From Gemmatimonadota bacterium (lineage in GTDB: Bacteria; JBHIER01; G020348925): a stretch of DNA of 64,000 bases. The translations under genes and the position numbers were made by a program. Position 1 is the stretch's first letter, and each line of letters opens with the position of its first letter. The notes under the pieces were generated by a model that saw nothing but the letters and a program-made list of their open reading frames with translations, was not told the DNA's origin and did not search any database. The stretch covers positions 4,461,775 through 4,525,774 of the forward strand of contig CP070758.1 in NCBI GenBank assembly GCA_020348925.1. The letters are read 5' to 3'. This document shows, in pieces, positions 1-64,000 of the stretch.

Positions 1-8
1 GTGGGATT

Positions 9-1330
9 ATGAAACCATCGACAGTCGTCCGGCTTTTGACTCTTTTCTTTTTCACCTTTCTGATCACAGGTTGTGAGAGGACTCCTGCCCCTTTTGCCCC
101 GAGTTTTGAAGGATTGTCTCAGCTTGAAAAATCGCCGGAATCATACGCCTACCCCTTCGAATGGGGAACGTATGGATCGGATGACGGGCAGTTCAGGAAT
201 CCGAACGGTATCGCACTGTGCTCGGATGGGTACATCTATGTGGCCGACCATTACAATCACCGCATTCAAAAGTTCACAAGCACGGGCGAATTTCTCATCA
301 ATTGGGGGGCTACGGACGAGGAGAAGGTCAGTTCAGAATGCCTTATGGTGTCGCCGTCGATGCGGCTGGGAATGTATACGTTTCCGACTATTACAATCAT
401 CGTATTCAGAAGTATACTGGGTCCGGTTCTTACGTCACCAGCTGGGGAGGATACGGAACTGGGGATGGTCAGTTTCGGTATCCCACAGGGATCGCAGTGG
501 GCGGAGAGGGACAGGTGTATGTGGCCGACTATTCCAATCATCGCATTCAGCAGTTCACCGGCTCGGGAGCATTCGTGCGGAAGTGGGGACGCTCCGGAAC
601 CGGGAACGGTCAATTTCGATTTCCACGTGGTATTGCGGTGGATGGGTATGGGGAGGTGTGCGTTGTCGAGACGGGAAATCATCGCGTCCAGAAGTTTACC
701 GGTTCGGGGAGCTTTGTGACCGTGTGGGGTCGTTCCGGATCCGGAGAGGGCTGCTTTCACAATCCTGCGGATGTTTCGATAGATGATGGTGGCTGGGTGT
801 ATGTTGCGGATTCCGGGAATCATCGGATTCAAATATTTTCCACCTCAGGCGACTATGTGAACGGTTGTGGCGTGAGTGGATCAGGTGCGGGGCAGCTTCA
901 GAATCCCAGCGGTCTTTTGGTGGACGGCACCGGAAACATCTTTGTCGCCGATTACAGCAATAACAGAATCCAGGTGTTCGGATCCCAGGTGGAACGTATT
1001 GAGGCCACCGTCGATTTCGATCCCAACACGCTCAACCTCAAGTCAAACGGCGCATGGGTCACGGTCTCCATAGAACTTCCTGAGGGCTATGATGTTGGAG
1101 ACATCGAGAGATCGACCATCAGGCTTCATGACACGGTCCGGGCCGATGAAAAAGCGAAAGAGATCGGAGACGATGACGGTGACGGTATTGCTGACCTAAA
1201 CGTCAAGTTCAGCAGAGCTGCCGTCCAGAGCATTTTGGAGCCGGCGGAGGAAGTGGAAATCGTCGTCAGCGGCGGGCTTTCGGATGGCACTGCTTTTGTG
1301 GGTCAGGACATCATCAGGGTCAAAGGCTGA
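9..1330 (+). CDS. NHL-repeat lipoprotein (beta-propeller type) with one apparent frameshift. Frame 3 (9 to ~308) carries the signal peptide and first NHL repeat. Frame 2 (~305 to 1330) carries the remaining repeats and a C-terminal domain.
   Basis: The N-terminus MKPSTVVRLLTLFFFTFLITGC has a lipobox. YVADxxNHRIQKF and GxGxGQFxxPxGIAVD repeats occur in both ORF 9..719 and ORF 218..1330. The two frames join seamlessly (..FLINWG|GYGRGEGQFRMPYG..) at the G6 run 304-309. Confidence 0.8.
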
Positions 1331-1539
1331 CAGAAAGGACCTGAACCCCCGTCTCACGCGTTTTGCCCCAGGATTGGGCAAATGCCACACGGACTGAATG
1401 TGTTGTTTGGAGAAGAAGACACGAATGTTGAGAGAGAGGCGAATAAACGGTTTTGGTCGATTACGGAAATTAGATGTGCCGGAATGCGTTCGAGGAGGCA
1501 AAAATTATTTTGTGCGGATTCTGACAAAAAATTGTCTTT

Positions 1540-1555
1540 TGGCATAGTTTTCGCG
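1540..1555 (+). promoter_or_regulatory. Putative sigma54 (-24/-12) promoter
   Basis: TGGCAT-AGTTT-TCGC matches the consensus TGGCAC-N5-TTGC. GG at 1541-1542 and GC at 1553-1554 have the canonical 12-nt offset. It lies about 45 nt upstream of the riboswitch-like element and about 270 nt upstream of the first prepilin-like gene. Confidence 0.5.
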
Positions 1556-1602
1556 GTACTTGAATGAGCAAATGAAGAGGAACCCTCTCATGAGAATGAG
1601 AG

Positions 1603-1708
1603 GAGGCGCACGATAAAGGTAAACTCCGGGAAACCGGGGGGCACAAAGCTGCGGGTCTAAGGACAGAGGTCATGTCTATGACAGCCGGGCTGCCGAAGCG
1701 TTCGAGCC
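1603..1708 (+). promoter_or_regulatory. c-di-GMP-I (GEMM-I) riboswitch aptamer candidate
   Basis: The RNA reads AAAGGUAAACUCCGG-GAAA-CCGGGGGGCACAAAGCUGCGGGUCUAAGG...UAUGACAGCCGGGCUGCCGAAG. It has a 6-bp stem capped by a GAAA tetraloop, flanked by GGYAAAC and CACAAAGC. This parallels the Vc2 aptamer as I recall it (GGCAAACC..GAAA..GGGACGCAAAGCC) and the conserved GGGUCUAAG / GACAGCCGGGNUGCCGA 3' half. Boundaries are approximate. Confidence 0.7.
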
Positions 1709-1737
1709 ATGCGTTAAGCGGAATCCACTGCTTACGG

Positions 1738-1787
1738 TAGCCGGCTGTCGAGGCGTCCCAAAGGCCCTCGGGAATCCGGCTTTTTTA
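1738..1787 (+). terminator. Intrinsic terminator (candidate riboswitch expression platform)
   Basis: AGCCGG..CGAGG..(loop)..CCTCG..CCGGCT forms a nested hairpin. It is followed directly by TTTTTT at 1781-1786, about 40 nt before the ATG at 1827. Confidence 0.6.
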
Positions 1788-1826
1788 TTGGATGTGACGA
1801 ATGGCCATGGATAGGGACAAAACAAA

Positions 1827-2225
1827 ATGAGATTTCAAAGAAAAGTGAGAAGCATACATATCCTGTTTAAGGAGAGAGGGTTCACACTGGTGGAGATGAT
1901 TGTGGCCATGTTTATTTTTGGTGTTCTGGCCACCGGGATGACGACGCTCATGGGGGTCCTCATCCAGAACAATGAGTTTGCCCAGGATATCACCGTGGCC
2001 ACGACGTGGGCCGAAAACAAGATGGAGGAGTTTGAAAACATCCCGTTCGAGAGCATTACGTCCGGTTGGAACTGGGACCTGCCGATAGCCGGATTCTGGA
2101 GGGTGTGGGAGGTGAGAGACAACATTCCTCAAGCGGGATTGAAGCAAATTACCGTCATGGTCATCTGGTTCGACAGTAAATATCAATTTCACACCGTGAG
2201 TCTGTTAACGCTGAAGAGTACATAG
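1827..2225 (+). CDS. Prepilin-type N-terminal cleavage/methylation domain protein (PilV/GspI-like pilin or minor pilin)
   Basis: KERG|FTLVEMIVAMFIFGVLATG is the classic G/FTLxE prepilin motif followed by a hydrophobic helix. The protein is 132 aa. Confidence 0.8.
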   Translation: MRFQRKVRSIHILFKERGFTLVEMIVAMFIFGVLATGMTTLMGVLIQNNEFAQDITVATTWAENKMEEFENIPFESITSGWNWDLPIAGFWRVWEVRDNIPQAGLKQITVMVIWFDSKYQFHTVSLLTLKST

Positions 2226-2242
2226 GATCGCCGGGAGGGAGC

Positions 2243-3070
2243 ATGAGTATGTCTTCAATATGGAGAAGTGACAGGGGCACAACGATGGCGGAGATCCTCA
2301 TCGTCTTGTTGGTCATGGGGATATTGACGACGGCCATGGCCAAGTTTTTTGTGGCCCAAAATCGGCTATCCCATGTCGAAGAGCAGGTGGGGTTCATGCA
2401 GAAAAACGTCCGTTCGGCCATGGAGGTGATTGTTCGCGATGTCATGAACTGCGGCAGCGGCGTTCCCCTGAATATGGGCATCGATCCGTTGATTCCGGGC
2501 AATGGGGCGAGTGGAAGTCCGGATTCGATCGTTATCATGGCCAATTTCGATTATCAGTACACGACCTTGTTCCACGATGAAGGACCAGATAACAACCAGC
2601 ATGTGATGGATGCGACCGGATTTTATGTGGGGGGATTATTGTACATCGAGGATTTCAACGGCGGAGAATTCCACACGATCACCAGCATTACGCTGGGCAC
2701 AGCGAAGGGGGATCAGATCACAATCTCCAATCCCTTGAGCCGCACGTTTTATCAGATCGACACCATAGTATCACCCATTGCACGGGTCAGTTACGGGCTC
2801 AGCTGGACCGATCCGGATCATCCCAGTCTGGTCCGTGGGGTGAAGGGAAGGGGGGCGAAGGTGCTGGCCAACAACATCGAGGATCTGCAGTTCGCCTACA
2901 TTTTAAAGGACGGGACGGAATCGGCCCAGCCGGCGGACATAGCCCAGGTACGCATGGTGAAGATCATGATGACGGCCCGGTCGGACAAGCAGGATTGTGA
3001 GTTCGGCGGTGACGGCTATCGCCGACGGGCCTTGGAGTCCTTGGTTAAACCGAGGAATCTGGACTTATAA
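2243..3070 (+). CDS. PilW/GspJ-like minor pilin with a degenerate prepilin N-terminus
   Basis: DRG|TTMAEILIVLLVMGILTTAMA has Glu at +5 after the Gly and a hydrophobic helix. Its size and its position after a PilV-like gene fit a minor pilin. Confidence 0.6.
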   Translation: MSMSSIWRSDRGTTMAEILIVLLVMGILTTAMAKFFVAQNRLSHVEEQVGFMQKNVRSAMEVIVRDVMNCGSGVPLNMGIDPLIPGNGASGSPDSIVIMANFDYQYTTLFHDEGPDNNQHVMDATGFYVGGLLYIEDFNGGEFHTITSITLGTAKGDQITISNPLSRTFYQIDTIVSPIARVSYGLSWTDPDHPSLVRGVKGRGAKVLANNIEDLQFAYILKDGTESAQPADIAQVRMVKIMMTARSDKQDCEFGGDGYRRRALESLVKPRNLDL

Positions 3071-3103
3071 CGAAACTTCACTCACAGAGGAGGTGATGCG
3101 ATT

Positions 3104-4339
3104 ATGTTTAAGGGTATGATCTTCAACGAGCGCGGAGGCGTGCTCTTCGCCGTTGCCCTGTCGACCGTGGCCATGGTTATGATGGGGGTAACGGCCTTTT
3201 ATCTGGCCAATACGGAGGTGACGGCCTCCGGGGCGAAGTTTGAAAAGGCGAAGGCGCTCTACTTGGCCCAAGCAGGGCTACACCGGGCGATTGTCGAGAT
3301 GACGAACGGTATGGATGACGGCTGGCAAGACGAGATCGCCGGAGCCGACGGTACGACGGGGACGAGCGATGACGGGATCTTGGCTTTCGGCCCGAGTGTC
3401 GATTGTACGCCGTTTCAAAGCGGGTATTCCACGGGCGAGTCAGACGAGGTCTCAAGCAGCTATTGGAATCGTTATCTGGGGCACTATGATGTGCGGATTG
3501 AGGACGGGCGCCGGCCGGGCGAGCAGAGCGGTGACTGCAATAAGGCCATTCTGGGTTCGGTAGGGGTCTCCTCGAAGGATTTCAGTACCAGGGTTGAGGC
3601 CGAGATCGAAGTGTTTGAGCTGCCCCCACCCCCCTCGCTGGTCTTCATGATCGGTCGGTACAACGAAACGGTCTTTCCCGATCCGTTTTTCGCCGGTCAG
3701 TCGTGGTGGATCGGAGGGGAGGATAGGAATCTCGATGATACAGGTGGACCGACCGTCGGGAAACCCGGCATCGGAACCAACGGCGTCGCTCAAGGTATTG
3801 TCGATGCACTGAATGATAATCAAAAGGACCAGGTCTCAGGAATCGGCTACGATCCGGCAGCGTCCCCACCCATACCGAGCGTTCAGCACGTGGACACTCA
3901 GGTGAATCTTCGGGAAATTGCTTACAAGCTCAAGAGCATGGCCGATAATATTGTTCCTCCGGGAACGTACGCCACGTTCACAGGCTACGGGAGCCCCACC
4001 GATTACCAGATTACGGTGTGTGACGGAGACCTGCACCTGAGCGGCGACATTGAAGGATACGGGACACTGGTGATAACCGGTGATTTCAAAATGAGTGGAC
4101 AGGGCAAGTGGGTGGGCTACATCATATGTCTCAATCACGCCAGGTTCACCGGAGGAGGCACGCAGTTCCATCTGTATGGGACGTTGATGATCGGAAATTC
4201 GTCGGGTCTTGATTTACTGGCTGAGTTTGAGATCACGGGCAATGCTGATTTGTTATACAGTTCGGAGGCGATAGAGAAGACGAGGCTGGCTGTGAAAACC
4301 GTCGCGATAAAGAGCTGGCGGAGAATGGCCGCGAACTAA
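3104..4339 (+). CDS. PilX-N-domain / GspK-like large minor pilin
   Basis: The N-terminus NERGGVLFAVALSTVAMVMMGVTAFYLANTEVTASGAKFEKAKALYLAQAGL resembles the PilX N-terminal domain pattern. An AGGAGG RBS sits upstream. Confidence 0.6.
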   Translation: MFKGMIFNERGGVLFAVALSTVAMVMMGVTAFYLANTEVTASGAKFEKAKALYLAQAGLHRAIVEMTNGMDDGWQDEIAGADGTTGTSDDGILAFGPSVDCTPFQSGYSTGESDEVSSSYWNRYLGHYDVRIEDGRRPGEQSGDCNKAILGSVGVSSKDFSTRVEAEIEVFELPPPPSLVFMIGRYNETVFPDPFFAGQSWWIGGEDRNLDDTGGPTVGKPGIGTNGVAQGIVDALNDNQKDQVSGIGYDPAASPPIPSVQHVDTQVNLREIAYKLKSMADNIVPPGTYATFTGYGSPTDYQITVCDGDLHLSGDIEGYGTLVITGDFKMSGQGKWVGYIICLNHARFTGGGTQFHLYGTLMIGNSSGLDLLAEFEITGNADLLYSSEAIEKTRLAVKTVAIKSWRRMAAN

Positions 4340-4358
4340 GAAACGGCTGTGGAGCACT

Positions 4359-4396
4359 GTGGAGATTTGAACGAATTTTTCAAATCTCCACTTTTC
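4359..4396 (+). terminator. Intrinsic terminator after the prepilin-like genes
   Basis: A perfect 13-bp stem pairs GTGGAGATTTGAA (4359-4371) with TTCAAATCTCCAC (4379-4391). The loop is 7 nt and a TTTT run follows. Confidence 0.75.
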
Positions 4397-4490
4397 GAGG
4401 CGCATGTCGACATTGATGTAGAATGTATTCGTTCTGGGGTAATGCGGTTGAAGATCAAAAAGTTAATTCGAACGGAATTGAAAATTTAAC

Positions 4491-4519
4491 TTGACATTAT
4501 GGTAAAAAAAGTGTACCTT
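4491..4519 (+). promoter_or_regulatory. Possible sigma70-type promoter for pilMNOPQ
   Basis: TTGACA (4491-4496), a 17-nt spacer, then TACCTT (4514-4519). The -10 element is weak. Confidence 0.3.
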
Positions 4520-4579
4520 TGGGGCAAATGACTAAGTATTGTGGTTTCTTATTCGGTGAACTACTAAATGTGGTAGGGT

Positions 4580-5650
4580 TTGATAATGAAAATTGGATTG
4601 AAAAAAAAGGAAAAAGTTGCGGCAGGCCTTGTTATTGGCACGCGGTGCGTAAAATTGGTCTGTCTGGAGCACGGGATCGATGCGTACAGACTGCGATTCT
4701 TTGGGATAGAGGAATTGCATGCCGATGCCATTCTGGCCGGCGAAGTGAGAGATCGGGATGGGGTCATCCGGGCCGTTCGGAGTCTCATCGATCGCAGTGG
4801 GCTGCCGATCAAAGAAGTGATCGTGTCCCTTTCCGGAAATGAGGTTTTGAGTGAGATTGTCAACATTGAAAGCGTGTTCGAGGGGAAAGAGGATGAGATT
4901 GTGCGAACCGAGGCCGAGCGCGTCAATCCCTTCGATTTCGACATCGGATCGGTTACGTTGGATTACAAAACACTGGAGGCGGATCCTGAATCGGATCAGT
5001 TGCGGGTCCTGCGTATTGCAGCAAGGAACGAAGTCATTTATAATAAATACATGGATATACTATCAGGAGCCCAATTGCGGCCAGCCATTTTGGACGTTGA
5101 TTTTTGCGCCCTGATGAATGTCTTCTCCCTCAACTATGACGCCCAATCGTTCCAGACAACGGCCCTCTTAAACATCGGCGTGGAGAGTACGAGTATTATC
5201 TTTCTGGGCAACGGTGCATTTCATCTGACTCGGGAGCTGCCCCTCGGTGTGGAGGCCTTTGTGAAGGAAATCCAGCGGGAACAAAAAGTGAAAGTTGAAG
5301 AGGCCGAGCGTGTTCTGAGAGAGGCCATCGATACGGATTTGGAGCAGGAGGCGCTCGCGGGTCCCATCGAACGCGTTGGAGAGGATTTGGCCAAGGAGAT
5401 TGAGATCGCACGATCCTTTTTCCTGTCAGCGACTTCCTACGAATCAATGGACACGATGTTTCTCAGTGGCGGGGGAGCACTCATTCCCGGCATGACGGAT
5501 CTCTTGGGAAAATTGGCCGGAACGAGTGTAAAGATTTTGAACCCCTTGATCGCGATAAAATACGATTACGGCCTTTTCGGTGACCAACCTCCGGAGAAGA
5601 TCTCACCGTTGCTGACGTTGGCCATTGGATTGGCTCTCAGGAGAATGTGA
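4580..5650 (+). CDS. pilM: Type IV pilus assembly protein PilM (actin-like ATPase fold)
   Basis: The length, the overall sequence pattern (..PAILDVDFCALMNVF.., ..MFLSGGGALIPGM..) and the position before pilN all fit PilM. The stop overlaps the pilN start (ATGA). The start is TTG 4580 or ATG 4586. Confidence 0.85.
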   Translation: MIMKIGLKKKEKVAAGLVIGTRCVKLVCLEHGIDAYRLRFFGIEELHADAILAGEVRDRDGVIRAVRSLIDRSGLPIKEVIVSLSGNEVLSEIVNIESVFEGKEDEIVRTEAERVNPFDFDIGSVTLDYKTLEADPESDQLRVLRIAARNEVIYNKYMDILSGAQLRPAILDVDFCALMNVFSLNYDAQSFQTTALLNIGVESTSIIFLGNGAFHLTRELPLGVEAFVKEIQREQKVKVEEAERVLREAIDTDLEQEALAGPIERVGEDLAKEIEIARSFFLSATSYESMDTMFLSGGGALIPGMTDLLGKLAGTSVKILNPLIAIKYDYGLFGDQPPEKISPLLTLAIGLALRRM

Positions 5651-6228
5651 TGAAGTTACTGGAATTCAATTTATTACCGGAAGAGTTTCGTCGCCCAGAG
5701 AAGGTCGTTCGATTCAGAATATGGGGGGTCGTCATCGTTGTGGCGACAGCCGTTTTGGTGGGGTTCCTTATTCTGATCTATACCGGGCAAAGGAGAACTT
5801 TGGATAATCTCAATGCAAGAATCGGCTCGGCTCAGAGCGACATCGCCAAGCTGCAGGAGAGTGTTCGTCTGACACGAGAGGTCGATGAGCTGAAGACAGG
5901 GATCAGCCAAAATATCCGGGCCATCAATGCCGTGGCCAACCAGAACGCGGAGCGTGTCGCCGTGCTCCAACAGATAAATGCTTGCGTTTCTCATGAGTTG
6001 GCTCTCATATCATTGGAGGAGCAAGCTTTGGGAACTGGCTATGGGTATCTTATTACCGGCCATGCCACATCAAACTTGGCCGTGGTTCGATTCATCGATA
6101 GTCTCAAAGATTCGGAAAAATTTCAACGCGTGACGTTGACGTACATTCGCCCGACACAGGTGGACGGTGAATATGTTCTGAGCTTTGAGATCAACGCCGT
6201 CGTCACTTTATCAGCAAGTGGTACGTAA
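5647..6228 (+). CDS. pilN: Type IV pilus assembly protein PilN
   Basis: It has the N-terminal FNLLPEEFR motif, one TM helix and a coiled-coil segment. It lies between pilM and pilO. Confidence 0.8.
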   Translation: MMKLLEFNLLPEEFRRPEKVVRFRIWGVVIVVATAVLVGFLILIYTGQRRTLDNLNARIGSAQSDIAKLQESVRLTREVDELKTGISQNIRAINAVANQNAERVAVLQQINACVSHELALISLEEQALGTGYGYLITGHATSNLAVVRFIDSLKDSEKFQRVTLTYIRPTQVDGEYVLSFEINAVVTLSASGT

Positions 6229-6259
6229 TTTTCAGAGCGGGAGACAGCAGAGGTAAAAA

Positions 6260-6820
6260 ATGAATTTGAATGCATCGCCAGTGTTAAAAGGTTTGATCGT
6301 CGTACTCCTCGCCGTAGTCATATTTTATGGTTTCAACCGGTACATCTATGCGCCCAACAAAGAGACCATTCGTGAGCGGCAGGTGGAATTGGGCAGATTG
6401 TCGACAACGCTTCTTCACGTCAGGGAGACCGTCGAAAATCTGCCGAAGGTGAAAGCGGAATACGAAGCGCTGCAGGAGGAGTGGCAACGCTTGGAGATAC
6501 TGGTACCACAGCGCGAGGAGGTGACCGATCTCATTCAGGAGATATCTCAGGCGGAGAAAAAAGCGGGACTCTATATTATTTCCATTGAGCCTCAAGCCTC
6601 CGTGCCGAAAGAATTGTTTACCGAGAATCCCTATCGGCTGGAGATTGAAGGAAGCTATCACAGTTTCGCCCGTTTTGTGAGTGCGCTGTCAAAACTGGAG
6701 AGAATCATCAATGTGTCCCAGGTTCAACTCTATGCCAATCCGACTGCGTTGGATGAACACGATGCCGTTGTTGTGCGATGTATGCTGACATCGTACACCT
6801 CGTTAAGGAGAAGCGGTTAG
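6260..6820 (+). CDS. pilO: Type IV pilus assembly protein PilO
   Basis: One TM helix is followed by a coiled coil and a ferredoxin-like C-terminal region. The gene sits in the pilO position. Confidence 0.75.
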   Translation: MNLNASPVLKGLIVVLLAVVIFYGFNRYIYAPNKETIRERQVELGRLSTTLLHVRETVENLPKVKAEYEALQEEWQRLEILVPQREEVTDLIQEISQAEKKAGLYIISIEPQASVPKELFTENPYRLEIEGSYHSFARFVSALSKLERIINVSQVQLYANPTALDEHDAVVVRCMLTSYTSLRRSG

Positions 6821-6847
6821 ACATTTGAGAAAAGGGAGCAGTGCGTC

Positions 6848-7714
6848 ATGTATGGTCGATGTGTATCTACTTTCGTCATGAGTCTACTTTTACTCTGTGC
6901 TGGCCTGGTGTGCGTGGAATCGACGCCATGCCAGACTCAGCCTGAGGGAAGTTCAGCTCAGGATACTGTTTCCCGAGAGCAAGATATCGAGACACCGCCG
7001 ACAGTGACACGGGAAAAGATCGAATATCGCAGCCAAGGTCGGAAAGATCCGTTTAAGCCTCTTGTCGAAACGGAAGAAGAGGAGGAGCTCCCCCCACTGC
7101 AAGTCGATGGGGCGACGGTGTCAGGTATCATGCTGGGATCTGAGGGGCGTTTGGCCCTCATTCGAGATGGTGATGGGCGAACATACGTCCTGGGGGAGGG
7201 TGCCAAGGTGAAGAACGGGTACCTCCGGAGGATTACGACAGACACGGTTATCTTTAATGTTGTGAAATACGGGCGGTATCGAAGAGTTGAATTGGAGCTG
7301 AAAAGCGCCAAGAAGGCCCAGGAGTTCGAGCAGAGTGTGGCCAGAACGGCGCGTCAAACGAAGCCCGCTCAACCGAAACCTGCTCAACCGAAGCCCGCTC
7401 AACCGAAGCCCGAGGTGACGCAAGCCCAAGTGAAGCCACCCAAGGTTGACGTTCCACCCGAGCAGATGAAGGGCTCGACATTCACCCTGCAGGTAGCTGC
7501 GTACCGCTTGGAGAGCGACGCGAAACGTCTGCAGCAGTGGCTTCGAGAGCGGGGATACGAGACGCGAATTGAATCGATTACCATACCGGAGTCCGGTCTC
7601 TGGTACCGTGTCCGGTTTGGAGTGTACGATACCTATGAGGCAGTCAAAGAGATGGCGAAGACATTTCGAGAGCGCTTTGATTTCTATTGCTGGGTTGTTC
7701 CCATTGATTCTTAA
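6848..7714 (+). CDS. pilP: PilP-like pilotin/alignment protein fused to a C-terminal SPOR peptidoglycan-binding domain
   Basis: After a signal peptide come a DPFKPL motif and a beta-domain (LQVDGATVSGIMLGSEGRLALIRDG..VIFNVV) typical of PilP. The C-terminus FTLQVAAYRLESDAKRLQQWLRERGYETRIES..WYRVRFGVYDTYEAVKE matches the SPOR pattern. A KPAQP-repeat linker joins the two parts. Confidence 0.7.
   Translation: MYGRCVSTFVMSLLLLCAGLVCVESTPCQTQPEGSSAQDTVSREQDIETPPTVTREKIEYRSQGRKDPFKPLVETEEEEELPPLQVDGATVSGIMLGSEGRLALIRDGDGRTYVLGEGAKVKNGYLRRITTDTVIFNVVKYGRYRRVELELKSAKKAQEFEQSVARTARQTKPAQPKPAQPKPAQPKPEVTQAQVKPPKVDVPPEQMKGSTFTLQVAAYRLESDAKRLQQWLRERGYETRIESITIPESGLWYRVRFGVYDTYEAVKEMAKTFRERFDFYCWVVPIDS
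7361..7413 (+). repeat. 15-bp tandem repeat (about 3.5 copies) encoding (KPAQP)n in the PilP-SPOR linker
   Basis: The units are aagcccgctcaaccg / aaacctgctcaaccg / aagcccgctcaaccg / aagcccgag.. Confidence 0.9.
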
Positions 7715-7738
7715 CTCTTTTTACGAAGTGAGGATAGC

Positions 7739-8989
7739 ATGAAGACGAAGCGAAAGATCATACTGTACAGTGTGCGCACGATATGCCTGATGGGGGTTCT
7801 CTGGCTATGTATGCAACCCCTGTCGAGGGCATGAGAGGATACAATTTCGTACCTCAATCTGGATAATGCGGAAATTCACTCGGTCTTTCGGTACTTATCG
7901 GAGGTGAGTGGTGTGAACATCATCGCCGATCATGATGTGCAAGGGGAAGTTTCCCTCCACCTTGAGGAAGTGACCTGGCGTCAGGCGTTGGATGCAATCA
8001 CTACCTCTCAGGGACTCTATTCGAAAGAGACCGATGAGTTCATACGAGTGATGACGCAGGAGTCGTATTACGATGAACAACTCAAAGTGCACTCGGAAAG
8101 AATGGAACAGGAAAAAGTGATCGGTCTGGAACAGATCGTGGTGAAAGTTGAGAATGCCAAAGCCGATGACATCGAAGGTTCTGTTAAAAATTTATTATCG
8201 GATAGGGGCAGAATAGGGATTGACCAGAGGACGAATTCATTGGTGATCTCTGACGTACCGACGCGGCTTCCTTTAATCGAAGAGACAATTCAAAGCCTGG
8301 ACACCAAGACTCCCCAAATTACGATTGAGACGAAACTGGTCGAGTTGAATAATCGTGCGCTCAGTGAGATTGGCATCGATTGGACGGCGATGACGTCGAC
8401 CGGGGATATTATCCAATTCCTCGGGGCCAAAGCGATTATGGAGACCACTGCTGTTGGGCAGGTTTTGTACAGCACCTTGGGTCACGACGTGAGTCTGGAC
8501 GGCGTTCTCAAAGCCGTGGAAACCGGCAATCTGGGTGAAATTGTCGGATTGCCGAAGATTACGGTTGTGGATCACAAGGAAGGGCTCATTTTCATGGGGG
8601 AGAGAGTTCCGCTGACCACAGTCGACTTCTCAGGAAATGTTGTTGTCAGAATGGAGGAGGTCGGAACGGAGCTGGCGGTTACCCCGCATATTACAGAAGG
8701 AAATAAGATTTTGTTGGAATTGAAACCTGAGCGGAGTGCCGTGACGGAGGTGATTCCGGGGGTGGGATATCGCATGAGCACCCAGCGAGCATCGACGGAA
8801 GTGGTTGTTGACGATGGAGATACGGTCGTCATCGGTGGATTGCGGACCACAGAGGAGACCAACCTCCAAAAGGGTGTTCCCATTCTGAAGGAGATTCCCC
8901 TTGTGGGAAGCCTGTTTCGATACACGCGCAGCGAAGTTCTTGAAAAGGATCTCATCATCTTTGTCACGCCGACGATAGTAAATCATTAG
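7739..8989 (+). CDS. pilQ: Type IV pilus secretin PilQ, interrupted by an in-frame TGA at 7832-7834. The longest uninterrupted ORF is 7904..8989.
   Basis: ATG 7739 encodes a signal-peptide-like MKTKRKIILYSVRTICLMGVLWLCMQPLSRA, then TGA. The same frame continues EDTISYLNLDNAEIHSVFRYLSEVSGVNIIADHDVQGEVSLHLEEVTWRQALDAI, which is a secretin N0 domain. The C-terminus VPILKEIPLVGSLFRY..IIFVTPTIV is the secretin signature. Confidence 0.85.
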
Positions 8990-9052
8990 AGATGAAACAT
9001 AGCGTTTCGGGGCGAGGCGAGTTCGTCTCGGCTTTTAGGGAGGCACAGAACA

Positions 9053-12000
9053 ATGAAAACAATACGATCCGGTGTATTGATAGTGTTGGGAGCAATCGTC
9101 GCGTCCGGTCTCTTGCTGGGAGTATGGATCGGATGTGAGAAAAAAGGAGGCTTGGGCCCTCCGGTTGGGGAATCCCATCTGACGATCGCATCGTTGACGA
9201 CCAGTCTGTCATCGATTCAGACGGGTGGCCAGACCGCAATTATTACGGCCGTCGTCACAGATTCCATAGGTGACCCTCGACAGGACGTGGTTGTTCTCTT
9301 TTCTACGACCGTAGGGAGCATCACATCACCGGCGACGACGGATAGTCTCGGTATGGCGCGGGCGACCTTAACGAGCGGATCCGCCTCTGGGCGGGCGAAA
9401 ATTACGGCCAGTATCGAATCTGAGGATGTTTCCAAGGTCGTTTACGTTCAGATCGGTGCCGTGACCTCGAGAATTACGGTGACGGCCTCCGAATTGGTGA
9501 TCTATGCGAACGGAGCATCAACATCATTGATTACGGCGACGGTGTTCGATTCCGCCGGGCTGCCACATCCGGGTGTGGCTGTCACCTTCACCACGACAGC
9601 CGGCCAAGTCCTGCAGCCCACCGGCTGGACAGGACCCGAAGGAACGGTCACGACCCTACTGGTGAGTGCGGCCAGAGTGACTGATATTACGGCGACGGTG
9701 ACGGCGGCGATCTCCGCGGGTTCCACGGCGAAGGGCTCCGATCCGTCGGATGCGGTTGCACTTCCGTCTCGGAAATCAGGGGGTAAAAAAGGAGTACAAG
9801 CGCGGAAGTCGCAAGCCGGCTCCGAGCTCGGGGTCGGTGCCAGGGGGAAAATTCTCAGCTCGGCTTTCGTCAACGTCGCGTTCATTGGCGTGACATTGAC
9901 GACGACGGTCGATCCCCCGCAGATTGCGGCCGATGAAGCAGAAGTATCCACCGTCACCGTCAACCTCAGGGAGACCACAACAACGATCCCCATCCCGAAC
10001 GCTCAGATTTTCTTCGGGACGAATCTGGGCACGATTGAGGGTGGCGCTGTGACCGATCTCAGTGGTGTGGCGACAGTGGCCCTGACGAGCGGCTCTGATG
10101 CCGGAGAAGCTCACGTGAAAGTGTATTACGGAGCTCTCGTTGATACAGTATTCGTTACCATTACTGCGACGAGTGATTTGACGATGATTTTTCAGCTCAA
10201 TGCGAATCCGACCACCCTTGATGCAAACGGTTCGAGCCAGACCGTCGTGACGGCAACGCTGAGCGATGCGCAGAACAATAATCCCGTCGTCGGAGTGAAG
10301 ATCAATTTTAAGACGACCCTGGGAACAATCACATCATATGATACGACCGATGCCTTCGGTCTGGCCAGGGCGACGCTGACCAGTGCCAGACGGAACGGGA
10401 CAGCAGTTGTCACAGCGTCCTACGCATCGTTGTCGAAGGTGATCCAGATCCAGTTCAAGGGGGTGTCGCTCCACGTTGCGGCCAATCCCACCAACCTGAG
10501 CGCCGATGGCACGACGGCATCCACAGTTGTTTTTACGCTGAAAGATGCGGCGAACATCCCCATCTTTGGAGAGCCGTGTTCCTGCTCATCTGAAATTGGG
10601 GTACTGTCTTCTGATCCGGTGTCACAGGGGTCGAGCGTTTTCGTCGATACGACCGATGTCAATGGCGAAGTGGTTGCGTATCTCAAGAGCGAGCAGCCGG
10701 GAATTGACATTGTCAAGGGTGAAGCGGCCGGGTCTCGCGACTCGACGGAGGTCCATTTTACCGGGTACGAATTCACCGTTCGCCCGAACAGATCTGAGAT
10801 TAAGGCGAACGGGGATACGGTGACGGTCGTCGCCGAACTGAAAAACAGCTTCGGAGTTCCTGAGCAAGATGCGCATGTGCGGTTTGCTACGACCCTGGGA
10901 AGGATCACTTTCTCTGACATGACCGATTCCGAGGGCAAGGCGAGGGCTCTTTTGACCAGTGAATACACCTCGGGTACGGCCACAATTTCGGCGCACGCGA
11001 CAACCGCCGAGGGACCTGTCACGGCTGAGACGACAGTGCTGATTCGTTCGGCCGCCTCAGACACGATTCTCCTGAGTGTTGATCCGAAAGTGGTCGCTGT
11101 GGGTGGTGGGAAAAGCGGCACGGCAACGCTCACTGCTCTCGTGTTGGATGGCTGGAATCCGGGCAACCCGGTTTCAAATGTCCTTGTATCTTTTACGTTT
11201 GTCGAAAATCCTGGGAACGGAGAGTACATCAATCCGGGGACGGCGACAACGGATATGAGTGGGAAAGCTGTGACGAGCTTCGTGAGTGGTGCCATTGCCA
11301 GTGAATTTGAGGGAATCAAGATCATCGCGTCGGCGGATGGCATCGTTTTTTCGGATACGGTCAAGCTCACCGTCGCAGGAGCCCCTGCCTCCGTTGCCGT
11401 CGGCTACGACACCGATTCCTTTACCGACAATGAGAACGGAACGTATACCCTGTCGGTGGCAGCGATCGTCGCCGACGCCAACGGCAATCCGGTTGTGGAC
11501 GGTACCTGGGTCTATTTCAGCTCATTCCCGAATATAGGGGTTGTCGAAAGCCCGGTTCAGACGGAAGATGGTATCGCCTCGTCCCAATTGAGCTACCCGG
11601 CGAGTTCGGTCGGTGAGGATATCACATTATACGCCGAGAGCGGCGGTGTCGAGGGGAATAAATCGTTCGGTTTGCCCGGACCAGCCGGCAATGCCAACAA
11701 AGTGGAATTGAATATCCTCGCGTCGAATATCCTCGCCAACGGCTTGTCGACAACTCTGGTCGATGCTCTTGTGACCGATGTTTTCAACCGTCCGGTCGGC
11801 GGGGCCATGGTTTATTTCGAAGTGCTTGATGGTCTGGGCGCTGTGACGAATGTGGCTTTTACGGTGACCGACCCCACGCGTGACGATTTCGGAGTCGCGC
11901 ATGCAACCTACACGAGCTATGCGAGTCCTGTTGACATCATCGTGTCCATACGCGCCTATGTTCTCGGTGCCGCGGAGGATGACATCATCGAAATTTTTCT

Positions 12001-13309
12001 GAGGGGCATCACCCTTGAGACAACCGCCTATCCCGACTCGCTTCCGGCTGACGGAACGAGCCAAGCGACCATTACCACAATGGTCAAGGAGACTGTCAGA
12101 GAGATTCCTATAGCTTTTGGGACGGTCAGTTTTGGAACTGAAATGGGGACGATTGTCGGTTCGGCTGTAACTGACGCGAGCGGTGAGGCCACTACGATTC
12201 TCACCAGCGATACAAGGATTGGGATGACCAGAGTGCTTGTGAGCTACGGTGAGACGCTCCTTGATTCCACTTTTGTGAAATTTACAGGACACGGTCCGTC
12301 GCAGATCGTAATTGTCTCCGCTGAACCGGATTCAATTGGCGTCATGGGAGGCGGTTACAACGAGTCTGCGGTTTTCGTGTTCGAGGTGAGAGATGACAGG
12401 GGGCGGCCGATCAGCTCCGATAATCCGCAGCAGGTCTCCTTTACAATGAACGGAGTCCCGCTGGTCAACCCCCCAGGAGGGCATGTGCCGTTTCTCGTAC
12501 CTGAGAGTGCCACAACTGACCAATTGGCTCGTGTCTCAACGGTCTTGAACAGTGGTTCGAAAGCGGGAGCCGTTGAAGTTGTCGCTTCCCTTGGTGCAAT
12601 CCGGTCGACCCCGGTTCGAGTTGCGATTCACGGCGGTTCACCGGATGGTGACCATTTCAGTATTGCGGCCGGTCACGTCAATATTGCTGGCCTCATCTAC
12701 TCGGGAATCATTGATACCATCACAGCCTTTGTCGGCGATCGCTACGCCAACCCAGTGCCTGAGAATACGGCCGTCTATTTTACGACGTCCGGAGGGATCA
12801 TCGAGGGTTCGGCGGTCACAGATCGGCTGGGAACGGCGAGCGTGGTTCTGATATCCGCGGATCCAAGACCGGTGGATGGTTGGGTCACCGTGACGGCCCA
12901 GACCGTCGACGGTGAGGGCCAGACGATTGAGGATACTATGCCTATTCTCTTTTCCGGGTCGACCGTCATTTCGAATGTGACACCGGGCACTTTTAATATC
13001 CCACAGGGCGGATCTCAATCTTTCCAGTACACTGTCTCGGATAGGAATGGGAATCCTTTGACCGCAGGTACTCGAATCAGAGTTACGGCCACAAAGGGAT
13101 TGTTGGGGGGAGCGGTTGATTTCAGATTGGCCGATACTCAGTCTCCGTTGGCAACACAGTTTTCCTTCGTGCTCTCTGATCCGGACGCCACCGACGAAGC
13201 ACCGACGGAGGGTTCGACAATTACCATAGAAGTTCTCACGAGTGATGTGGATTGTCCGCCGTGTCCCAGCGGGGACGCAACGATTTCTATTTCGGGAAGT
13301 ATCGACTAA
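9053..13309 (+). CDS. Giant lipoprotein made of about 14 bacterial Ig-like (Big_1, invasin/intimin-type) repeats; putative adhesin
   Basis: The signal peptide has a lipobox (..LLLGVWIGC). A repeat of the form AxVxDxxGxPxxxVxVxFxTTxGxI....TDxxGxAxAxLTSGxxxGxAxVTA recurs throughout the protein. Confidence 0.8.
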   Translation: MKTIRSGVLIVLGAIVASGLLLGVWIGCEKKGGLGPPVGESHLTIASLTTSLSSIQTGGQTAIITAVVTDSIGDPRQDVVVLFSTTVGSITSPATTDSLGMARATLTSGSASGRAKITASIESEDVSKVVYVQIGAVTSRITVTASELVIYANGASTSLITATVFDSAGLPHPGVAVTFTTTAGQVLQPTGWTGPEGTVTTLLVSAARVTDITATVTAAISAGSTAKGSDPSDAVALPSRKSGGKKGVQARKSQAGSELGVGARGKILSSAFVNVAFIGVTLTTTVDPPQIAADEAEVSTVTVNLRETTTTIPIPNAQIFFGTNLGTIEGGAVTDLSGVATVALTSGSDAGEAHVKVYYGALVDTVFVTITATSDLTMIFQLNANPTTLDANGSSQTVVTATLSDAQNNNPVVGVKINFKTTLGTITSYDTTDAFGLARATLTSARRNGTAVVTASYASLSKVIQIQFKGVSLHVAANPTNLSADGTTASTVVFTLKDAANIPIFGEPCSCSSEIGVLSSDPVSQGSSVFVDTTDVNGEVVAYLKSEQPGIDIVKGEAAGSRDSTEVHFTGYEFTVRPNRSEIKANGDTVTVVAELKNSFGVPEQDAHVRFATTLGRITFSDMTDSEGKARALLTSEYTSGTATISAHATTAEGPVTAETTVLIRSAASDTILLSVDPKVVAVGGGKSGTATLTALVLDGWNPGNPVSNVLVSFTFVENPGNGEYINPGTATTDMSGKAVTSFVSGAIASEFEGIKIIASADGIVFSDTVKLTVAGAPASVAVGYDTDSFTDNENGTYTLSVAAIVADANGNPVVDGTWVYFSSFPNIGVVESPVQTEDGIASSQLSYPASSVGEDITLYAESGGVEGNKSFGLPGPAGNANKVELNILASNILANGLSTTLVDALVTDVFNRPVGGAMVYFEVLDGLGAVTNVAFTVTDPTRDDFGVAHATYTSYASPVDIIVSIRAYVLGAAEDDIIEIFLRGITLETTAYPDSLPADGTSQATITTMVKETVREIPIAFGTVSFGTEMGTIVGSAVTDASGEATTILTSDTRIGMTRVLVSYGETLLDSTFVKFTGHGPSQIVIVSAEPDSIGVMGGGYNESAVFVFEVRDDRGRPISSDNPQQVSFTMNGVPLVNPPGGHVPFLVPESATTDQLARVSTVLNSGSKAGAVEVVASLGAIRSTPVRVAIHGGSPDGDHFSIAAGHVNIAGLIYSGIIDTITAFVGDRYANPVPENTAVYFTTSGGIIEGSAVTDRLGTASVVLISADPRPVDGWVTVTAQTVDGEGQTIEDTMPILFSGSTVISNVTPGTFNIPQGGSQSFQYTVSDRNGNPLTAGTRIRVTATKGLLGGAVDFRLADTQSPLATQFSFVLSDPDATDEAPTEGSTITIEVLTSDVDCPPCPSGDATISISGSID

Positions 13310-13321
13310 GGAGAACATGTC

Positions 13322-14038
13322 ATGAAACGATCTGTTGTATTTCTCATGTGCTGTGCATTGGGTGGGAGCGGACCATCTCTCATATTCGCCTCGTCCCCGG
13401 GAAATCCGCTTCTGAATGTTGGAAAAGGACGCTTGACCGTGAGCGCCGAGTGGGAACATACAAATCGCACCTTGGATTTGGATGACGAGTCCGATGTGAT
13501 GTCGAATCGGTATTGGCTCAAAGGAACCTACGGCTTCTCCGAGTGGTTCGATATCACAGGAGCGGTCGGTGGTGTCGATTTTGACGTATCGACCGCACAG
13601 GATGCAGGATTCCGATCCTTTGAGAGCCATCATCTAACCTTCGGTTTTTCTGGTGGTTTGAAATTTCGAGTTGCGCACAACGAGAAGCGAAACATGACGA
13701 TTTTGGCGACCGTGAACGGTTCTCACATGGAATCCGAGAACTTTGTCGGATCATCGCCACCTTCCGATCTTGTCTGGAATGAGGTTCAGTCAACGGTTGC
13801 GGTCATGAAGGGTTATGGATTTGCTTATCCCTATGTCGGCGCTTCGTACTCACTTGTTGATGGTGAATTGAACTATGGAAGCTCTGAGGACTTTCGCGAT
13901 CCAGGTGGGCTTCTCCTGGCAGGCGTTGACTTCTCGCTTCCAAGCCGCTACATGCTCAGTATCGAAGTGAACAGTCGCATCGGCGGCACGTGGGATGAGA
14001 TCTCCTTTTGTGTCGGATTGAGCCAGGGGACAAAATAG
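13322..14038 (+). CDS. Small outer-membrane beta-barrel protein (putative)
   Basis: It has a signal peptide (MKRSVVFLMCCALGGSGPSLIFA). Alternating hydrophobic and aromatic beta-strand patterns run along its length. It starts 12 nt after the Big_1 gene. Confidence 0.5.
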   Translation: MKRSVVFLMCCALGGSGPSLIFASSPGNPLLNVGKGRLTVSAEWEHTNRTLDLDDESDVMSNRYWLKGTYGFSEWFDITGAVGGVDFDVSTAQDAGFRSFESHHLTFGFSGGLKFRVAHNEKRNMTILATVNGSHMESENFVGSSPPSDLVWNEVQSTVAVMKGYGFAYPYVGASYSLVDGELNYGSSEDFRDPGGLLLAGVDFSLPSRYMLSIEVNSRIGGTWDEISFCVGLSQGTK

Positions 14039-14087
14039 CCCTGCACGAGGGAAAAGGTCTCCATCTTCAATACGAAGCAATTCCGTT

Positions 14088-15782
14088 ATGAAATTAGTCG
14101 AGTGTGTCCCTAATTTCAGCGAAGGACGTGATAGCGCTGTTCTTGACGCCATTGCTGCTGCCATAGCGAGTGTCCAGAGTGTGAAACTCCTGGATGTTGA
14201 TCCGGGGGAGGACACCAATCGGACGGTCGTCACCTTCATTGGATCTCCTGAGGGAGTGGTGGAAGCGGCGTTCCAGGCTATCCGTACCGCTGCCGAACTC
14301 ATTGACATGAGAACCCACACAGGAGCTCACGCCCGCATGGGTGCCACAGATGTGTGTCCCTTTGTGCCTGTGTCAGGGGTGACGATGGAAGATTGTGTCG
14401 CCCTGGCCAACGCGTTGGGCCAGCGGGTCGGCGAGGAACTGAACATACCGGTCTACCTCTATGAGGAAGCGGCCAGGAAACCGGAGCGTCGAAATTTAGC
14501 CGTGGTTCGTCGGGGTGAGTATGAGGGCTTGCCAGAGAAGCTGGCCGATCCCAACTGGCAGCCCGATTTCGGACCGGCTCTTTTTAATCCGAGATCAGGA
14601 GCGACCGTAGTCGGCGCACGAGAGTTTCTCATAGCCTACAATGTGAACCTGAACACGAAGGACCGGAAGCTGGCTCACGATATCGCCTTGACCATTCGGG
14701 AGGGGGGGCGGGCCAAGAAAGATATTCATAAGAGAATCATCAGGGACGAAAACGGAAAAGCCATAAAGATACCCGGAAAACTCAGAGCCTGTAAGGCAGT
14801 GGGGTGGTATATTGATGAATATCGCATGGCTCAGATATCGATCAATCTTGTCAATTATAACGTCACGCCGCCACACATGGCTTTCGAGACGATACGAGAG
14901 GAGGCCAGCGTTCGGGGATTGCGGGTTACTGGAAGTGAGTTGGTGGGACTCATTCCGAAAGAAGCGATGCTCATGGCCGGCCGTTACTATTTACGGAGAC
15001 AGGGGAAATCTGCGGGGGTTCCGGAGGAGGAGCTCATTCGGGTTGCCGTCCATTCTCTGGGGCTCAATGAGATCGCTCCCTTTGATCCCCGGCAGAAGAT
15101 AATTGAATACCAATTCGGTTCCGGACCACAGTCCCTGACAGGCAAATCATTGAGAGAATTTTCGGATGAGGTTTCGACGGATTCACCAGCACCGGGCGGC
15201 GGGAGTGTGGCAGCGCTCTCCGGAGCGCTGTCCGCGTCTCTCAGCGCCATGGTAGCGAACCTAACTCACGGGAAGGGTGAATATGAGAGTGCCTGGAGCC
15301 TCATGGAGGAGATCGCCTGCGAGGCTCAACGGCTCAAGGATTTTTTTCTCGATGCCGTTGAGGAGGATACGGCCGCTTTCAATCGTGTGATGGATGCCCA
15401 CAGGTTGCCGAAAAAGACTGAGGAGGAGAAGAAACACCGTGTCGCAGCAATTGACGAGGCGACCAAAGAGGCGGCCCGAGTACCGTTACGTGTCATGGAG
15501 AAAGCTCTTGAAACATTGGAGCTTGCCAAGACCGTGGCCGAGAAAGGCAATGTGAATTCAGTCAGCGATGCCGGTGTGTCCGCCATCGCAGCCAAGGCCG
15601 CAGTGGATGGTGCTGCCCTCAATGTGCTCATTAATCTCGGATCCATTGAGGATCAGAAATTTGTGAAGTCCTGTCGCAAAGATGTTGCGGCGATTCAAAA
15701 GACCGTAGCCCCGCTGGTCGAAGAGATATTGGCCTGTGTTTCAACGAAGATGAACGCAGATGCGTCACATGGAAATCTCTGA
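14088..15782 (+). CDS. ftcD: Bifunctional glutamate formimidoyltransferase / formimidoyltetrahydrofolate cyclodeaminase
   Basis: The N-terminus MKLVECVPNFSEGRD is the formiminotransferase signature. The C-terminal third (..SPAPGGGSVAALSGALSASL..) matches the cyclodeaminase domain. Confidence 0.85.
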   Translation: MKLVECVPNFSEGRDSAVLDAIAAAIASVQSVKLLDVDPGEDTNRTVVTFIGSPEGVVEAAFQAIRTAAELIDMRTHTGAHARMGATDVCPFVPVSGVTMEDCVALANALGQRVGEELNIPVYLYEEAARKPERRNLAVVRRGEYEGLPEKLADPNWQPDFGPALFNPRSGATVVGAREFLIAYNVNLNTKDRKLAHDIALTIREGGRAKKDIHKRIIRDENGKAIKIPGKLRACKAVGWYIDEYRMAQISINLVNYNVTPPHMAFETIREEASVRGLRVTGSELVGLIPKEAMLMAGRYYLRRQGKSAGVPEEELIRVAVHSLGLNEIAPFDPRQKIIEYQFGSGPQSLTGKSLREFSDEVSTDSPAPGGGSVAALSGALSASLSAMVANLTHGKGEYESAWSLMEEIACEAQRLKDFFLDAVEEDTAAFNRVMDAHRLPKKTEEEKKHRVAAIDEATKEAARVPLRVMEKALETLELAKTVAEKGNVNSVSDAGVSAIAAKAAVDGAALNVLINLGSIEDQKFVKSCRKDVAAIQKTVAPLVEEILACVSTKMNADASHGNL

Positions 15783-15810
15783 GGTGACAGCGTGATGGAA
15801 CAAGAGATGA

Positions 15811-16881
15811 TTGACTGAAAAGAAATCTGATGGGATAAGAGATGATATTATGAAACGAAAAGCGATAGCAGAGGATGTAGGACTCGGACGGGTAAAAATT
15901 GTGTGTCGGCATGACGCTATGCGCGAGTTGATCGAGAAGTCCGAACGGATCGCACAGAATCCTCATATTACGGTGCTGATCCGTGGCGCAAGCGGTACGG
16001 GAAAAGAGCTCATAGCCCGACTCATACACTCGAGGGGACCATCAAATGCGGGCCCGTTTGTCGAAATTAATTGCTCGGCCATTCCTGATACCTTATTGGA
16101 GGCCGAACTGTTCGGGCACGAAAAAGGCGCTTTCACAGACGCGAAAATCAAGAAAAAGGGTCTTTTTGAATTGGCCGACGGTGGAACGGTTTTCTTAGAT
16201 GAGATTGGGACGATGAGTATGAAATTGCAGTCCAAACTGCTTCGCGTCATCGAGGAAAAGCGGTTCATGCGTCTGGGCGGCACCGAGGAGATCGAGGTCA
16301 GCGTCAGAATTATTGCCGCGACAAATATCGACTTGGAGAAAGCGCTCGAAGACGGGACCTTTCGAGAGGATCTCTACTATCGCTTAAATGTTATCTACTT
16401 GGAATTGCCTCTGCTGCGGGATCGGGGCGACGACGTTATTCTCCTGGCGGAGCATTTTCTTAACCGTTTTTCATCCGAATACAACCGGGATATCCGGGGA
16501 CTCTCACCGGAGGCGAAACAGGTTCTCAGCGAGTACGCGTGGCCGGGAAACGTCCGGGAATTGAAAAATACGATTGAGCGGGCTGTCTTTATGGGCAGCG
16601 GAGATGTGATTGAACCGGAGCATCTGGAGATTACGCGACGGGTCAGAGAACCTCTCTCGAAGGCCAGTATGTCCCCAGTGACGGTGACGTCGACAGGTAA
16701 AATCGAAATTAATTTTCCTTCAAGCGGCATATCCTTGGAAGCAGTTGAGCAGAGATTGATTCAGAGTGCTCTTGAAGCGTGCCGCTGGAACGTGAGCCAA
16801 GCTGCAAAACTTCTTTCACTCTCCCGGGACACTCTGCGCTATCGTATTAAAAAATTCGACCTCGATTCCCAGGAAACCTGA
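15811..16881 (+). CDS. Sigma54-dependent transcriptional activator (AAA+ EBP with a Fis-type HTH and no receiver domain)
   Basis: Walker A GASGTGKE, ELFGHEKGAFTDA (a variant of the GAFTGA loop), and the C-terminal HTH NVSQAAKLLSLSRDTLRYRIKKF. The start is TTG 15811 or ATG 15850. Confidence 0.85.
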   Translation: MTEKKSDGIRDDIMKRKAIAEDVGLGRVKIVCRHDAMRELIEKSERIAQNPHITVLIRGASGTGKELIARLIHSRGPSNAGPFVEINCSAIPDTLLEAELFGHEKGAFTDAKIKKKGLFELADGGTVFLDEIGTMSMKLQSKLLRVIEEKRFMRLGGTEEIEVSVRIIAATNIDLEKALEDGTFREDLYYRLNVIYLELPLLRDRGDDVILLAEHFLNRFSSEYNRDIRGLSPEAKQVLSEYAWPGNVRELKNTIERAVFMGSGDVIEPEHLEITRRVREPLSKASMSPVTVTSTGKIEINFPSSGISLEAVEQRLIQSALEACRWNVSQAAKLLSLSRDTLRYRIKKFDLDSQET

Positions 16882-17220
16882 GCGCACCGTTTCCTTCCCC
16901 TCGCATTTCTATTTCATCGCAAATATTTTAAAAGTTCTCATTTCTTCCAACCGACGTACTCCTGTCTCGATGTACAATAAGAACGTATATGGGGCAAATT
17001 TCCCACGGCATTGCTCTTTTCATATATTTGGGTTATATCTCCCTGAACGGCAGCCTCGCAGCTTTGACATCCTGCCAGATCGTCCGCTCGCTGAGAGGTT
17101 CAGTGCTGTCGAATAATATATTATAAGATATTGTATTTTAAGTGAATACGTTATTTTCTCTGGGAGACTGTTGCCGGTTCATTCCCTTTTTTTGAAATAC
17201 TGTGAGCAGTCGGGTGGAGC

Positions 17221-17236
17221 GGGTACATTTTTTGCA
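17221..17236 (+). promoter_or_regulatory. Putative sigma54 (-24/-12) promoter upstream of the TPR/GGDEF/HD-GYP operon
   Basis: gGGTAC-ATTTT-TTGCA matches TGGCAC-N5-TTGCA. GG lies at 17222-17223 and GC at 17234-17235. It sits about 67 nt upstream of the TPR gene start and downstream of the EBP gene. Confidence 0.45.
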
Positions 17237-17302
17237 GAATTTATGCCTGAACGTTTGAAGTTGATAAATACGGTCTGTGGGACATAACAGGAATAGAGAG
17301 AG

Positions 17303-18154
17303 GTGACCGAAGTGGGAATATATCGAAGCAGCCCCAGAATTTATGAAAATGGAAAGGATCCGAGAAATGTCGCTGAAGGGTTGACAGATTTGGGGGTGGT
17401 GTACTTTGAATTGGGGAATTGCGATTTTGCCCTGGGGCATTTTGAGAGAGCGTTTCGTCTTGCCGAGAAGATCGGCTATGAAGCCGTTATGGCCAATGTT
17501 TTGAATAATCTGAGTGTGATCTCTGCCGTTCAGGGATATCTCGATAGGGCTGTCCTTCACGGGCAAGACTGTCTTGCCCGCTACGGAAAATTGCAGGATC
17601 GCTTTGGATTGGCTCAAGCGTACAACAATTTGGGCATGGTGTATTTGGAGAAACGAGCCAGCCAAAATGCTCTTGATTGTTTTGAAAAGGGTTTGCATGT
17701 TTCACACAGGTTGGAGAGCTGCGCTCTGGTCGCTACCATATATGTGAATAAGGCCGATTATAACCTGAGGAGGTCGGACTTTCGGGCGGCGTCTCATTTT
17801 TGTGAGTTGGCCTCCGGACTCTACCGGCAACTTGGAGATTACCGGGGGATAGCGGAAACGGAGAAAATTTTCGGACTTATTGCTTTTTCCAGCGGCGATC
17901 CTCAGAGGGCTCGGGCACTTTTGGAGCATGCTCTGGAACTGACGAAACGGCACGGAACCTATTATGCCCTTGCCGAGGTGTATCGAGAATTGGGTTCCTT
18001 CTATCGAAAGAAAGGCTATCGTCGCAAAGCGTACGCAGCTTTATCAACAGCGTTCAGCAGCTTTGAGCAGTTGGGCTCGAAAAAGAAGGCCGGTCAGATA
18101 AAAAGTGAGCTCTATCAGTTGCACAAATCGCGACGATTCAAAAAAGATGCTTGA
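17303..18154 (+). CDS. Tetratricopeptide (TPR) repeat protein
   Basis: It has multiple 34-aa TPR-like units (LGVVYFELGNCDFALGHFERAFRLAEKIGY, AYNNLGMVYLEKRASQNALDCFEKGL, and others). Its stop overlaps the next ORF. Confidence 0.75.
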   Translation: MTEVGIYRSSPRIYENGKDPRNVAEGLTDLGVVYFELGNCDFALGHFERAFRLAEKIGYEAVMANVLNNLSVISAVQGYLDRAVLHGQDCLARYGKLQDRFGLAQAYNNLGMVYLEKRASQNALDCFEKGLHVSHRLESCALVATIYVNKADYNLRRSDFRAASHFCELASGLYRQLGDYRGIAETEKIFGLIAFSSGDPQRARALLEHALELTKRHGTYYALAEVYRELGSFYRKKGYRRKAYAALSTAFSSFEQLGSKKKAGQIKSELYQLHKSRRFKKDA

Positions 18155-18174
18155 ACTTGTGGTGGAATCGTGTC

Positions 18175-21100
18175 ATGGATGAGACCTATCGCATTTTAGT
18201 TGTGGATGACGAAGAGATCATCGCTACAGCACTGGGAGATATCCTGACAGAGGAGGGATACTGGGTCGCACGTGTGGGGAGTGGAAGAGAAGCAATACAA
18301 CTGTTACAGAAAGAAAGTTTCGATGTTGTCGTTACAGATCTGATCATGGAGGAAGGAGACGGTCTTTTTGTTATCCGTACATTGAGTCATCTCTATCCAG
18401 AAACTATTGTCATCATTTTAACCGGCCATAGTTCTATTGATACGGCCGTTGAGGCAATACGAGCAGGTGCCTATGACTACTTGGTGAAGCCGTGTAACAA
18501 TGATTACCTGAAAGCGACCATCAGGAGAGGACTGGAGAAAAAAAGACTGAGTCAGCAGTTGCATACACGGACGCTCCAGTTGGAACAGTCGAGTACAGAA
18601 CTGGCACAGAAAACCGAACAGCTTTCAACACTTCATGAAATCTCCACCAATCTCCAAGGCGTTCACGATGTGAATGAGTTGCTGAATCACATCGCCGATG
18701 GTATACACGCACGTTTGGGTTTTCGAAAGATGCGGATCGGTTTACTCTCTGAGAACAATCGTTATCTCCGATGGCGAAAGGAGGTAGACACATCCGGCTC
18801 GGGTGGGGTGTCGCCGGACACGAAGGAGACTCCCGTTGAAGCCATCTGTGAAGTCATGTCCCGGTCGCAAAAGTTCGAACAATCGTATTATGTTCAAGCA
18901 TCGGATATTTCAAAATACGATTTTTCTCAGGGAACGTTATCGGCGGAAACGGATGCGGAAGTGATTTGTGATGGCTGGTGTTTTGATGGGGCTTTGCTCA
19001 TCCCTTTGTCCGCTGAGAGTGAGCATGAGATTCGTATGGGAATTCTGGTCATCGATGCTTCTCAAAACGGACATCCACCATCACCGGGAACCGTGAAGAT
19101 ATTGGAAACATTTGCTCATACGGCAAGTGCTGCTCTTGAGAGGGTGCAGCTCGAAAAAAGATTGAGACGAATATACGATTTAAGCAAGGAGATGACTCAT
19201 ACGGCCAGCGTGAATGAGATCATTTCAATTGTTGTTCAGGCTATGGCAAATATTCTCAGATTCGACCATTGTTCTGTAAGCCTACTCGATAAGAAACGGA
19301 GAGTATTGAAAACTGTGGCATGCCTCGGATTCCCGGAGAAGGAGCTTGGCCGAGAGTTTCCGATTGATGGGGACATCGGCATCTGTGCCTGGGTAGCTCG
19401 GACTGGGAGAACGGCCAATGTTTCTGATGTAAGAGAAGACCCGAGGTACGTGGTAGGAGCCCCTGCTTCAAAATCGGAATTGGCAGTCCCCGTCATCATG
19501 AAAAATAGGGTGTACGGGGTCTTGAATGTGGAAAGCGATCGAGTTGCAGCCTTTAGTGACACAGATGTAAGGCCTCTGGTCGCATTGGCATCTCAAACTG
19601 CTGTGGCAATGGAGCATACCCGTCTGGAGGAGAAACTTTCGGCTCTGTATGGGTTGAACCAGGAGATGTCTTTAGCCATGAGCTTGGACGATGTGTTGGA
19701 GATGGTTCTCGATGGGGCTCAAGAAATTTTGGAATTTGATCACTATGCCCTCATGTTTATCGACGATGAAAAAAATGAATTGTACGTAAAGAAATTTCGT
19801 GGTTTTCAGAAAAATATTGAATGCTTGCGGCTCCGTCTCAATGAAGGAAGGGGCATCACGACCATAGTAGCGAACACAGGTGAACCAATTTACGTTCCTG
19901 ATGTCACGCAGGACAGGCGGTATGTTCCGGGTTGGAGGGGAACACGGTCCGAATTGGCTGTTCCTCTTAAGATTCGAGAAAAAGTGATCGGTGTATTTAA
20001 TGTTGAAAGTTGCGAGAAAGCCGCTTTCGATGATAACGATTACAAATTATTTGTAACATTGTCCGCTCAAACCGCGGCGGCAATTGAAGACATAAAACTT
20101 CTCGAGGAAATACAACAGACGAAGAATTTCCTAAAAAATCTCGTGGACAGCTCGGTCGATGCCATCATCACTACGGATGTTCGAGGGAAGATCACTTTTT
20201 TTAGTAAGGGGGCCGAAAGCATTTTTGGTTATTCATCTCAGGAAGCTATTCAACAACCTGTCTCCAAATACTTTGTCCATGGAAAAAGCGAAGCCAAAAA
20301 TATTATGGCGATGCTCTATGATAACGGAAAAATTCAAAATTTAGAAACTGAATTTTATACAAAGGATGGTCGTATTCTATCTGTTAGCTTGTCGGCGGCT
20401 CTTTTAAAAAATGAACAGGGAGAGATGGTCGGAACTGTGGGGATCAGCAAAGACATCACGGAAGTAAAGAAATTAGAGAAAAACATGAAAGAGACGAAAA
20501 ATTATTTGGAAAACCTGATCGAACACTCTCAAGATGCCCTCTATGCCATTGATTTGGACGGCAATATTACAATGTGGAATAGTGGAGCCGAGTATCTGTA
20601 CGGATATACAAAGGAGGAGGTTCTGGGTACGTGTGGTGACGATCTCCTCGATCCGAAAGATCATAAGCGAAAGACGAATGATATCATTGAGAAAGTGAGG
20701 GCTTTCGGTCGGTTGGTTGATGAGGAGGTTTTTCGAGTTCGTAAAGATGGAAAAGCGATCCCAGTGACCGCAACATTTTCACCGATCCTTGACGCCGAAG
20801 GAGCCATCACAGGCATTTCGGTCATCGATAAAGATCTCTCTCTGCGGAAACGTTTGGAAACGGCTCTCCGTAAGAGCAATGCGAGATTGAAGGATTTATC
20901 CCTGACCGATGATCTCACGCTCCTGTACAACCGTCGCTACCTCAATCAGAAACTGGAAGAAGAAATAAAACGATCGAAGAGATTTGACCGCCCGTTGGCC
21001 TTCGTAATGATCGATATCGATCATTTTAAAAATTACAATGATTCATACGGGCATCCGAAGGGGGATGAGATCCTAAAGGAATTGGCGAGAATCATTGTCG

Positions 21101-21459
21101 ACAATTGTCGCGACGTCGATTTGGTCGCCCGATACGGTGGTGAAGAATTTAGTATTCTCCTTCCCGAAACGACACCTCTCGAGGCGTTTCAACAAGCAGA
21201 AAGGATTCGCACCTTAATTGAAGATCACAATTTTGAGGGGGAGGAGTTGCAACCGGATGGTCGACTCACGGTCAGTCTTGGTATCGCCATATATCCGAAT
21301 GATGCAAAGACGAAACATGAGATTGTTGAATTTGCTGATCGCGCTCTTTACTGGGCCAAGGAGTCAGGACGAAACCGAGTCAAACACTTTTCGCACTTAG
21401 AGTGTGCGACTGCACAATTTCACTCAATCGGCCAATCAGCGTGCGGGAATGAATCCTGA
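18175..21459 (+). CDS. Response regulator receiver - GAF x2-3 - PAS x2 - GGDEF diguanylate cyclase
   Basis: The REC domain is intact (VVDDEE, VVTDLIM, YLVKP). GAF-like blocks (ELAVPV..VYGVLNVES) and PAS blocks follow. The GGDEF domain has an intact RYGGEEF motif and an I-site RDVD five residues upstream. ORF 18151 begins with TTG; ATG 18175 is more likely. Confidence 0.9.
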   Translation: MDETYRILVVDDEEIIATALGDILTEEGYWVARVGSGREAIQLLQKESFDVVVTDLIMEEGDGLFVIRTLSHLYPETIVIILTGHSSIDTAVEAIRAGAYDYLVKPCNNDYLKATIRRGLEKKRLSQQLHTRTLQLEQSSTELAQKTEQLSTLHEISTNLQGVHDVNELLNHIADGIHARLGFRKMRIGLLSENNRYLRWRKEVDTSGSGGVSPDTKETPVEAICEVMSRSQKFEQSYYVQASDISKYDFSQGTLSAETDAEVICDGWCFDGALLIPLSAESEHEIRMGILVIDASQNGHPPSPGTVKILETFAHTASAALERVQLEKRLRRIYDLSKEMTHTASVNEIISIVVQAMANILRFDHCSVSLLDKKRRVLKTVACLGFPEKELGREFPIDGDIGICAWVARTGRTANVSDVREDPRYVVGAPASKSELAVPVIMKNRVYGVLNVESDRVAAFSDTDVRPLVALASQTAVAMEHTRLEEKLSALYGLNQEMSLAMSLDDVLEMVLDGAQEILEFDHYALMFIDDEKNELYVKKFRGFQKNIECLRLRLNEGRGITTIVANTGEPIYVPDVTQDRRYVPGWRGTRSELAVPLKIREKVIGVFNVESCEKAAFDDNDYKLFVTLSAQTAAAIEDIKLLEEIQQTKNFLKNLVDSSVDAIITTDVRGKITFFSKGAESIFGYSSQEAIQQPVSKYFVHGKSEAKNIMAMLYDNGKIQNLETEFYTKDGRILSVSLSAALLKNEQGEMVGTVGISKDITEVKKLEKNMKETKNYLENLIEHSQDALYAIDLDGNITMWNSGAEYLYGYTKEEVLGTCGDDLLDPKDHKRKTNDIIEKVRAFGRLVDEEVFRVRKDGKAIPVTATFSPILDAEGAITGISVIDKDLSLRKRLETALRKSNARLKDLSLTDDLTLLYNRRYLNQKLEEEIKRSKRFDRPLAFVMIDIDHFKNYNDSYGHPKGDEILKELARIIVDNCRDVDLVARYGGEEFSILLPETTPLEAFQQAERIRTLIEDHNFEGEELQPDGRLTVSLGIAIYPNDAKTKHEIVEFADRALYWAKESGRNRVKHFSHLECATAQFHSIGQSACGNES

Positions 21460-21556
21460 GAACTTTTAACCGACACTGCTGATTGTTGTTGAAATATTTG
21501 AAATCTCAGTTTTCAGCAAATCGTTGAAAAACGGAGACCGGGAAAGGAAGAAGAGA

Positions 21557-22579
21557 ATGATAGCACATCAAGCGAGAATACTTATTGTCGACGATGATGA
21601 AGTCATTCGAGATCTCCTCTCGCAGCGATTGCAGGAAGAAGGATATATGTGTGAAGTGGCCGATAATGGCTCAACTGCACTGGCGCATATTGAACTCGAT
21701 TCATTTCATGTTATGTTGGCTGATATTCGAATGCCTCAAATGGATGGTTACGAGCTCTTAACAGCTGCAAGGGACATCGATCCAGACATGCAGGTCATCA
21801 TGGTGACTGGTATCCGTGAAACGACCGAAGCTGTTAAGGCTATGAAATTAGGAGCATATGATTACGTCATGAAACCATTCGACCTGGAAGATGTGGTTCA
21901 TGGGGTAAGAAGAGCTCTGGAAAAACAGGAATTGAAATTTCAGAATAGACTGTATCACAAGAATTTGGAAAACAGAGTGCGTGAAGCCACGAAAGAGCTT
22001 ATTGAAAAAAACAGACAGATTCAAATTCTTCTCTTCAATACGATTACGTCTTTTGTGAATGTTTTGGAAGCGAAAGACAAATATACTGAGGGTCATTCAA
22101 AGCGTGTTGCGGAAAGTGCTGTTAAGGTCGCTCGAACCTGTACCCTTACTCGTTCTGAAATTGAAAACATGAGATTGGCCGGACTGTTGCATGATATTGG
22201 TAAAGTGGGCATACGGGAAAAAACCCTTCAGAAGCCAGGCGCATTAACCGCTGAGGAATATGATGAAGTGAAGCAACATCCACTCATTGCAGAGCGAATC
22301 CTCGAACCAATCGAAGAACTCCACATGGTCTTGCGGGATATTAAGCATCATCATGAAAGATATGATGGCATGGGATACCCGGCAGGCTTGCGGGGCGAAG
22401 AAATCCCTTTTGGGGCAAGAATTTTGGCTTTGTCTGACACCTATGATGCAATGACTTCAGAGAGACCCTACCGATCGGCGTTCAGTCATGAGCAGGCATT
22501 GAAGGAGATTGAGATGAACGCAGGGAAGCAGTTCGATCCTGAATTGGTTGCTCAATTTCTCATGCTTTACTCTTACTGA
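21557..22579 (+). CDS. Response regulator receiver - HD-GYP c-di-GMP phosphodiesterase (RpfG family)
   Basis: The REC domain reads ILIVDDDE, MLADIRMPQMDG, YVMKP. The HD-GYP domain reads GLLHDIGKV and HHERYDGMGYP. The ORF track starts at TTG 21524; ATG 21557 with a purine-rich RBS is more likely. Confidence 0.9.
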   Translation: MIAHQARILIVDDDEVIRDLLSQRLQEEGYMCEVADNGSTALAHIELDSFHVMLADIRMPQMDGYELLTAARDIDPDMQVIMVTGIRETTEAVKAMKLGAYDYVMKPFDLEDVVHGVRRALEKQELKFQNRLYHKNLENRVREATKELIEKNRQIQILLFNTITSFVNVLEAKDKYTEGHSKRVAESAVKVARTCTLTRSEIENMRLAGLLHDIGKVGIREKTLQKPGALTAEEYDEVKQHPLIAERILEPIEELHMVLRDIKHHHERYDGMGYPAGLRGEEIPFGARILALSDTYDAMTSERPYRSAFSHEQALKEIEMNAGKQFDPELVAQFLMLYSY

Positions 22580-22891
22580 AGAATACGTCTCTATACGATC
22601 AGCGTTGCGCGGAACGCTGCAGCCACCATATTCCTTTCTCAAAGCAAGATGTGACGAATGAGGGAGATGCCTCACTTCGCTCGGAACAATTTCATTGTGG
22701 GCATGAGAATACCTCGCAAGAGCTCTCATTGACAGGCAAGTAGAATGATGTTTCGTCATTCAACCTGTCTCGGGCTCGCCTCCGGGCTTTGCAATGAGAG
22801 ACAAGAGGATCAGAGTGCTTCCCAAACTTTATCCCGTATGTGTTGCGGGACTGGCACTGACGGTCAATGAAGAGAACGGAGAGATGGCGGT

Positions 22892-25858
22892 TTAATATTC
22901 TTGATGTGGGTTGTCGAGACTTTTTTGAATGGTTCGTTTCAATGTATCAATATCGAAAGGTTTTTCAATGTGGGGAATTCCCGTCTTGTCGAAAAAATCT
23001 CGCAGATCAGGACTGATGGCATATCCAGTGATGAAGAGTATTCGCTTGGCCTGTTCGGGATATGATGCCACAATTCTATTATACAGTTGCCGCCCATCAA
23101 TACCTGGCATCTTTACGTCGGTGAGAATGAGATCGTAATCGGTTTTATTCATAAGTTTGAGCGCAATATGTCCACTCACTGCTGTATCAACACGATATCC
23201 CAGGCCGGTTAAAATATCAAACATCAAATCGAGGACGACCTGCTCGTCATCGACAACTAAAATATTTGCTCCAAAGGAGGATGGGACCTCTTGTATATCG
23301 GCGACCCTGGATTCGGTTACAGACTCTTCCACAACAGGAAACTCGATAACGAAGGTTGCTCCCTCGCCATACTTGCTGGTTGCGTATATGCTTCCTTCGT
23401 GTTCCTTTACAAATCCGTAGGAAAGGCTGAGTCCCAATCCGGTTCCCTGACCTACACCTTTTGTGGTGAAAAATGGGTCAAAGATACGTTTCAGATTTTC
23501 CGGGGGAATACCAGGACCTGTGTCGCTGAACTTTATACGAATGGTCTCTTTGGAGCTTTCAGTTTGTATGATTAATTGCCGATGTTCTTTCACCTTTAAC
23601 AGCGCCTGATGGGCATTCGTGATAATATTCAGGAAAACTTGCTCCAACTGGTGAGGATCAGCCATTGTTTTCGGCAAGTGTTCATCGAGTTTCGTAATAA
23701 CTTCCACTGCATCAACATGCAACTGATATGCTCTCAGATTCAAGGCGCTTTCAATGACCACATTGACATTCAGATAGGTCCTCTGAGGTTTCTGGCGTCG
23801 GGCAAAACTGAGCAAATTGTTGACTATCTTCTGACACCGCGTGGCTTCCTTGTGTATTTTTTCGACATCGCGTTTCACTTGAGGAGCGCAATCGGAGACC
23901 AAAAGTAACTGGGAAAAACCGAGAACTCCGGTCAACGGATTGTTCAATTCATGGGCTATGCCGGAGATGAATTCCCCCAGAGCTGAGAGTTTCTCAGCTT
24001 GAGCAAGTTGTTCCCGAAGTTTTTTTTCTTCTTTTTCAAATATTCTTCTTTCGGAGATATTCTTCCCGATACCCAGTGTCCCTATGACGTTTCCATTTTC
24101 ATCGCAGACTGATGAAATTGATAAGGAAATTGGAATGGGAGAATTATCCTTTGCAAGAACATCAGTTTCATAATTTTGAATGTGGTTTCTTTCTCTCAAC
24201 TGGAAACCGATTTTTTCAGCCTCTTCTTTCCCTCCGACCAGGTAATCAAAAATGTTTCGTCCTGTAATTTCATCTGCAGAGTAGCCGAGAATCCGTTCAG
24301 CACCTTTACTGAAAAAGGTGATTACACCTCTCCTGTCGGTACTCACAATGGCGTCGGGAGTACTATCCACAAGGTTTTCAAGATATCGTTTGGTTCGATC
24401 GATTTCTCCCATAAGATTCGTGATTTCAATGGACGATGCTGCCTGAGAGGCCAAAGCTTCAAGCAGAGCAACATCTTTATTGTCGAATGCATTGAGCATA
24501 CTGCTCTCAACGTTCAGAACTCCGATAACTTTGTCCTTTATTTTCATAGGTACGGCCAGTTCCGATAATGTGCCGGGTCGCCCTTCGAGGTAATGGGGAT
24601 TTTTCCGAACGTCAGGAACTAAAATGGGTTTTCCGGTTCGTATTGCTTGAACAGTGATGCCGATATCTCCATGAACTTGTAATCGGCGTGATTCCACCTC
24701 TTGTGGGTACCCGATGTGGGATACAATACTCGTCATCTTCGTCTTTTCATCGATCAGAATAATGGCAATATTGTCAAAATGGAGTACTTTTGTTGCCGTT
24801 TCAAGAACAGCTGAATAAATTTGATTGTGATCCAGGGCTAAGGTTGCATCCCGGCTGACGTTATAAATGGCAGCCAATTTTTCCTCAAGCCTTGCTCGAT
24901 CAATGGCTGCGCTCGCAGTATTCGCAAATGTCTCGAAGGTTTGAATTGTTGCCGAAGAAGGAATTCTCCCGTCAGTTGGATTCCCGACGGATATGATGCC
25001 TATGAGTTCCTTTCTCTCCGACATCAAGGGAGTGTAAAGTGCATCGCCGAAATACCACTCTGTACCCTCATCCCCAGCAGTGAGATCATTTGAGGGGCGT
25101 CCATAGTGTGCCGTAGTTTCGTCGTGTTCAGAATAGCGAATGTAATATGAGCGGCTTATCCTGTATTTTTCTTTAAAAAGATTTCCGATTTCATTGAGTG
25201 GAACTTTTTGGGATTTGAGTTTTTCAAGTTCATCCTCGGGGACACCCACCGCGGATTTTACTTCCAGTATTCTTTCATTTTTATTGACGAACCTGATGAG
25301 GACTCTCTCGAAACCTAAACTGTCCTTGATGCCGTGTAAGATTTGAAACAGCAAATCGTCCAATTTCGTAAATTTTTGAAAGTTATCAAAAATATCATAA
25401 ATGACAGAAAGCTGCTCCATTCGCTCGGCAAGTTGTGTGTTGGCTCTTTCGAGTTCAAAAGTCTTTCTTTTGAGTTCGGTCTCGAGCAGCTTCTTGTCCA
25501 GTCCTCGCCGGACGGCCATTTTCAGCTGATGGGGAGGGTATGGTTTGACAAGATAATCGTATGCCCCTTTCCGCATGGCTTCGAGGGCTGAGTCAAGAGA
25601 GGCGTAACCGGTAACAATCACGGCGATGAATTCAGTAAGAGTCTCTCTAATTTTTTCGATCACATCGAGGTCATGTATGCTCTCCGGCAACACATTCATG
25701 AGGACGAGATCGAAGGATTCTTTCTCGAAACACTGTAATGCAGAGCGACCATTGGAAACAGCGGTCACATCGTATCCCTCACCATCCAATATGTCTTTTA
25801 TTGTTGTGGCCTCAGTCCGCTCATTGTCAATGATTAAAATTCTTTCTGGATGTCCCAT
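22892..25858 (-). CDS. Cytoplasmic hybrid sensor histidine kinase: pseudo-REC - GAF - GAF - PAS - HisKA - HATPase_c - REC
   Basis: H-box SGIAHELNNPL, G-boxes DTGPGI and GQGTGLGLS, and a C-terminal REC (ILVVDDEQ, ILTDVKMPGIDG). The N-terminal REC has Asn where the phospho-acceptor Asp is expected (LVLMNVLPE). Confidence 0.9.
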   Translation of the reverse strand: MGHPERILIIDNERTEATTIKDILDGEGYDVTAVSNGRSALQCFEKESFDLVLMNVLPESIHDLDVIEKIRETLTEFIAVIVTGYASLDSALEAMRKGAYDYLVKPYPPHQLKMAVRRGLDKKLLETELKRKTFELERANTQLAERMEQLSVIYDIFDNFQKFTKLDDLLFQILHGIKDSLGFERVLIRFVNKNERILEVKSAVGVPEDELEKLKSQKVPLNEIGNLFKEKYRISRSYYIRYSEHDETTAHYGRPSNDLTAGDEGTEWYFGDALYTPLMSERKELIGIISVGNPTDGRIPSSATIQTFETFANTASAAIDRARLEEKLAAIYNVSRDATLALDHNQIYSAVLETATKVLHFDNIAIILIDEKTKMTSIVSHIGYPQEVESRRLQVHGDIGITVQAIRTGKPILVPDVRKNPHYLEGRPGTLSELAVPMKIKDKVIGVLNVESSMLNAFDNKDVALLEALASQAASSIEITNLMGEIDRTKRYLENLVDSTPDAIVSTDRRGVITFFSKGAERILGYSADEITGRNIFDYLVGGKEEAEKIGFQLRERNHIQNYETDVLAKDNSPIPISLSISSVCDENGNVIGTLGIGKNISERRIFEKEEKKLREQLAQAEKLSALGEFISGIAHELNNPLTGVLGFSQLLLVSDCAPQVKRDVEKIHKEATRCQKIVNNLLSFARRQKPQRTYLNVNVVIESALNLRAYQLHVDAVEVITKLDEHLPKTMADPHQLEQVFLNIITNAHQALLKVKEHRQLIIQTESSKETIRIKFSDTGPGIPPENLKRIFDPFFTTKGVGQGTGLGLSLSYGFVKEHEGSIYATSKYGEGATFVIEFPVVEESVTESRVADIQEVPSSFGANILVVDDEQVVLDLMFDILTGLGYRVDTAVSGHIALKLMNKTDYDLILTDVKMPGIDGRQLYNRIVASYPEQAKRILFITGYAISPDLRDFFDKTGIPHIEKPFDIDTLKRTIQKSLDNPHQEY

Positions 25859-25902
25859 GGAAGCACCTAAGTCCTGCGCTTTTTTACAGTATTGTAGCGT
25901 TC

Positions 25903-27420
25903 CTATCCCTTTGTGTTGTGTTCACCCTCCACACCAATAGGCAACAGAATCGAAAAGGTCGTCCCGGTACCCAATTCGCTCTGGACGTCTATTGTTCCCC
26001 CATGTTTTTGAACAATACCGTAACTGATAGAAAGACCTAACCCGACACCTTTCACTTCATGCTTCGTTGTAAAGAAAGGTTCAAAAATGTGTTCAAGAAC
26101 GCTCGGCTCAATACCTGTTCCGTCGTCAGCGATGTCGATTCGAACCTGTTTGTCTTCCTGGCTCGTAGAAGTTCGCAAATTCCCACCCTGGGGCATCGCT
26201 TCTCTCGCATTTATGATGATATTGTAAAACACCTGCTTCAACTGATTCTCAGCATATTGAACCTTGGGGAGACAGGGATCGAGATCTTGTGAAATACGAA
26301 CGTGAGACTTCAGTAATCTTTTTTCTTCAAGTATGAGTATTTCGGAAAGGAGCTTATTGATATCGATAGAACGAAACGGTTCATCAATCGGACGATAGAA
26401 ATCAATCATTTGTCGAACGAGCGTTGCGACTCGTGCAATCTCTCTGCGGGCCAGTTCCAGATACTGGTGTTTGGGATTCTTCTCAGGAAATTCTTCAGAG
26501 AGGAGATCAATACAACTATGAATGCCGTATATGGGATTGCTGACCTCGTGAGCAATGCTCGCAGCCAATTTTGCCGTTGCTGCTAATTTTTCAGACTGGA
26601 AGAGTCTCTGTTGTAACTGTCTCATCTCCCTCAAATCCCTGCTGATTCCTACTGAACCGATGGGTTGATCATTTTCTCCCTTCAACAAAGACAGGGATAG
26701 GCTGATGGGAATTGATTCACCCTTCTTGTTGAGAATGTTCGTTTCATAGTGACTGAGCCTTCCCCTGTCCTCAAGAATTCTCAGAATGTGTTCCACATCC
26801 TGTGTATTGGCATAAAAAGACATTATCGGTTTTCCCAGAGCTTCTTTCGATTCATACCCGGTGAGCTTTTCAGCTGCTTCATTGAAAGTGACCACATTTC
26901 CGTTTGTATCGCTGACCGTGATCGCATCGGGGGAGCTTTCGATGACTCGATCGAGAAAAACTGGGACCGTTACGTCCATCACGTTCAGCATCTCTCCCGC
27001 AGTGTTTTCCAGATGGACCATCTGTATGAATGGCGTGTGTGACTCAATTGACCTTTGATTCGCTGGGTCGTTAAGAGTTTTCCCCTGACGGCCGGGATGT
27101 TCACTATAAGCAGCAACTCTGTGCTCTTTATCCAGAATGATGACATACTCGATATCATCTTCCTCAATGGCCCTGCCGACGATTTGATGTAAGGCTATAT
27201 AATTATAAGATAATAAGAAACTTGTACTGGCAGTGGCAATACTCTTGGCGATGGCAATCCCTCTTTTTTGCGTTTGCCCTGAGAGGGTGCTCGTCTGTCT
27301 TTGTTCGATGGCCAAAACTACGAGTCCCATGAGAATGACTATTCCTAAGGTCGAACCAATATGAAATTTTGAACGAAGTGAAGAGTATTGAAGATTCATC
27401 GTATCGATCCCTGCACACAT
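25903..27420 (-). CDS. Membrane-anchored PAS sensor histidine kinase
   Basis: One N-terminal TM helix, a PAS block (SPDAITVSDTNGNVVTFNEAAEKLTGY), H-box ASIAHEVSNPI, and G-boxes DDGTGI and GVGLGLSISYGIV. Confidence 0.9.
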   Translation of the reverse strand: MCAGIDTMNLQYSSLRSKFHIGSTLGIVILMGLVVLAIEQRQTSTLSGQTQKRGIAIAKSIATASTSFLLSYNYIALHQIVGRAIEEDDIEYVIILDKEHRVAAYSEHPGRQGKTLNDPANQRSIESHTPFIQMVHLENTAGEMLNVMDVTVPVFLDRVIESSPDAITVSDTNGNVVTFNEAAEKLTGYESKEALGKPIMSFYANTQDVEHILRILEDRGRLSHYETNILNKKGESIPISLSLSLLKGENDQPIGSVGISRDLREMRQLQQRLFQSEKLAATAKLAASIAHEVSNPIYGIHSCIDLLSEEFPEKNPKHQYLELARREIARVATLVRQMIDFYRPIDEPFRSIDINKLLSEILILEEKRLLKSHVRISQDLDPCLPKVQYAENQLKQVFYNIIINAREAMPQGGNLRTSTSQEDKQVRIDIADDGTGIEPSVLEHIFEPFFTTKHEVKGVGLGLSISYGIVQKHGGTIDVQSELGTGTTFSILLPIGVEGEHNTKG

Positions 27421-27432
27421 GAATGGAGCGAT

Positions 27433-29202
27433 TTAAAATTTCAGTGTTGAGATATCACGCTGTTTTGTGCTGTCCTCCGTTGAGATCCAGATTTCTTCCA
27501 TAGATATGTCGGCCAGACCATAAGGACTCAATACCATTGCCTTAACACTAGGTTGAAGAGCAAAGATGGTAATGACATGATCAAGAGGGATAACAGGGGC
27601 GTCCTTCAAGATGATATCCTCGGCCTCCTGGGACATGTGTATTCTCTGAAAGGGATTGAGTTCTTCCTTGGCTTTTTCTAAAATACTATCAACTTTCGTG
27701 TTCTGGTAGTTATAAAGGTTTGTCTTGGATTTGGAATGGAAACTGCTGTAGAGAAAGGTGACAGGATCCGGGATATCAGCCATAAGGGACATACTGAAGA
27801 GTTGCGCTCTGCCTTCAGTGATTCGCCGATCGAAATCCAGCCAATCCTCGTACCGGACTTCCAAATCGATACCGATGAGTGCCAGATCCTTTTTGATCAT
27901 TCGATCGGTTTCATAGACGTTCTGACCCTTTGTTCCCACTCCCCAGTATTCCAATTTTAATGGTTCGTTCCCTTGTGTGAGTCCGGTGTCGTTGAAAAGT
28001 CGTCCCGCCAGTTCGGGATCATAAGGAAAAACTTTGTGAGCAGGTGAATATCCAAGCATTCCGGGAGGAAGAATTCCCGAGGGTGATAGAAAACTTTCGG
28101 AATCCAGCGCGATCATTTTTTCCCTGTTGAGAGCATGGGCGATTGCCTGTCGTACCATTCGTTTGTGCACAGGAGAAAGCTGAACGTTGAAGCCAATGAA
28201 TTCGAAGCTCAATTCAAGCCTCTTGATGAGAGTGTACCCCTGTTCCTCCGTGAACTGATCTGTTTTGCCAACAGGGACAGCAATAGTTTCCAGGGCACCA
28301 TTGAAAAATTTCTCGATGGATTCGTTTTCGTCATAGGTGAAAGGGACTTCAAATATCAAACGATCCAGGTATGGTCTTCCACCAAAATATTGAAGATTCG
28401 CTTCAAGAACGATCCGATGATTTTTCGTCCATGAAATAAATTTGAACGGACCGGTTCCAATAGGATGTTCACCGAACCACGAAGCGCCTCTTTTTGATAT
28501 TTCCTCTTTCGGGACAATTTTTGTGTTGTCCGTGGCCAAAGCAGTCAGAAACGTTGGGGAGGGTTCGCTCAGGACAATTTCCAGGGTAGAGGTATCCAAT
28601 GCCTTCAACCCTCTGATCTCCTTTGATTGTTTCAAAGAGTATTCTTCCGCTCCGTCGATCTCATTTAAATAATCCCGAGCGATGCTCACAGCAGGCAGAG
28701 ACGGATCAAAAATTCGGGTGAACGAGTAAACGCAATCGTCAGCACTGAGCTCCTGACCGTTCTGGAAAGTAACCCCTTTTCTCAATATGAACGTATACGT
28801 CTTTCTGTCCGGAGATACGATCCATTCTTTGGCAATGGCAGGGACCGGCCGGAGGTTTCCGTCGAATGTGAGCAATCCGTCGAAGTTCTGATTTGTTATG
28901 GAGCTCTCGTATATATCATCGATGAAAATGGGATCGAGAATTTGAGGACTGTACAGAGCCATGCGAAAGATGCCTTCGTATGTTGGATGTTCCTCAAGAG
29001 CTCTTCTCTGCTCCGAACGATTTTTCCCACAAGCAAAAGAGCCACCGAGACAAAAGATGGTGAGTAGGATGAGTGTGTATGTTCGCTCCTTCCGAGGTAA
29101 TATCGTAACTTTCAGGCTCCATTCTTTTCGAACAGGTTGGAAGAGGGAGCAGATTGTTATTCCTCTGGACTTACGAATCTGACATCGTAGCTTCATGGCC
29201 AT
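27433..29202 (-). CDS. ABC-type solute-binding protein family 5 (peptide/nickel type) lipoprotein
   Basis: AIAKEWIVSPDRKTYTFILRKGVTFQNGQELSADDCVYSFTRIFDP is typical of SBP_bac_5. A lipoprotein-like LLTIFCLGGSFAC segment is present. The ORF extends to 29265, but that overlaps the upstream gene, so ATG 29202 or 29196 is more likely. Confidence 0.8.
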   Translation of the reverse strand: MAMKLRCQIRKSRGITICSLFQPVRKEWSLKVTILPRKERTYTLILLTIFCLGGSFACGKNRSEQRRALEEHPTYEGIFRMALYSPQILDPIFIDDIYESSITNQNFDGLLTFDGNLRPVPAIAKEWIVSPDRKTYTFILRKGVTFQNGQELSADDCVYSFTRIFDPSLPAVSIARDYLNEIDGAEEYSLKQSKEIRGLKALDTSTLEIVLSEPSPTFLTALATDNTKIVPKEEISKRGASWFGEHPIGTGPFKFISWTKNHRIVLEANLQYFGGRPYLDRLIFEVPFTYDENESIEKFFNGALETIAVPVGKTDQFTEEQGYTLIKRLELSFEFIGFNVQLSPVHKRMVRQAIAHALNREKMIALDSESFLSPSGILPPGMLGYSPAHKVFPYDPELAGRLFNDTGLTQGNEPLKLEYWGVGTKGQNVYETDRMIKKDLALIGIDLEVRYEDWLDFDRRITEGRAQLFSMSLMADIPDPVTFLYSSFHSKSKTNLYNYQNTKVDSILEKAKEELNPFQRIHMSQEAEDIILKDAPVIPLDHVITIFALQPSVKAMVLSPYGLADISMEEIWISTEDSTKQRDISTLKF

Positions 29203-29227
29203 TGTTTTCAGGGAACACAGTTCATCA

Positions 29228-29830
29228 TCAAGAAGGGACATCTTCCTTCCTCCTGGTGAGCCCAAGTAACTTCTTTACCTGAAACTTGAGCTCCTCTAAC
29301 CGTATTGGTTTCGAGAGACATTGGTCCGCCCCAGAATCCAACATCTTTTTCATATATCCCTTCTCGATAAAGCCGGTGACTCCAAGAATTTTAATAGTCG
29401 CTGTGTCGGGATTTGATTTAATCTGACGACACACCTCAAATCCATTCATCTTTGGCATTTTGATATCTAAGATGATGAGGTCCGGTTTAAACATCGCAAC
29501 CTGCCGTCCGGCTTCATATCCGTCGCCGGCGGAAGCAAAATCGTAATTCTTATTGTCCTCTTTCAGAGTTTTCGTTATGATGTCCACGATTTCCGGTTCA
29601 TCATCGACGACCAGTATTTTTTTTTGGGGATCCGAAAAAAAGAGCTCATCGATGGGCATGTTATAGCGCCGAAGAAAATTTTTAAACTCCTTCTGAGGAA
29701 TGCGATTGTGGCCACCAGGAGTTGCATAGGCATTCAACTTGCCATCTTTTATCCATTTGATAACTCCCGCGTGCGTCACGTGGCAGTATCGAGCGATTTC
29801 GCCGGTCGTGAGTGGTTTTTTGTCTGCCAT
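29228..29830 (-). CDS. Excisionase/MerR-family HTH fused to a response regulator receiver
   Basis: The HTH reads LTTGEIARYCHVTHAGVIKWIKDGKLNAYATPGGHNRI. The REC reads ILVVDDEPE, LIILDIKMPKMNG, and CLSKP. The ORF track starts at 29869; MADKK at 29830 is more likely. Confidence 0.8.
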   Translation of the reverse strand: MADKKPLTTGEIARYCHVTHAGVIKWIKDGKLNAYATPGGHNRIPQKEFKNFLRRYNMPIDELFFSDPQKKILVVDDEPEIVDIITKTLKEDNKNYDFASAGDGYEAGRQVAMFKPDLIILDIKMPKMNGFEVCRQIKSNPDTATIKILGVTGFIEKGYMKKMLDSGADQCLSKPIRLEELKFQVKKLLGLTRRKEDVPS

Positions 29831-29911
29831 GTTCACTGCGACTCCATTTTTCCTCTGATGAAAAGTCATTGTTGAAAAAATTAAAAAAGTTAATAATATT
29901 TACAATGTTTA

Positions 29912-29940
29912 AATTTAATATGCTTGAATGCCTTTGTCAA
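29912..29940 (-). promoter_or_regulatory. Possible sigma70-type promoter for the - strand signalling operon
   Basis: Read on the - strand: TTGACA (29940-29935), a 17-nt spacer, then TAAATT (29917-29912). It lies upstream of the HTH-REC gene in an AT-rich divergent region. Confidence 0.4.
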
Positions 29941-30420
29941 GTGAAATATTCTCGTTTTTCTCATAATGATAATCATTTCCATCGATCCGTGCGGTTGTGA
30001 GATTGACCCAATCGTGATGTTTTCGGATGCTGCCAGCTCCCTTTGATGCCTCTGATCCATTTTCGAGTTGTTGAATTTCCTTAGATTTAACTTTATAATA
30101 ATGCTTTAACTGCTTTTAGTATAATTTTTTATTAAATTTTAGTTTTTTCGAATATGCGGTTTTTCTCACCTGGTTAAAAATATCCTTTGCGAAACAGTAG
30201 TCCCCTCACTGTATGCGGGGAGTGGTTCAGTGGGTGGTCAATGGTGCCGAGATATTGGATGTGACGAAAGTGTTGGGACCAACCGGTTTTAAGTTCCCGG
30301 AAAGGGGGATCTGTCTCGGAAAAGACGTGAACGAATTTTTCTTGATTCTTCATGATGTTTCTTTTAGTTTTGCATGAAGTTCTAACTTGTTTTTTCTATC
30401 GCTCTTAGGAGCAAGATGCT

Positions 30421-33400
30421 ATGAGAAAGAAGGTTCGCAAAGTTTTTTGGATAGGATTTTCAGGAGGGCTCATTCTCCTGATTCTCATATATGTCATGAT
30501 GAGTCACACGAATCTCCCAGCGAAGGGATTCACTCAGCTCATGAATCGCACCATCGCTCAGAAACTGCGATTCGAAGTCTCGGTCGGTGAGGTGAAAGGG
30601 GATTTATTCAATGGACTTAACCTATCCGATATCGCTTTATACTCTCTTGAGAATCAGAGAAAAAAGAGAGTTGTGCATATAGCTGAGATGAGGTTGCGGT
30701 ATCATTTAAAGGACATTTTAGGCAGGAGGCCTCTCTTCAGCGAGATACAGCTTATCGAGCCAAATTTCAATATTGATGCTTCGATTCAACAACATTTTTC
30801 CAGTGGCTCGCAAAGAGAAACGGGCCAAAATGACAGTGCGGGGTCCGATCCCCTGTTCAAGGTAGAACATCTTGAGATGCACGAAGGGATATTTTCATAC
30901 AGTGCGACAACCGGGGGCAGTATTACTTTGTACAATATGTATCTCAAAGGGGGAGTACAATACCAAGGGAAAACTGTTTCAGCACGTTTGGAATCCGGTC
31001 GTTTCTATTGGATTGAAAAGGATGTACACGTGGACGAAATGGAGTTGGATGCCGCCTTGGTAGGCGATACGCTCACAGCGGATCGGTTTCTCATTGCGAC
31101 AACACAGTCGTTTGTGCAGGGGGGGGGAAGGATAGATGGTTTTCACCCTCCGAAGCTCAACGTGCAGCTTCGTCAGAGTAACGTATCCCTTGACGAGGTG
31201 AGTCGAATTTTGGGACTTCAACAAGGTGATCTTACGGGTAGTGTCGTTATAGATGCGACGTTTTCAGGGGAGCCCAGCACCCTTCGCATTCAGACCGAAG
31301 GTCAGGGCACACTTCAAAACTATTCCTTCGATCGCTTTGGAGTGGACGTGATATTCGCCGGAAAAGAGCTCGATTTCTCCCACTTTGAGCTGCACTCTGG
31401 CGGGACATGTGTCTCCGGTTCCGCCTCTGTTTCCCTTGGTGTATTGAAGAAATACAGGGGTGACGTAGCCTTTGAGCACCTCAATGTATCTGCCATAGAA
31501 CATTTGGATGTGGACTCAGATCTCAATGGTTCCATTTTCGTCACAGGTCAGGGATTCTCGCAGGAGACATTTGGGCTCTCTGCAGATCTTCACTTGCTGG
31601 AAAGTACTCTCGACGGTTTCCATTTCGATCGGTGTGTCGGCAGGTGTTCTGTTTCAATTGAAATGGTATCTACCGAGGGACCGTTAACCCTTCACCTCGG
31701 AGAGACGTCAGTGGCAATTGCAGGAGGGGTGACCTTTGACGGTATGATAGAAGCTCAGGGTGAAATTTCCGTCGTGAACCTCGAGGAGCTCACGAGAATG
31801 TTTCAGCTCCCTGTCCATAAAGGGCAAGCCAAAGCGACGGTTCAACTCTCGGGGATCCTCTCCGATCCGGACGTCCGAGGCGAACTGTCGATAGATAGCT
31901 TAACCAACGCAGCTTATTCAGCTGAGCGTTGTTTTGGTCGGATTCATTTAAGGAATGTCATTAAGGGGTTCCATGGTTCCGCCGATCTTCGAGGAAGAAA
32001 CGGCCACGTTGGAAGGATACCTGTTTCAACCTTCGAGACCTTGCTCTCCTTTTCTGGTTCGACAGTTCACATCGACTCATTAACTGCAGCAAACAATGAG
32101 ACCGATATAACGGCGAAAGGGACGTTTCAGACTGCTGATGGGATTCAAAGATTGAATATGACTCAAACGGTGGTGCGATTTCGGAATTACACAATAACCA
32201 ATGCGGATACCGCTCGTCTCTCTCTTGGACATGACGGGAGTATTTTGGGCCGCGGTCGTTATACCGTAGGGGAGGGAGATTTCGACATTTCCTTGTCTGT
32301 GGATTCCGAGGGGAGCATCGAAGGGGAGCTCGCCTTGCGTTCGGTGGACCTTTTTCCCATCGTTGAGACATTTCGAATCGCCAAGGATATTCATGGAATT
32401 GCAGATGGACGGTTGACAATGCGGGGGAACCTCAAGGATCCTCAAAGCGACGTTGCGCTCACGGTACGAAGAGGCCTTTTTGCTTCGATACCTTTTGATT
32501 CATTGATGTGTGATGTTCACTACGATGAAGAAAAGCTGGAAATTGAAGCGTTGAATCTCTTCGATCGGGACAGAAATGTTTTACGATGTCACGGTTTCTT
32601 ATCACTTCGACTGTCGTTTTCCGGTGAACAGTTCTTTTCTGTGCTGCCTGATGAAGAGGTTTCCGTTTCTCTCCATTTTGAAGATTTTGATCTGCAACCG
32701 TTCTCGTCGCTTACCCTTTTACCGAAACCGTTGAGCGGATTGTGCAGTGGTGCAATGGATCTTGGGAGATGCTTGAGGGAGCCGACGATGGGTCTCGATG
32801 TGCTCATCCGCGATGCCCGATACGACATCCTTCAATTTGGTGATGTGCGAGCGAAGTTTCAGTACGATGCGGGATTGCTGAAAGTTCTCTTTCTCGAAGC
32901 ATCTCATGAGGGGACAGAATACGCCTCTACAGGAGTCATTCCTCTGAACCTGTCGTGGCCTTTCAATGAAACCCTCTTTCCTCGCGAAGATATGGATTTC
33001 AATTTTGGCATGGCTGGGAAAATACCTTTCAGCCTTATCCCTTTGCTGACACGCAGAGTTGAAAATCTCTCGGGAGACATTGATCTCCGGTTCTCTGTGC
33101 ATGGACATTTCAGAAAACCAGTCTTAAACGGTCATCTCTCCTTGGAGAAGGGCAGGCTTCAACTTTCCTATCTTGAAAATCCGATAACGGACCTCGAGGT
33201 GGCGCTCACGGTGGCCGATACCCTTCTTTCTCTTCACCGTTGTGTGGGAAGAATGGGCGAGGGGGACATTGAAAAAAGGGGGGTTTTCGATTCGCTTCTT
33301 CGGCTGTTCACATTTCGAAAACGTGGTGACGGGGGACAGGTCTCACTCCGGGGAACACTTAATTTTGCGAACCTGGATCAGATACGGTACGATCTCATCT

Positions 33401-34344
33401 GTGAGGGAAATGCCATCTTTCTGCGACCACTGAGAAAGGGTATCGATGTGCTTGTTGACGCCGATGTTCGGTTGGCTGGAGTGAAATATCCCCACCTTTC
33501 GGGAGATATAGTTGTTACTCAGGGTCTGGTTCGAGAGGCCTTTAAATCCAGAGATCAAGTCGAACCCGAACCTCAGACTTCAGAGGCCCAGAAAATGGGT
33601 CCGAGCCTGGATCTTAATATCCGCATCCCTGGCAATTTTCAAATTGAAGGGAGTGATTATATTCAGGAGTTGACCTTGGAACTCAAAGGCGACCTCCAGA
33701 TTGTCAAAGCACGGACCGGCCCGGAATTTCAATTCTTCGGAAACGCTGAGACCATCCGCGGAAAATATCGCATCTATGGGAACCTGTTTCGAATTACCCA
33801 AGGAACCGTGAGTTTCAGCGGAATCTCGGAAATCAACCCACTGCTCAATATCGAGGCCGAAACGAGAGTGGGAAGAGAACCTATCTATTTGAATCTGACC
33901 GGAACGTTATTACAGCCTGAGGTGAAACTGTGGTCTCAGTCCGGGTATTCGGAAAAGGACATTATTACGTTGCTGACACTGGGAGCGACCACTGCTGCGG
34001 TCGATACGGTGGGGGTTTCCGATGCCTTCGAGTCGAAAGCGACCAACGTCCTGGGAAGTCTTATCGAGGGCGAACTGGCCCGCCGGGCACGGCGGGGACT
34101 TGGAGTGGACACATTTGAAATAACGAGCGGCTCAACTTCTCAACTCACTCCGGACGAAACCGAAGTCACAGTCGGTAAATACCTTTCGGACAGGGTGTAC
34201 CTTGAATACTCGCGCCGCTTGGCGGCGGAGAGTGAGCAGGAGGTTGAATTGGAGTATCGTTTGAATCGACACCTTTCTTTTCTCGGAACGCGCGATCGAC
34301 GAGGACTCTATCACCTCCAGCTGCAATTGAAAGTCGACTATTAA
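30421..34344 (+). CDS. tamB: Translocation and assembly module protein TamB (DUF490 family)
   Basis: An N-terminal TM anchor is followed by 1307 aa of beta-rich sequence. The C-terminus (VTVGKYLSDRVYLEYSRRL...ELEYRLNRHLSFLGTRD) is typical of the TamB/DUF490 end. Confidence 0.8.
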   Translation: MRKKVRKVFWIGFSGGLILLILIYVMMSHTNLPAKGFTQLMNRTIAQKLRFEVSVGEVKGDLFNGLNLSDIALYSLENQRKKRVVHIAEMRLRYHLKDILGRRPLFSEIQLIEPNFNIDASIQQHFSSGSQRETGQNDSAGSDPLFKVEHLEMHEGIFSYSATTGGSITLYNMYLKGGVQYQGKTVSARLESGRFYWIEKDVHVDEMELDAALVGDTLTADRFLIATTQSFVQGGGRIDGFHPPKLNVQLRQSNVSLDEVSRILGLQQGDLTGSVVIDATFSGEPSTLRIQTEGQGTLQNYSFDRFGVDVIFAGKELDFSHFELHSGGTCVSGSASVSLGVLKKYRGDVAFEHLNVSAIEHLDVDSDLNGSIFVTGQGFSQETFGLSADLHLLESTLDGFHFDRCVGRCSVSIEMVSTEGPLTLHLGETSVAIAGGVTFDGMIEAQGEISVVNLEELTRMFQLPVHKGQAKATVQLSGILSDPDVRGELSIDSLTNAAYSAERCFGRIHLRNVIKGFHGSADLRGRNGHVGRIPVSTFETLLSFSGSTVHIDSLTAANNETDITAKGTFQTADGIQRLNMTQTVVRFRNYTITNADTARLSLGHDGSILGRGRYTVGEGDFDISLSVDSEGSIEGELALRSVDLFPIVETFRIAKDIHGIADGRLTMRGNLKDPQSDVALTVRRGLFASIPFDSLMCDVHYDEEKLEIEALNLFDRDRNVLRCHGFLSLRLSFSGEQFFSVLPDEEVSVSLHFEDFDLQPFSSLTLLPKPLSGLCSGAMDLGRCLREPTMGLDVLIRDARYDILQFGDVRAKFQYDAGLLKVLFLEASHEGTEYASTGVIPLNLSWPFNETLFPREDMDFNFGMAGKIPFSLIPLLTRRVENLSGDIDLRFSVHGHFRKPVLNGHLSLEKGRLQLSYLENPITDLEVALTVADTLLSLHRCVGRMGEGDIEKRGVFDSLLRLFTFRKRGDGGQVSLRGTLNFANLDQIRYDLICEGNAIFLRPLRKGIDVLVDADVRLAGVKYPHLSGDIVVTQGLVREAFKSRDQVEPEPQTSEAQKMGPSLDLNIRIPGNFQIEGSDYIQELTLELKGDLQIVKARTGPEFQFFGNAETIRGKYRIYGNLFRITQGTVSFSGISEINPLLNIEAETRVGREPIYLNLTGTLLQPEVKLWSQSGYSEKDIITLLTLGATTAAVDTVGVSDAFESKATNVLGSLIEGELARRARRGLGVDTFEITSGSTSQLTPDETEVTVGKYLSDRVYLEYSRRLAAESEQEVELEYRLNRHLSFLGTRDRRGLYHLQLQLKVDY

Positions 34345-34347
34345 CAC

Positions 34348-36246
34348 ATGTCTCTTCAAAACAACAACGTGCGAACCGTCATCTTTCGTTATATCCGCTC
34401 GAAGGTGCGGACCGTTATTGGACCATGTTTTCTGTTTGTTCTTCTGAATTCCGCCATACTGTGGGGTTGGCAGGATGAACCGATGCAACCCTCCCAGTTG
34501 AAAATTGGAGCGATTCAATTTCAAGGGAATTCCCATTTTTCTTCGAGGGTACTGAAGGGCAAGATGCGCACGAAAGAATCGAGCGTTCTCCGCCTTCGGG
34601 CTTCATCCCGGTTCGACGAGTCGATACTCCAGCAGGACATCGGTTTCTTAGAGGCATTCTACCACAAGCACGGATTTCTCGAATGTACCATCTCAAAAGA
34701 GGTGAACAGCATCCATCAGGGGAAAGCATTCATTACAATTATCGTTCAGGAAGCAACTCAGACGATGGTCTCGAAGGTTGCGATCTCCGGACTCCAGTCT
34801 TTGTCACCTCTTTCCGTCATACAACGTTTGGCAAACGATATCGGTCTGACCGAAGACACCCCGTTGGATATATCAAAGCTGACAGGAGCCGAAACGATCA
34901 TCAGAAATGAGCTGGCGAACAATGGCTATCCTTTTGCTACGGTGACGAGTCGGTTCACAAGGGAGGGGGACCAGGCCGAAGTCCATTTTCATGTGACCCA
35001 AGGACCACTCGTTCACATAGGCACCATCTCTTACCGAGGATATCGTCAGTCTCAGATTTTCATCATCCGCAGGGAACTGTTGTTTCACCGTGGGGATCGT
35101 TTTGACCGGGACAAACTCATTGAAAGCCAACTGCGAATCTACAGCACAGGCTTGTATACGTACGTCAATATTGAACCGATAATCACTGTCGATTCTTCGG
35201 TTGTCGATATACTCGTGACTGTGGCGGAGAAAGAAAAACGATGGTTCGGCATACGCACCGGTGTCGGACAACAGGAAGAATTGGACTTAACTTTGGACGG
35301 TTACGGTGTCTGGGGTCACAGGAACATGTTCGGCACAGGACGAAGGGTCAGTCTGAGCGCCGGAGGGTCAGCCAATGTGCGCACAAAAAGTCTTCTCAGC
35401 AATGAGTACAAGATGAGTTATACCGAACCATGGGTGTTGAACACCCGCACTCCGCTGACCGTTGATATATACTTTCGAAGATTCACTTGGGAATTGTATA
35501 CACTTGAAGAGTTCGGCGGGGACGTCTCCGTGAGTCACGAGTTTCCCCAGAAGCTCAAGACCCGGGTGGCTTTTGTGTACAAGCGGGCGGATGTCTTCGA
35601 CGTTCCCAAAGAATTGGAACCGGATATTCTCGGTCAGGCCGGAGTGGACATCGTTCGAAAGATCTCGTTTATGGCAGAACGGGATACGCGCGACCATCCG
35701 CTCTATCCGTCCCGGGGAATCCATTCGCAAGTGGTCTCGGAGTTCACCGGTGGTTTTTTGGGGGGAAACAAGGATTTCTACAAAATGGTCGCCGCATGGA
35801 GCGGTTTTCAAAAGTGGCTGCCGAAAACGGTTATCGCCGGACGGATGAAATGGGGTATGGTGAAGGAATTCGGGAAGAGCACGTACGTCCCCATCTACGA
35901 TCGCTTTTTTGCCGGTGGGGCGAACACCTTGCGCGGCTACGTGGAACGACAGTTGGGCCCTCTTGAAGATGGAAAACCCATAGGAGGAAGCCTGCTCTTT
36001 CTGACCAATATTGAGTTGCGACGACAATTGTTCTGGCGATTCGGCATGACCGCTTTTTTCGACAGCGGTTACCTGTGGCGAAGCCTCGTCGATTTTCAGT
36101 GGCGCGATGTGAGAGCTTCCCTTGGTGCAGGGCTCCAGTTTTTTACCCCAGTCGGACCACTGCGTCTCGAATACGGGTATAAACTGAGAAAGGAAGAGGA
36201 GTTGAAACGGGGTGTTTTCCATCTCAGTCTCCTCTACGCGTTTTAA
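34348..36246 (+). CDS. BamA/TamA-family outer membrane protein (POTRA domains plus Omp85 barrel)
   Basis: POTRA-like segments (IGAIQFQGNSHFSSRVLKGKM.., ISYRGYRQSQIFIIRREL) precede an Omp85 barrel. The barrel contains RFFAGGANTLRGY and ends ..FHLSLLYAF. Confidence 0.8.
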   Translation: MSLQNNNVRTVIFRYIRSKVRTVIGPCFLFVLLNSAILWGWQDEPMQPSQLKIGAIQFQGNSHFSSRVLKGKMRTKESSVLRLRASSRFDESILQQDIGFLEAFYHKHGFLECTISKEVNSIHQGKAFITIIVQEATQTMVSKVAISGLQSLSPLSVIQRLANDIGLTEDTPLDISKLTGAETIIRNELANNGYPFATVTSRFTREGDQAEVHFHVTQGPLVHIGTISYRGYRQSQIFIIRRELLFHRGDRFDRDKLIESQLRIYSTGLYTYVNIEPIITVDSSVVDILVTVAEKEKRWFGIRTGVGQQEELDLTLDGYGVWGHRNMFGTGRRVSLSAGGSANVRTKSLLSNEYKMSYTEPWVLNTRTPLTVDIYFRRFTWELYTLEEFGGDVSVSHEFPQKLKTRVAFVYKRADVFDVPKELEPDILGQAGVDIVRKISFMAERDTRDHPLYPSRGIHSQVVSEFTGGFLGGNKDFYKMVAAWSGFQKWLPKTVIAGRMKWGMVKEFGKSTYVPIYDRFFAGGANTLRGYVERQLGPLEDGKPIGGSLLFLTNIELRRQLFWRFGMTAFFDSGYLWRSLVDFQWRDVRASLGAGLQFFTPVGPLRLEYGYKLRKEEELKRGVFHLSLLYAF

Positions 36247-36972
36247 ATGCATCGTGTTTTCTCAATGAAGGAGGTTCAATTGTCGGTGTGGGGCAAAGAA
36301 CAGAACGTGTTGCTATTGATTATAGCCCTCCTCTCCTTCTCCCTTCATTGTGGCAGCGATCCGTCTTACACAATGGATATCGGACGCTCGTTTTATCCCC
36401 TCGATCAACTTTCCTATGAACGGTTTTTCGGTCAAGATCTGCTCCGGAATAAGGCTGGCGAAACCATTCGCCTCCGAGGTATTTATACCATAGCCGATTC
36501 GGTTTTCATAGATTTTCCCATGCTGCGGTTGTACACGGCAGGTTCAGGACTCCATTATGCACTTATCGATACGGGGCTGAATGCGCAAGACGGAGACCTG
36601 GTTGAGGTCGAGGGTACGGTTGTTCGTAAGACGATTCGATTGAAAGGGACCAAGGTGACGTACAAGGAGGAGTTGCTGAGTTCTGATGCATTCAGGATCC
36701 TCCATCCGTCGCATAAAATAAAAAGCAGAGTGCAAAGGGAATATTCCAAAATAAGAGATGAGCTCCAGGAAAGAATCACCCCGGAGGGGTCCAATTTAAT
36801 TCTCTCGGAAAACCCGCGGTGGTTCGTCGTCTGGTCGGAGACGGATGACATGTATATCGTGAGTGGCAGATTCATCGATCTCATGTATCAAGCGGAAGTC
36901 GATTTTGTCTTTTGTGGATCAAAACAGACCTTGACGGACGTCTATGCCGTTGAATGGTTCAAAGGTGAATGA
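36247..36972 (+). CDS. Hypothetical lipoprotein
   Basis: It has a signal peptide with a lipobox (LLIIALLSFSLHCG). I do not recognise any domain. It abuts the Omp85 gene. Confidence 0.5.
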   Translation: MHRVFSMKEVQLSVWGKEQNVLLLIIALLSFSLHCGSDPSYTMDIGRSFYPLDQLSYERFFGQDLLRNKAGETIRLRGIYTIADSVFIDFPMLRLYTAGSGLHYALIDTGLNAQDGDLVEVEGTVVRKTIRLKGTKVTYKEELLSSDAFRILHPSHKIKSRVQREYSKIRDELQERITPEGSNLILSENPRWFVVWSETDDMYIVSGRFIDLMYQAEVDFVFCGSKQTLTDVYAVEWFKGE

Positions 36973-36995
36973 TATGTTTCGAAAGGGGAGAAGAC

Positions 36996-39914
36996 ATGAA
37001 ACGGTTCCTCGTTGTGGCAGCCGTGAGTGCTTTGTGTTGTGTTGTCGGTGGAGTAAAATCTGAAGATACCCAGAGGAAATTGGTCAGGATCGATCTCACG
37101 GGCCAGAAGAGAGAAACCGTCCAACAGTTTTTAAACTCTCAACCGGATATCACCTCCTTCGACCCTGAAGGAAATACGGTGGACGTCATTTTGGAATTGG
37201 AACATCTTCAAAATGTGGAAGCGCTCCGTCTGCCTGTCTCTGTCCTCATCGATGATCTCCATGCCTACGAAAGGGATTTGCGGTTGAAGGGATACTTGGA
37301 TCGATTCCATACGTATGCACAGATGCTTGGGGAGTTGGAGCGGATTGCCGCCGAACATCCCGATATCGCCAAGCTCTTCGACATCGGCGATTCTTGGGAA
37401 AAAACCCAGGGGATTGCGGACAGGGATATATGGGCCATGAAGATATCCGACAACGTCGAACGTCAAGAAGTTCAGGAGGCGGAGGTGCTTTACATGGGTT
37501 GCCATCACGCCCGAGAAATCATAACTCCGGAAATCCTTCTCGCTTTGATGGACTATCTTGTGGAACATTACGGATCGGATTCCTCGGTAACGGACCTCGT
37601 TGATAACCGGCAGTTGTGGTTTGTGCCCATGGTCAATCCTGACGGTCACAGCTACGTCTGGACAACCAATATATGGTGGCGGAAGAACCGCAAGGATAAC
37701 GGTGACGGTACCTTTGGTGTCGATTTGAACAGAAATTACGGGTACATGTGGGGCTATAACAACGTTGGCTCCAGTTCGAGATCATCGAGTGAGACGTACC
37801 GCGGTCCCGCTCCCTTTTCCGAGCCCGAAACCCAGGCCGTTCGTGATTTTGTCGAGGAGCACACCTTTATCGCTTCCCTGTCCTACCACAGCTACGGAAA
37901 TCTTTTCCTTTTTCCCTGGGGCTATATCCCGGAGAATACTCCTGATCATGATGCTTTTCTGGCCATCGGTGACAGCGCCACCGTCTTCAACGGGTATTTT
38001 GCTGGAAATTTGGCTATGGGTGCATTATACGAGACCAACGGTGATTCGGACGATTGGCTCTACGGTGAGCAGACGACAAAATATAAGATCTTGGCTTTCA
38101 CCCCGGAAGTCGGAAGCCGTGACGACGGATTTCACCCGGATACGAGCCGAATCCTCCCTCTCATCGCGGAGAATCTTTGGCCGAACATCTTTGTTGCACG
38201 TATCGCCAAAAACCATATGCCACGGCCTCTAATTCTCCACACACCGCTTGATGATACGGAAGATGCGGGTGGTCCGTACACTGTGATCGCCCGGATTACG
38301 TCCCCTGTGTATCCTCTCGATACAAGCAGTCCGAGGATATACTATAACACGACAGGAGTGCCGCCCTTCGAATCTGTGGCCATGTACCCCACGGATTCAA
38401 CCGATGTTTTTGAGGGGCATATCCCTGGTTTCGGAGAGGAGGTGCACTTATACTACTATATGGCTGCATCGGATACCGTTCCTCTGACCGGGTATGCGCC
38501 CCCGCATGCGCCGGACAGTCTCTATACCTTCTATGTCGGGGCCGATATCGTCGCTCCGGTGATCACGCATCAACCGAGAGTTCATCGGTCGGCCTCTCAT
38601 GCCTCGCTGTGCATCGATGCGAATGTCACTGATAATCTCGGCGTGAGAGAGGTGCAACTCCACTATCGAATCAATGATGGTGTCGGCAGTTCGACCGTCA
38701 TGGATCACCACCATTCATATTTCTACCGCGGCTGCATCGATATCGAATTCCCTAGCGTAGGTGATTACGTTGAATATTCCATTGTCGCAACGGATAGTGC
38801 GACACATGCCAACACAGTTCGAGCTCCTGAGTCAGGGTTTTATTACGTACTTCTTATCGAGAGCATTGAATTCGATTTCGAGGAAGATGACGGCGGTTTT
38901 GTGACTGAGGGTGAGGGCGATTGGGAGTGGGGGAGGCCGATCACCGGTCCTCAATCTGCCCATTCCGGTGCGAAGGTTTGGGCCACGAACCTCAGTGGAC
39001 CCTATCGCGATCTGTCCGATTCCAGGTTGGTCATACCGAACATTGATCTGAGCGATTATGTCGGAGCAACCCTCACCTTCTATCATTGGTATCAAAGCGA
39101 AAGTGTTTCCGGTGTTCTTTTGGACGGCGGTAATGTGAAGATTGCCCCCGATGGAGAGCCGTACCACGTTCTCACGCCTGTCCAGGGTTACGACAGCAGC
39201 CTCGTCCCTATTGGAAATCCCCTGGGTGGGGAGCGCGCCTACGGCGGGACGATCGGTGCGGGTAATTTCTGGCATCAGGAGGTGTTCGAACTATCGCCCT
39301 ATGCACACCGCGTTGTCTTTCTTCGTTTTCATTTCGGGAGTAACGAAACCGTCACAGGCCCAGGGTGGTATATTGACGACGTTGAGATCAAACTCGCATC
39401 ATCAAAAATACCCGCCTTCCGCAATACAACGGCCATGGACAGCACGGACAATACCCGGGGTCCTTATGAAATTTTCTCTTCGATTATGGACGATGGAGAC
39501 ATCACGGAGGCGTCTCTTCTCTTCAGAACCCAAGGGGCACCTTCTTTCGAGAGCCTGCCTATGACCGAGGTCGTACCGTACCTTCTTCGGGGCGAGCTCC
39601 CCGGTCAACCTCTGGGGACAGACGTGTCTTACTATATTCGGGCCGAAGACGATGCTCACAATGTCGTCGTTGATCCACCCGATGCTCCGGATGCTCTCTA
39701 TCATTTCGTGGTGGCACATCAATGCGGTACGAAGGGGGATGTCAATGGCGACGAATCACATGATGTGCGCGATGTTATTCTGACCGTCGCCATCTCTCTC
39801 GATGCCAGTGATCATGATCCTTGTGATCTGTGGAGGGCTGATTTCAATGGGGATGGCACGGTCGATGTTTTGGATGTGCTCAGTATTGTCTCGGTGATCA
39901 TAGAGGGTAGATAG
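36996..39914 (+). CDS. Secreted M14-family zinc carboxypeptidase with a large C-terminal extension ending in a dockerin-like module
   Basis: Signal peptide MKRFLVVAAVSALCCVVGG. M14 motifs HAREIITPE, NPDG, DLNRNY and SYHSYG are present. The C-terminus has two Ca-binding loops, GDVNGDESHDVRDV and ADFNGDGTVDVLDV. Confidence 0.8.
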   Translation: MKRFLVVAAVSALCCVVGGVKSEDTQRKLVRIDLTGQKRETVQQFLNSQPDITSFDPEGNTVDVILELEHLQNVEALRLPVSVLIDDLHAYERDLRLKGYLDRFHTYAQMLGELERIAAEHPDIAKLFDIGDSWEKTQGIADRDIWAMKISDNVERQEVQEAEVLYMGCHHAREIITPEILLALMDYLVEHYGSDSSVTDLVDNRQLWFVPMVNPDGHSYVWTTNIWWRKNRKDNGDGTFGVDLNRNYGYMWGYNNVGSSSRSSSETYRGPAPFSEPETQAVRDFVEEHTFIASLSYHSYGNLFLFPWGYIPENTPDHDAFLAIGDSATVFNGYFAGNLAMGALYETNGDSDDWLYGEQTTKYKILAFTPEVGSRDDGFHPDTSRILPLIAENLWPNIFVARIAKNHMPRPLILHTPLDDTEDAGGPYTVIARITSPVYPLDTSSPRIYYNTTGVPPFESVAMYPTDSTDVFEGHIPGFGEEVHLYYYMAASDTVPLTGYAPPHAPDSLYTFYVGADIVAPVITHQPRVHRSASHASLCIDANVTDNLGVREVQLHYRINDGVGSSTVMDHHHSYFYRGCIDIEFPSVGDYVEYSIVATDSATHANTVRAPESGFYYVLLIESIEFDFEEDDGGFVTEGEGDWEWGRPITGPQSAHSGAKVWATNLSGPYRDLSDSRLVIPNIDLSDYVGATLTFYHWYQSESVSGVLLDGGNVKIAPDGEPYHVLTPVQGYDSSLVPIGNPLGGERAYGGTIGAGNFWHQEVFELSPYAHRVVFLRFHFGSNETVTGPGWYIDDVEIKLASSKIPAFRNTTAMDSTDNTRGPYEIFSSIMDDGDITEASLLFRTQGAPSFESLPMTEVVPYLLRGELPGQPLGTDVSYYIRAEDDAHNVVVDPPDAPDALYHFVVAHQCGTKGDVNGDESHDVRDVILTVAISLDASDHDPCDLWRADFNGDGTVDVLDVLSIVSVIIEGR

Positions 39915-40313
39915 CGTCGATGGAACACCGGTATGTGATGGCATCGAATGGAGCGGGTTCATACGGCCCGGTGAACCATCCTGTTCCTATCCGGAAGTTG
40001 ATCGCCTCAGGTATCTTACCCGAGACACTTTTCCCGTGGGCTTCACAGGCCAGGTAAACTGTGAAGCTAACTGAGAGCGGGTCCTTGAGGAGCTGCTCCT
40101 TGATGTCCGCCGGTGTTTTGGGTTCTTTATTCCCATTGATAAAGTCCCAGCAGGTGATGGAAATTGCCTGTTCCCGCCAGTCCGGCAGCCGTCCTCGAAG
40201 GGTTGATCGATACTTTCTTCACCGGTCATATAGGGAAAACAGGAATCGCTGGGGACACCGTGTTCGAACAGATATTCGGCTCCGTATTGGATCTGCCAAT
40301 AATTCCAAAAGAG
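39903..40313 (-). pseudogene. Possible relic of a papain-like (C1) cysteine peptidase, frame-broken and lacking the catalytic N-terminal part
   Basis: Two - strand frames read FWNYWQIQYGAEYLFEHGVPSDSCFPY..EDGC and DWREQAISI..ADIKEQLLKDPLSVSFTVY. These resemble the middle region of C1 peptidases (GG..A..Y....G...E.CYPY / IK.AL...GPVSV...VY). There is no start codon and no Cys or His catalytic motif. Confidence 0.3.
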
Positions 40314-40321
40314 TTCTAACT

Positions 40322-41281
40322 ATGAGATATTGGTTGAAAGTACTCGTAATGGCCCTTTTGATATGCCTTTCCATCAATCTTTTGGCCCAACCGTATGAAG
40401 GTGAAAAGGGTGATGTAAATAATGACGGGAACCTCAATGTTTTAGATATAATATTCACCTCTCGTCATATAGTAGGAATTGATACCTTGAATGAACAAGA
40501 GTTATGGAGGGCAGACTGTAATTCCCACAAAGGAAGCTGTCGCGGTGATGGCAGCGTTGACATACGTGACGCAAAAAAAATTGTAGATATAATCATGAGG
40601 CTTGATGAGTGCCTTGAACTACCGAAAGATATAGATGGAAATATATACGACATCGTGAAAATCGGTCATCAAGTGTGGATGGCCGAGAACCTGAAAGTTA
40701 CTCGCTACCGCAATGGCGATCCCATACCCAATATCACCAGCAATTCGGAGTGGACTCATATGAGTACCGGGGCCTACTGTAATTATGCCAATGATGCCCA
40801 TAATGTCCCTGTTTATGGGCGGTTGTACAATTGGTATGCCGTGAACGACAGTCGCGGCCTCGCCCCTGAGGGCTGGCATGTGCCCACTGATGGAGAGTGG
40901 AAACAACTGGAAATGGATCTGGGCATGAGCCAGTCGGAAGCTGATGACAAATATTTGCGCGGGAGGGACGAAGGCGGCAAATTGAAGGCAACCGGGACCA
41001 TTGAAGGGGGAGATGGGTTGTGGTTTTCCCCTAACACAGGCGCCACCAACGAGAGCGGATTCTCCGCGTTGCCTGGCGGGGACCGCTACGGCGACTATGG
41101 ACCTTTCTACAGCATGGGGTACCTCGCCCGCTTTTGGTCTTCTACGGAGCTCGACGGTTCCTACGCCTGGTACCGGCGTCTGTCTCATTCCAATTCACAG
41201 GTCTACCGCGGCAACTACTTAAAGCAGGACGGATTTTCGGTTCGATGTGTCAGGGATTGGGTGTGCCCGGCGAATCCATGA
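40322..41281 (+). CDS. Secreted dockerin-like module fused to a Fibrobacter succinogenes major paralogous (FISUMP) domain
   Basis: A signal peptide MRYWLKVLVMALLICLSINLLA is followed by GDVNNDGNLNVLDI and GDGSVDIRDAKKIV loops. The FISUMP pattern follows: DGNIYDIVKIGHQVWMAENLKVTRYRNGD..GRLYNWYAV..LAPEGWHVPTDGEWKQLE..GFSALPGG..FWSSTE..GFSVRCVRD. The ORF track's upstream extension to 40061 has no support. Confidence 0.8.
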   Translation: MRYWLKVLVMALLICLSINLLAQPYEGEKGDVNNDGNLNVLDIIFTSRHIVGIDTLNEQELWRADCNSHKGSCRGDGSVDIRDAKKIVDIIMRLDECLELPKDIDGNIYDIVKIGHQVWMAENLKVTRYRNGDPIPNITSNSEWTHMSTGAYCNYANDAHNVPVYGRLYNWYAVNDSRGLAPEGWHVPTDGEWKQLEMDLGMSQSEADDKYLRGRDEGGKLKATGTIEGGDGLWFSPNTGATNESGFSALPGGDRYGDYGPFYSMGYLARFWSSTELDGSYAWYRRLSHSNSQVYRGNYLKQDGFSVRCVRDWVCPANP

Positions 41282-41544
41282 GTGAGCAGAGGCGCACTGT
41301 TCACTCACGGAGGAACTCGAATGAAGATGGTGGAGGGTAAACAGTACCACCTCAGAGATGGTTGTGTGCAGGCTTGATCCACCGATAGGGGCTGTCAGAC
41401 GTATCGATCAAACCGCCCTGCGGTGCTTTTATCCAGTGATAGAGGTGCTGAAGATTTCCGTGAATTTTGGAGAAAACGGATTGAATTGCTCAAAATCCAC
41501 CACTCATGTTTCTCTTTGAAAGGCATCATTTGTAAGGAAAAGAG

Positions 41545-41573
41545 TTGACAAAAAAGTCTGAAAATGCTATGCT
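41545..41573 (+). promoter_or_regulatory. Sigma70-type promoter candidate
   Basis: TTGACA (41545-41550), a 17-nt spacer, then TATGCT (41568-41573). It lies about 120 nt upstream of ATG 41694. Confidence 0.5.
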
Positions 41574-41693
41574 TGTGCTATGTTTGTGTGTGCAAATGTA
41601 TGTTTCCTGGTAAGAACAGCAGGCCTTTATAGGGAAAACATCTTGAAGGTTCACAGATGGGGTCGGTATCTTCCTTCACAGGAGGGTAGCGTG

Positions 41694-42785
41694 ATGAAAA
41701 AGGTTTACTCGGTAGCGTTTGTACTTCTTTTTGTGTTTATTCTTGTTGTGGCCGCAAACGCGATAGAGAAGAAAGAGGTGACTCCCATTTCGGGGGCGCA
41801 GCCCGGTGAAAGGTCAGCCCCGAAGAGCGTCAAGGTGGAGGGCACCGCAAATGGGCGCGGAATTACAAAAACCGATGGTTTCGGGAGGTCGGTGTTATCG
41901 GGTTTTTTTGACCCAGGGGGTACTAATTGACATATTATGACCCGGGTGTGTGCGGATATCCCTATAGTGGGTGGTCAGAGCCTGGGTTCGCTGGAGGACA
42001 TCTTTGAACCAGCGAGGTTGATCTGGGCGGCCGATACCAATGGCGATCAGTTGGTCAATGTGATCGATTTGATGAAGTGCATCAACGGGGCGGTGGGCGT
42101 GTGCGATCCGAAGGTGGCCGTGGCCGATGTTGAGGTGGGCGATGTGGTGGGTGTGTCGGGTCGGACGGTGGCGGTGCCTGTAAGTGTCTTCTCGGAGGCG
42201 GATGTGGTCGGTGTGGTGCTGCGGTTGCGTTACGATGAGAGCGTTGTGCGGGCCGGGGAGCCGGAGTTGACGGTTCGGTCGGAGGGGATGGATGTGCATG
42301 CCAGGGTGATCGACGATGAGCTGGTGGTCTTCCTGTCAAGCCAGGGGGGAGCGGTCATTGAGGCCGGAGCCGGGACGGTGGTGAAGGTGCCCTTGACGCT
42401 GACTGGTGATGTGTCGGAGGTGGGCATCGAGGTGGTGGAGCCGATCGTCTTCACAGTGGATGAGGCCATCGCCTTCGGGCACGGCTCGATCTTCGTGGTC
42501 AAGTCGGAGGATCTGGTGCCGGCCGAGTACAGTCTGGCTCAGAACTACCCGAACCCCTTCAACCCGGTGACGTCGATCGCCTACAGTCTGCCAGAGGCGG
42601 CCAAGGTCAAGGTGTTTGTCTATAACACCCTGGGCCAGGTTGTGGCCGAGTTGGTGGACGGCGATCGGGAGGCCGGTCGTCATGTGGTCACGTGGGATGC
42701 CGCTGAGTTGGCCAGTGGGATCTACTTTTACCGGATGGAGGCTAATGAATTCACATCAACGAGGCGCATGATTCTCATGAAATAA
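41694..42785 (+). CDS. Cohesin-like, T9SS-sorted surface protein, interrupted by an in-frame TGA at 41928-41930 (ORFs 41694..41930 and 41937..42785 share a frame)
   Basis: The 5' ORF has GGAGGG followed by ATG and the signal peptide MKKVYSVAFVLLFVFILVVAANA. The 3' ORF has no signal peptide. It carries a dockerin-like loop (DTNGDQLVNVIDL) and a cohesin-like block (VEVGDVVGVSGRTVAVPVSVFSEADVVGVVLRLRYDESVV). It ends in a T9SS type-A sorting domain (LAQNYPNPFNPVTSIAYSLP..VKVFVYNTLGQVV..LASGIYFYRMEA..RRMILMK). Confidence 0.7.
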
Positions 42786-43336
42786 GATAAAGTTCCTGTT
42801 GAGCAAAGTTTGCTGACCTTGGGTTTAATCCCCTGGTGCCCTTTTTCTCACTTTGTCACAGGAAAACAGGGGTGACTTCTGTAAATCTTGATGAAACCAG
42901 TGAATATGTAACCAAATACAAAATTGTACAATATCTTTGATACACCACCTTGGAGGAGGAAGAAGAAAAAAAATAAAATATAACCATGTCGACTGATTAC
43001 ATCTCACAGTTCCAATTGAGTTGTGAGACTTTAAAAAAGAAGTACTCTGCTTATTTTAAAAAAGTGGCTCAACTCCTTTGTTGAAATCTTTATTCACCGC
43101 ATAATGTCATAATGGTTCTCTTTTCCCTCACGTGTATCCTCCTGAGACAATACTGCAAAATACACATGCACGAAGTTGAAAAATTTCCTCATATTGGGTG
43201 ATATGATCCATGCAGTGTGCGCACAATATTTTTTTGGGAACATAAAACTCATTCAACTGTAAGAAGTTACATGTGATACGCTCAATTCACATGGCGGAGG
43301 CACATCTTTTGCTCTTTTACAGGAACAGCCTGTGGG

Positions 43337-43828
43337 ATGGGAAGAGATGTGACTGTGAAGACGAAACACATTGTACTGGTTCTTGTTACCCTCATGATCA
43401 TCGGTTGTTCGACAACGCAGCCGATACGGTGGGTTTCAACGCCTGAGTATGAGGTCGAGTACGATCTGGCCTGGGATTTGACGATCGGGCTTATCAGTGA
43501 GCATTTCGATATCGAAGCCGCCGAGAAGAGAGGGGGATATCTTCAAACGGAGTGGAGAATTATCGATCTTTCAGAAAATGATGCCGAGGCGCTTGAGGAG
43601 GTTGATAAGGTCGGGGTTCGACTCACGTGCCGTGTTGAGGGGCGCTTTCCCTTTCAACTGAAGATGAAAGTGGAACGAGGTCTCTACAGGGACGGGATGT
43701 GGGTTCCCGTCTGGGTGGATTATTCGCGGGAATCGATCTGTCAGACGTGCACCGGTTCCCAAGAGTGGATTGATGAAGAGCTGGAGAAGGAAATTCTTCA
43801 AAAACTGAGTGTGAGACTTACCAATTAA
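43337..43828 (+). CDS. Hypothetical lipoprotein
   Basis: It has a signal peptide with a lipobox (LVLVTLMIIGCS). I do not recognise any domain. Confidence 0.5.
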   Translation: MGRDVTVKTKHIVLVLVTLMIIGCSTTQPIRWVSTPEYEVEYDLAWDLTIGLISEHFDIEAAEKRGGYLQTEWRIIDLSENDAEALEEVDKVGVRLTCRVEGRFPFQLKMKVERGLYRDGMWVPVWVDYSRESICQTCTGSQEWIDEELEKEILQKLSVRLTN

Positions 43829-43884
43829 CCACATTTCGTGATTCCCCGCAGACACTTGTATCTTTCATTTTCCGTACTTTTCGT

Positions 43885-45696
43885 TCAGCCCTGGGGTAAT
43901 TTGGGTTCGACCATAAGGGTTTTTTCCCGTTCTATGATGACGGTTCCGGGAGCAGCGCCTTTCGGCTTGCGCACGTACCGCCTCTCCGTATAGCTGACAG
44001 GAACAAATGCCGCCGTGCGCGATTTGCTGAAATAGGCTGCCACGCTTGCGGCTTCGTGTATGGTGGCTTTATCCGGTTCTTCTCTGCCTTGGCGTCGCCG
44101 CAATACGACGTGGGAACCGGCCGTTCCGCGAGCGTGAAACCACAGGTCGTTGGGCGCAGCAAGGTGAAAGGTGACGATGTCGTTTTCCTTATTGTTTCTT
44201 CCGACCAAGACGTCCCAACCGGACGAGGTGCAGAATGTGCGAAAGTGCCGTTTCTGAGAAGCGGTTCTCCTCCCTTTCGGTTTCTTTTCAGACAGGATAC
44301 CGGCATCTACCATTTTCCTCTGGAATGCGAGGAGCGTTTTCTGATCTTTGGCCCTCTCGAATTCGAGTGAATACGTCTGGAGACGCTCAAGGTTTTGATC
44401 GATAAGAAGGAGTCGTTTTTCGAGAATACCTTTGGCGGTTTTCGCTTTTTTGGCCTTGCGGAAATACGCCTTGGCGTTCTCCTGTGGTGACAGTTTCGGA
44501 TCAAGCTCTATGGTAATGTGAGGCCTGTCCGAGTGATAGTAGTCGATGACGTCAGCGTGATGTAAGCCCCTTTTGAGAAGGCCCATATTGGCCACCAGGA
44601 GCTCCCCTTTTCGTTGATATTCCTTTCCCTGTCGCGCGTTTTCAAGTTCCCTCTTGATGAGGTCCGCCGTGCGTTCCCAGTAGACTTTTTTTCGATGGAG
44701 TGCGGTTTGAATCTGCCCTCGCGCGTCATCCCGTTCGTGTTTCGACATAATCGAGGCGTAGTAGTATTCGAGAGCACGACTGATGCTTTTGAATTGTTTT
44801 TTCGGAGCAAGACCATAGTGCTGGAGCTCTATGGGGAAGCAGACAAGAGGATGGTTCTCTCGATTCATGTAGACGGTTGGTGATTCCTGACCGGATTGCA
44901 CAGTGTCAAAAAGAGCGCGTATCCTTTCCCACAACCTTTCCAGCTCTCCGTCGGTCAGCGACGAGATCAGTCTCTCGGAATGAATGTCCGCAAGATACAA
45001 AACCTCGACCGCGACCAATGTGCTCAGGGCCTGAACCGTTTTGACGAGACCATGGAGGACGGTTTCCTGCTCAAACGATCGGAGGGAGGACTCAAATTGT
45101 CCAAAATCCGCTTGACGGACTGCGATGCCGGATGGGATGGGGGGGGGAATATATTTGAGACCGGGGAGAATATGCCTGTAGCGACACATTGTCTCGTCTA
45201 TCTGTTTCCAGCACCACAGGATGATATCGTCCTCCGAGCGCGTCACGATCATGTTGCTCAGCCGTCCTGTGAGCTCCACAATAAGCTTCACATTGGAGTG
45301 AAGGAGCGATGCCTTTTTTTGAAGATGCATGATGAGAACTCTGTCCCATTGAAGCTGCTGAATCGATGTGATCGTCGTGTTGCGGAGGGCTTCTTGCATG
45401 TGACCGAGAAAAGAGGGAGCTTTGTTCGCAGAAAGAACGGGTTGCACCGTGAGATGCGCTCGATAAAACTGGGGGTGTAAGGATATGAGGAGGGCGAAGG
45501 GTTTCGAGCGATGTGATATGGCGAGAACAAAGGTGAAGGGATCATGCTGAAGAATGTGCCGGAGGGTACCAAATGCAATGGTACGCTTCAGTTCCGCAAC
45601 AAGTGTTCTCAGCGTTATGGTATCGTAACTCGTTTTTCCCAAAATAGAACCTCTTGAAGTTTCAACAATGATACGGTCAGGAAGGTCTCTTGTCAA
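43885..45696 (-). CDS. rqcH: NFACT-family ribosome quality control protein (RqcH / FbpA-like, with a DUF814 C-terminus)
   Basis: The C-terminus DLWFHARGTAGSHVVLRR...AASVAAYFSKSR....VPVSYTERRYVRKPKGAAPGTV is the NFACT-R/DUF814 signature. The N-terminal and coiled-coil architecture also fits. The start is TTG. Confidence 0.75.
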   Translation of the reverse strand: MTRDLPDRIIVETSRGSILGKTSYDTITLRTLVAELKRTIAFGTLRHILQHDPFTFVLAISHRSKPFALLISLHPQFYRAHLTVQPVLSANKAPSFLGHMQEALRNTTITSIQQLQWDRVLIMHLQKKASLLHSNVKLIVELTGRLSNMIVTRSEDDIILWCWKQIDETMCRYRHILPGLKYIPPPIPSGIAVRQADFGQFESSLRSFEQETVLHGLVKTVQALSTLVAVEVLYLADIHSERLISSLTDGELERLWERIRALFDTVQSGQESPTVYMNRENHPLVCFPIELQHYGLAPKKQFKSISRALEYYYASIMSKHERDDARGQIQTALHRKKVYWERTADLIKRELENARQGKEYQRKGELLVANMGLLKRGLHHADVIDYYHSDRPHITIELDPKLSPQENAKAYFRKAKKAKTAKGILEKRLLLIDQNLERLQTYSLEFERAKDQKTLLAFQRKMVDAGILSEKKPKGRRTASQKRHFRTFCTSSGWDVLVGRNNKENDIVTFHLAAPNDLWFHARGTAGSHVVLRRRQGREEPDKATIHEAASVAAYFSKSRTAAFVPVSYTERRYVRKPKGAAPGTVIIEREKTLMVEPKLPQG

Positions 45697-45793
45697 GTTT
45701 TTTCGAGTTTTTGTTGGACAACAGTCGAAATTAAATATTGACTTTCTTACTTATTTATAATAAATTATAAGGTTTTAAAAGGAGTTTATTGGG

Positions 45794-46672
45794 GTGATAT
45801 CGAGTATGACCGGTTATGGGCGCGGCGAGTCCTGTACGAATGGCCGCCGGTATATCGTTGAATTGCGTTCGGAGAACAATAGATTCCTCGATATCTCCTT
45901 GCGGCTGCCCAAAACACTGGCTCCTTTGGAGCCAAGGGTGAAGCGTCTTGTTCAAGATTCAGTGACTCGCGGTCGGATCTCTGTGTCCTTGAGTGTCGAC
46001 GGTACCGAGGAGAGTGATCAGAGAATTTCCCTCGATGAAACATCAGTTCGATCCTACTACGATGCTCTTTCTGAGATGAAAAAAATTTTTAATTTACCAG
46101 GAGAGATCAGCCTCGATATTTTGACTCGCCTCCCGAATATATTGAAGTTTGAACCGAAGCAGGAAGATATCGAGGAGGAATGGAATCTCTTAGAGCCGGC
46201 GCTGCGGACGGCACTCGCGAATTTATCAGAGATGCGTAAGATGGAGGGGGCGCAATTGCAGACTGACATGGAGGCGCGTATCAACGTTCTCGAGGGTCTT
46301 GTCGAGGACGTGGAAGAGGAAAGTCCGAAGGGAGTTGTCGAGGCCAAAAAGAAACTTGAGGAGAGGTTAAAATCTCTCCTCGATACCGATCACATCGATC
46401 CGCTTCGATTGACCCTTGAAGTTGGATTCATTGCCGAACGGTCTGATGTGACGGAAGAATGCGTTCGGTTTCACAGCCACAATCAACTTTTCCGCAGCAC
46501 GTTGCAGGAAGGCGGTCCTATTGGGAAGCGACTCAATTTCTTATTGCAGGAGATGAACAGAGAGGCCAATACGATGGGATCGAAAGGCTTCAATGCAACC
46601 ATTTCACATATTGTTGTTCAGATCAAAGAGGAAATTGAAAAACTTCGAGAACAGGTTCAGAATATAGAGTGA
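45794..46672 (+). CDS. yicC: YicC-family stress-induced protein
   Basis: The N-terminus is MTGYGRGE. The C-terminal DUF1732 pattern LLQEMNREANTMGSK is present. Confidence 0.85.
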   Translation: MISSMTGYGRGESCTNGRRYIVELRSENNRFLDISLRLPKTLAPLEPRVKRLVQDSVTRGRISVSLSVDGTEESDQRISLDETSVRSYYDALSEMKKIFNLPGEISLDILTRLPNILKFEPKQEDIEEEWNLLEPALRTALANLSEMRKMEGAQLQTDMEARINVLEGLVEDVEEESPKGVVEAKKKLEERLKSLLDTDHIDPLRLTLEVGFIAERSDVTEECVRFHSHNQLFRSTLQEGGPIGKRLNFLLQEMNREANTMGSKGFNATISHIVVQIKEEIEKLREQVQNIE

Positions 46673-46791
46673 CGTCATGTGCGCTGTCACGCGGATATCT
46701 TGAGCTCAAACGAAAGAGTAGAAACTCGTTACCTATTCAATGTCCGTACCAGAGAGTTGTTCCCTTTTCTGAAAAGTGAGCGCATTCAGAG

Positions 46792-47421
46792 ATGACAGAT
46801 TTTTTGAAGAACTCAGCATTTCCGGTGGTCGTATCCGCACCTTCCGGTGCGGGAAAGACATCAATTTGTCGAGAGGTCGCTCGGGCACATCCTGATTGTG
46901 TTTATTCGATTTCTGTGACGTCTCGCCCTCGTTCGGCCACTGAACAAGACGGTGAAGATTATGTTTTTATTTCAAAAAAGGAGTTTGAAGAAGATATTCA
47001 AAAGGGTCAATTTCTTGAATGGACACAGATCCGAGGCCGTTATTACGGGACCAGGAAACAATCTGTCGAGGATGCGTTGAAGAAAAGAAAAACAGTCCTG
47101 CTGGATCTTGATGTTCATGGGGCTCGGACGATACAGGATGTATATTCAAATACGGTAAGTGTTTATATACTAAGTCCTTCATTGAAGGATCTTGAAAAGA
47201 GGTTGAAGGACAGAGGAAGAGATTCGGAGGAGGAGATTGCCTTTCGATTACGGACGGCCACCGAGGAGATGAAGCATATTGAGGAGTATGATTATGTCAT
47301 TGTGAATACAATCTTTCGTGAATCGGTTGAACGATTGCGCTGTATCATCGAGGCCGAGAAATGTAAGATCGAGAGGAAATCGGATGAGTGGATGGCTCTG
47401 TTGCAAGTCGAGAGAGCGTGA
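46792..47421 (+). CDS. gmk: Guanylate kinase
   Basis: P-loop SAPSGAGKTS, plus YVFISKKEFE and the GRYYGT motif. Confidence 0.9.
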   Translation: MTDFLKNSAFPVVVSAPSGAGKTSICREVARAHPDCVYSISVTSRPRSATEQDGEDYVFISKKEFEEDIQKGQFLEWTQIRGRYYGTRKQSVEDALKKRKTVLLDLDVHGARTIQDVYSNTVSVYILSPSLKDLEKRLKDRGRDSEEEIAFRLRTATEEMKHIEEYDYVIVNTIFRESVERLRCIIEAEKCKIERKSDEWMALLQVERA

Positions 47422-47468
47422 GGAGAACATCTCAGGGATCAACTCAATTGAACGGAGGAAAGAGATAG

Positions 47469-47744
47469 ATGACTCTTGTATCCTTGGAAGAGATTAAGAA
47501 AAGTGTCCCGAATGTATACGAAGCCGTTATGATAGCTGCGAGAGAAGCTCGCAGGATCAATGCGGAGCGACTGGCTGAAAAAGCTCAGTTCATAGAAGAA
47601 GAGGAACCGGTTCAAGAGCAGAATCTCCTGGGGGAGCACGAACAGACCGAAGTGAAGGAGGTGGAAGAGAAGGTGACGGTGGCAGCATTAAAAAGGCTTG
47701 CAGAGGGCAAGGTCGGTTTCTCATTTACGTCTGATGAGGATTGA
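47469..47744 (+). CDS. rpoZ: DNA-directed RNA polymerase subunit omega
   Basis: NVYEAVMIAAREARRIN matches the RpoZ core. The size and the gmk-rpoZ synteny fit. Confidence 0.8.
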   Translation: MTLVSLEEIKKSVPNVYEAVMIAAREARRINAERLAEKAQFIEEEEPVQEQNLLGEHEQTEVKEVEEKVTVAALKRLAEGKVGFSFTSDED

Positions 47745-47753
47745 ACCGGGAGG

Positions 47754-48959
47754 TTGAAAACGAACATGTGCACCGGGAAAAATATCCTTTTGGGAGTCAC
47801 AGGAAGTATCGCTGCCTATAAAAGTGCGGAGTTGGTTCGTGGACTTAAGGTGCGAGGAGCCGATGTTCATGTTATTATGACACGCTCTGCCCAGAAGTTC
47901 ATATCGGCTTTGACATTTCAGACACTCTCGGGTCATAGGGTGGTTACGGAAATGTTTCCACAGGAAGAGATATCCGTTCCTCATATTAAACTGGCGGAGT
48001 GGGCGGATGTGATCCTTGTTGCGCCAGCTACGGCAAACATTCTCGGCAAGGTCGCGTCGGGTCTCGCGGATGACATGTTATCCACGGTCGTTCTTGCCTC
48101 AAAGGCCCCCCTCTGTTTTGCTCCTGCCATGAATGCCCGGATGCTGAGCCATCCGGTCGTCGTTGATAATATCCGCAAATTGAAGGACCGCGGATGCACC
48201 TTTATTGAACCGGAAAGAGGGGAACTTGCCTGCGGAACTATCGGAGAAGGACGTTTGGCCGATCTCGAAGCGATCATTGACGGCGTGATGACTCTGTGTG
48301 ATCGTTCCGGACAACTCTCAGGCAAACATGTGCTGGTCACTGCCGGACGAACCGAGGAGCCTCTTGATCCGGTGCGGTTCTTGACAAACCCGGCGACGGG
48401 GAAAATGGGCTATGCCCTGGCGGAAGCAGCCCACCTCCGGGGTGCAAGGGTGTCGTTGATCAGCGGTCCAACGCATATCTCGCCACCGCCGGGAATTGAC
48501 CTTTTCAACGTGAGAACGGCCGAGGAGATGGCCCGGAAGGCCTTTGAACTGTACGAAGAGTGCGATATCGTTCTTATGGCTGCAGCTGTCGCCGATTTTC
48601 GGCCAAAAAACTTCTCGACTGAAAAAATAAAGAAGAACGGGGCCGGATTGACGGTGGCGTTGGAAAGAACAGAGGATATCTTGGCCGATTTCGGTCGACG
48701 AAAGAGCGGAAAAATATTGATCGGTTTCGCTCTGGAGACGGATGACGGGGTCGAGAACGCGACGGAGAAATTGAACTCGAAGAATCTGGATCTTATTGTG
48801 CTGAATTGCCTCGGGGAAGAAGGAGCGGGTTTTGGGGGCGATACAAATATTGTGACCCTCATCGATCGTTTTCGGAGGATAGAAAAACTGCCGAAACTGA
48901 CAAAGCGCGATCTCGCGAATAGAATTCTGGATCGGGTCGTGGACCTCGTAAACGAATAA
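47754..48959 (+). CDS. coaBC: Bifunctional phosphopantothenoylcysteine decarboxylase / phosphopantothenate-cysteine ligase
   Basis: GKNILLGVTGSIAAYKSAELVR is the flavoprotein N-terminal domain. VTAGRTEEPLDPVRFLTNPATGKMG is the CoaB domain. Confidence 0.9.
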   Translation: MKTNMCTGKNILLGVTGSIAAYKSAELVRGLKVRGADVHVIMTRSAQKFISALTFQTLSGHRVVTEMFPQEEISVPHIKLAEWADVILVAPATANILGKVASGLADDMLSTVVLASKAPLCFAPAMNARMLSHPVVVDNIRKLKDRGCTFIEPERGELACGTIGEGRLADLEAIIDGVMTLCDRSGQLSGKHVLVTAGRTEEPLDPVRFLTNPATGKMGYALAEAAHLRGARVSLISGPTHISPPPGIDLFNVRTAEEMARKAFELYEECDIVLMAAAVADFRPKNFSTEKIKKNGAGLTVALERTEDILADFGRRKSGKILIGFALETDDGVENATEKLNSKNLDLIVLNCLGEEGAGFGGDTNIVTLIDRFRRIEKLPKLTKRDLANRILDRVVDLVNE

Positions 48960-48995
48960 GAGCCTTTTCTGCAAGTTCTCTAGTATACAAAAGAA

Positions 48996-49670
48996 ATGTC
49001 ATCGCAAAACATGTGGGAAGTCGTATCGTTGGTAAAAACATATGTTCAGCAGCAAACCGAGCTCGGCACAGACGAGTGGTATATCGCCAGGCGAATTATG
49101 GAAAAACCTGGTCCGACGCGGACACTCTCTCAGTTGTGCCGTGAGGTCAAGGATTGTCGTAACTGTCATCTGTGGAGGACGAGAACCAATTTCGTCTTCG
49201 GGACAGGCCCTGATAACGCCGGTGTCGCCTTCATCGGTGAAGCACCCGGGAAAGATGAAGATCTGCAAGGGGAACCCTTTGTTGGAAGGGCGGGACAGTT
49301 GCTGACACGCATCCTGGAGGCGATCCAATTTCGCCGTGAGGACGTTTTCATTGGGAATATTCTGAAATGTCGCCCTCCGGAAAATAGAGATCCGGCACCT
49401 GAGGAGATCGAGCAGTGTCTGTCTCTCTTGGAGAAACAGTTACAAATCATAAGACCGAAAATCATCTGTGCCTTGGGTCGCATTGCTGCCCAGACGCTTC
49501 TCCGAACCAGCGCACCCTTGAGTCGACTTCGCGGTAAGGTGCACGACCTATACGGCATGCGGCTTGTTGTCACGTACCATCCGGCCGCACTTCTTCGAAA
49601 CCCACATCTGAAGCGGCCCACGTGGGAGGATATGCAACTTCTCAGAAGGGAGTATGATCGCTTGAAATGA
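48996..49670 (+). CDS. Uracil-DNA glycosylase, family 4
   Basis: The Cys cluster CRNCHL is present. Family-4 motifs FGTGPDNAGVAFIGEAPGKDED and GEPFVGRAGQLL are also present. Confidence 0.85.
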   Translation: MSSQNMWEVVSLVKTYVQQQTELGTDEWYIARRIMEKPGPTRTLSQLCREVKDCRNCHLWRTRTNFVFGTGPDNAGVAFIGEAPGKDEDLQGEPFVGRAGQLLTRILEAIQFRREDVFIGNILKCRPPENRDPAPEEIEQCLSLLEKQLQIIRPKIICALGRIAAQTLLRTSAPLSRLRGKVHDLYGMRLVVTYHPAALLRNPHLKRPTWEDMQLLRREYDRLK

Positions 49671-51073
49671 GACGGGGGATTCTAAAATCTTCGAATTCTT
49701 TGAAAGATGTGGTTGAGCGCGTTCCCCCACAGGCCCTGGAGGTGGAAGGGGCTGTTCTGGGAGCGATGATGTTGGAAAAGGAGGCGGTGGCCAAAACGAT
49801 TGAACTCCTCGACAAATCATGCTTTTATTCGGAGAAGCATGGTAAAATTTTCGAAGTCATCGTCTCTCTGTATGACCGAAACGAACCTGCCGATCTCGTC
49901 ACTGTCTCTGAAGAATTGAAGAGACGAAAGGAGTTGGATGAAATAGGCGGGCCTCTCTATTTGACGTCCCTTGTTGAAAGTACGCCCACCGCGGCAAATG
50001 TGGTCTATCATGCCAAAATTATTTTGGAAAAATCGTTACTCAGGAAACTGATTGCGGCCGCCACGCAGATCGCCTCGGAAGGTTTTGAAGGAACGGAGGA
50101 CCCTCAGGATCTCTTGGATAGGGCCGAACAGATGATCTTCAACTTGGCTGAAAAGCGACTCCGCAAGGGGTTCGATCCCCTCCGTGACATCCTCCATGAT
50201 ACGTTTGAGTCCATTGAGAAGTTCCATGAACGGAAGGGACATGTGATCGGTGTGCCGACCGGTTTTTTCTCTCTGGATGAGCTGACAGCCGGATTCCAAC
50301 CTTCCGATCTCATCGTCATCGCCGGCAGGCCTTCCATGGGGAAAACCGCCTTCGCGCTGTGCATCGCCCGACATGCCGCGGTCGAAGCGAAAATTCCTGT
50401 GGCCATTTTCAGTTTGGAAATGGCTTCGTACCAGCTTGCACAGCGCATGCTCTGTGCTGAGGCCCGAGTCGACGCCCATCGAGTTCGAACAGGACGGCTC
50501 CCTGACGAGGATTGGTCGCGACTCAGCATCAGTGTGGGGGCTTTGGCCGAAGCTCCCATCTTTATCGATGATACCCCTTCTGCGAGCGTCCTTGAAATTC
50601 GATCAAAGGCCCGAAGGCTCATGACCGAACATGACATCGGGCTCATCATTATTGACTATCTTCAGCTTATGAAGGGGCCACAGGCGGCCGAAAGCCGCCA
50701 ACAGGAAATTTCGGAAATCTCCCGTTCCCTGAAGGCCATGGCCAAAGAATTGAACGTCCCCGTTGTCGCGCTTTCCCAATTATCGAGAGCTGTGGAAGTG
50801 CGGGGAGGAAAGAGGCGACCCATCCTGTCAGATTTGAGGGAATCCGGTGCCATCGAACAAGATGCCGATATGGTCCTTTTTCTCTACAGACCGGAATTGT
50901 ATGATCTGAAGGATGAGAAGACCGGCGAAGCTCTCGAGGGACGCGCCGAGGTCATTATAGGAAAACAGCGAAACGGTCCTGTGGGCACAGTACGATTATC
51001 ATTTGTCAAAGAGTATGCGAGGTTCGAGAATCCCGCCTTTGAGGAAGGTCCCCCTCCTTTCGAGGAATTCTAA
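49667..51073 (+). CDS. dnaB: Replicative DNA helicase DnaB
   Basis: PPQALEVEGAVLGAMM at the N-terminus, Walker A GRPSMGKTAF, then IIDYLQLM and SQLSRAVE. Confidence 0.95.
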   Translation: MRRGILKSSNSLKDVVERVPPQALEVEGAVLGAMMLEKEAVAKTIELLDKSCFYSEKHGKIFEVIVSLYDRNEPADLVTVSEELKRRKELDEIGGPLYLTSLVESTPTAANVVYHAKIILEKSLLRKLIAAATQIASEGFEGTEDPQDLLDRAEQMIFNLAEKRLRKGFDPLRDILHDTFESIEKFHERKGHVIGVPTGFFSLDELTAGFQPSDLIVIAGRPSMGKTAFALCIARHAAVEAKIPVAIFSLEMASYQLAQRMLCAEARVDAHRVRTGRLPDEDWSRLSISVGALAEAPIFIDDTPSASVLEIRSKARRLMTEHDIGLIIIDYLQLMKGPQAAESRQQEISEISRSLKAMAKELNVPVVALSQLSRAVEVRGGKRRPILSDLRESGAIEQDADMVLFLYRPELYDLKDEKTGEALEGRAEVIIGKQRNGPVGTVRLSFVKEYARFENPAFEEGPPPFEEF

Positions 51074-51849
51074 TGGCAGACGATGTATTCATTTTGGGCA
51101 GGCGTTGTTTAAACGCCCTTGAACATTTTGGCGAAGCGATGATGTTGCTGGCTCGTATTTTCCGGGCCTTTCCCATGATCGTCAGAAGCTTTCGCCTGAT
51201 CTTCAATCAGATGATGGAGATCGGTATTCGCTCGCTCCCCCTGGTCTTCATCACGTCCGTCTTCACCGGAGCGGTCACTGCCTGGCAGGCAGAATATCAG
51301 ATGAAAGAATATGTGCCCATGATATTTTTAGGGACCGGAGTGAGTAAGGCGGTTTTCATCGAATTGGGACCGGCCTTGACCGCTCTGGTTGTTGCCGGTC
51401 GCGTCGGATCCTCGATCGCCGCAGAACTGGGAACCATGCAGGTTACGGAACAGATCGATGCCCTGGAAACCCTGGCCATCGATCCGGTCCGGTTTCTGGC
51501 CTTACCCCGTTTCGTGGCAGGTCTCATTATGTTGCCTATCCTCGTCATTTTCGCAGATTTTTTTGCCATGGCGGGTGCCGTTGTCGTGGCGACACAGTTG
51601 CTCAGTATTACGACTGCGACGTTCTGGGAGGGCGTAAAAATATTTTTTCACGTCCTTGATGTTATGGCTGGCCTTGTCAAAGCCGTGGCTTTTGGTGGAA
51701 TCATCGCTTTTATGGGCTGCTATTTCGGGTTCACCACCCGCGGTGGAGCGGAAGGAGTGGGCAAATCTACTATCAAGGCCGTGGTCTTTTCATCCGTGCT
51801 CATTCTTATCACCGATTACCTTATTGCCACGCTTCTGTTTCGAGTATGA
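51073..51849 (+). CDS. mlaE: MlaE-family ABC transporter permease
   Basis: The MlaE core is conserved (ELGPALTALVVAGRVGSSIAAELGTMQVTEQIDALETLAIDP). Confidence 0.85.
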   Translation: MADDVFILGRRCLNALEHFGEAMMLLARIFRAFPMIVRSFRLIFNQMMEIGIRSLPLVFITSVFTGAVTAWQAEYQMKEYVPMIFLGTGVSKAVFIELGPALTALVVAGRVGSSIAAELGTMQVTEQIDALETLAIDPVRFLALPRFVAGLIMLPILVIFADFFAMAGAVVVATQLLSITTATFWEGVKIFFHVLDVMAGLVKAVAFGGIIAFMGCYFGFTTRGGAEGVGKSTIKAVVFSSVLILITDYLIATLLFRV

Positions 51850-52592
51850 TCGACATCGTTCATGTAAAGAAGTCGTTTCATGGAGTCCAAGTCCTGGGGG
51901 ATGTGAACCTCCGGATCAAAAGGGGTCAGGCGACCGTTATTATTGGCCGAAGCGGCTGTGGAAAATCCGTGTTGTTGAAACATATCATCGGATTACTGCG
52001 ACCCGACTCTGGAGAGATTAATATTGACGGTCACGATATTACAAGTTTTTCGAAACGCGAGCTCTTTGAGCTACGCAAACGGTTTGGGATGCTTTTTCAA
52101 GGTGCAGCCCTCTTCGATTCGATGTCGGTGGGTGAGAATGTTGGACTGGGATTGCGTGAGCACACGGATCTGACCGACGTGGAGATTGCGGCGAAAGTTC
52201 GTCAGCGGTTGAAGGAGGTTGGTCTGCCAGGCATTGAGGAGAAAAGGGTGGCCGAGCTTTCAGGCGGCATGAAAAAGAGGGTTGGCCTTGCCCGGGCTTT
52301 GGCCATGGATCCGGATTTTGTCCTGTTCGACGAACCGACCACAGGCCTGGATCCCATTATGGCCGATACGATTAATGAGCTCATTTGTGCTCTGAACAGA
52401 AAAACGTCGGAGACCATTATTGTGGTCACCCATGATATCGTGAGTGCGTACAAGATTGGGGATCACATTGCCATGCTCTATGAGGGGCAAATCATTTTTA
52501 ACGGGACACCCGAAGAGACGAAGCATACCGAGAATCCCATTGTTCGACAATTCATCACCGGAAGCTCGGAGGGCCCTATCCAGGCATTGTAA
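51846..52592 (+). CDS. mlaF: MlaF-type ABC transporter ATP-binding protein
   Basis: Walker A GRSGCGKS, signature LSGGMKKR, Walker B VLFDEPT. Confidence 0.85.
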   Translation: MIDIVHVKKSFHGVQVLGDVNLRIKRGQATVIIGRSGCGKSVLLKHIIGLLRPDSGEINIDGHDITSFSKRELFELRKRFGMLFQGAALFDSMSVGENVGLGLREHTDLTDVEIAAKVRQRLKEVGLPGIEEKRVAELSGGMKKRVGLARALAMDPDFVLFDEPTTGLDPIMADTINELICALNRKTSETIIVVTHDIVSAYKIGDHIAMLYEGQIIFNGTPEETKHTENPIVRQFITGSSEGPIQAL

Positions 52593-53962
52593 TGGCGAAC
52601 GTGAAGCAAAAATCGATATTTGTGTGTCAGACCTGCGCTTTTACATCCCCCAAGTGGATGGGGAAGTGTCCGGAGTGCCAAGCGTGGAACACGTTTTCTG
52701 AAGAGCCGGCCGAACGTCTCTCGAGACACATCCACACGAAACGGCTGTCACGAGAGACGCTCCCTGAACCGGTCACGAGCGTCCTGAGCACTGAGGAAAG
52801 AAGGCTGAAGACCGACATCGGCGAGTTCGATCGAATACTTGGGGGAGGCATTGTCCCTGGATCCTTCGTTCTCATCGGTGGTGATCCGGGCATAGGGAAA
52901 TCGACCCTGCTGCTGCAAGTCAGCCACGCCATAAGTCAGCGCGTGGGACCTGTTCTCTATGTCTCAGGCGAGGAATCCGTCGAGCAGATCAAGCTGAGGG
53001 CCGATCGATTGAACGTCGCGAGTGAGAGACTGCTGCTTCTGTCCGAGACACGTCTCGATTCTTGCCTCGATCAGGTTCGGAACACGAAACCCGTCATGGC
53101 CATCATTGATTCAATACAAACCATGTTTGCATCACATCTGGAGAGCGCTCCAGGAAGTGTGAGTCAAATTCGTGAGTGTGCCGCTCATCTTATGCATGTT
53201 GCAAAAGGTGAACAGATACCGATATGTATTATCGGCCATGTGACGAAGGATGGGTCCCTGGCCGGTCCCCGTATGTTGGAGCACATGGTTGATACCGTGC
53301 TCTATTTCGAGGGAGAGCGCCACCACGCGTTTCGAATTTTGAGGGCCGTGAAAAATCGATTCGGATCGACCAACGAGATCGGGGTTTTTGAGATGAAGGC
53401 GGCGGGTTTGCGAGAGGTGGCGAATCCTTCGGAGCTCTTACTGGCTGAGCGGCCCGAGCACGTTTCAGGATCCATCGTCGTGTGCAGCGTTGAGGGGACG
53501 AGACCTCTTCTGGTCGAGCTCCAGGCGTTGGTCAGCCCGACCAACTACGGCCTTCCTCAGCGCGTGGTTTCGGGCATTGATCACCGCCGTCTGTCGCTCT
53601 TGATCGCCGTTTTGGAGAAGCGGGCCGAATTAAAATTGGGGGCTCACGATATCTTTGTGAACGTGGCCGGTGGTGTTCGAATCGATGAGCCCGCCGTTGA
53701 TCTGGGGACGGTCGCAGCAATTGCTTCAAGTCTCAAGGATGAACCGGTGGACTCCAGAACGGTGGCCATAGGTGAGGTTGGTTTGGGGGGGGAAGTGCGA
53801 GCCGTCAGTCACATTGAAAAAAGGATAGGAGAAGCGGCAAAACTCGGTTTTACCCGATGCGTCTGTCCGGAGAACAATGTGAAGGGACTGAGAAAGAGAG
53901 GCGACCTTGTTGTCGCGGGAGTTCAGACGGTTGCCGAAGCGCTCTGTCTCCTGCTGGATTGA
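52592..53962 (+). CDS. radA: DNA repair protein RadA/Sms
   Basis: Zn-finger CQTCAFTSPKWMGKCPEC, Walker A GDPGIGKST, KNRFG, and a Lon-like C-terminal domain. Confidence 0.95.
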   Translation: MANVKQKSIFVCQTCAFTSPKWMGKCPECQAWNTFSEEPAERLSRHIHTKRLSRETLPEPVTSVLSTEERRLKTDIGEFDRILGGGIVPGSFVLIGGDPGIGKSTLLLQVSHAISQRVGPVLYVSGEESVEQIKLRADRLNVASERLLLLSETRLDSCLDQVRNTKPVMAIIDSIQTMFASHLESAPGSVSQIRECAAHLMHVAKGEQIPICIIGHVTKDGSLAGPRMLEHMVDTVLYFEGERHHAFRILRAVKNRFGSTNEIGVFEMKAAGLREVANPSELLLAERPEHVSGSIVVCSVEGTRPLLVELQALVSPTNYGLPQRVVSGIDHRRLSLLIAVLEKRAELKLGAHDIFVNVAGGVRIDEPAVDLGTVAAIASSLKDEPVDSRTVAIGEVGLGGEVRAVSHIEKRIGEAAKLGFTRCVCPENNVKGLRKRGDLVVAGVQTVAEALCLLLD

Positions 53963-53984
53963 GACAAACCCGGTGTCTGGGAAA

Positions 53985-55103
53985 ATGGACTTGAAATTTA
54001 CCGTAACAAAGGAGGATATGCACTCTTCGGCCCGCGCAGGGGTATTGTCCACGCCACACGGTGCTGTCGAGACGCCTGTGTTTATGCCTGTGGGCACACA
54101 GGGAACTGTAAAGACGCTCTCTCCCAAGGATTTGAGGGACGCCGGGGCACAAATTGTTTTGGGAAACACGTACCATCTCTATTTGAGACCCGGTTCCGAT
54201 GTGATCGCCGAGGCGGGTGGATTGCATTCCTTTATGAGCTGGGAAGGACCTCTCCTGACGGATAGCGGTGGGTACCAAGTCTTCAGTTTGGCCGATCTGA
54301 ACAAAATTACCGAAGATGGGGTGACGTTTCAATCGCATTGGGACGGATCGTACCATCTCTTTACACCGGAGAAAGTAATCCAGGTTCAAATCGCCCTGGG
54401 GGCGGATATCATAATGATCCTTGATGAATGTACGCCGTACCCATGCTCCTATGAGTATGCGCGACGGTCCAATGACATGACCCTGCGCTGGGCGCAGAGG
54501 TGCCGGATTGAGCATAACAATAAGGACGGTCAGGCATTATTTGGCATTGTTCAAGGGAGTACGTTTCCGGATCTGAGGGAGAGGAGTGCCAAGGCTTTGG
54601 TTGACATTGGGTTTGATGGCTACGCGATCGGCGGTCTGGCGGTGGGTGAACCGAAATCGGTCATGTATGAAATGATTGAGGCCGCCGTGGCCCATCTGCC
54701 CCAGGGGCACCCTCGATATCTCATGGGGGTCGGAAAGCCTGAGGATCTTGTGCGGGGCGTTTCTTCGGGGCTGGACATGTTCGATTGTGTCATTCCCACG
54801 AGAAACGGCCGTAATGGAACGCTTTTTACGTACCGCGGGAAACTCGTTGTAAAGAATGCGGAATATGCAAAAGATTTCGAACCGATCGACCGCACATGTT
54901 CCTGTTATACCTGTCGGACCTTCACCAGGGCCTACCTCAGGCACCTTTTTCATGCCGGAGAGATGCTGGCCCCGAGGCTGGCCACACTCCACAACATTCA
55001 TTTCTTTTTAGACTTGATGAAACAGATGCGAGAGGCTATATTGGAAGGTTGTTTTCTGAGCTGGCGCACAGATTTTGAAGAGAACTATGCAAACGAATCA
55101 TAA
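53985..55103 (+). CDS. tgt: tRNA-guanine transglycosylase (queuine tRNA-ribosyltransferase)
   Basis: TPVFMPVGT, LGNTYHL, LTDSGGYQV, GLAVGE, and the Zn site CSCYTC. The ORF track starts at 53907; ATG 53985 (MDLKFTV) avoids overlap with radA. Confidence 0.95.
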   Translation: MDLKFTVTKEDMHSSARAGVLSTPHGAVETPVFMPVGTQGTVKTLSPKDLRDAGAQIVLGNTYHLYLRPGSDVIAEAGGLHSFMSWEGPLLTDSGGYQVFSLADLNKITEDGVTFQSHWDGSYHLFTPEKVIQVQIALGADIIMILDECTPYPCSYEYARRSNDMTLRWAQRCRIEHNNKDGQALFGIVQGSTFPDLRERSAKALVDIGFDGYAIGGLAVGEPKSVMYEMIEAAVAHLPQGHPRYLMGVGKPEDLVRGVSSGLDMFDCVIPTRNGRNGTLFTYRGKLVVKNAEYAKDFEPIDRTCSCYTCRTFTRAYLRHLFHAGEMLAPRLATLHNIHFFLDLMKQMREAILEGCFLSWRTDFEENYANES

Positions 55104-55151
55104 CACGGAGAAATCCGGTCGGTTCACGACATTACTGTAGGAGGTGAATCT

Positions 55152-55493
55152 TTGATTGAGGAAGCTTTTGCAATGGGAACGGGAGGGGGTGGGAGCGGTG
55201 GTGGTGGATTCATGGCGCTGTTGCCCATCATCCTTATGTTTGCCATCATCTACTTCCTTCTTCTTCGTCCTCAACAGAAGCGGCAACGACAGCAGCAGAT
55301 GATGCTCGATTCCCTGAGAAAGGGGGACCGGGTGGTGACAGCCGGCGGGATCTTTGGCACGATTGTCGGTATCAAGGAGAAGCAAGGCGTTGTGGTCCTG
55401 CGTATTGCGGATTCCGTGAAGGTCGAGCTGGCCAAGGCTTCCGTTGCCAGAATTCTGAAAAAAGGCGATGATGATGAGGGGGAAGAAGCGTAA
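55152..55493 (+). CDS. yajC: Preprotein translocase subunit YajC
   Basis: LLPIILMFAIIYFLLLRPQQKR....L.KGDRVVTAGGIFGTIV is the YajC signature. Confidence 0.9.
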   Translation: MIEEAFAMGTGGGGSGGGGFMALLPIILMFAIIYFLLLRPQQKRQRQQQMMLDSLRKGDRVVTAGGIFGTIVGIKEKQGVVVLRIADSVKVELAKASVARILKKGDDDEGEEA

Positions 55494-55496
55494 GCG

Positions 55497-56051
55497 ATGT
55501 ATCGCATTCGAGTATACGGTGATCCCGTATTGCGGAAGCAGGCGCAACCAATAACGGAGATCGATGCATCACTTCGAACACTGGTTGACCAAATGTTTCA
55601 AACAATGTGGCAGGCTGAAGGTGTGGGTTTGGCCGCGCCGCAAATTGGTCGATCGATTGCCCTCACAGTTATCGATCCGAGACCTCTGCAGAAAGACACG
55701 GAGCCCCTCGTCATCCTCAATCCGCGTATTGTCGAAGAGCGCGGTGCTTGCGGTTTTGAAGAGGGGTGTCTGAGTGTCCCTGAGATCAAACAGGACGTGA
55801 TCCGTTCTGAATTTGTTGTTGTTGAGGGGATGGACCTGGAGGGAAAGACTCTTCGTATTGAAACGGGCGATCTGTTGGCAAGAATTCTGCAACACGAAAT
55901 CGACCACCTCAACGGCACCCTCTTCATTGACCGGCTCGCTACTGTCCAGAGACAGATGGTCCAGGCTCAACTGGATGCCATCGAAAAGAGACAGAGGGTG
56001 CAAACTCGGATCAAAGCGAATGCGAAGACACGCGGGCAGGATGGAGTATGA
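55497..56051 (+). CDS. def: Peptide deformylase
   Basis: The three motifs GVGLAAPQIG, EGCLS and HEIDHLNG are present. Confidence 0.95.
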   Translation: MYRIRVYGDPVLRKQAQPITEIDASLRTLVDQMFQTMWQAEGVGLAAPQIGRSIALTVIDPRPLQKDTEPLVILNPRIVEERGACGFEEGCLSVPEIKQDVIRSEFVVVEGMDLEGKTLRIETGDLLARILQHEIDHLNGTLFIDRLATVQRQMVQAQLDAIEKRQRVQTRIKANAKTRGQDGV

Positions 56052-56998
56052 AAATCATCTTTATGGGAACGGCTGAGTTTGGTCTTCCGAGTCTCGAGCG
56101 ACTTCTGGAAAGTTCGCATACCGTGCAGGCCGTCGTCACAGGTCCTGACCGCCGTAAGGGGCGAGGCTTAAAGGTCGTCCATTCTCCTGTGAAAGCTTTT
56201 GCGGAGGAAAAGCACATACCCATTCTTCAGCCTGAGCGGTTGCACAATGCGGAGTTTGTGTCAACTCTGAAAGAATATCATCCCGACCTGTTCGTTGTCG
56301 TCGCCTTTCGCATTCTGCCCAGGGAGGTTTTCGAGATCCCCGTTCAGGGGACCATAAACCTGCATGCTTCGCTCCTGCCGAAGTATCGAGGAGCGGCACC
56401 GATTCAGTGGGCGCTCATTCGCGGAGAAAAACGGACAGGGGTGACGACATTTTTCATTGATGAGCGGATAGACACTGGAAATCTCATTTTGCAGAAGGAG
56501 ATGGGCATCGACGAAAACGAGACGGCGGGTCAACTCCATGATAAGCTGGCCCTGCTTGGAGCCGAGGTTTTGATGGAAACAGTTGAACTGATTGGACTTG
56601 GGAGAGCTGTGCGAAAGCCCCAGGATGATGGGCAAGCAACGACCGCTCCGAAGCTGAAAAAGGAGGAGGGGCGTATCGATTGGTCGAAAAAGGCCATTGA
56701 CATTAAGAATCACGTCAGGGGAATGAACCCATTTCCCGGTGCTTTCACTGAATGGAAGGGACGCATAGTCAAGGTTCATCGGACACAGCTTGCAACCGAA
56801 AGCATGGAGAGGGGCGTTCCAGGGGAAGTCGTTCGAATCGACTCTCGAGCAGGTTTGATCGTCTCGACAGGAGAAGGGGCCCTTTCGCTCGCGGAGTTAC
56901 AACCCGAGGGGAAGAGGCGCATGAGTGGGCTTGAATTTGTCCGGGGATATCGTGTGAAGGAGGGCGATGTCTTTGGATCAAACCGCTCACTGACATAA
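56048..56998 (+). CDS. fmt: Methionyl-tRNA formyltransferase
   Basis: MKIIFMGTAEFG, INLHASLLPKYRGAAPIQWA, and def-fmt synteny. Confidence 0.95.
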   Translation: MKIIFMGTAEFGLPSLERLLESSHTVQAVVTGPDRRKGRGLKVVHSPVKAFAEEKHIPILQPERLHNAEFVSTLKEYHPDLFVVVAFRILPREVFEIPVQGTINLHASLLPKYRGAAPIQWALIRGEKRTGVTTFFIDERIDTGNLILQKEMGIDENETAGQLHDKLALLGAEVLMETVELIGLGRAVRKPQDDGQATTAPKLKKEEGRIDWSKKAIDIKNHVRGMNPFPGAFTEWKGRIVKVHRTQLATESMERGVPGEVVRIDSRAGLIVSTGEGALSLAELQPEGKRRMSGLEFVRGYRVKEGDVFGSNRSLT

Positions 56999-57032
56999 AG
57001 GCTGAAAGAGTATACGAGGAGGTACGTTTTCA

Positions 57033-57719
57033 TTGTTTCCTTTCTTTATTGATTGGACATTTCTCTTGCTGATACCCGCTTTGGGCCTCGCGTTTTACGC
57101 CCAAGCGAAGGTCAAAGGGACTTTTCAGACCTACAGCAAGATTACCTCACGGCGGGGCTTCACAGGAGCCCAGGTGGCCCGGCACTTGCTTGATCACAGC
57201 GGACTTGGTCACGTCCAGGTGACGAGGGTGAAAGGTACGTTGACGGATCACTACGATCCTCGAAAGAAAGTTCTCAATCTCTCCGAGGGCGTGCACAATT
57301 CGAACTCAGTAGCAGCCCTGGGGATTGCCGCTCACGAGGCCGGACATGCAATCCAACACGGGCTCGGTTACAGCCCTCTGGTCTTGCGCAACAGTATAGT
57401 ACCGGCAGCAAATTTTGGAACGTCCTTGGCATTTCCACTTTTTTTGATCGGTTTTTTCTTTCGAATTCCAACTTTTATGGATATAGGTATTGTCTTTTTT
57501 TCACTGGCTGTTCTCTTTCATCTTGTCACCCTGCCGGTTGAATTGAACGCCAGCCAACGGGCTCTGGTCTTGTTGGGTTCCGAAGGCTATTTGGATCAGG
57601 ATGAAGTCGGTTCAGCCAAGAAAGTTTTGACAGCTGCCGCCTGGACGTATGTTGCCGCGGCAACCATGGCTGCCGTTCAGCTCCTGAGATTAATCCTGTT
57701 GCGCGGTAGTCGGGATTGA
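57033..57719 (+). CDS. Membrane zinc metallopeptidase (YugP-like, Zn_peptidase_2 family)
   Basis: It has an HEAGHAIQH zinc motif flanked by TM helices. The size and layout fit this family. Confidence 0.7.
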   Translation: MFPFFIDWTFLLLIPALGLAFYAQAKVKGTFQTYSKITSRRGFTGAQVARHLLDHSGLGHVQVTRVKGTLTDHYDPRKKVLNLSEGVHNSNSVAALGIAAHEAGHAIQHGLGYSPLVLRNSIVPAANFGTSLAFPLFLIGFFFRIPTFMDIGIVFFSLAVLFHLVTLPVELNASQRALVLLGSEGYLDQDEVGSAKKVLTAAAWTYVAAATMAAVQLLRLILLRGSRD

Positions 57720-57755
57720 TTCTGGCTGCGCAGACGGTCTATGGTGTGAGTTGTT

Positions 57756-59081
57756 GTGGGAGCGAAACGAAACGCACGAGAGATGATGCTCCATATACTC
57801 ATGGAGGTTGAGAAGGGAGTTTATGCTGACAGAGCTTTGAACAACGTTCTGGACAAGGTTGACGATCCGAGGGATAAGAGGTTGGTCACTGAAGTCGTGA
57901 ATGGCGTCCTGAGGATGCGCGGCCACATCGACTGGATACTTCAGTGTTTTGCGAAAGGAGGCATTGAGCAACGTTCACCACTCGTTCGAAACACACTGCG
58001 TCTTGGGACCTATCAGATTCTGTTTCTCGATAGAATCCCGGAGGCCATTGCTGTGCATGAAACAGTGAATCTCGCCGGGAGGTTCGGTCATCAAGGGATT
58101 GCCAATTATGTGAACGCCGTGTTGCGGCGGGTTGTTGATCGGAAATTTCAATATCCGAACTTCGAGTCGGATCCGGTTTCTCATATTGCCGTGATGTTTT
58201 CACACCCGAATTGGTTGGTGAAGCGGTGGATTGAGAAGTTCGGAGTGAAGGAAACAAGGGATCTGTGCCGTGCCAACAATCGTATTCCTGATCTCGTTCT
58301 GCGGGTCAACGCGTTGAAGGTATCCGCGGGACAGGCGCTGTCCTTGTTGACCAACGAGAATATTGAAGCACAGCCTTCGCCATCTCTTTCGGGATACATT
58401 CGCGTCCAGCAAGCTGGATCCCTCCTGAGACATGATGCCTTTCAAGGGGGATGGTTCACGGTTCAAGATGAGAGTGCAGGCTTCGCTTCTCTCCTCTTGG
58501 ATCCAAATCCAGGCGAGCGGGTGCTCGATCTGTGTTGTGCTCCAGGCGGAAAGACAACCCATGTAGCCCAGCTCATGCGGAACCGAGGGACACTCCTGGC
58601 CGTCGATATCAACGAGGAGAAACTCGGATTGGTCGACGAGAATTGTAGAAGATTGGGCATCGAGATTGTGAACGCGATCCAGGATGATGGAACATCCTTT
58701 GAAAGCGACGCCTTTGACCGCATCATCGTGGATGCCCCATGTTCGGGGACCGGCGTTCTGGCTCGACGGGTTGATTCCCGCTGGCGGAAGACCGAGCGGC
58801 AGATTCTGGAGTTGAGAGATGTGCAAAAGAGACTGCTCGAAAACGCGGTGAACCTTCTCAAAACGGGGGGGGTCCTTGTGTACAGCACCTGTTCCCTTGA
58901 GGAGGAAGAGAACGAGGGTGTGGTCGAAGATCTCCTGAACTCGGATTCTGGATTGCATGTTGAAGACGCCGGATCATTTGTCCCGAAAGAGTTCGTCACT
59001 GCCAAGGGCTGTGTGCGGACATGGCCTCACCGTCACAACATGGACGGTTCCTTCGCTGTGCGTCTGAGGAAGAAGAGTTGA
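57756..59081 (+). CDS. rsmB: 16S rRNA (cytosine967-C5)-methyltransferase RsmB
   Basis: A NusB-like N-terminal domain, the SAM motif VLDLCCAPGGKT, the catalytic DAPCSGTG, and the TCS motif. Confidence 0.9.
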   Translation: MGAKRNAREMMLHILMEVEKGVYADRALNNVLDKVDDPRDKRLVTEVVNGVLRMRGHIDWILQCFAKGGIEQRSPLVRNTLRLGTYQILFLDRIPEAIAVHETVNLAGRFGHQGIANYVNAVLRRVVDRKFQYPNFESDPVSHIAVMFSHPNWLVKRWIEKFGVKETRDLCRANNRIPDLVLRVNALKVSAGQALSLLTNENIEAQPSPSLSGYIRVQQAGSLLRHDAFQGGWFTVQDESAGFASLLLDPNPGERVLDLCCAPGGKTTHVAQLMRNRGTLLAVDINEEKLGLVDENCRRLGIEIVNAIQDDGTSFESDAFDRIIVDAPCSGTGVLARRVDSRWRKTERQILELRDVQKRLLENAVNLLKTGGVLVYSTCSLEEEENEGVVEDLLNSDSGLHVEDAGSFVPKEFVTAKGCVRTWPHRHNMDGSFAVRLRKKS

Positions 59082-59090
59082 GAAGCGCGG

Positions 59091-59828
59091 GTGTCTATGC
59101 TACGATTTGTTTTAAAAATTCTGTTTGCGTCTTGTCTCTTGGGATGTATTTTCCTCGGAGGATTGGTCCTTATGGATAAGGTGGTGATGCCGCACGTGGT
59201 TGGTCACGAAAATGTTGTGATCGTGCCGGATGTCGTAGAGAATTCCGTTGAGGATGCGGATCATCTTCTGATGGAATCCGATCTCCTTTTGGTGAAAGAA
59301 GCGGAAGTTTTCGATCCGGTTGTCCCGGAGGGATACATTATTTCTCAAAAACCCAGGGCGTATTCAAAGGTGAAAAAGGGACGGAGCGTCCGAGTCGTGG
59401 TCAGTCGGGGAAGTGAGCAGCTCACTGTTCCCAATTTGACGAGGGGTATTTCATTACGGCAGGCCGAAATCGAGCTGAAGAGCTCCGGTTTTGAGTTGGG
59501 ATACGTGTCGTATCAATTTTCAGATGAGGCGCACAAGGGTGTTGTCATATCCCAATCACCTCCTCCCAACGGGACGGCGCCCAGGGGTTCACTGATCAAC
59601 CTAACAATCAGTTCCGGATCAATGACCGGAGTCACGGTGGTTCCCGAATTAATCGGCCTGAGTTTGGAAAGCGCCCTTGCACAAGCGGCGGAATCGGGAT
59701 TAACAGTGGGTGTTATTGAATATGTGGATCAGGAGGATCTCCTCCCGGAGACGGTCGTCGGACAGTCTTTGGAATCGGGGCAGGAGGTTGCACGAGGCAC
59801 TGCCATCGATGTCACGGTATCGCAGTAG
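59091..59828 (+). CDS. Membrane-anchored PASTA-domain protein (three PASTA repeats, no kinase or PBP domain)
   Basis: An N-terminal TM helix is followed by three repeats of the type VPDVVENSVEDADHLL..G....V.......P.G.IISQ.P..G..V..GS.I.L.VS. Confidence 0.7.
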   Translation: MSMLRFVLKILFASCLLGCIFLGGLVLMDKVVMPHVVGHENVVIVPDVVENSVEDADHLLMESDLLLVKEAEVFDPVVPEGYIISQKPRAYSKVKKGRSVRVVVSRGSEQLTVPNLTRGISLRQAEIELKSSGFELGYVSYQFSDEAHKGVVISQSPPPNGTAPRGSLINLTISSGSMTGVTVVPELIGLSLESALAQAAESGLTVGVIEYVDQEDLLPETVVGQSLESGQEVARGTAIDVTVSQ

Positions 59829-59877
59829 GACAAACATCAAACATGTGTGTGAATGAAAGGATGTGGAGAGGCCCTCT

Positions 59878-61209
59878 ATGTTTCAGGAGTTGACGGGAAA
59901 ACTTGAAACAGTCTTTAAGAAGCTGCGGGGATACGGCAAGCTGTCGGAGAAAAACATCCAGGATTCACTTCGTGAAGTCCGGAGAGCCCTCTTGGAAGCT
60001 GATGTCCATTATAAGGTGGCCAGACAGTTTATTGCCCGTGTTCAGGAGAAAGCCATCGGACAAGACGTGTTCAAGAGCATCACTCCGGGACAGCAAGTCA
60101 TCCGGGTCGTCTACGATGAACTGACCGCTCTTCTGGGGGGCACGGCGCGCGATGTTCATTTTTCACCCGTACCTCCAACGCTCATTATGCTCGTGGGCCT
60201 TCAGGGTTCGGGGAAAACGACTGCAGCTGGGAAACTGGCCCGTTATTTTCGGCAGAAAGGGCGCAAGGCATTACTCGTGGCAGCAGACATTTATCGTCCG
60301 GCAGCTATAGATCAAGCGGAAATTCTGGCCAGGAGCGCTGGTGTGCCGTGCTTTCACCGAAGAGAGGGGACCGATCCCGTCGACATTTGCGTTGAAGCGA
60401 TCTCCTTTGGGCAACAGGAAGGGTGCGATGTGATTCTCTTCGATACAGCCGGTCGTCTGCACATTGATGACGAGATGATGAACGAACTTGTACGCATTAA
60501 GAAGAAGATCGTTCCTCATGAAATCCTCTTGGTGGCCGATGGCATGACCGGTCAGGACGCGGTGAACATGGCCGGCCAGTTTCAGGCGCACCTGGAGTTC
60601 GATGGTATTCTATTGACCAAACTGGATGGCGATGCCCGGGGTGGCGCAGCCCTGTCCATGTTGTCCGTGACAGGGAAGCCAATTAAATTTGTGAGTGTGG
60701 GTGAGAAGTTGGATGCGTTGGAGCGTTTTCACCCCGATCGCATGGCCTCCCGCATTCTCGGCATGGGTGACATCCTGTCTTTGGTGGAAAAAGCAGAGAA
60801 AGCCATTGATGAGGAACGAGCGAAGGAATTCGAAGAAAAACTGCGGAAAGAGTCCTTCACGTTTGAGGATTTCCTTGAGCAGCTCGATCAAATCAAAGGC
60901 ATGGGATCGCTTGAGCACATTCTCGGTATGATCCCAGGAATGGGAGGGAACGTATTCAAGAATCTTTCCGTTGACGAAACGGCTTTCACCAGGATTGAAG
61001 CCATGATTCGCTCCATGACTCGGGAGGAACGGTGGCGACCCGAGATTATTGATGGTAGTCGTCGACGAAGGATCGCAGCCGGAAGCGGTACAACTGTTCA
61101 AGAGGTGAATAGACTCTTGAAACAGTTTTCGATGATGAAGAAAATGGTGAAGAATCTGAGCAAGATGAATATGAAACAGTTCGGCAAATCACTGTTCTCT
61201 TTTCGGTAA
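59878..61209 (+). CDS. ffh: Signal recognition particle protein Ffh
   Basis: MFQELTGKLE, GLQGSGKTT, DTAGR, TKLDGDARGGAALS, and a Met-rich M domain. Confidence 0.95.
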   Translation: MFQELTGKLETVFKKLRGYGKLSEKNIQDSLREVRRALLEADVHYKVARQFIARVQEKAIGQDVFKSITPGQQVIRVVYDELTALLGGTARDVHFSPVPPTLIMLVGLQGSGKTTAAGKLARYFRQKGRKALLVAADIYRPAAIDQAEILARSAGVPCFHRREGTDPVDICVEAISFGQQEGCDVILFDTAGRLHIDDEMMNELVRIKKKIVPHEILLVADGMTGQDAVNMAGQFQAHLEFDGILLTKLDGDARGGAALSMLSVTGKPIKFVSVGEKLDALERFHPDRMASRILGMGDILSLVEKAEKAIDEERAKEFEEKLRKESFTFEDFLEQLDQIKGMGSLEHILGMIPGMGGNVFKNLSVDETAFTRIEAMIRSMTREERWRPEIIDGSRRRRIAAGSGTTVQEVNRLLKQFSMMKKMVKNLSKMNMKQFGKSLFSFR

Positions 61210-61261
61210 AACGGATAGAGAGTGGAATGCTCTCTATCATAACTTTTAAAAGGAGGTGCGT

Positions 61262-61720
61262 GTGGCAGTTCGAATTCGATTACGACGCATGGGATCTACG
61301 AAGCGACCCTTCTATCGGGTTGTTGTGGCTGATTCCCGAATGCCAAGAGACGGTCGGTTTATTGAGATCATCGGGCATTACAATCCAGTTGTGGATCCCG
61401 TGGAGATTCATGTTGACGAGGAGAAGGTGTTCAAGTGGCTTCAAAACGGGGCACAACCGACTGACACGGTGCGAAGCCTACTCAAAAAGAGTGGGATATG
61501 GAGAAAATGGGGACTGGTGAAACGGGGAGTTGATCTCTCTCAATTGAGTGCTCTGGAGCCCGTGCCTTCCGAAGTCCGAACGGTGAAGAAAGAGGTGGAG
61601 CGTGCGGGGCAGGAGAAAGAAAAGGGCACGGCGGGAATGGAGAAAGAGAACGATACGGAGAAAGAGAGCGATTCGAAGAAGGAAAAAGATGAGGCGACTG
61701 GAGAGCTGGAAAAAACATGA
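61262..61720 (+). CDS. rpsP: 30S ribosomal protein S16 with a Lys/Glu-rich C-terminal extension
   Basis: [35 protein letters not shown] is the S16 N-terminus. An AGGAGG RBS favours GTG 61262 as the start. Confidence 0.9.
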
Positions 61721-61788
61721 GGGACTGTCTGTGACCCCATCAGCGACTTGTTAAATATCATGCATGCAAGATGAAGGAGGTGATCACG

Positions 61789-62019
61789 ATGAAGGATCTG
61801 GTTGAGTTTATCGCCAAGAATTTGGTCGATCGTCCTGAAGAGGTGCATGTGAGCGAAATAGAGGGTGAAAAAGCGGTCGTCTATGAGCTCAGAGTGGGGC
61901 AGGGCGAACTGGGTCGTGTCATTGGCAAAGGGGGAAGGACGGCGCAGTCAATGCGCGTGTTGTTGAATGCTGCCGCTGCCAAGCAAGGAAAGCGTGTTGT
62001 TTTGGAAATTCTCGAATGA
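61789..62019 (+). CDS. KH-domain RNA-binding protein (UPF0109/YlqC family)
   Basis: MKDLVEFIAKNLVDRPEEV....GRVIGKGGRTAQSMR has the GxxG KH motif. The gene sits in the rpsP-KH-rimM-trmD-rplS synteny. Confidence 0.85.
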   Translation: MKDLVEFIAKNLVDRPEEVHVSEIEGEKAVVYELRVGQGELGRVIGKGGRTAQSMRVLLNAAAAKQGKRVVLEILE

Positions 62020-62522
62020 TTACGATCGGTAAAATTACGAAACCCTTTGGAAAGAACGGCGCTCTGAACGTTATACCTTTGACCGATTTTCCAGAGCGTT
62101 TCTATCAACTCAAGAAGATCACCTTGGATGACGATGCCGGGAACGAGAGGGTTGTCGAGGTGGAAAGTGTCCGTCGCGTGAACGAACAGGTGATGTTGAA
62201 ATTGAAAGGGATAGATACAGTCCAGGATGCAGAACGATTTCGAAACATGTTTCTTCTTATTCAGCCTGGGGAAGCTTTTCCTCTCCCCAAGGATCGGCAT
62301 TATATTTTTGAAATCGTTGGTCTTGACGTCATGACGCAATCGGGAGTGAAAATCGGCGTGGTTCAGGATGTCATGACCTTGGAGAGTAATGATGTATATG
62401 TGGTTCAGGGTGAGAGAGGAGAAGTGCTCATTCCGGCGACGAAGGAGATCGTCAAGGAAATTAACATCGAAGATGGAAAAATAATAATACATCCAGTAGA
62501 AGGGCTTTTCACTGAACGATGA
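62016..62522 (+). CDS. rimM: 16S rRNA processing protein RimM
   Basis: ITIGKITKPFGKNGALNV, a PRC-barrel C-terminus, and synteny. Confidence 0.9.
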   Translation: MITIGKITKPFGKNGALNVIPLTDFPERFYQLKKITLDDDAGNERVVEVESVRRVNEQVMLKLKGIDTVQDAERFRNMFLLIQPGEAFPLPKDRHYIFEIVGLDVMTQSGVKIGVVQDVMTLESNDVYVVQGERGEVLIPATKEIVKEINIEDGKIIIHPVEGLFTER

Positions 62523-63271
62523 TGCGTATTGATGTGTTGACCATTTTTCCCCATGTCTTTGAAAGCCCGCTTCAAGAGAGTATTGTCCGGCGAGCACGGG
62601 AAAATGATTTGATTGAAATTCATATATGTGACTTTCGTGACTATGCTCCGGACAAGCATCGAAAAGTTGACGACTATCCTTACGGAGGTGGACCTGGCAT
62701 GGTTTTGCGTCCTGAACCGATCGCTGCTTGTTTAACAGACATTTTCGAGGAGTACGGACAAGGAAAAACTATCCTTCTTTCTCCGCAAGGAAGACAATTT
62801 ACTCAGGAATTGGCGAAATCATGGGCCGCTGAAGATCATTTGATCATCATCTGCGGTCATTACAAAGGTGTTGATGAAAGAATTCGATTACGCTACGTGC
62901 ACGACGAAATATCAATTGGTGACTACGTATTGACCGGCGGTGAGTTGCCAGCTCTTGTACTTATCGATGCCGTGACTCGGCTCGTTCCTGGTGTCATCGG
63001 GGATCTTGAGTCGGCTGAGGGGGATTCCTTCTTCGAGGGACTGCTCGATCATCCTCATTACACACGACCTGAGGAGTTTCACGGCATGAGAGTCCCGGAC
63101 GTGCTCCTCTCCGGACATCACGAGCACATTCGAAAATGGCGACGGAAGGAGTCACTGCGGAGAACCTATGAAAACAGGCCGGAACTTTTAGAAGAGGCTC
63201 AATTAAACAAAGAAGATCTTCTTTTTCTTGAGGAGATCCGGATGAACTTTGAAACGACACAGGAGGTTTGA
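62519..63271 (+). CDS. trmD: tRNA (guanine37-N1)-methyltransferase TrmD
   Basis: MRIDVLTIFP, DDYPYGGGPGMV, IICGHYKGVDERI, SIGDYVLTGGELPA. Confidence 0.95.
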   Translation: MMRIDVLTIFPHVFESPLQESIVRRARENDLIEIHICDFRDYAPDKHRKVDDYPYGGGPGMVLRPEPIAACLTDIFEEYGQGKTILLSPQGRQFTQELAKSWAAEDHLIIICGHYKGVDERIRLRYVHDEISIGDYVLTGGELPALVLIDAVTRLVPGVIGDLESAEGDSFFEGLLDHPHYTRPEEFHGMRVPDVLLSGHHEHIRKWRRKESLRRTYENRPELLEEAQLNKEDLLFLEEIRMNFETTQEV

Positions 63272-63616
63272 ATGAATACTTTAGGAGCTATCGAAAGTCG
63301 GCACACAAAGAGAGAAATACCGGACTTCAGACCCGGCGATACCATTCGTGTTCAGGTGAAAGTTGTTGAGGGAGATCGAGAGCGGCTCCAAGCCTTTCAG
63401 GGGACCGTCATTCAACGGAAAGGTGCTGGGATGGGTGCAACATTCACCGTACGAAAGATCTCAGGTGGTATTGGGATAGAGCGAATTTTTCCGCTCCACT
63501 CCCCAAATGTGGGCACTATCGAAATTATTAGACGAGGACGCGTGCGAAGAGCGAAGCTCTTTTATCTTCGTAAGCTGAAGGGAAAAGCTGCGCGGGTTCA
63601 GGAAAAAATAGCCTGA
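63272..63616 (+). CDS. rplS: 50S ribosomal protein L19
   Basis: [29 protein letters not shown] and [21 protein letters not shown]. Confidence 0.95.
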
Positions 63617-63628
63617 GTATGGACATGA

Positions 63629-64000
63629 GTGGGAACATGTCGAAAAAGATCACGCAGATCCGAGAATTGGAGTAAGGCTATAACTGGGCACTTCAAAGAA
63701 GGACTTGAGGGGGAGCATCAAAAAAGAGACCGGCTTTTGCTCTTTGAGCGCGAGCTGTGGAACATGGGTCACAGCTACGTAGCCGGAATCGACGAAGCGG
63801 GTCGGGGGCCACTGGCCGGCCCAGTCGTGGCAGCAGCCGTCATTTTCCCACAAGATGCTTATATCTCAGGAGTTGACGATTCGAAAAAAATTTCAGCGAA
63901 GAAGCGAGAGCACCTCTATTCCGAGATCATGAGCTTGTCGTGCTCTGTCGGTGTCGGTCTCGTGAGCGAAAAGGAAATTGATCGTACGAACATAGTCAGG
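63629..64000 (+). CDS. rnhB: Ribonuclease HII, 3'-partial at the window edge, with an uncertain start
   Basis: Frame 2 reads ..ERELWNMGHSYVAGIDEAGRGPLAGPVVAAAVIFP...GVDDSKKISAKKRE, the RNase HII catalytic N-terminal motif. The only in-frame start upstream is GTG 63629. ATG 63637 in frame 1 may be the original start (see findings). Confidence 0.8.
   Translation, partial: MGTCRKRSRRSENWSKAITGHFKEGLEGEHQKRDRLLLFERELWNMGHSYVAGIDEAGRGPLAGPVVAAAVIFPQDAYISGVDDSKKISAKKREHLYSEIMSLSCSVGVGLVSEKEIDRTNIVR

Follow-up and report, generated by a model that had tools for sequence, protein, structure and literature searches.

A c-di-GMP-I riboswitch of predicted OFF polarity behind a probable sigma54-type promoter in the leader of a pilus-like operon

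Type IV pilin promoters are often sigma54-dependent, and the control of pilA by PilR and RpoN in Pseudomonas and Geobacter is of this sigma54/enhancer-binding protein (EBP) type. In Clostridioides difficile, the Cd1 riboswitch precedes the flagellar flgB operon and consists of a GEMM-I aptamer, a separate switching strand and a terminator strand; its antiterminator is formed by the aptamer 3' strand and the terminator 5' arm, and ligand favours termination, turning expression OFF (PMC9262584). A GEMM-Ib riboswitch for 3'3'-cGAMP, that of Geobacter metallireducens pilM, controls a pilMNOPQ-type operon by transcription termination (PMC9262584). In Vc2 of Vibrio cholerae, the structural reference for these aptamers, G20, A47 and C92 are the ligand-contacting determinants (PMC6140456). 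Open-access text yielded no paper describing a sigma54 promoter paired with a c-di-GMP riboswitch, only incidental co-mentions of the two. The pairing is mechanistically unsurprising.

We analysed the 496-nt gap upstream of a pilus-like operon within a 64-kb stretch of DNA, hereafter the window. The best explanation of this gap, to which we give a probability of roughly 0.6, is a two-layer control region that joins sigma54/EBP-dependent initiation to OFF control of elongation by c-di-GMP, with the polarity predicted from folding. In the first layer, sigma54-RNA polymerase would bind the -24/-12 element and would require an EBP, probably at the upstream dyad and possibly the sensor-less EBP encoded at 15811-16881, with transcription starting near 1566. 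In the second, the transcript would form the leader hairpin first and the aptamer after it. When c-di-GMP is absent, the aptamer 3' strand would pair with 1729-1754 and sequester the terminator 5' arm, giving readthrough into the operon; when c-di-GMP is bound, the same strand would be locked in the aptamer, and the terminator with its U6 tract would form and stop transcription 40 nt before the first gene. Since initiation would need an active EBP and ligand would drive termination, the operon would be expressed only with the EBP active and c-di-GMP low. Together the two layers would constitute an AND-NOT gate for a surface machine, namely a pilus-like secretin system and a giant Ig-repeat adhesin. 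The stacking of a sigma54 promoter and a riboswitch in one leader had been suggested in an earlier note on this DNA, and the Rfam match, the conservation of the promoter and the coupled terminator all support it; the predicted OFF polarity, the enhancer-like dyad and the ON versions in related leaders go beyond that note. Positions of all features are given in Table 1.

Table 1. Features of the leader, the operon behind it and neighbouring genes (window positions)
Feature	Position	Strand	Details
Candidate enhancer (UAS)	1363-1389	+	Dyad TGCCC-N7-GGGCA, then AATGCCACA
Sigma54-type -24/-12 element	1540-1554	+	TGGCAT-AGTTT-TCGC; GG 1541-1542, GC 1553-1554
Leader hairpin	1584-1603	+	8-bp stem, loop GAGA
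c-di-GMP-I (GEMM-I) aptamer	1608-1697	+	RF01051 covariance model and clade covariation
Aptamer P1	1619-1620 with 1643-1644; 1624-1629 with 1634-1639		GAAA loop 1630-1633
Aptamer P2	1647-1657 with 1680-1691		
Receptor-like motifs of aptamer	1657-1661; 1677-1680		CUAAG; UAUG
Ligand positions (Vc2 equivalents)	G1618 (G20); A1645 (A47); C1693/C1694 (C92)		Model positions 11, 38 and 83/84
Antiterminator (predicted, ligand-free)	1674-1754	+	Aptamer 3' strand 1674-1700 with 1729-1754, including terminator 5' arm
Intrinsic terminator	1739-1786	+	5' arm 1739-1757; 3' arm 1763-1781; U tract 1781-1786 (U6)
Regulated operon (predicted)	1827-13309	+	Pfam and NCBIfam matches
Prepilin-like protein	1827-2225	+	First gene
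Second pilin-like protein	2243-3070	+	
PilX-like protein	3104-4339	+	411 aa
PilM	4580-5650	+	
PilN	5647-6228	+	
PilO	6260-6820	+	
SPOR-domain protein	6848-7714	+	
Secretin	7904-8989	+	
Big_1/invasin-repeat protein	9053-13309	+	1418 aa
Sigma54 EBP, candidate activator	15811-16881	+	Pfam Sigma54_activat 2.4e-68, HTH_8
Dyad-like site near TPR-GGDEF-HD-GYP operon	16988-17008		
Sigma54-like promoter of TPR-GGDEF-HD-GYP operon	17221		
REC-GAF-PAS-GGDEF protein	18151-21459		
REC-HD-GYP protein	21524-22579		

The leader is a well-built new example of known parts and not a new kind of system. Like Cd1, it has a GEMM-I aptamer, a switching strand and a terminator strand, and would build its antiterminator from the aptamer 3' strand and the terminator 5' arm, the OFF outcome being a prediction in the window. 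It differs from Cd1 in its phylum, in standing before a pilus-like/secretin operon instead of flagellar genes, in the sigma54-type promoter and enhancer-like dyad that precede the switch, and in a terminator 5' arm that is a recognisable duplicate of the aptamer 3' strand. Given the G. metallireducens precedent (PMC9262584), a riboswitch before pil genes is a known arrangement; the pilM switch shares with short leaders of the window's clade an ON design in which the aptamer 3' strand is part of the terminator, whereas the window has G in place of A at the selectivity position, a platform of OFF type, and pilin-like genes rather than pilM as the first regulated genes. The two-hairpin fold, the GAAA tetraloop and the nucleotides G20, A47 and C92 (by inferred mapping) are common to the window and Vc2, but the second P1 pair is U-A for C-G, and expression platform and gene context differ. 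As in sigma54/EBP pilin promoters, we find GG-N10-GC, a candidate upstream activator site, an HTH_8 EBP as candidate activator and a pilin-like first gene; unlike them, the leader has TTCGC in its -12 region, an EBP that lacks both receiver and sensor domains, and a riboswitch and terminator between promoter and gene.

Spacing and synteny suggest that the genes from 1827 to 13309 form one transcript, and their order recurs in the related locus L003 and partly in L005 and L051. The sigma54 EBP, the GGDEF cyclase and the HD-GYP phosphodiesterase that had been noticed in the same stretch are all present.

The aptamer matches Rfam family RF01051 on the + strand with 80.8 bits (E = 2.6e-14; gathering score 35) across the entire model (1-87), at the place where a GEMM-I element had been called (about 1603-1708), and it is the sole Rfam match across the 64 kb. 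The c-di-GMP-II family (RF01786), which the earlier note had named as the control, has no match in 1400-1900 even at E <= 10, and a c-di-GMP-II identity is rejected. With a clade model (R1), the aptamer scores 109.7 bits. In the clade alignment of eight sequences, 95.5% of the cells are paired and nine pairs have changed on both sides, a result equalled by 0 of 500 shuffles; slid controls give 25-43% paired. Covariation thus backs the two-hairpin GEMM-I fold, with a GNRA tetraloop on P1 and receptor-like CUAAG/UAUG on P2. The compensatory replacement of C-G by U-A, suspected earlier by comparison with Vc2, is real with respect to the Rfam consensus: model pair 13-36 is C-G there and U1620-A1643 in the window. 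C-G is retained in relative L107 and in the Omnitrophota example L029, so the pair covaries. By family membership, the leader holds a genuine GEMM-I aptamer, for which ligand binding is predicted.

Downstream of the aptamer, the hairpin with T6 that had been placed at 1738-1787 is a real terminator. Its hairpin (1739-1781) has a folding energy of -22.7 kcal/mol, T6 occupies 1781-1786, and the ATG at 1827 lies 40 nt beyond its end; a simple consensus scan missed it because of internal loops, and homologous units of hairpin and U tract occur in all eleven related leaders. In silico, this terminator is coupled to the aptamer through competition with the antiterminator. The antiterminator is part of the unconstrained minimum free energy (MFE) structure (-93.5 kcal/mol, compared with -80.6 for aptamer plus terminator), and its duplex is far more stable than expected by chance (-43.4 kcal/mol against -26.8 +/- 3.9 in shuffles, z about -4.3). 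Folding the leader with and without the aptamer constraint, as had been proposed, raises the probability of the terminator basal helix from 0.000 unconstrained to 0.89 with the aptamer enforced. An equivalent helix in L107 (z = -3.9) follows the same OFF logic independently. These models make a Cd1-like OFF switch the likeliest polarity, which we favour with some reserve. The equilibrium gap of about 13 kcal/mol implies that the switching decision would have to be kinetic. Thermodynamic folding describes equilibrium only, and a kinetic decision is outside its reach.

The strongest alternative is that the polarity is opposite or absent: the leader would be an ON switch, or the terminator a constitutive attenuator barely influenced by the aptamer, with ligand perhaps freeing a downstream segment that blocks the terminator or acting on, for example, RNA stability. 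In related gene sets, the seven short leaders all have an ON design. Adhesion is, moreover, commonly promoted by c-di-GMP, a pattern from which an adhesin/pilus operon under OFF control would depart. In ortholog L003 no significant antiterminator is found despite a long platform, and the terminator is predicted in both modelled states, so that a single switching model fails for the four long leaders. L005 has an antiterminator-equivalent helix (z about -2.9), but its full-length MFE keeps the terminator in both states, and a weak hairpin between the spacer and the terminator 5' arm appears when its aptamer is enforced. Against these points, the corresponding spacer-to-5'-arm duplex in the window is no better than shuffles (-11.2 against -13.1 +/- 2.4), whereas the duplex of aptamer 3' strand and 5' arm is far better, the basal helix responds strongly to the enforced aptamer, and the OFF logic is seen again in L107. 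We therefore consider opposite or absent polarity doubtful and keep the OFF reading.

For the initiation layer, the sequence TGGCAT-N5-TCGC reported earlier at 1540-1554 is present, with a predicted transcription start near 1565-1567, and departs once from TGGCAC-N5-TTGCW, at -12 (TCGC for TTGC). Within the window, such a motif is not above chance: GGCA-N5-TTCGC occurs once in 64 kb with 0.55 matches expected, and 42 of 100 shuffles hold at least one. The window alone is therefore not enough to establish the earlier promoter call, and its case lies in the relatives, the upstream dyad and the nearby EBP gene. Of 11 related leaders, 8 have GG-N10-GC at the same place before the aptamer. The TTCGC form is common to eight leaders (the window, L003, L005, L045a, L048a, L048b, L059 and L107), the motif in the relatives reading tGGCAy-N4-TTTCGC. 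Three others (L006, L047 and L106) carry a canonical -12 TTGC at the equivalent place (TGGCAT-N5-TTGC or TGGCAC-N5-TTGC). A loose sigma54 pattern is found in the related loci 15 times on the gene strand and twice on the other, compared with 2.4 +/- 1.6 in shuffles.

Upstream of this element, the dyad is one of only two conserved islands in a 270-nt alignment; about 169 bp separate its centre from the -24 GG, and 0.06 chance matches to CCCAnnnnTGGGCAAATGCCAC are expected in the window. L003, L005, L006 and L048a have the dyad at an equivalent distance (170-205 bp upstream, a typical enhancer position), and L045a, L048b and L106 have it in a weaker form. An EBP presumably binds here, and the candidate encoded at 15811-16881 may act on the promoter at 1540. 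This protein consists of an AAA+ domain and HTH_8, without an N-terminal sensor or receiver domain, and shares 37% identity with the EBP whose gene neighbours the riboswitch-pilM operon of L047. In the loop of the window's EBP that contacts sigma54, GAFTDA stands in place of GAFTGA; this variant occurs naturally and is tolerated (PMC4641369). Two ORFs that overlap the region, one of 61 aa at 1382-1567 (Logan assembly, L001) and one of 74 aa at the same place in L005, are spurious, since they share no protein similarity.

The promoter could alternatively be independent of sigma54, being a sigma70 extended -10 promoter (TGgCATAGT with -35 CTGACA), a site for a different alternative sigma factor, or one that a repressor binds. 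A promoter scan indeed finds sigma70-like CTGACA-16-CATAGT with an upstream TG at 1521-1548, overlapping the sigma54 element; the -12 is TCGC and not TTGC, the motif on its own is at chance level, and no rpoN gene was seen within the 64-kb window. The sigma70 hexamers, however, are not conserved in relatives (L003, L005, L045a and L048b lack -35/-10 hexamers at the right spacing), which rejects sigma70 as the main promoter. The bases that never vary are precisely GG and GC, with 10 nt between them. The canonical equivalent sites, the dyad at enhancer-like spacing and the EBP genes encoded in cis likewise count against a promoter of another kind, which we consider unlikely. On this evidence, sigma54 dependence of the promoter is likely.

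The ligand assignment depends on positions mapped from Vc2 numbering through the Rfam consensus, a mapping that is itself inferred. The G20 equivalent is G in all clade members, and the A47 equivalent is A in the window and all relatives (CACAAAG). A 3'3'-cGAMP (GEMM-Ib) identity needs adenine at the first of these and the GGC variant (RF03167) needs G at the second, and both are rejected for the window, where RF01051 also wins within the clan; several relatives score best with RF03167, yet mismatch it exactly at the A47-equivalent column. The G, A and C at the ligand positions are those of the c-di-GMP type, not of the cGAMP type or the GGC variant, and the G at the selectivity position therefore makes c-di-GMP the expected ligand. 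That the clade-specific U-A pair or local changes admit 3'3'-cGAMP, another dinucleotide or any other ligand in place of c-di-GMP is very improbable. In favour of such a ligand, RF01051 appears unable to separate c-di-GMP from cGAMP switches: high homology to Cd1 is described for the pilM cGAMP switch (PMC9262584), and the scans gave no separate cGAMP family. In addition, the RF03167 model is the best scorer for several relatives, and pair 1620-1643 directly adjoins G1618/G1619. Against it, the selectivity position lacks the A found in cGAMP switches (PMC6140456), and the A47 equivalent is not the GGC-defining G. Within the clade, U-A alternates with C-G (L107), the behaviour of a pair whose role is purely structural, and the genes for a GGDEF cyclase and an HD-GYP enzyme lie nearby.

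Homologous pilin/PilX-like/PilM gene sets are likewise preceded by GEMM-I aptamers in L003, L005, L045 (two), L047, L048 (two), L053, L059 and L107. A genome collection search gave one full-length relative only, L006, whose aptamer has decayed to 17.8 bits, and a metagenome collection added L053 and L059. Seven of the leaders are short (L047, L053, L059, and two each in L045 and L048) and have an ON design like that of pilM, with the terminator built from the aptamer 3' strand, an assignment made by folding for five and by sequence inspection for L053 and L059; the short leader of L047 directly precedes pilM. The source genome has two paralogs, P0012 and P0021.

The window's terminator hairpin can be aligned from end to end with those of the short ON leaders. 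In addition, units 1674-1735 and 1734-1790 are similar to each other (z = 3.3 in the window; z = 5.9 between units in L005). The OFF platform thus appears to derive from an ON platform by tandem duplication of the unit made of aptamer 3' strand, loop and terminator 3' arm. The duplicated strand is near-palindromic (CAGCCGGGCUG), and its copy therefore pairs with both the terminator 3' arm and the original strand. Among closely related aptamers that precede related gene sets, some have ON platforms and others OFF platforms, and an OFF platform that still shows its origin as a duplicated ON terminator suggests how the sign of a riboswitch could be reversed in a simple way. The leader also offers a clean example of two stacked layers, enhancer-dependent initiation and second-messenger-controlled elongation. 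More tentatively, a portable module of dyad, TTCGC sigma54 promoter, hairpin and GEMM-I aptamer may, in this uncultured lineage, have spread before several pilin-like and pilus-assembly gene sets, with a single tandem duplication flipping one set from ON to OFF; the same c-di-GMP would then turn this set off and others on, including sets that carry HD-GYP genes, and the TPR-GGDEF-HD-GYP operon might close an incoherent feed-forward loop via the same activator.

Between promoter and aptamer, the small hairpin seen earlier at 1583-1603 is found as an 8-bp stem at 1584-1603. The segment from the predicted start to the aptamer folds at -12.9 kcal/mol (z = -3.1 against shuffles), and z is below -2.6 in four of seven leaders tested. 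A hairpin without sequence conservation occupies the same position in L003, L005, L045a, L048a and L048b, and it may stabilise the 5' end or insulate aptamer folding. The minus-strand "terminator" that a consensus scan placed at 1604-1583 is the reverse reading of this plus-strand hairpin, and the site is not the end of any convergent gene. The source genome is labelled Gemmatimonadota by NCBI and belongs to a lineage known only from metagenomes; the presence of type IX secretion tail domains hints at the FCB group.

Relatives were gathered with the PilX-like protein of the operon as query (features of the window are listed in the table), and in them GEMM-I aptamers precede homologous gene sets in the compared loci L003, L005, L045 (two), L047, L048 (two), L053, L059, and L107, directly before pilM in L047; the L053 locus is cut by a contig end. 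Two more loci keep the upstream dyad and a canonical sigma54 promoter: L006 (584-960), without a working aptamer or a terminator, its aptamer being a decayed remnant (RF03167, 17.8 bits at 808-873), and L106 (2210-2465), in which no aptamer was found. These promoters without a working aptamer indicate that the riboswitch is a modular addition to these operons.

Coordinates of the leader elements and genes in the window
Feature	Position	Strand	Details
Dyad TGCCC-N7-GGGCA, then AATGCCACA	1363-1389		Candidate enhancer
-24/-12 element TGGCAT-AGTTT-TCGC	1540-1554		Predicted sigma54 promoter
Leader hairpin	1584-1603		8 bp; between predicted TSS and aptamer
c-di-GMP-I (GEMM-I) aptamer	1608-1697	+	RF01051, matched over whole model length
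Intrinsic terminator	1739-1781, T6 1781-1786		-22.7 kcal/mol
Prepilin-type protein	1827-2225		G/FTLVE cleavage motif
Second pilin-like protein	2243-3070
PilX-like protein	3104-4339		411 aa, no Pfam domains
PilM	4580-5650
PilN	5647-6228
PilO	6260-6820
SPOR-domain protein	6848-7714
PilQ/GspD-type secretin	7904-8989
Big_1/invasin-repeat protein	9053-13309		1418 aa
Sigma54 enhancer-binding protein (EBP)	15811-16881		2.5 kb beyond operon

The window aptamer is a full GEMM-I member. It was read in the earlier note from the sequence, and an Rfam scan recovers it on the same strand (RF01051, 80.8 bits, gathering score 35, E = 2.6e-14) as the sole Rfam match across the 64-kb window. Scanning 1400-1900 permissively (E <= 10) added nothing, so that the control for c-di-GMP-II, also named in that note, is negative. 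The ligand contacts of the Vibrio cholerae riboswitch Vc2 are G20, A47, and C92 (PMC6140456); their predicted equivalents, mapped via the Rfam consensus, are G1618, A1645, and C1693/1694, all of the c-di-GMP type. A cGAMP-type GEMM-Ib aptamer would have A at the first of these positions, where the window has G. The GGC variant family (RF03167) would have G at the second, where the window has A; this family slightly outscores RF01051 in several relatives, yet the mismatch falls exactly on the diagnostic column, and its advantage lies in the outer closing helix and in the variable P2 loop, not in variant chemistry. Among eight aligned aptamers of the clade, 95.5% of cells are in standard pairs and nine pairs have changed on both sides; none of 500 shuffles reaches the clade value, and pairing is 25-43% when the partners are slid. 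Measured against the Rfam consensus, the replacement of a C-G pair by U-A suspected earlier holds (model pair 13-36, U1620-A1643). Most of the clade has U-A here, and the occurrence of C-G in L107 and in the unrelated L029 (a Candidatus Omnitrophota metagenome-assembled genome) shows that this position covaries as a structural pair. L029 itself carries a canonical GEMM-I (3268-3362, 65 bits with the clade model) whose end falls at the start codon of a prepilin-like gene; this suggests that a pseudopilin operon is controlled at the level of translation.

We read the window leader as an OFF switch, in which c-di-GMP lowers readthrough, at a probability of roughly 0.6, on the strength of its modelled folds and a layout like that of the Clostridioides difficile switch Cd1; the decision must be kinetic, beyond proof by thermodynamic folding. 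In the unconstrained fold, the aptamer 3' strand (1674-1700) pairs with 1729-1754, including the terminator 5' arm (-43.4 kcal/mol versus -26.8 +/- 3.9 in shuffles). Enforcing the aptamer helices to mimic bound ligand lets the terminator form: its base-helix probability rises from 0.000 to 0.89, and the leader MFE shifts from -93.5 to -80.6 kcal/mol. Without ligand, the aptamer 3' strand would thus sequester the terminator 5' arm in an antiterminator; with ligand, the aptamer would be held and the terminator would form. The predicted layout is that published for Cd1, where aptamer strand A and switching strand T make the antiterminator and H is the terminator strand (PMC9262584). A simple consensus scan missed the window terminator because of internal loops in its hairpin; it is present as the earlier note described, 40 nt before the ATG. 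Among the other long leaders, the L107 ortholog behaves like the window (A3:T5 -29.4 kcal/mol, z = -3.9), L005 has a significant helix over the base of the terminator 5' arm (z about -2.9) with a full-length MFE that keeps the terminator, and folding tests found no significant antiterminator in L003.

The seven short leaders share an ON design like that of Geobacter metallireducens pilM: the terminator consists of the aptamer 3' strand, a complementary GGYGGYYCGGYU, and a U tract, and enforcing the aptamer abolishes it (folds for five; sequence inspection for L053 and L059). Both polarities of GEMM-type switches are known, as is such a switch before pil genes, in G. metallireducens (PMC9262584). 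Most worth following here is that closely related aptamers carry ON as well as OFF platforms, with a visible duplication linking the two. The terminator-arm hairpin of the long leaders aligns over its full length with the short-leader terminator (aptamer 3' strand plus 3' arm). In the window, unit 1 (1674-1735) is similar to unit 2 (1734-1790; z = 3.3), and its spacer resembles the terminator 3' arm minus the U tract (GGAATCCACTGCTT versus GGAATCCGGCTTTTTT); the units are also similar in L005 (z = 5.9), and not significantly so in L003. Because the aptamer 3' strand comes close to a palindrome (CAGCCGGGCUG), a second copy pairs with both the terminator 3' arm and the original strand, so that one tandem duplication can convert an ON switch to OFF. 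We infer that the OFF platform arose by such a duplication of an ON unit. ON-type leaders in L045 (3860-5659) and L048 (2396-4270) precede operons including an HD-GYP (HD_5) phosphodiesterase, an arrangement that would give a negative feedback loop on c-di-GMP.

Many pilin promoters depend on sigma54, and the -24/-12 element noted earlier is present and, as judged from sequence, likely such a promoter. Within the window, GGCA-N5-TTCGC is at chance level (one match, 0.55 expected), and the case is carried by comparison: tGGCAy-N4-TTTCGC lies upstream of the aptamer in the window, L003, L005, L045a, L048a, L048b, L059, and L107 (a and b being two leaders in one locus), 47-69 nt away in most and 146 nt in L059, with about 0.005 chance matches expected for nine specified bases over about 1300 searched positions. 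Canonical forms occupy the equivalent place in L047 (TGGCAT-N5-TTGC), L006 (GGGTAC-N5-TTGC), and L106 (TGGCAC-N5-TTGC). In a 270-nt upstream alignment the flanks are unalignable, and the promoter element and the dyad upstream are the only conserved islands. In eight related loci, a loose sigma54 pattern has 15 gene-strand matches and two on the opposite strand (shuffles 2.4 +/- 1.6), and many of these matches sit just 5' of PilX-like paralogs. Sigma70-like hexamers overlapping the element are not conserved in relatives and were rejected as the main reading. All eight promoters directly before an aptamer have TTCGC as the -12 element (1551-1554 in the window), and same-family promoters without an aptamer or 400 nt away from one have TTGC, a split that may stem from shared ancestry of the module or from a difference in function. 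The segment from predicted start to aptamer (-12.9 kcal/mol, z = -3.1 versus shuffles) contains the small hairpin read earlier. Every sigma54-adjacent leader (window, L003, L005, L045, L048) has a stable hairpin here, with z < -2.6 in four of seven leaders tested and no sequence conservation.

The dyad with AATGCCACA has 0.06 expected chance matches in the window. L003, L005, L006, and L048a have it too, 170-205 bp 5' of the -24 element, the usual enhancer distance, and weaker forms occur elsewhere. In the window EBP, Walker A, GAFTDA, and HTH_8 are all present; its AAA+ domain is preceded by some 30 residues only, which leaves it without a receiver, GAF, or PAS sensor. Immediately 5' of the L047 riboswitch operon is a second EBP gene, whose product is 37% identical to the window EBP and also reads TDA at the sigma54-contact loop; GAFTDA in place of GAFTGA is tolerated (PMC4641369). 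A second sigma54-like element (GGGTAC-ATTTT-TTGCA, 17221-17236) lies about 70 nt before a TPR / REC-GAF-PAS-GGDEF / REC-HD-GYP operon (17303-22579), and about 230 bp before the element TGGGGCAAATTTCCCACGG (16988-17008) resembles the window and L045 dyads; these c-di-GMP enzymes may share an activator with the riboswitch-controlled operon. A 163-aa lipoprotein ORF (43337-43828), for which Pfam and NCBIfam gave no match, follows a near-canonical sigma54 element (AGGCAC-ATCTT-TTGCT, 43298-43313) at a distance of 24 nt, with a palindrome-like site, CCTCATATTGGG (43187-43198), about 110 bp upstream.

In open-access text we found no description of a sigma54 promoter stacked with a c-di-GMP riboswitch; the combination is not mechanistically surprising. 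Every sequence feature of the earlier note is where it had been placed, the EBP, GGDEF, and HD-GYP proteins are all encoded in the window, and the overall reading is supported. The operon gene order is shared with the metagenome contig L003 and in part with L005 and L051. A formiminotransferase-cyclodeaminase gene (14088-15782) with no obvious functional link to either separates the pilus/adhesin operon from the EBP gene, and housekeeping genes fill the remainder. The source is a metagenome-assembled genome, with two paralogs on the same record. C-terminal sorting domains of type IX secretion, together with a Fibrobacter succinogenes major domain, occur in the window (41937-42785, 40061-41281) and in L003 and L005 (1-2178), which we take to be suggestive of the FCB group; the NCBI label is Gemmatimonadota.
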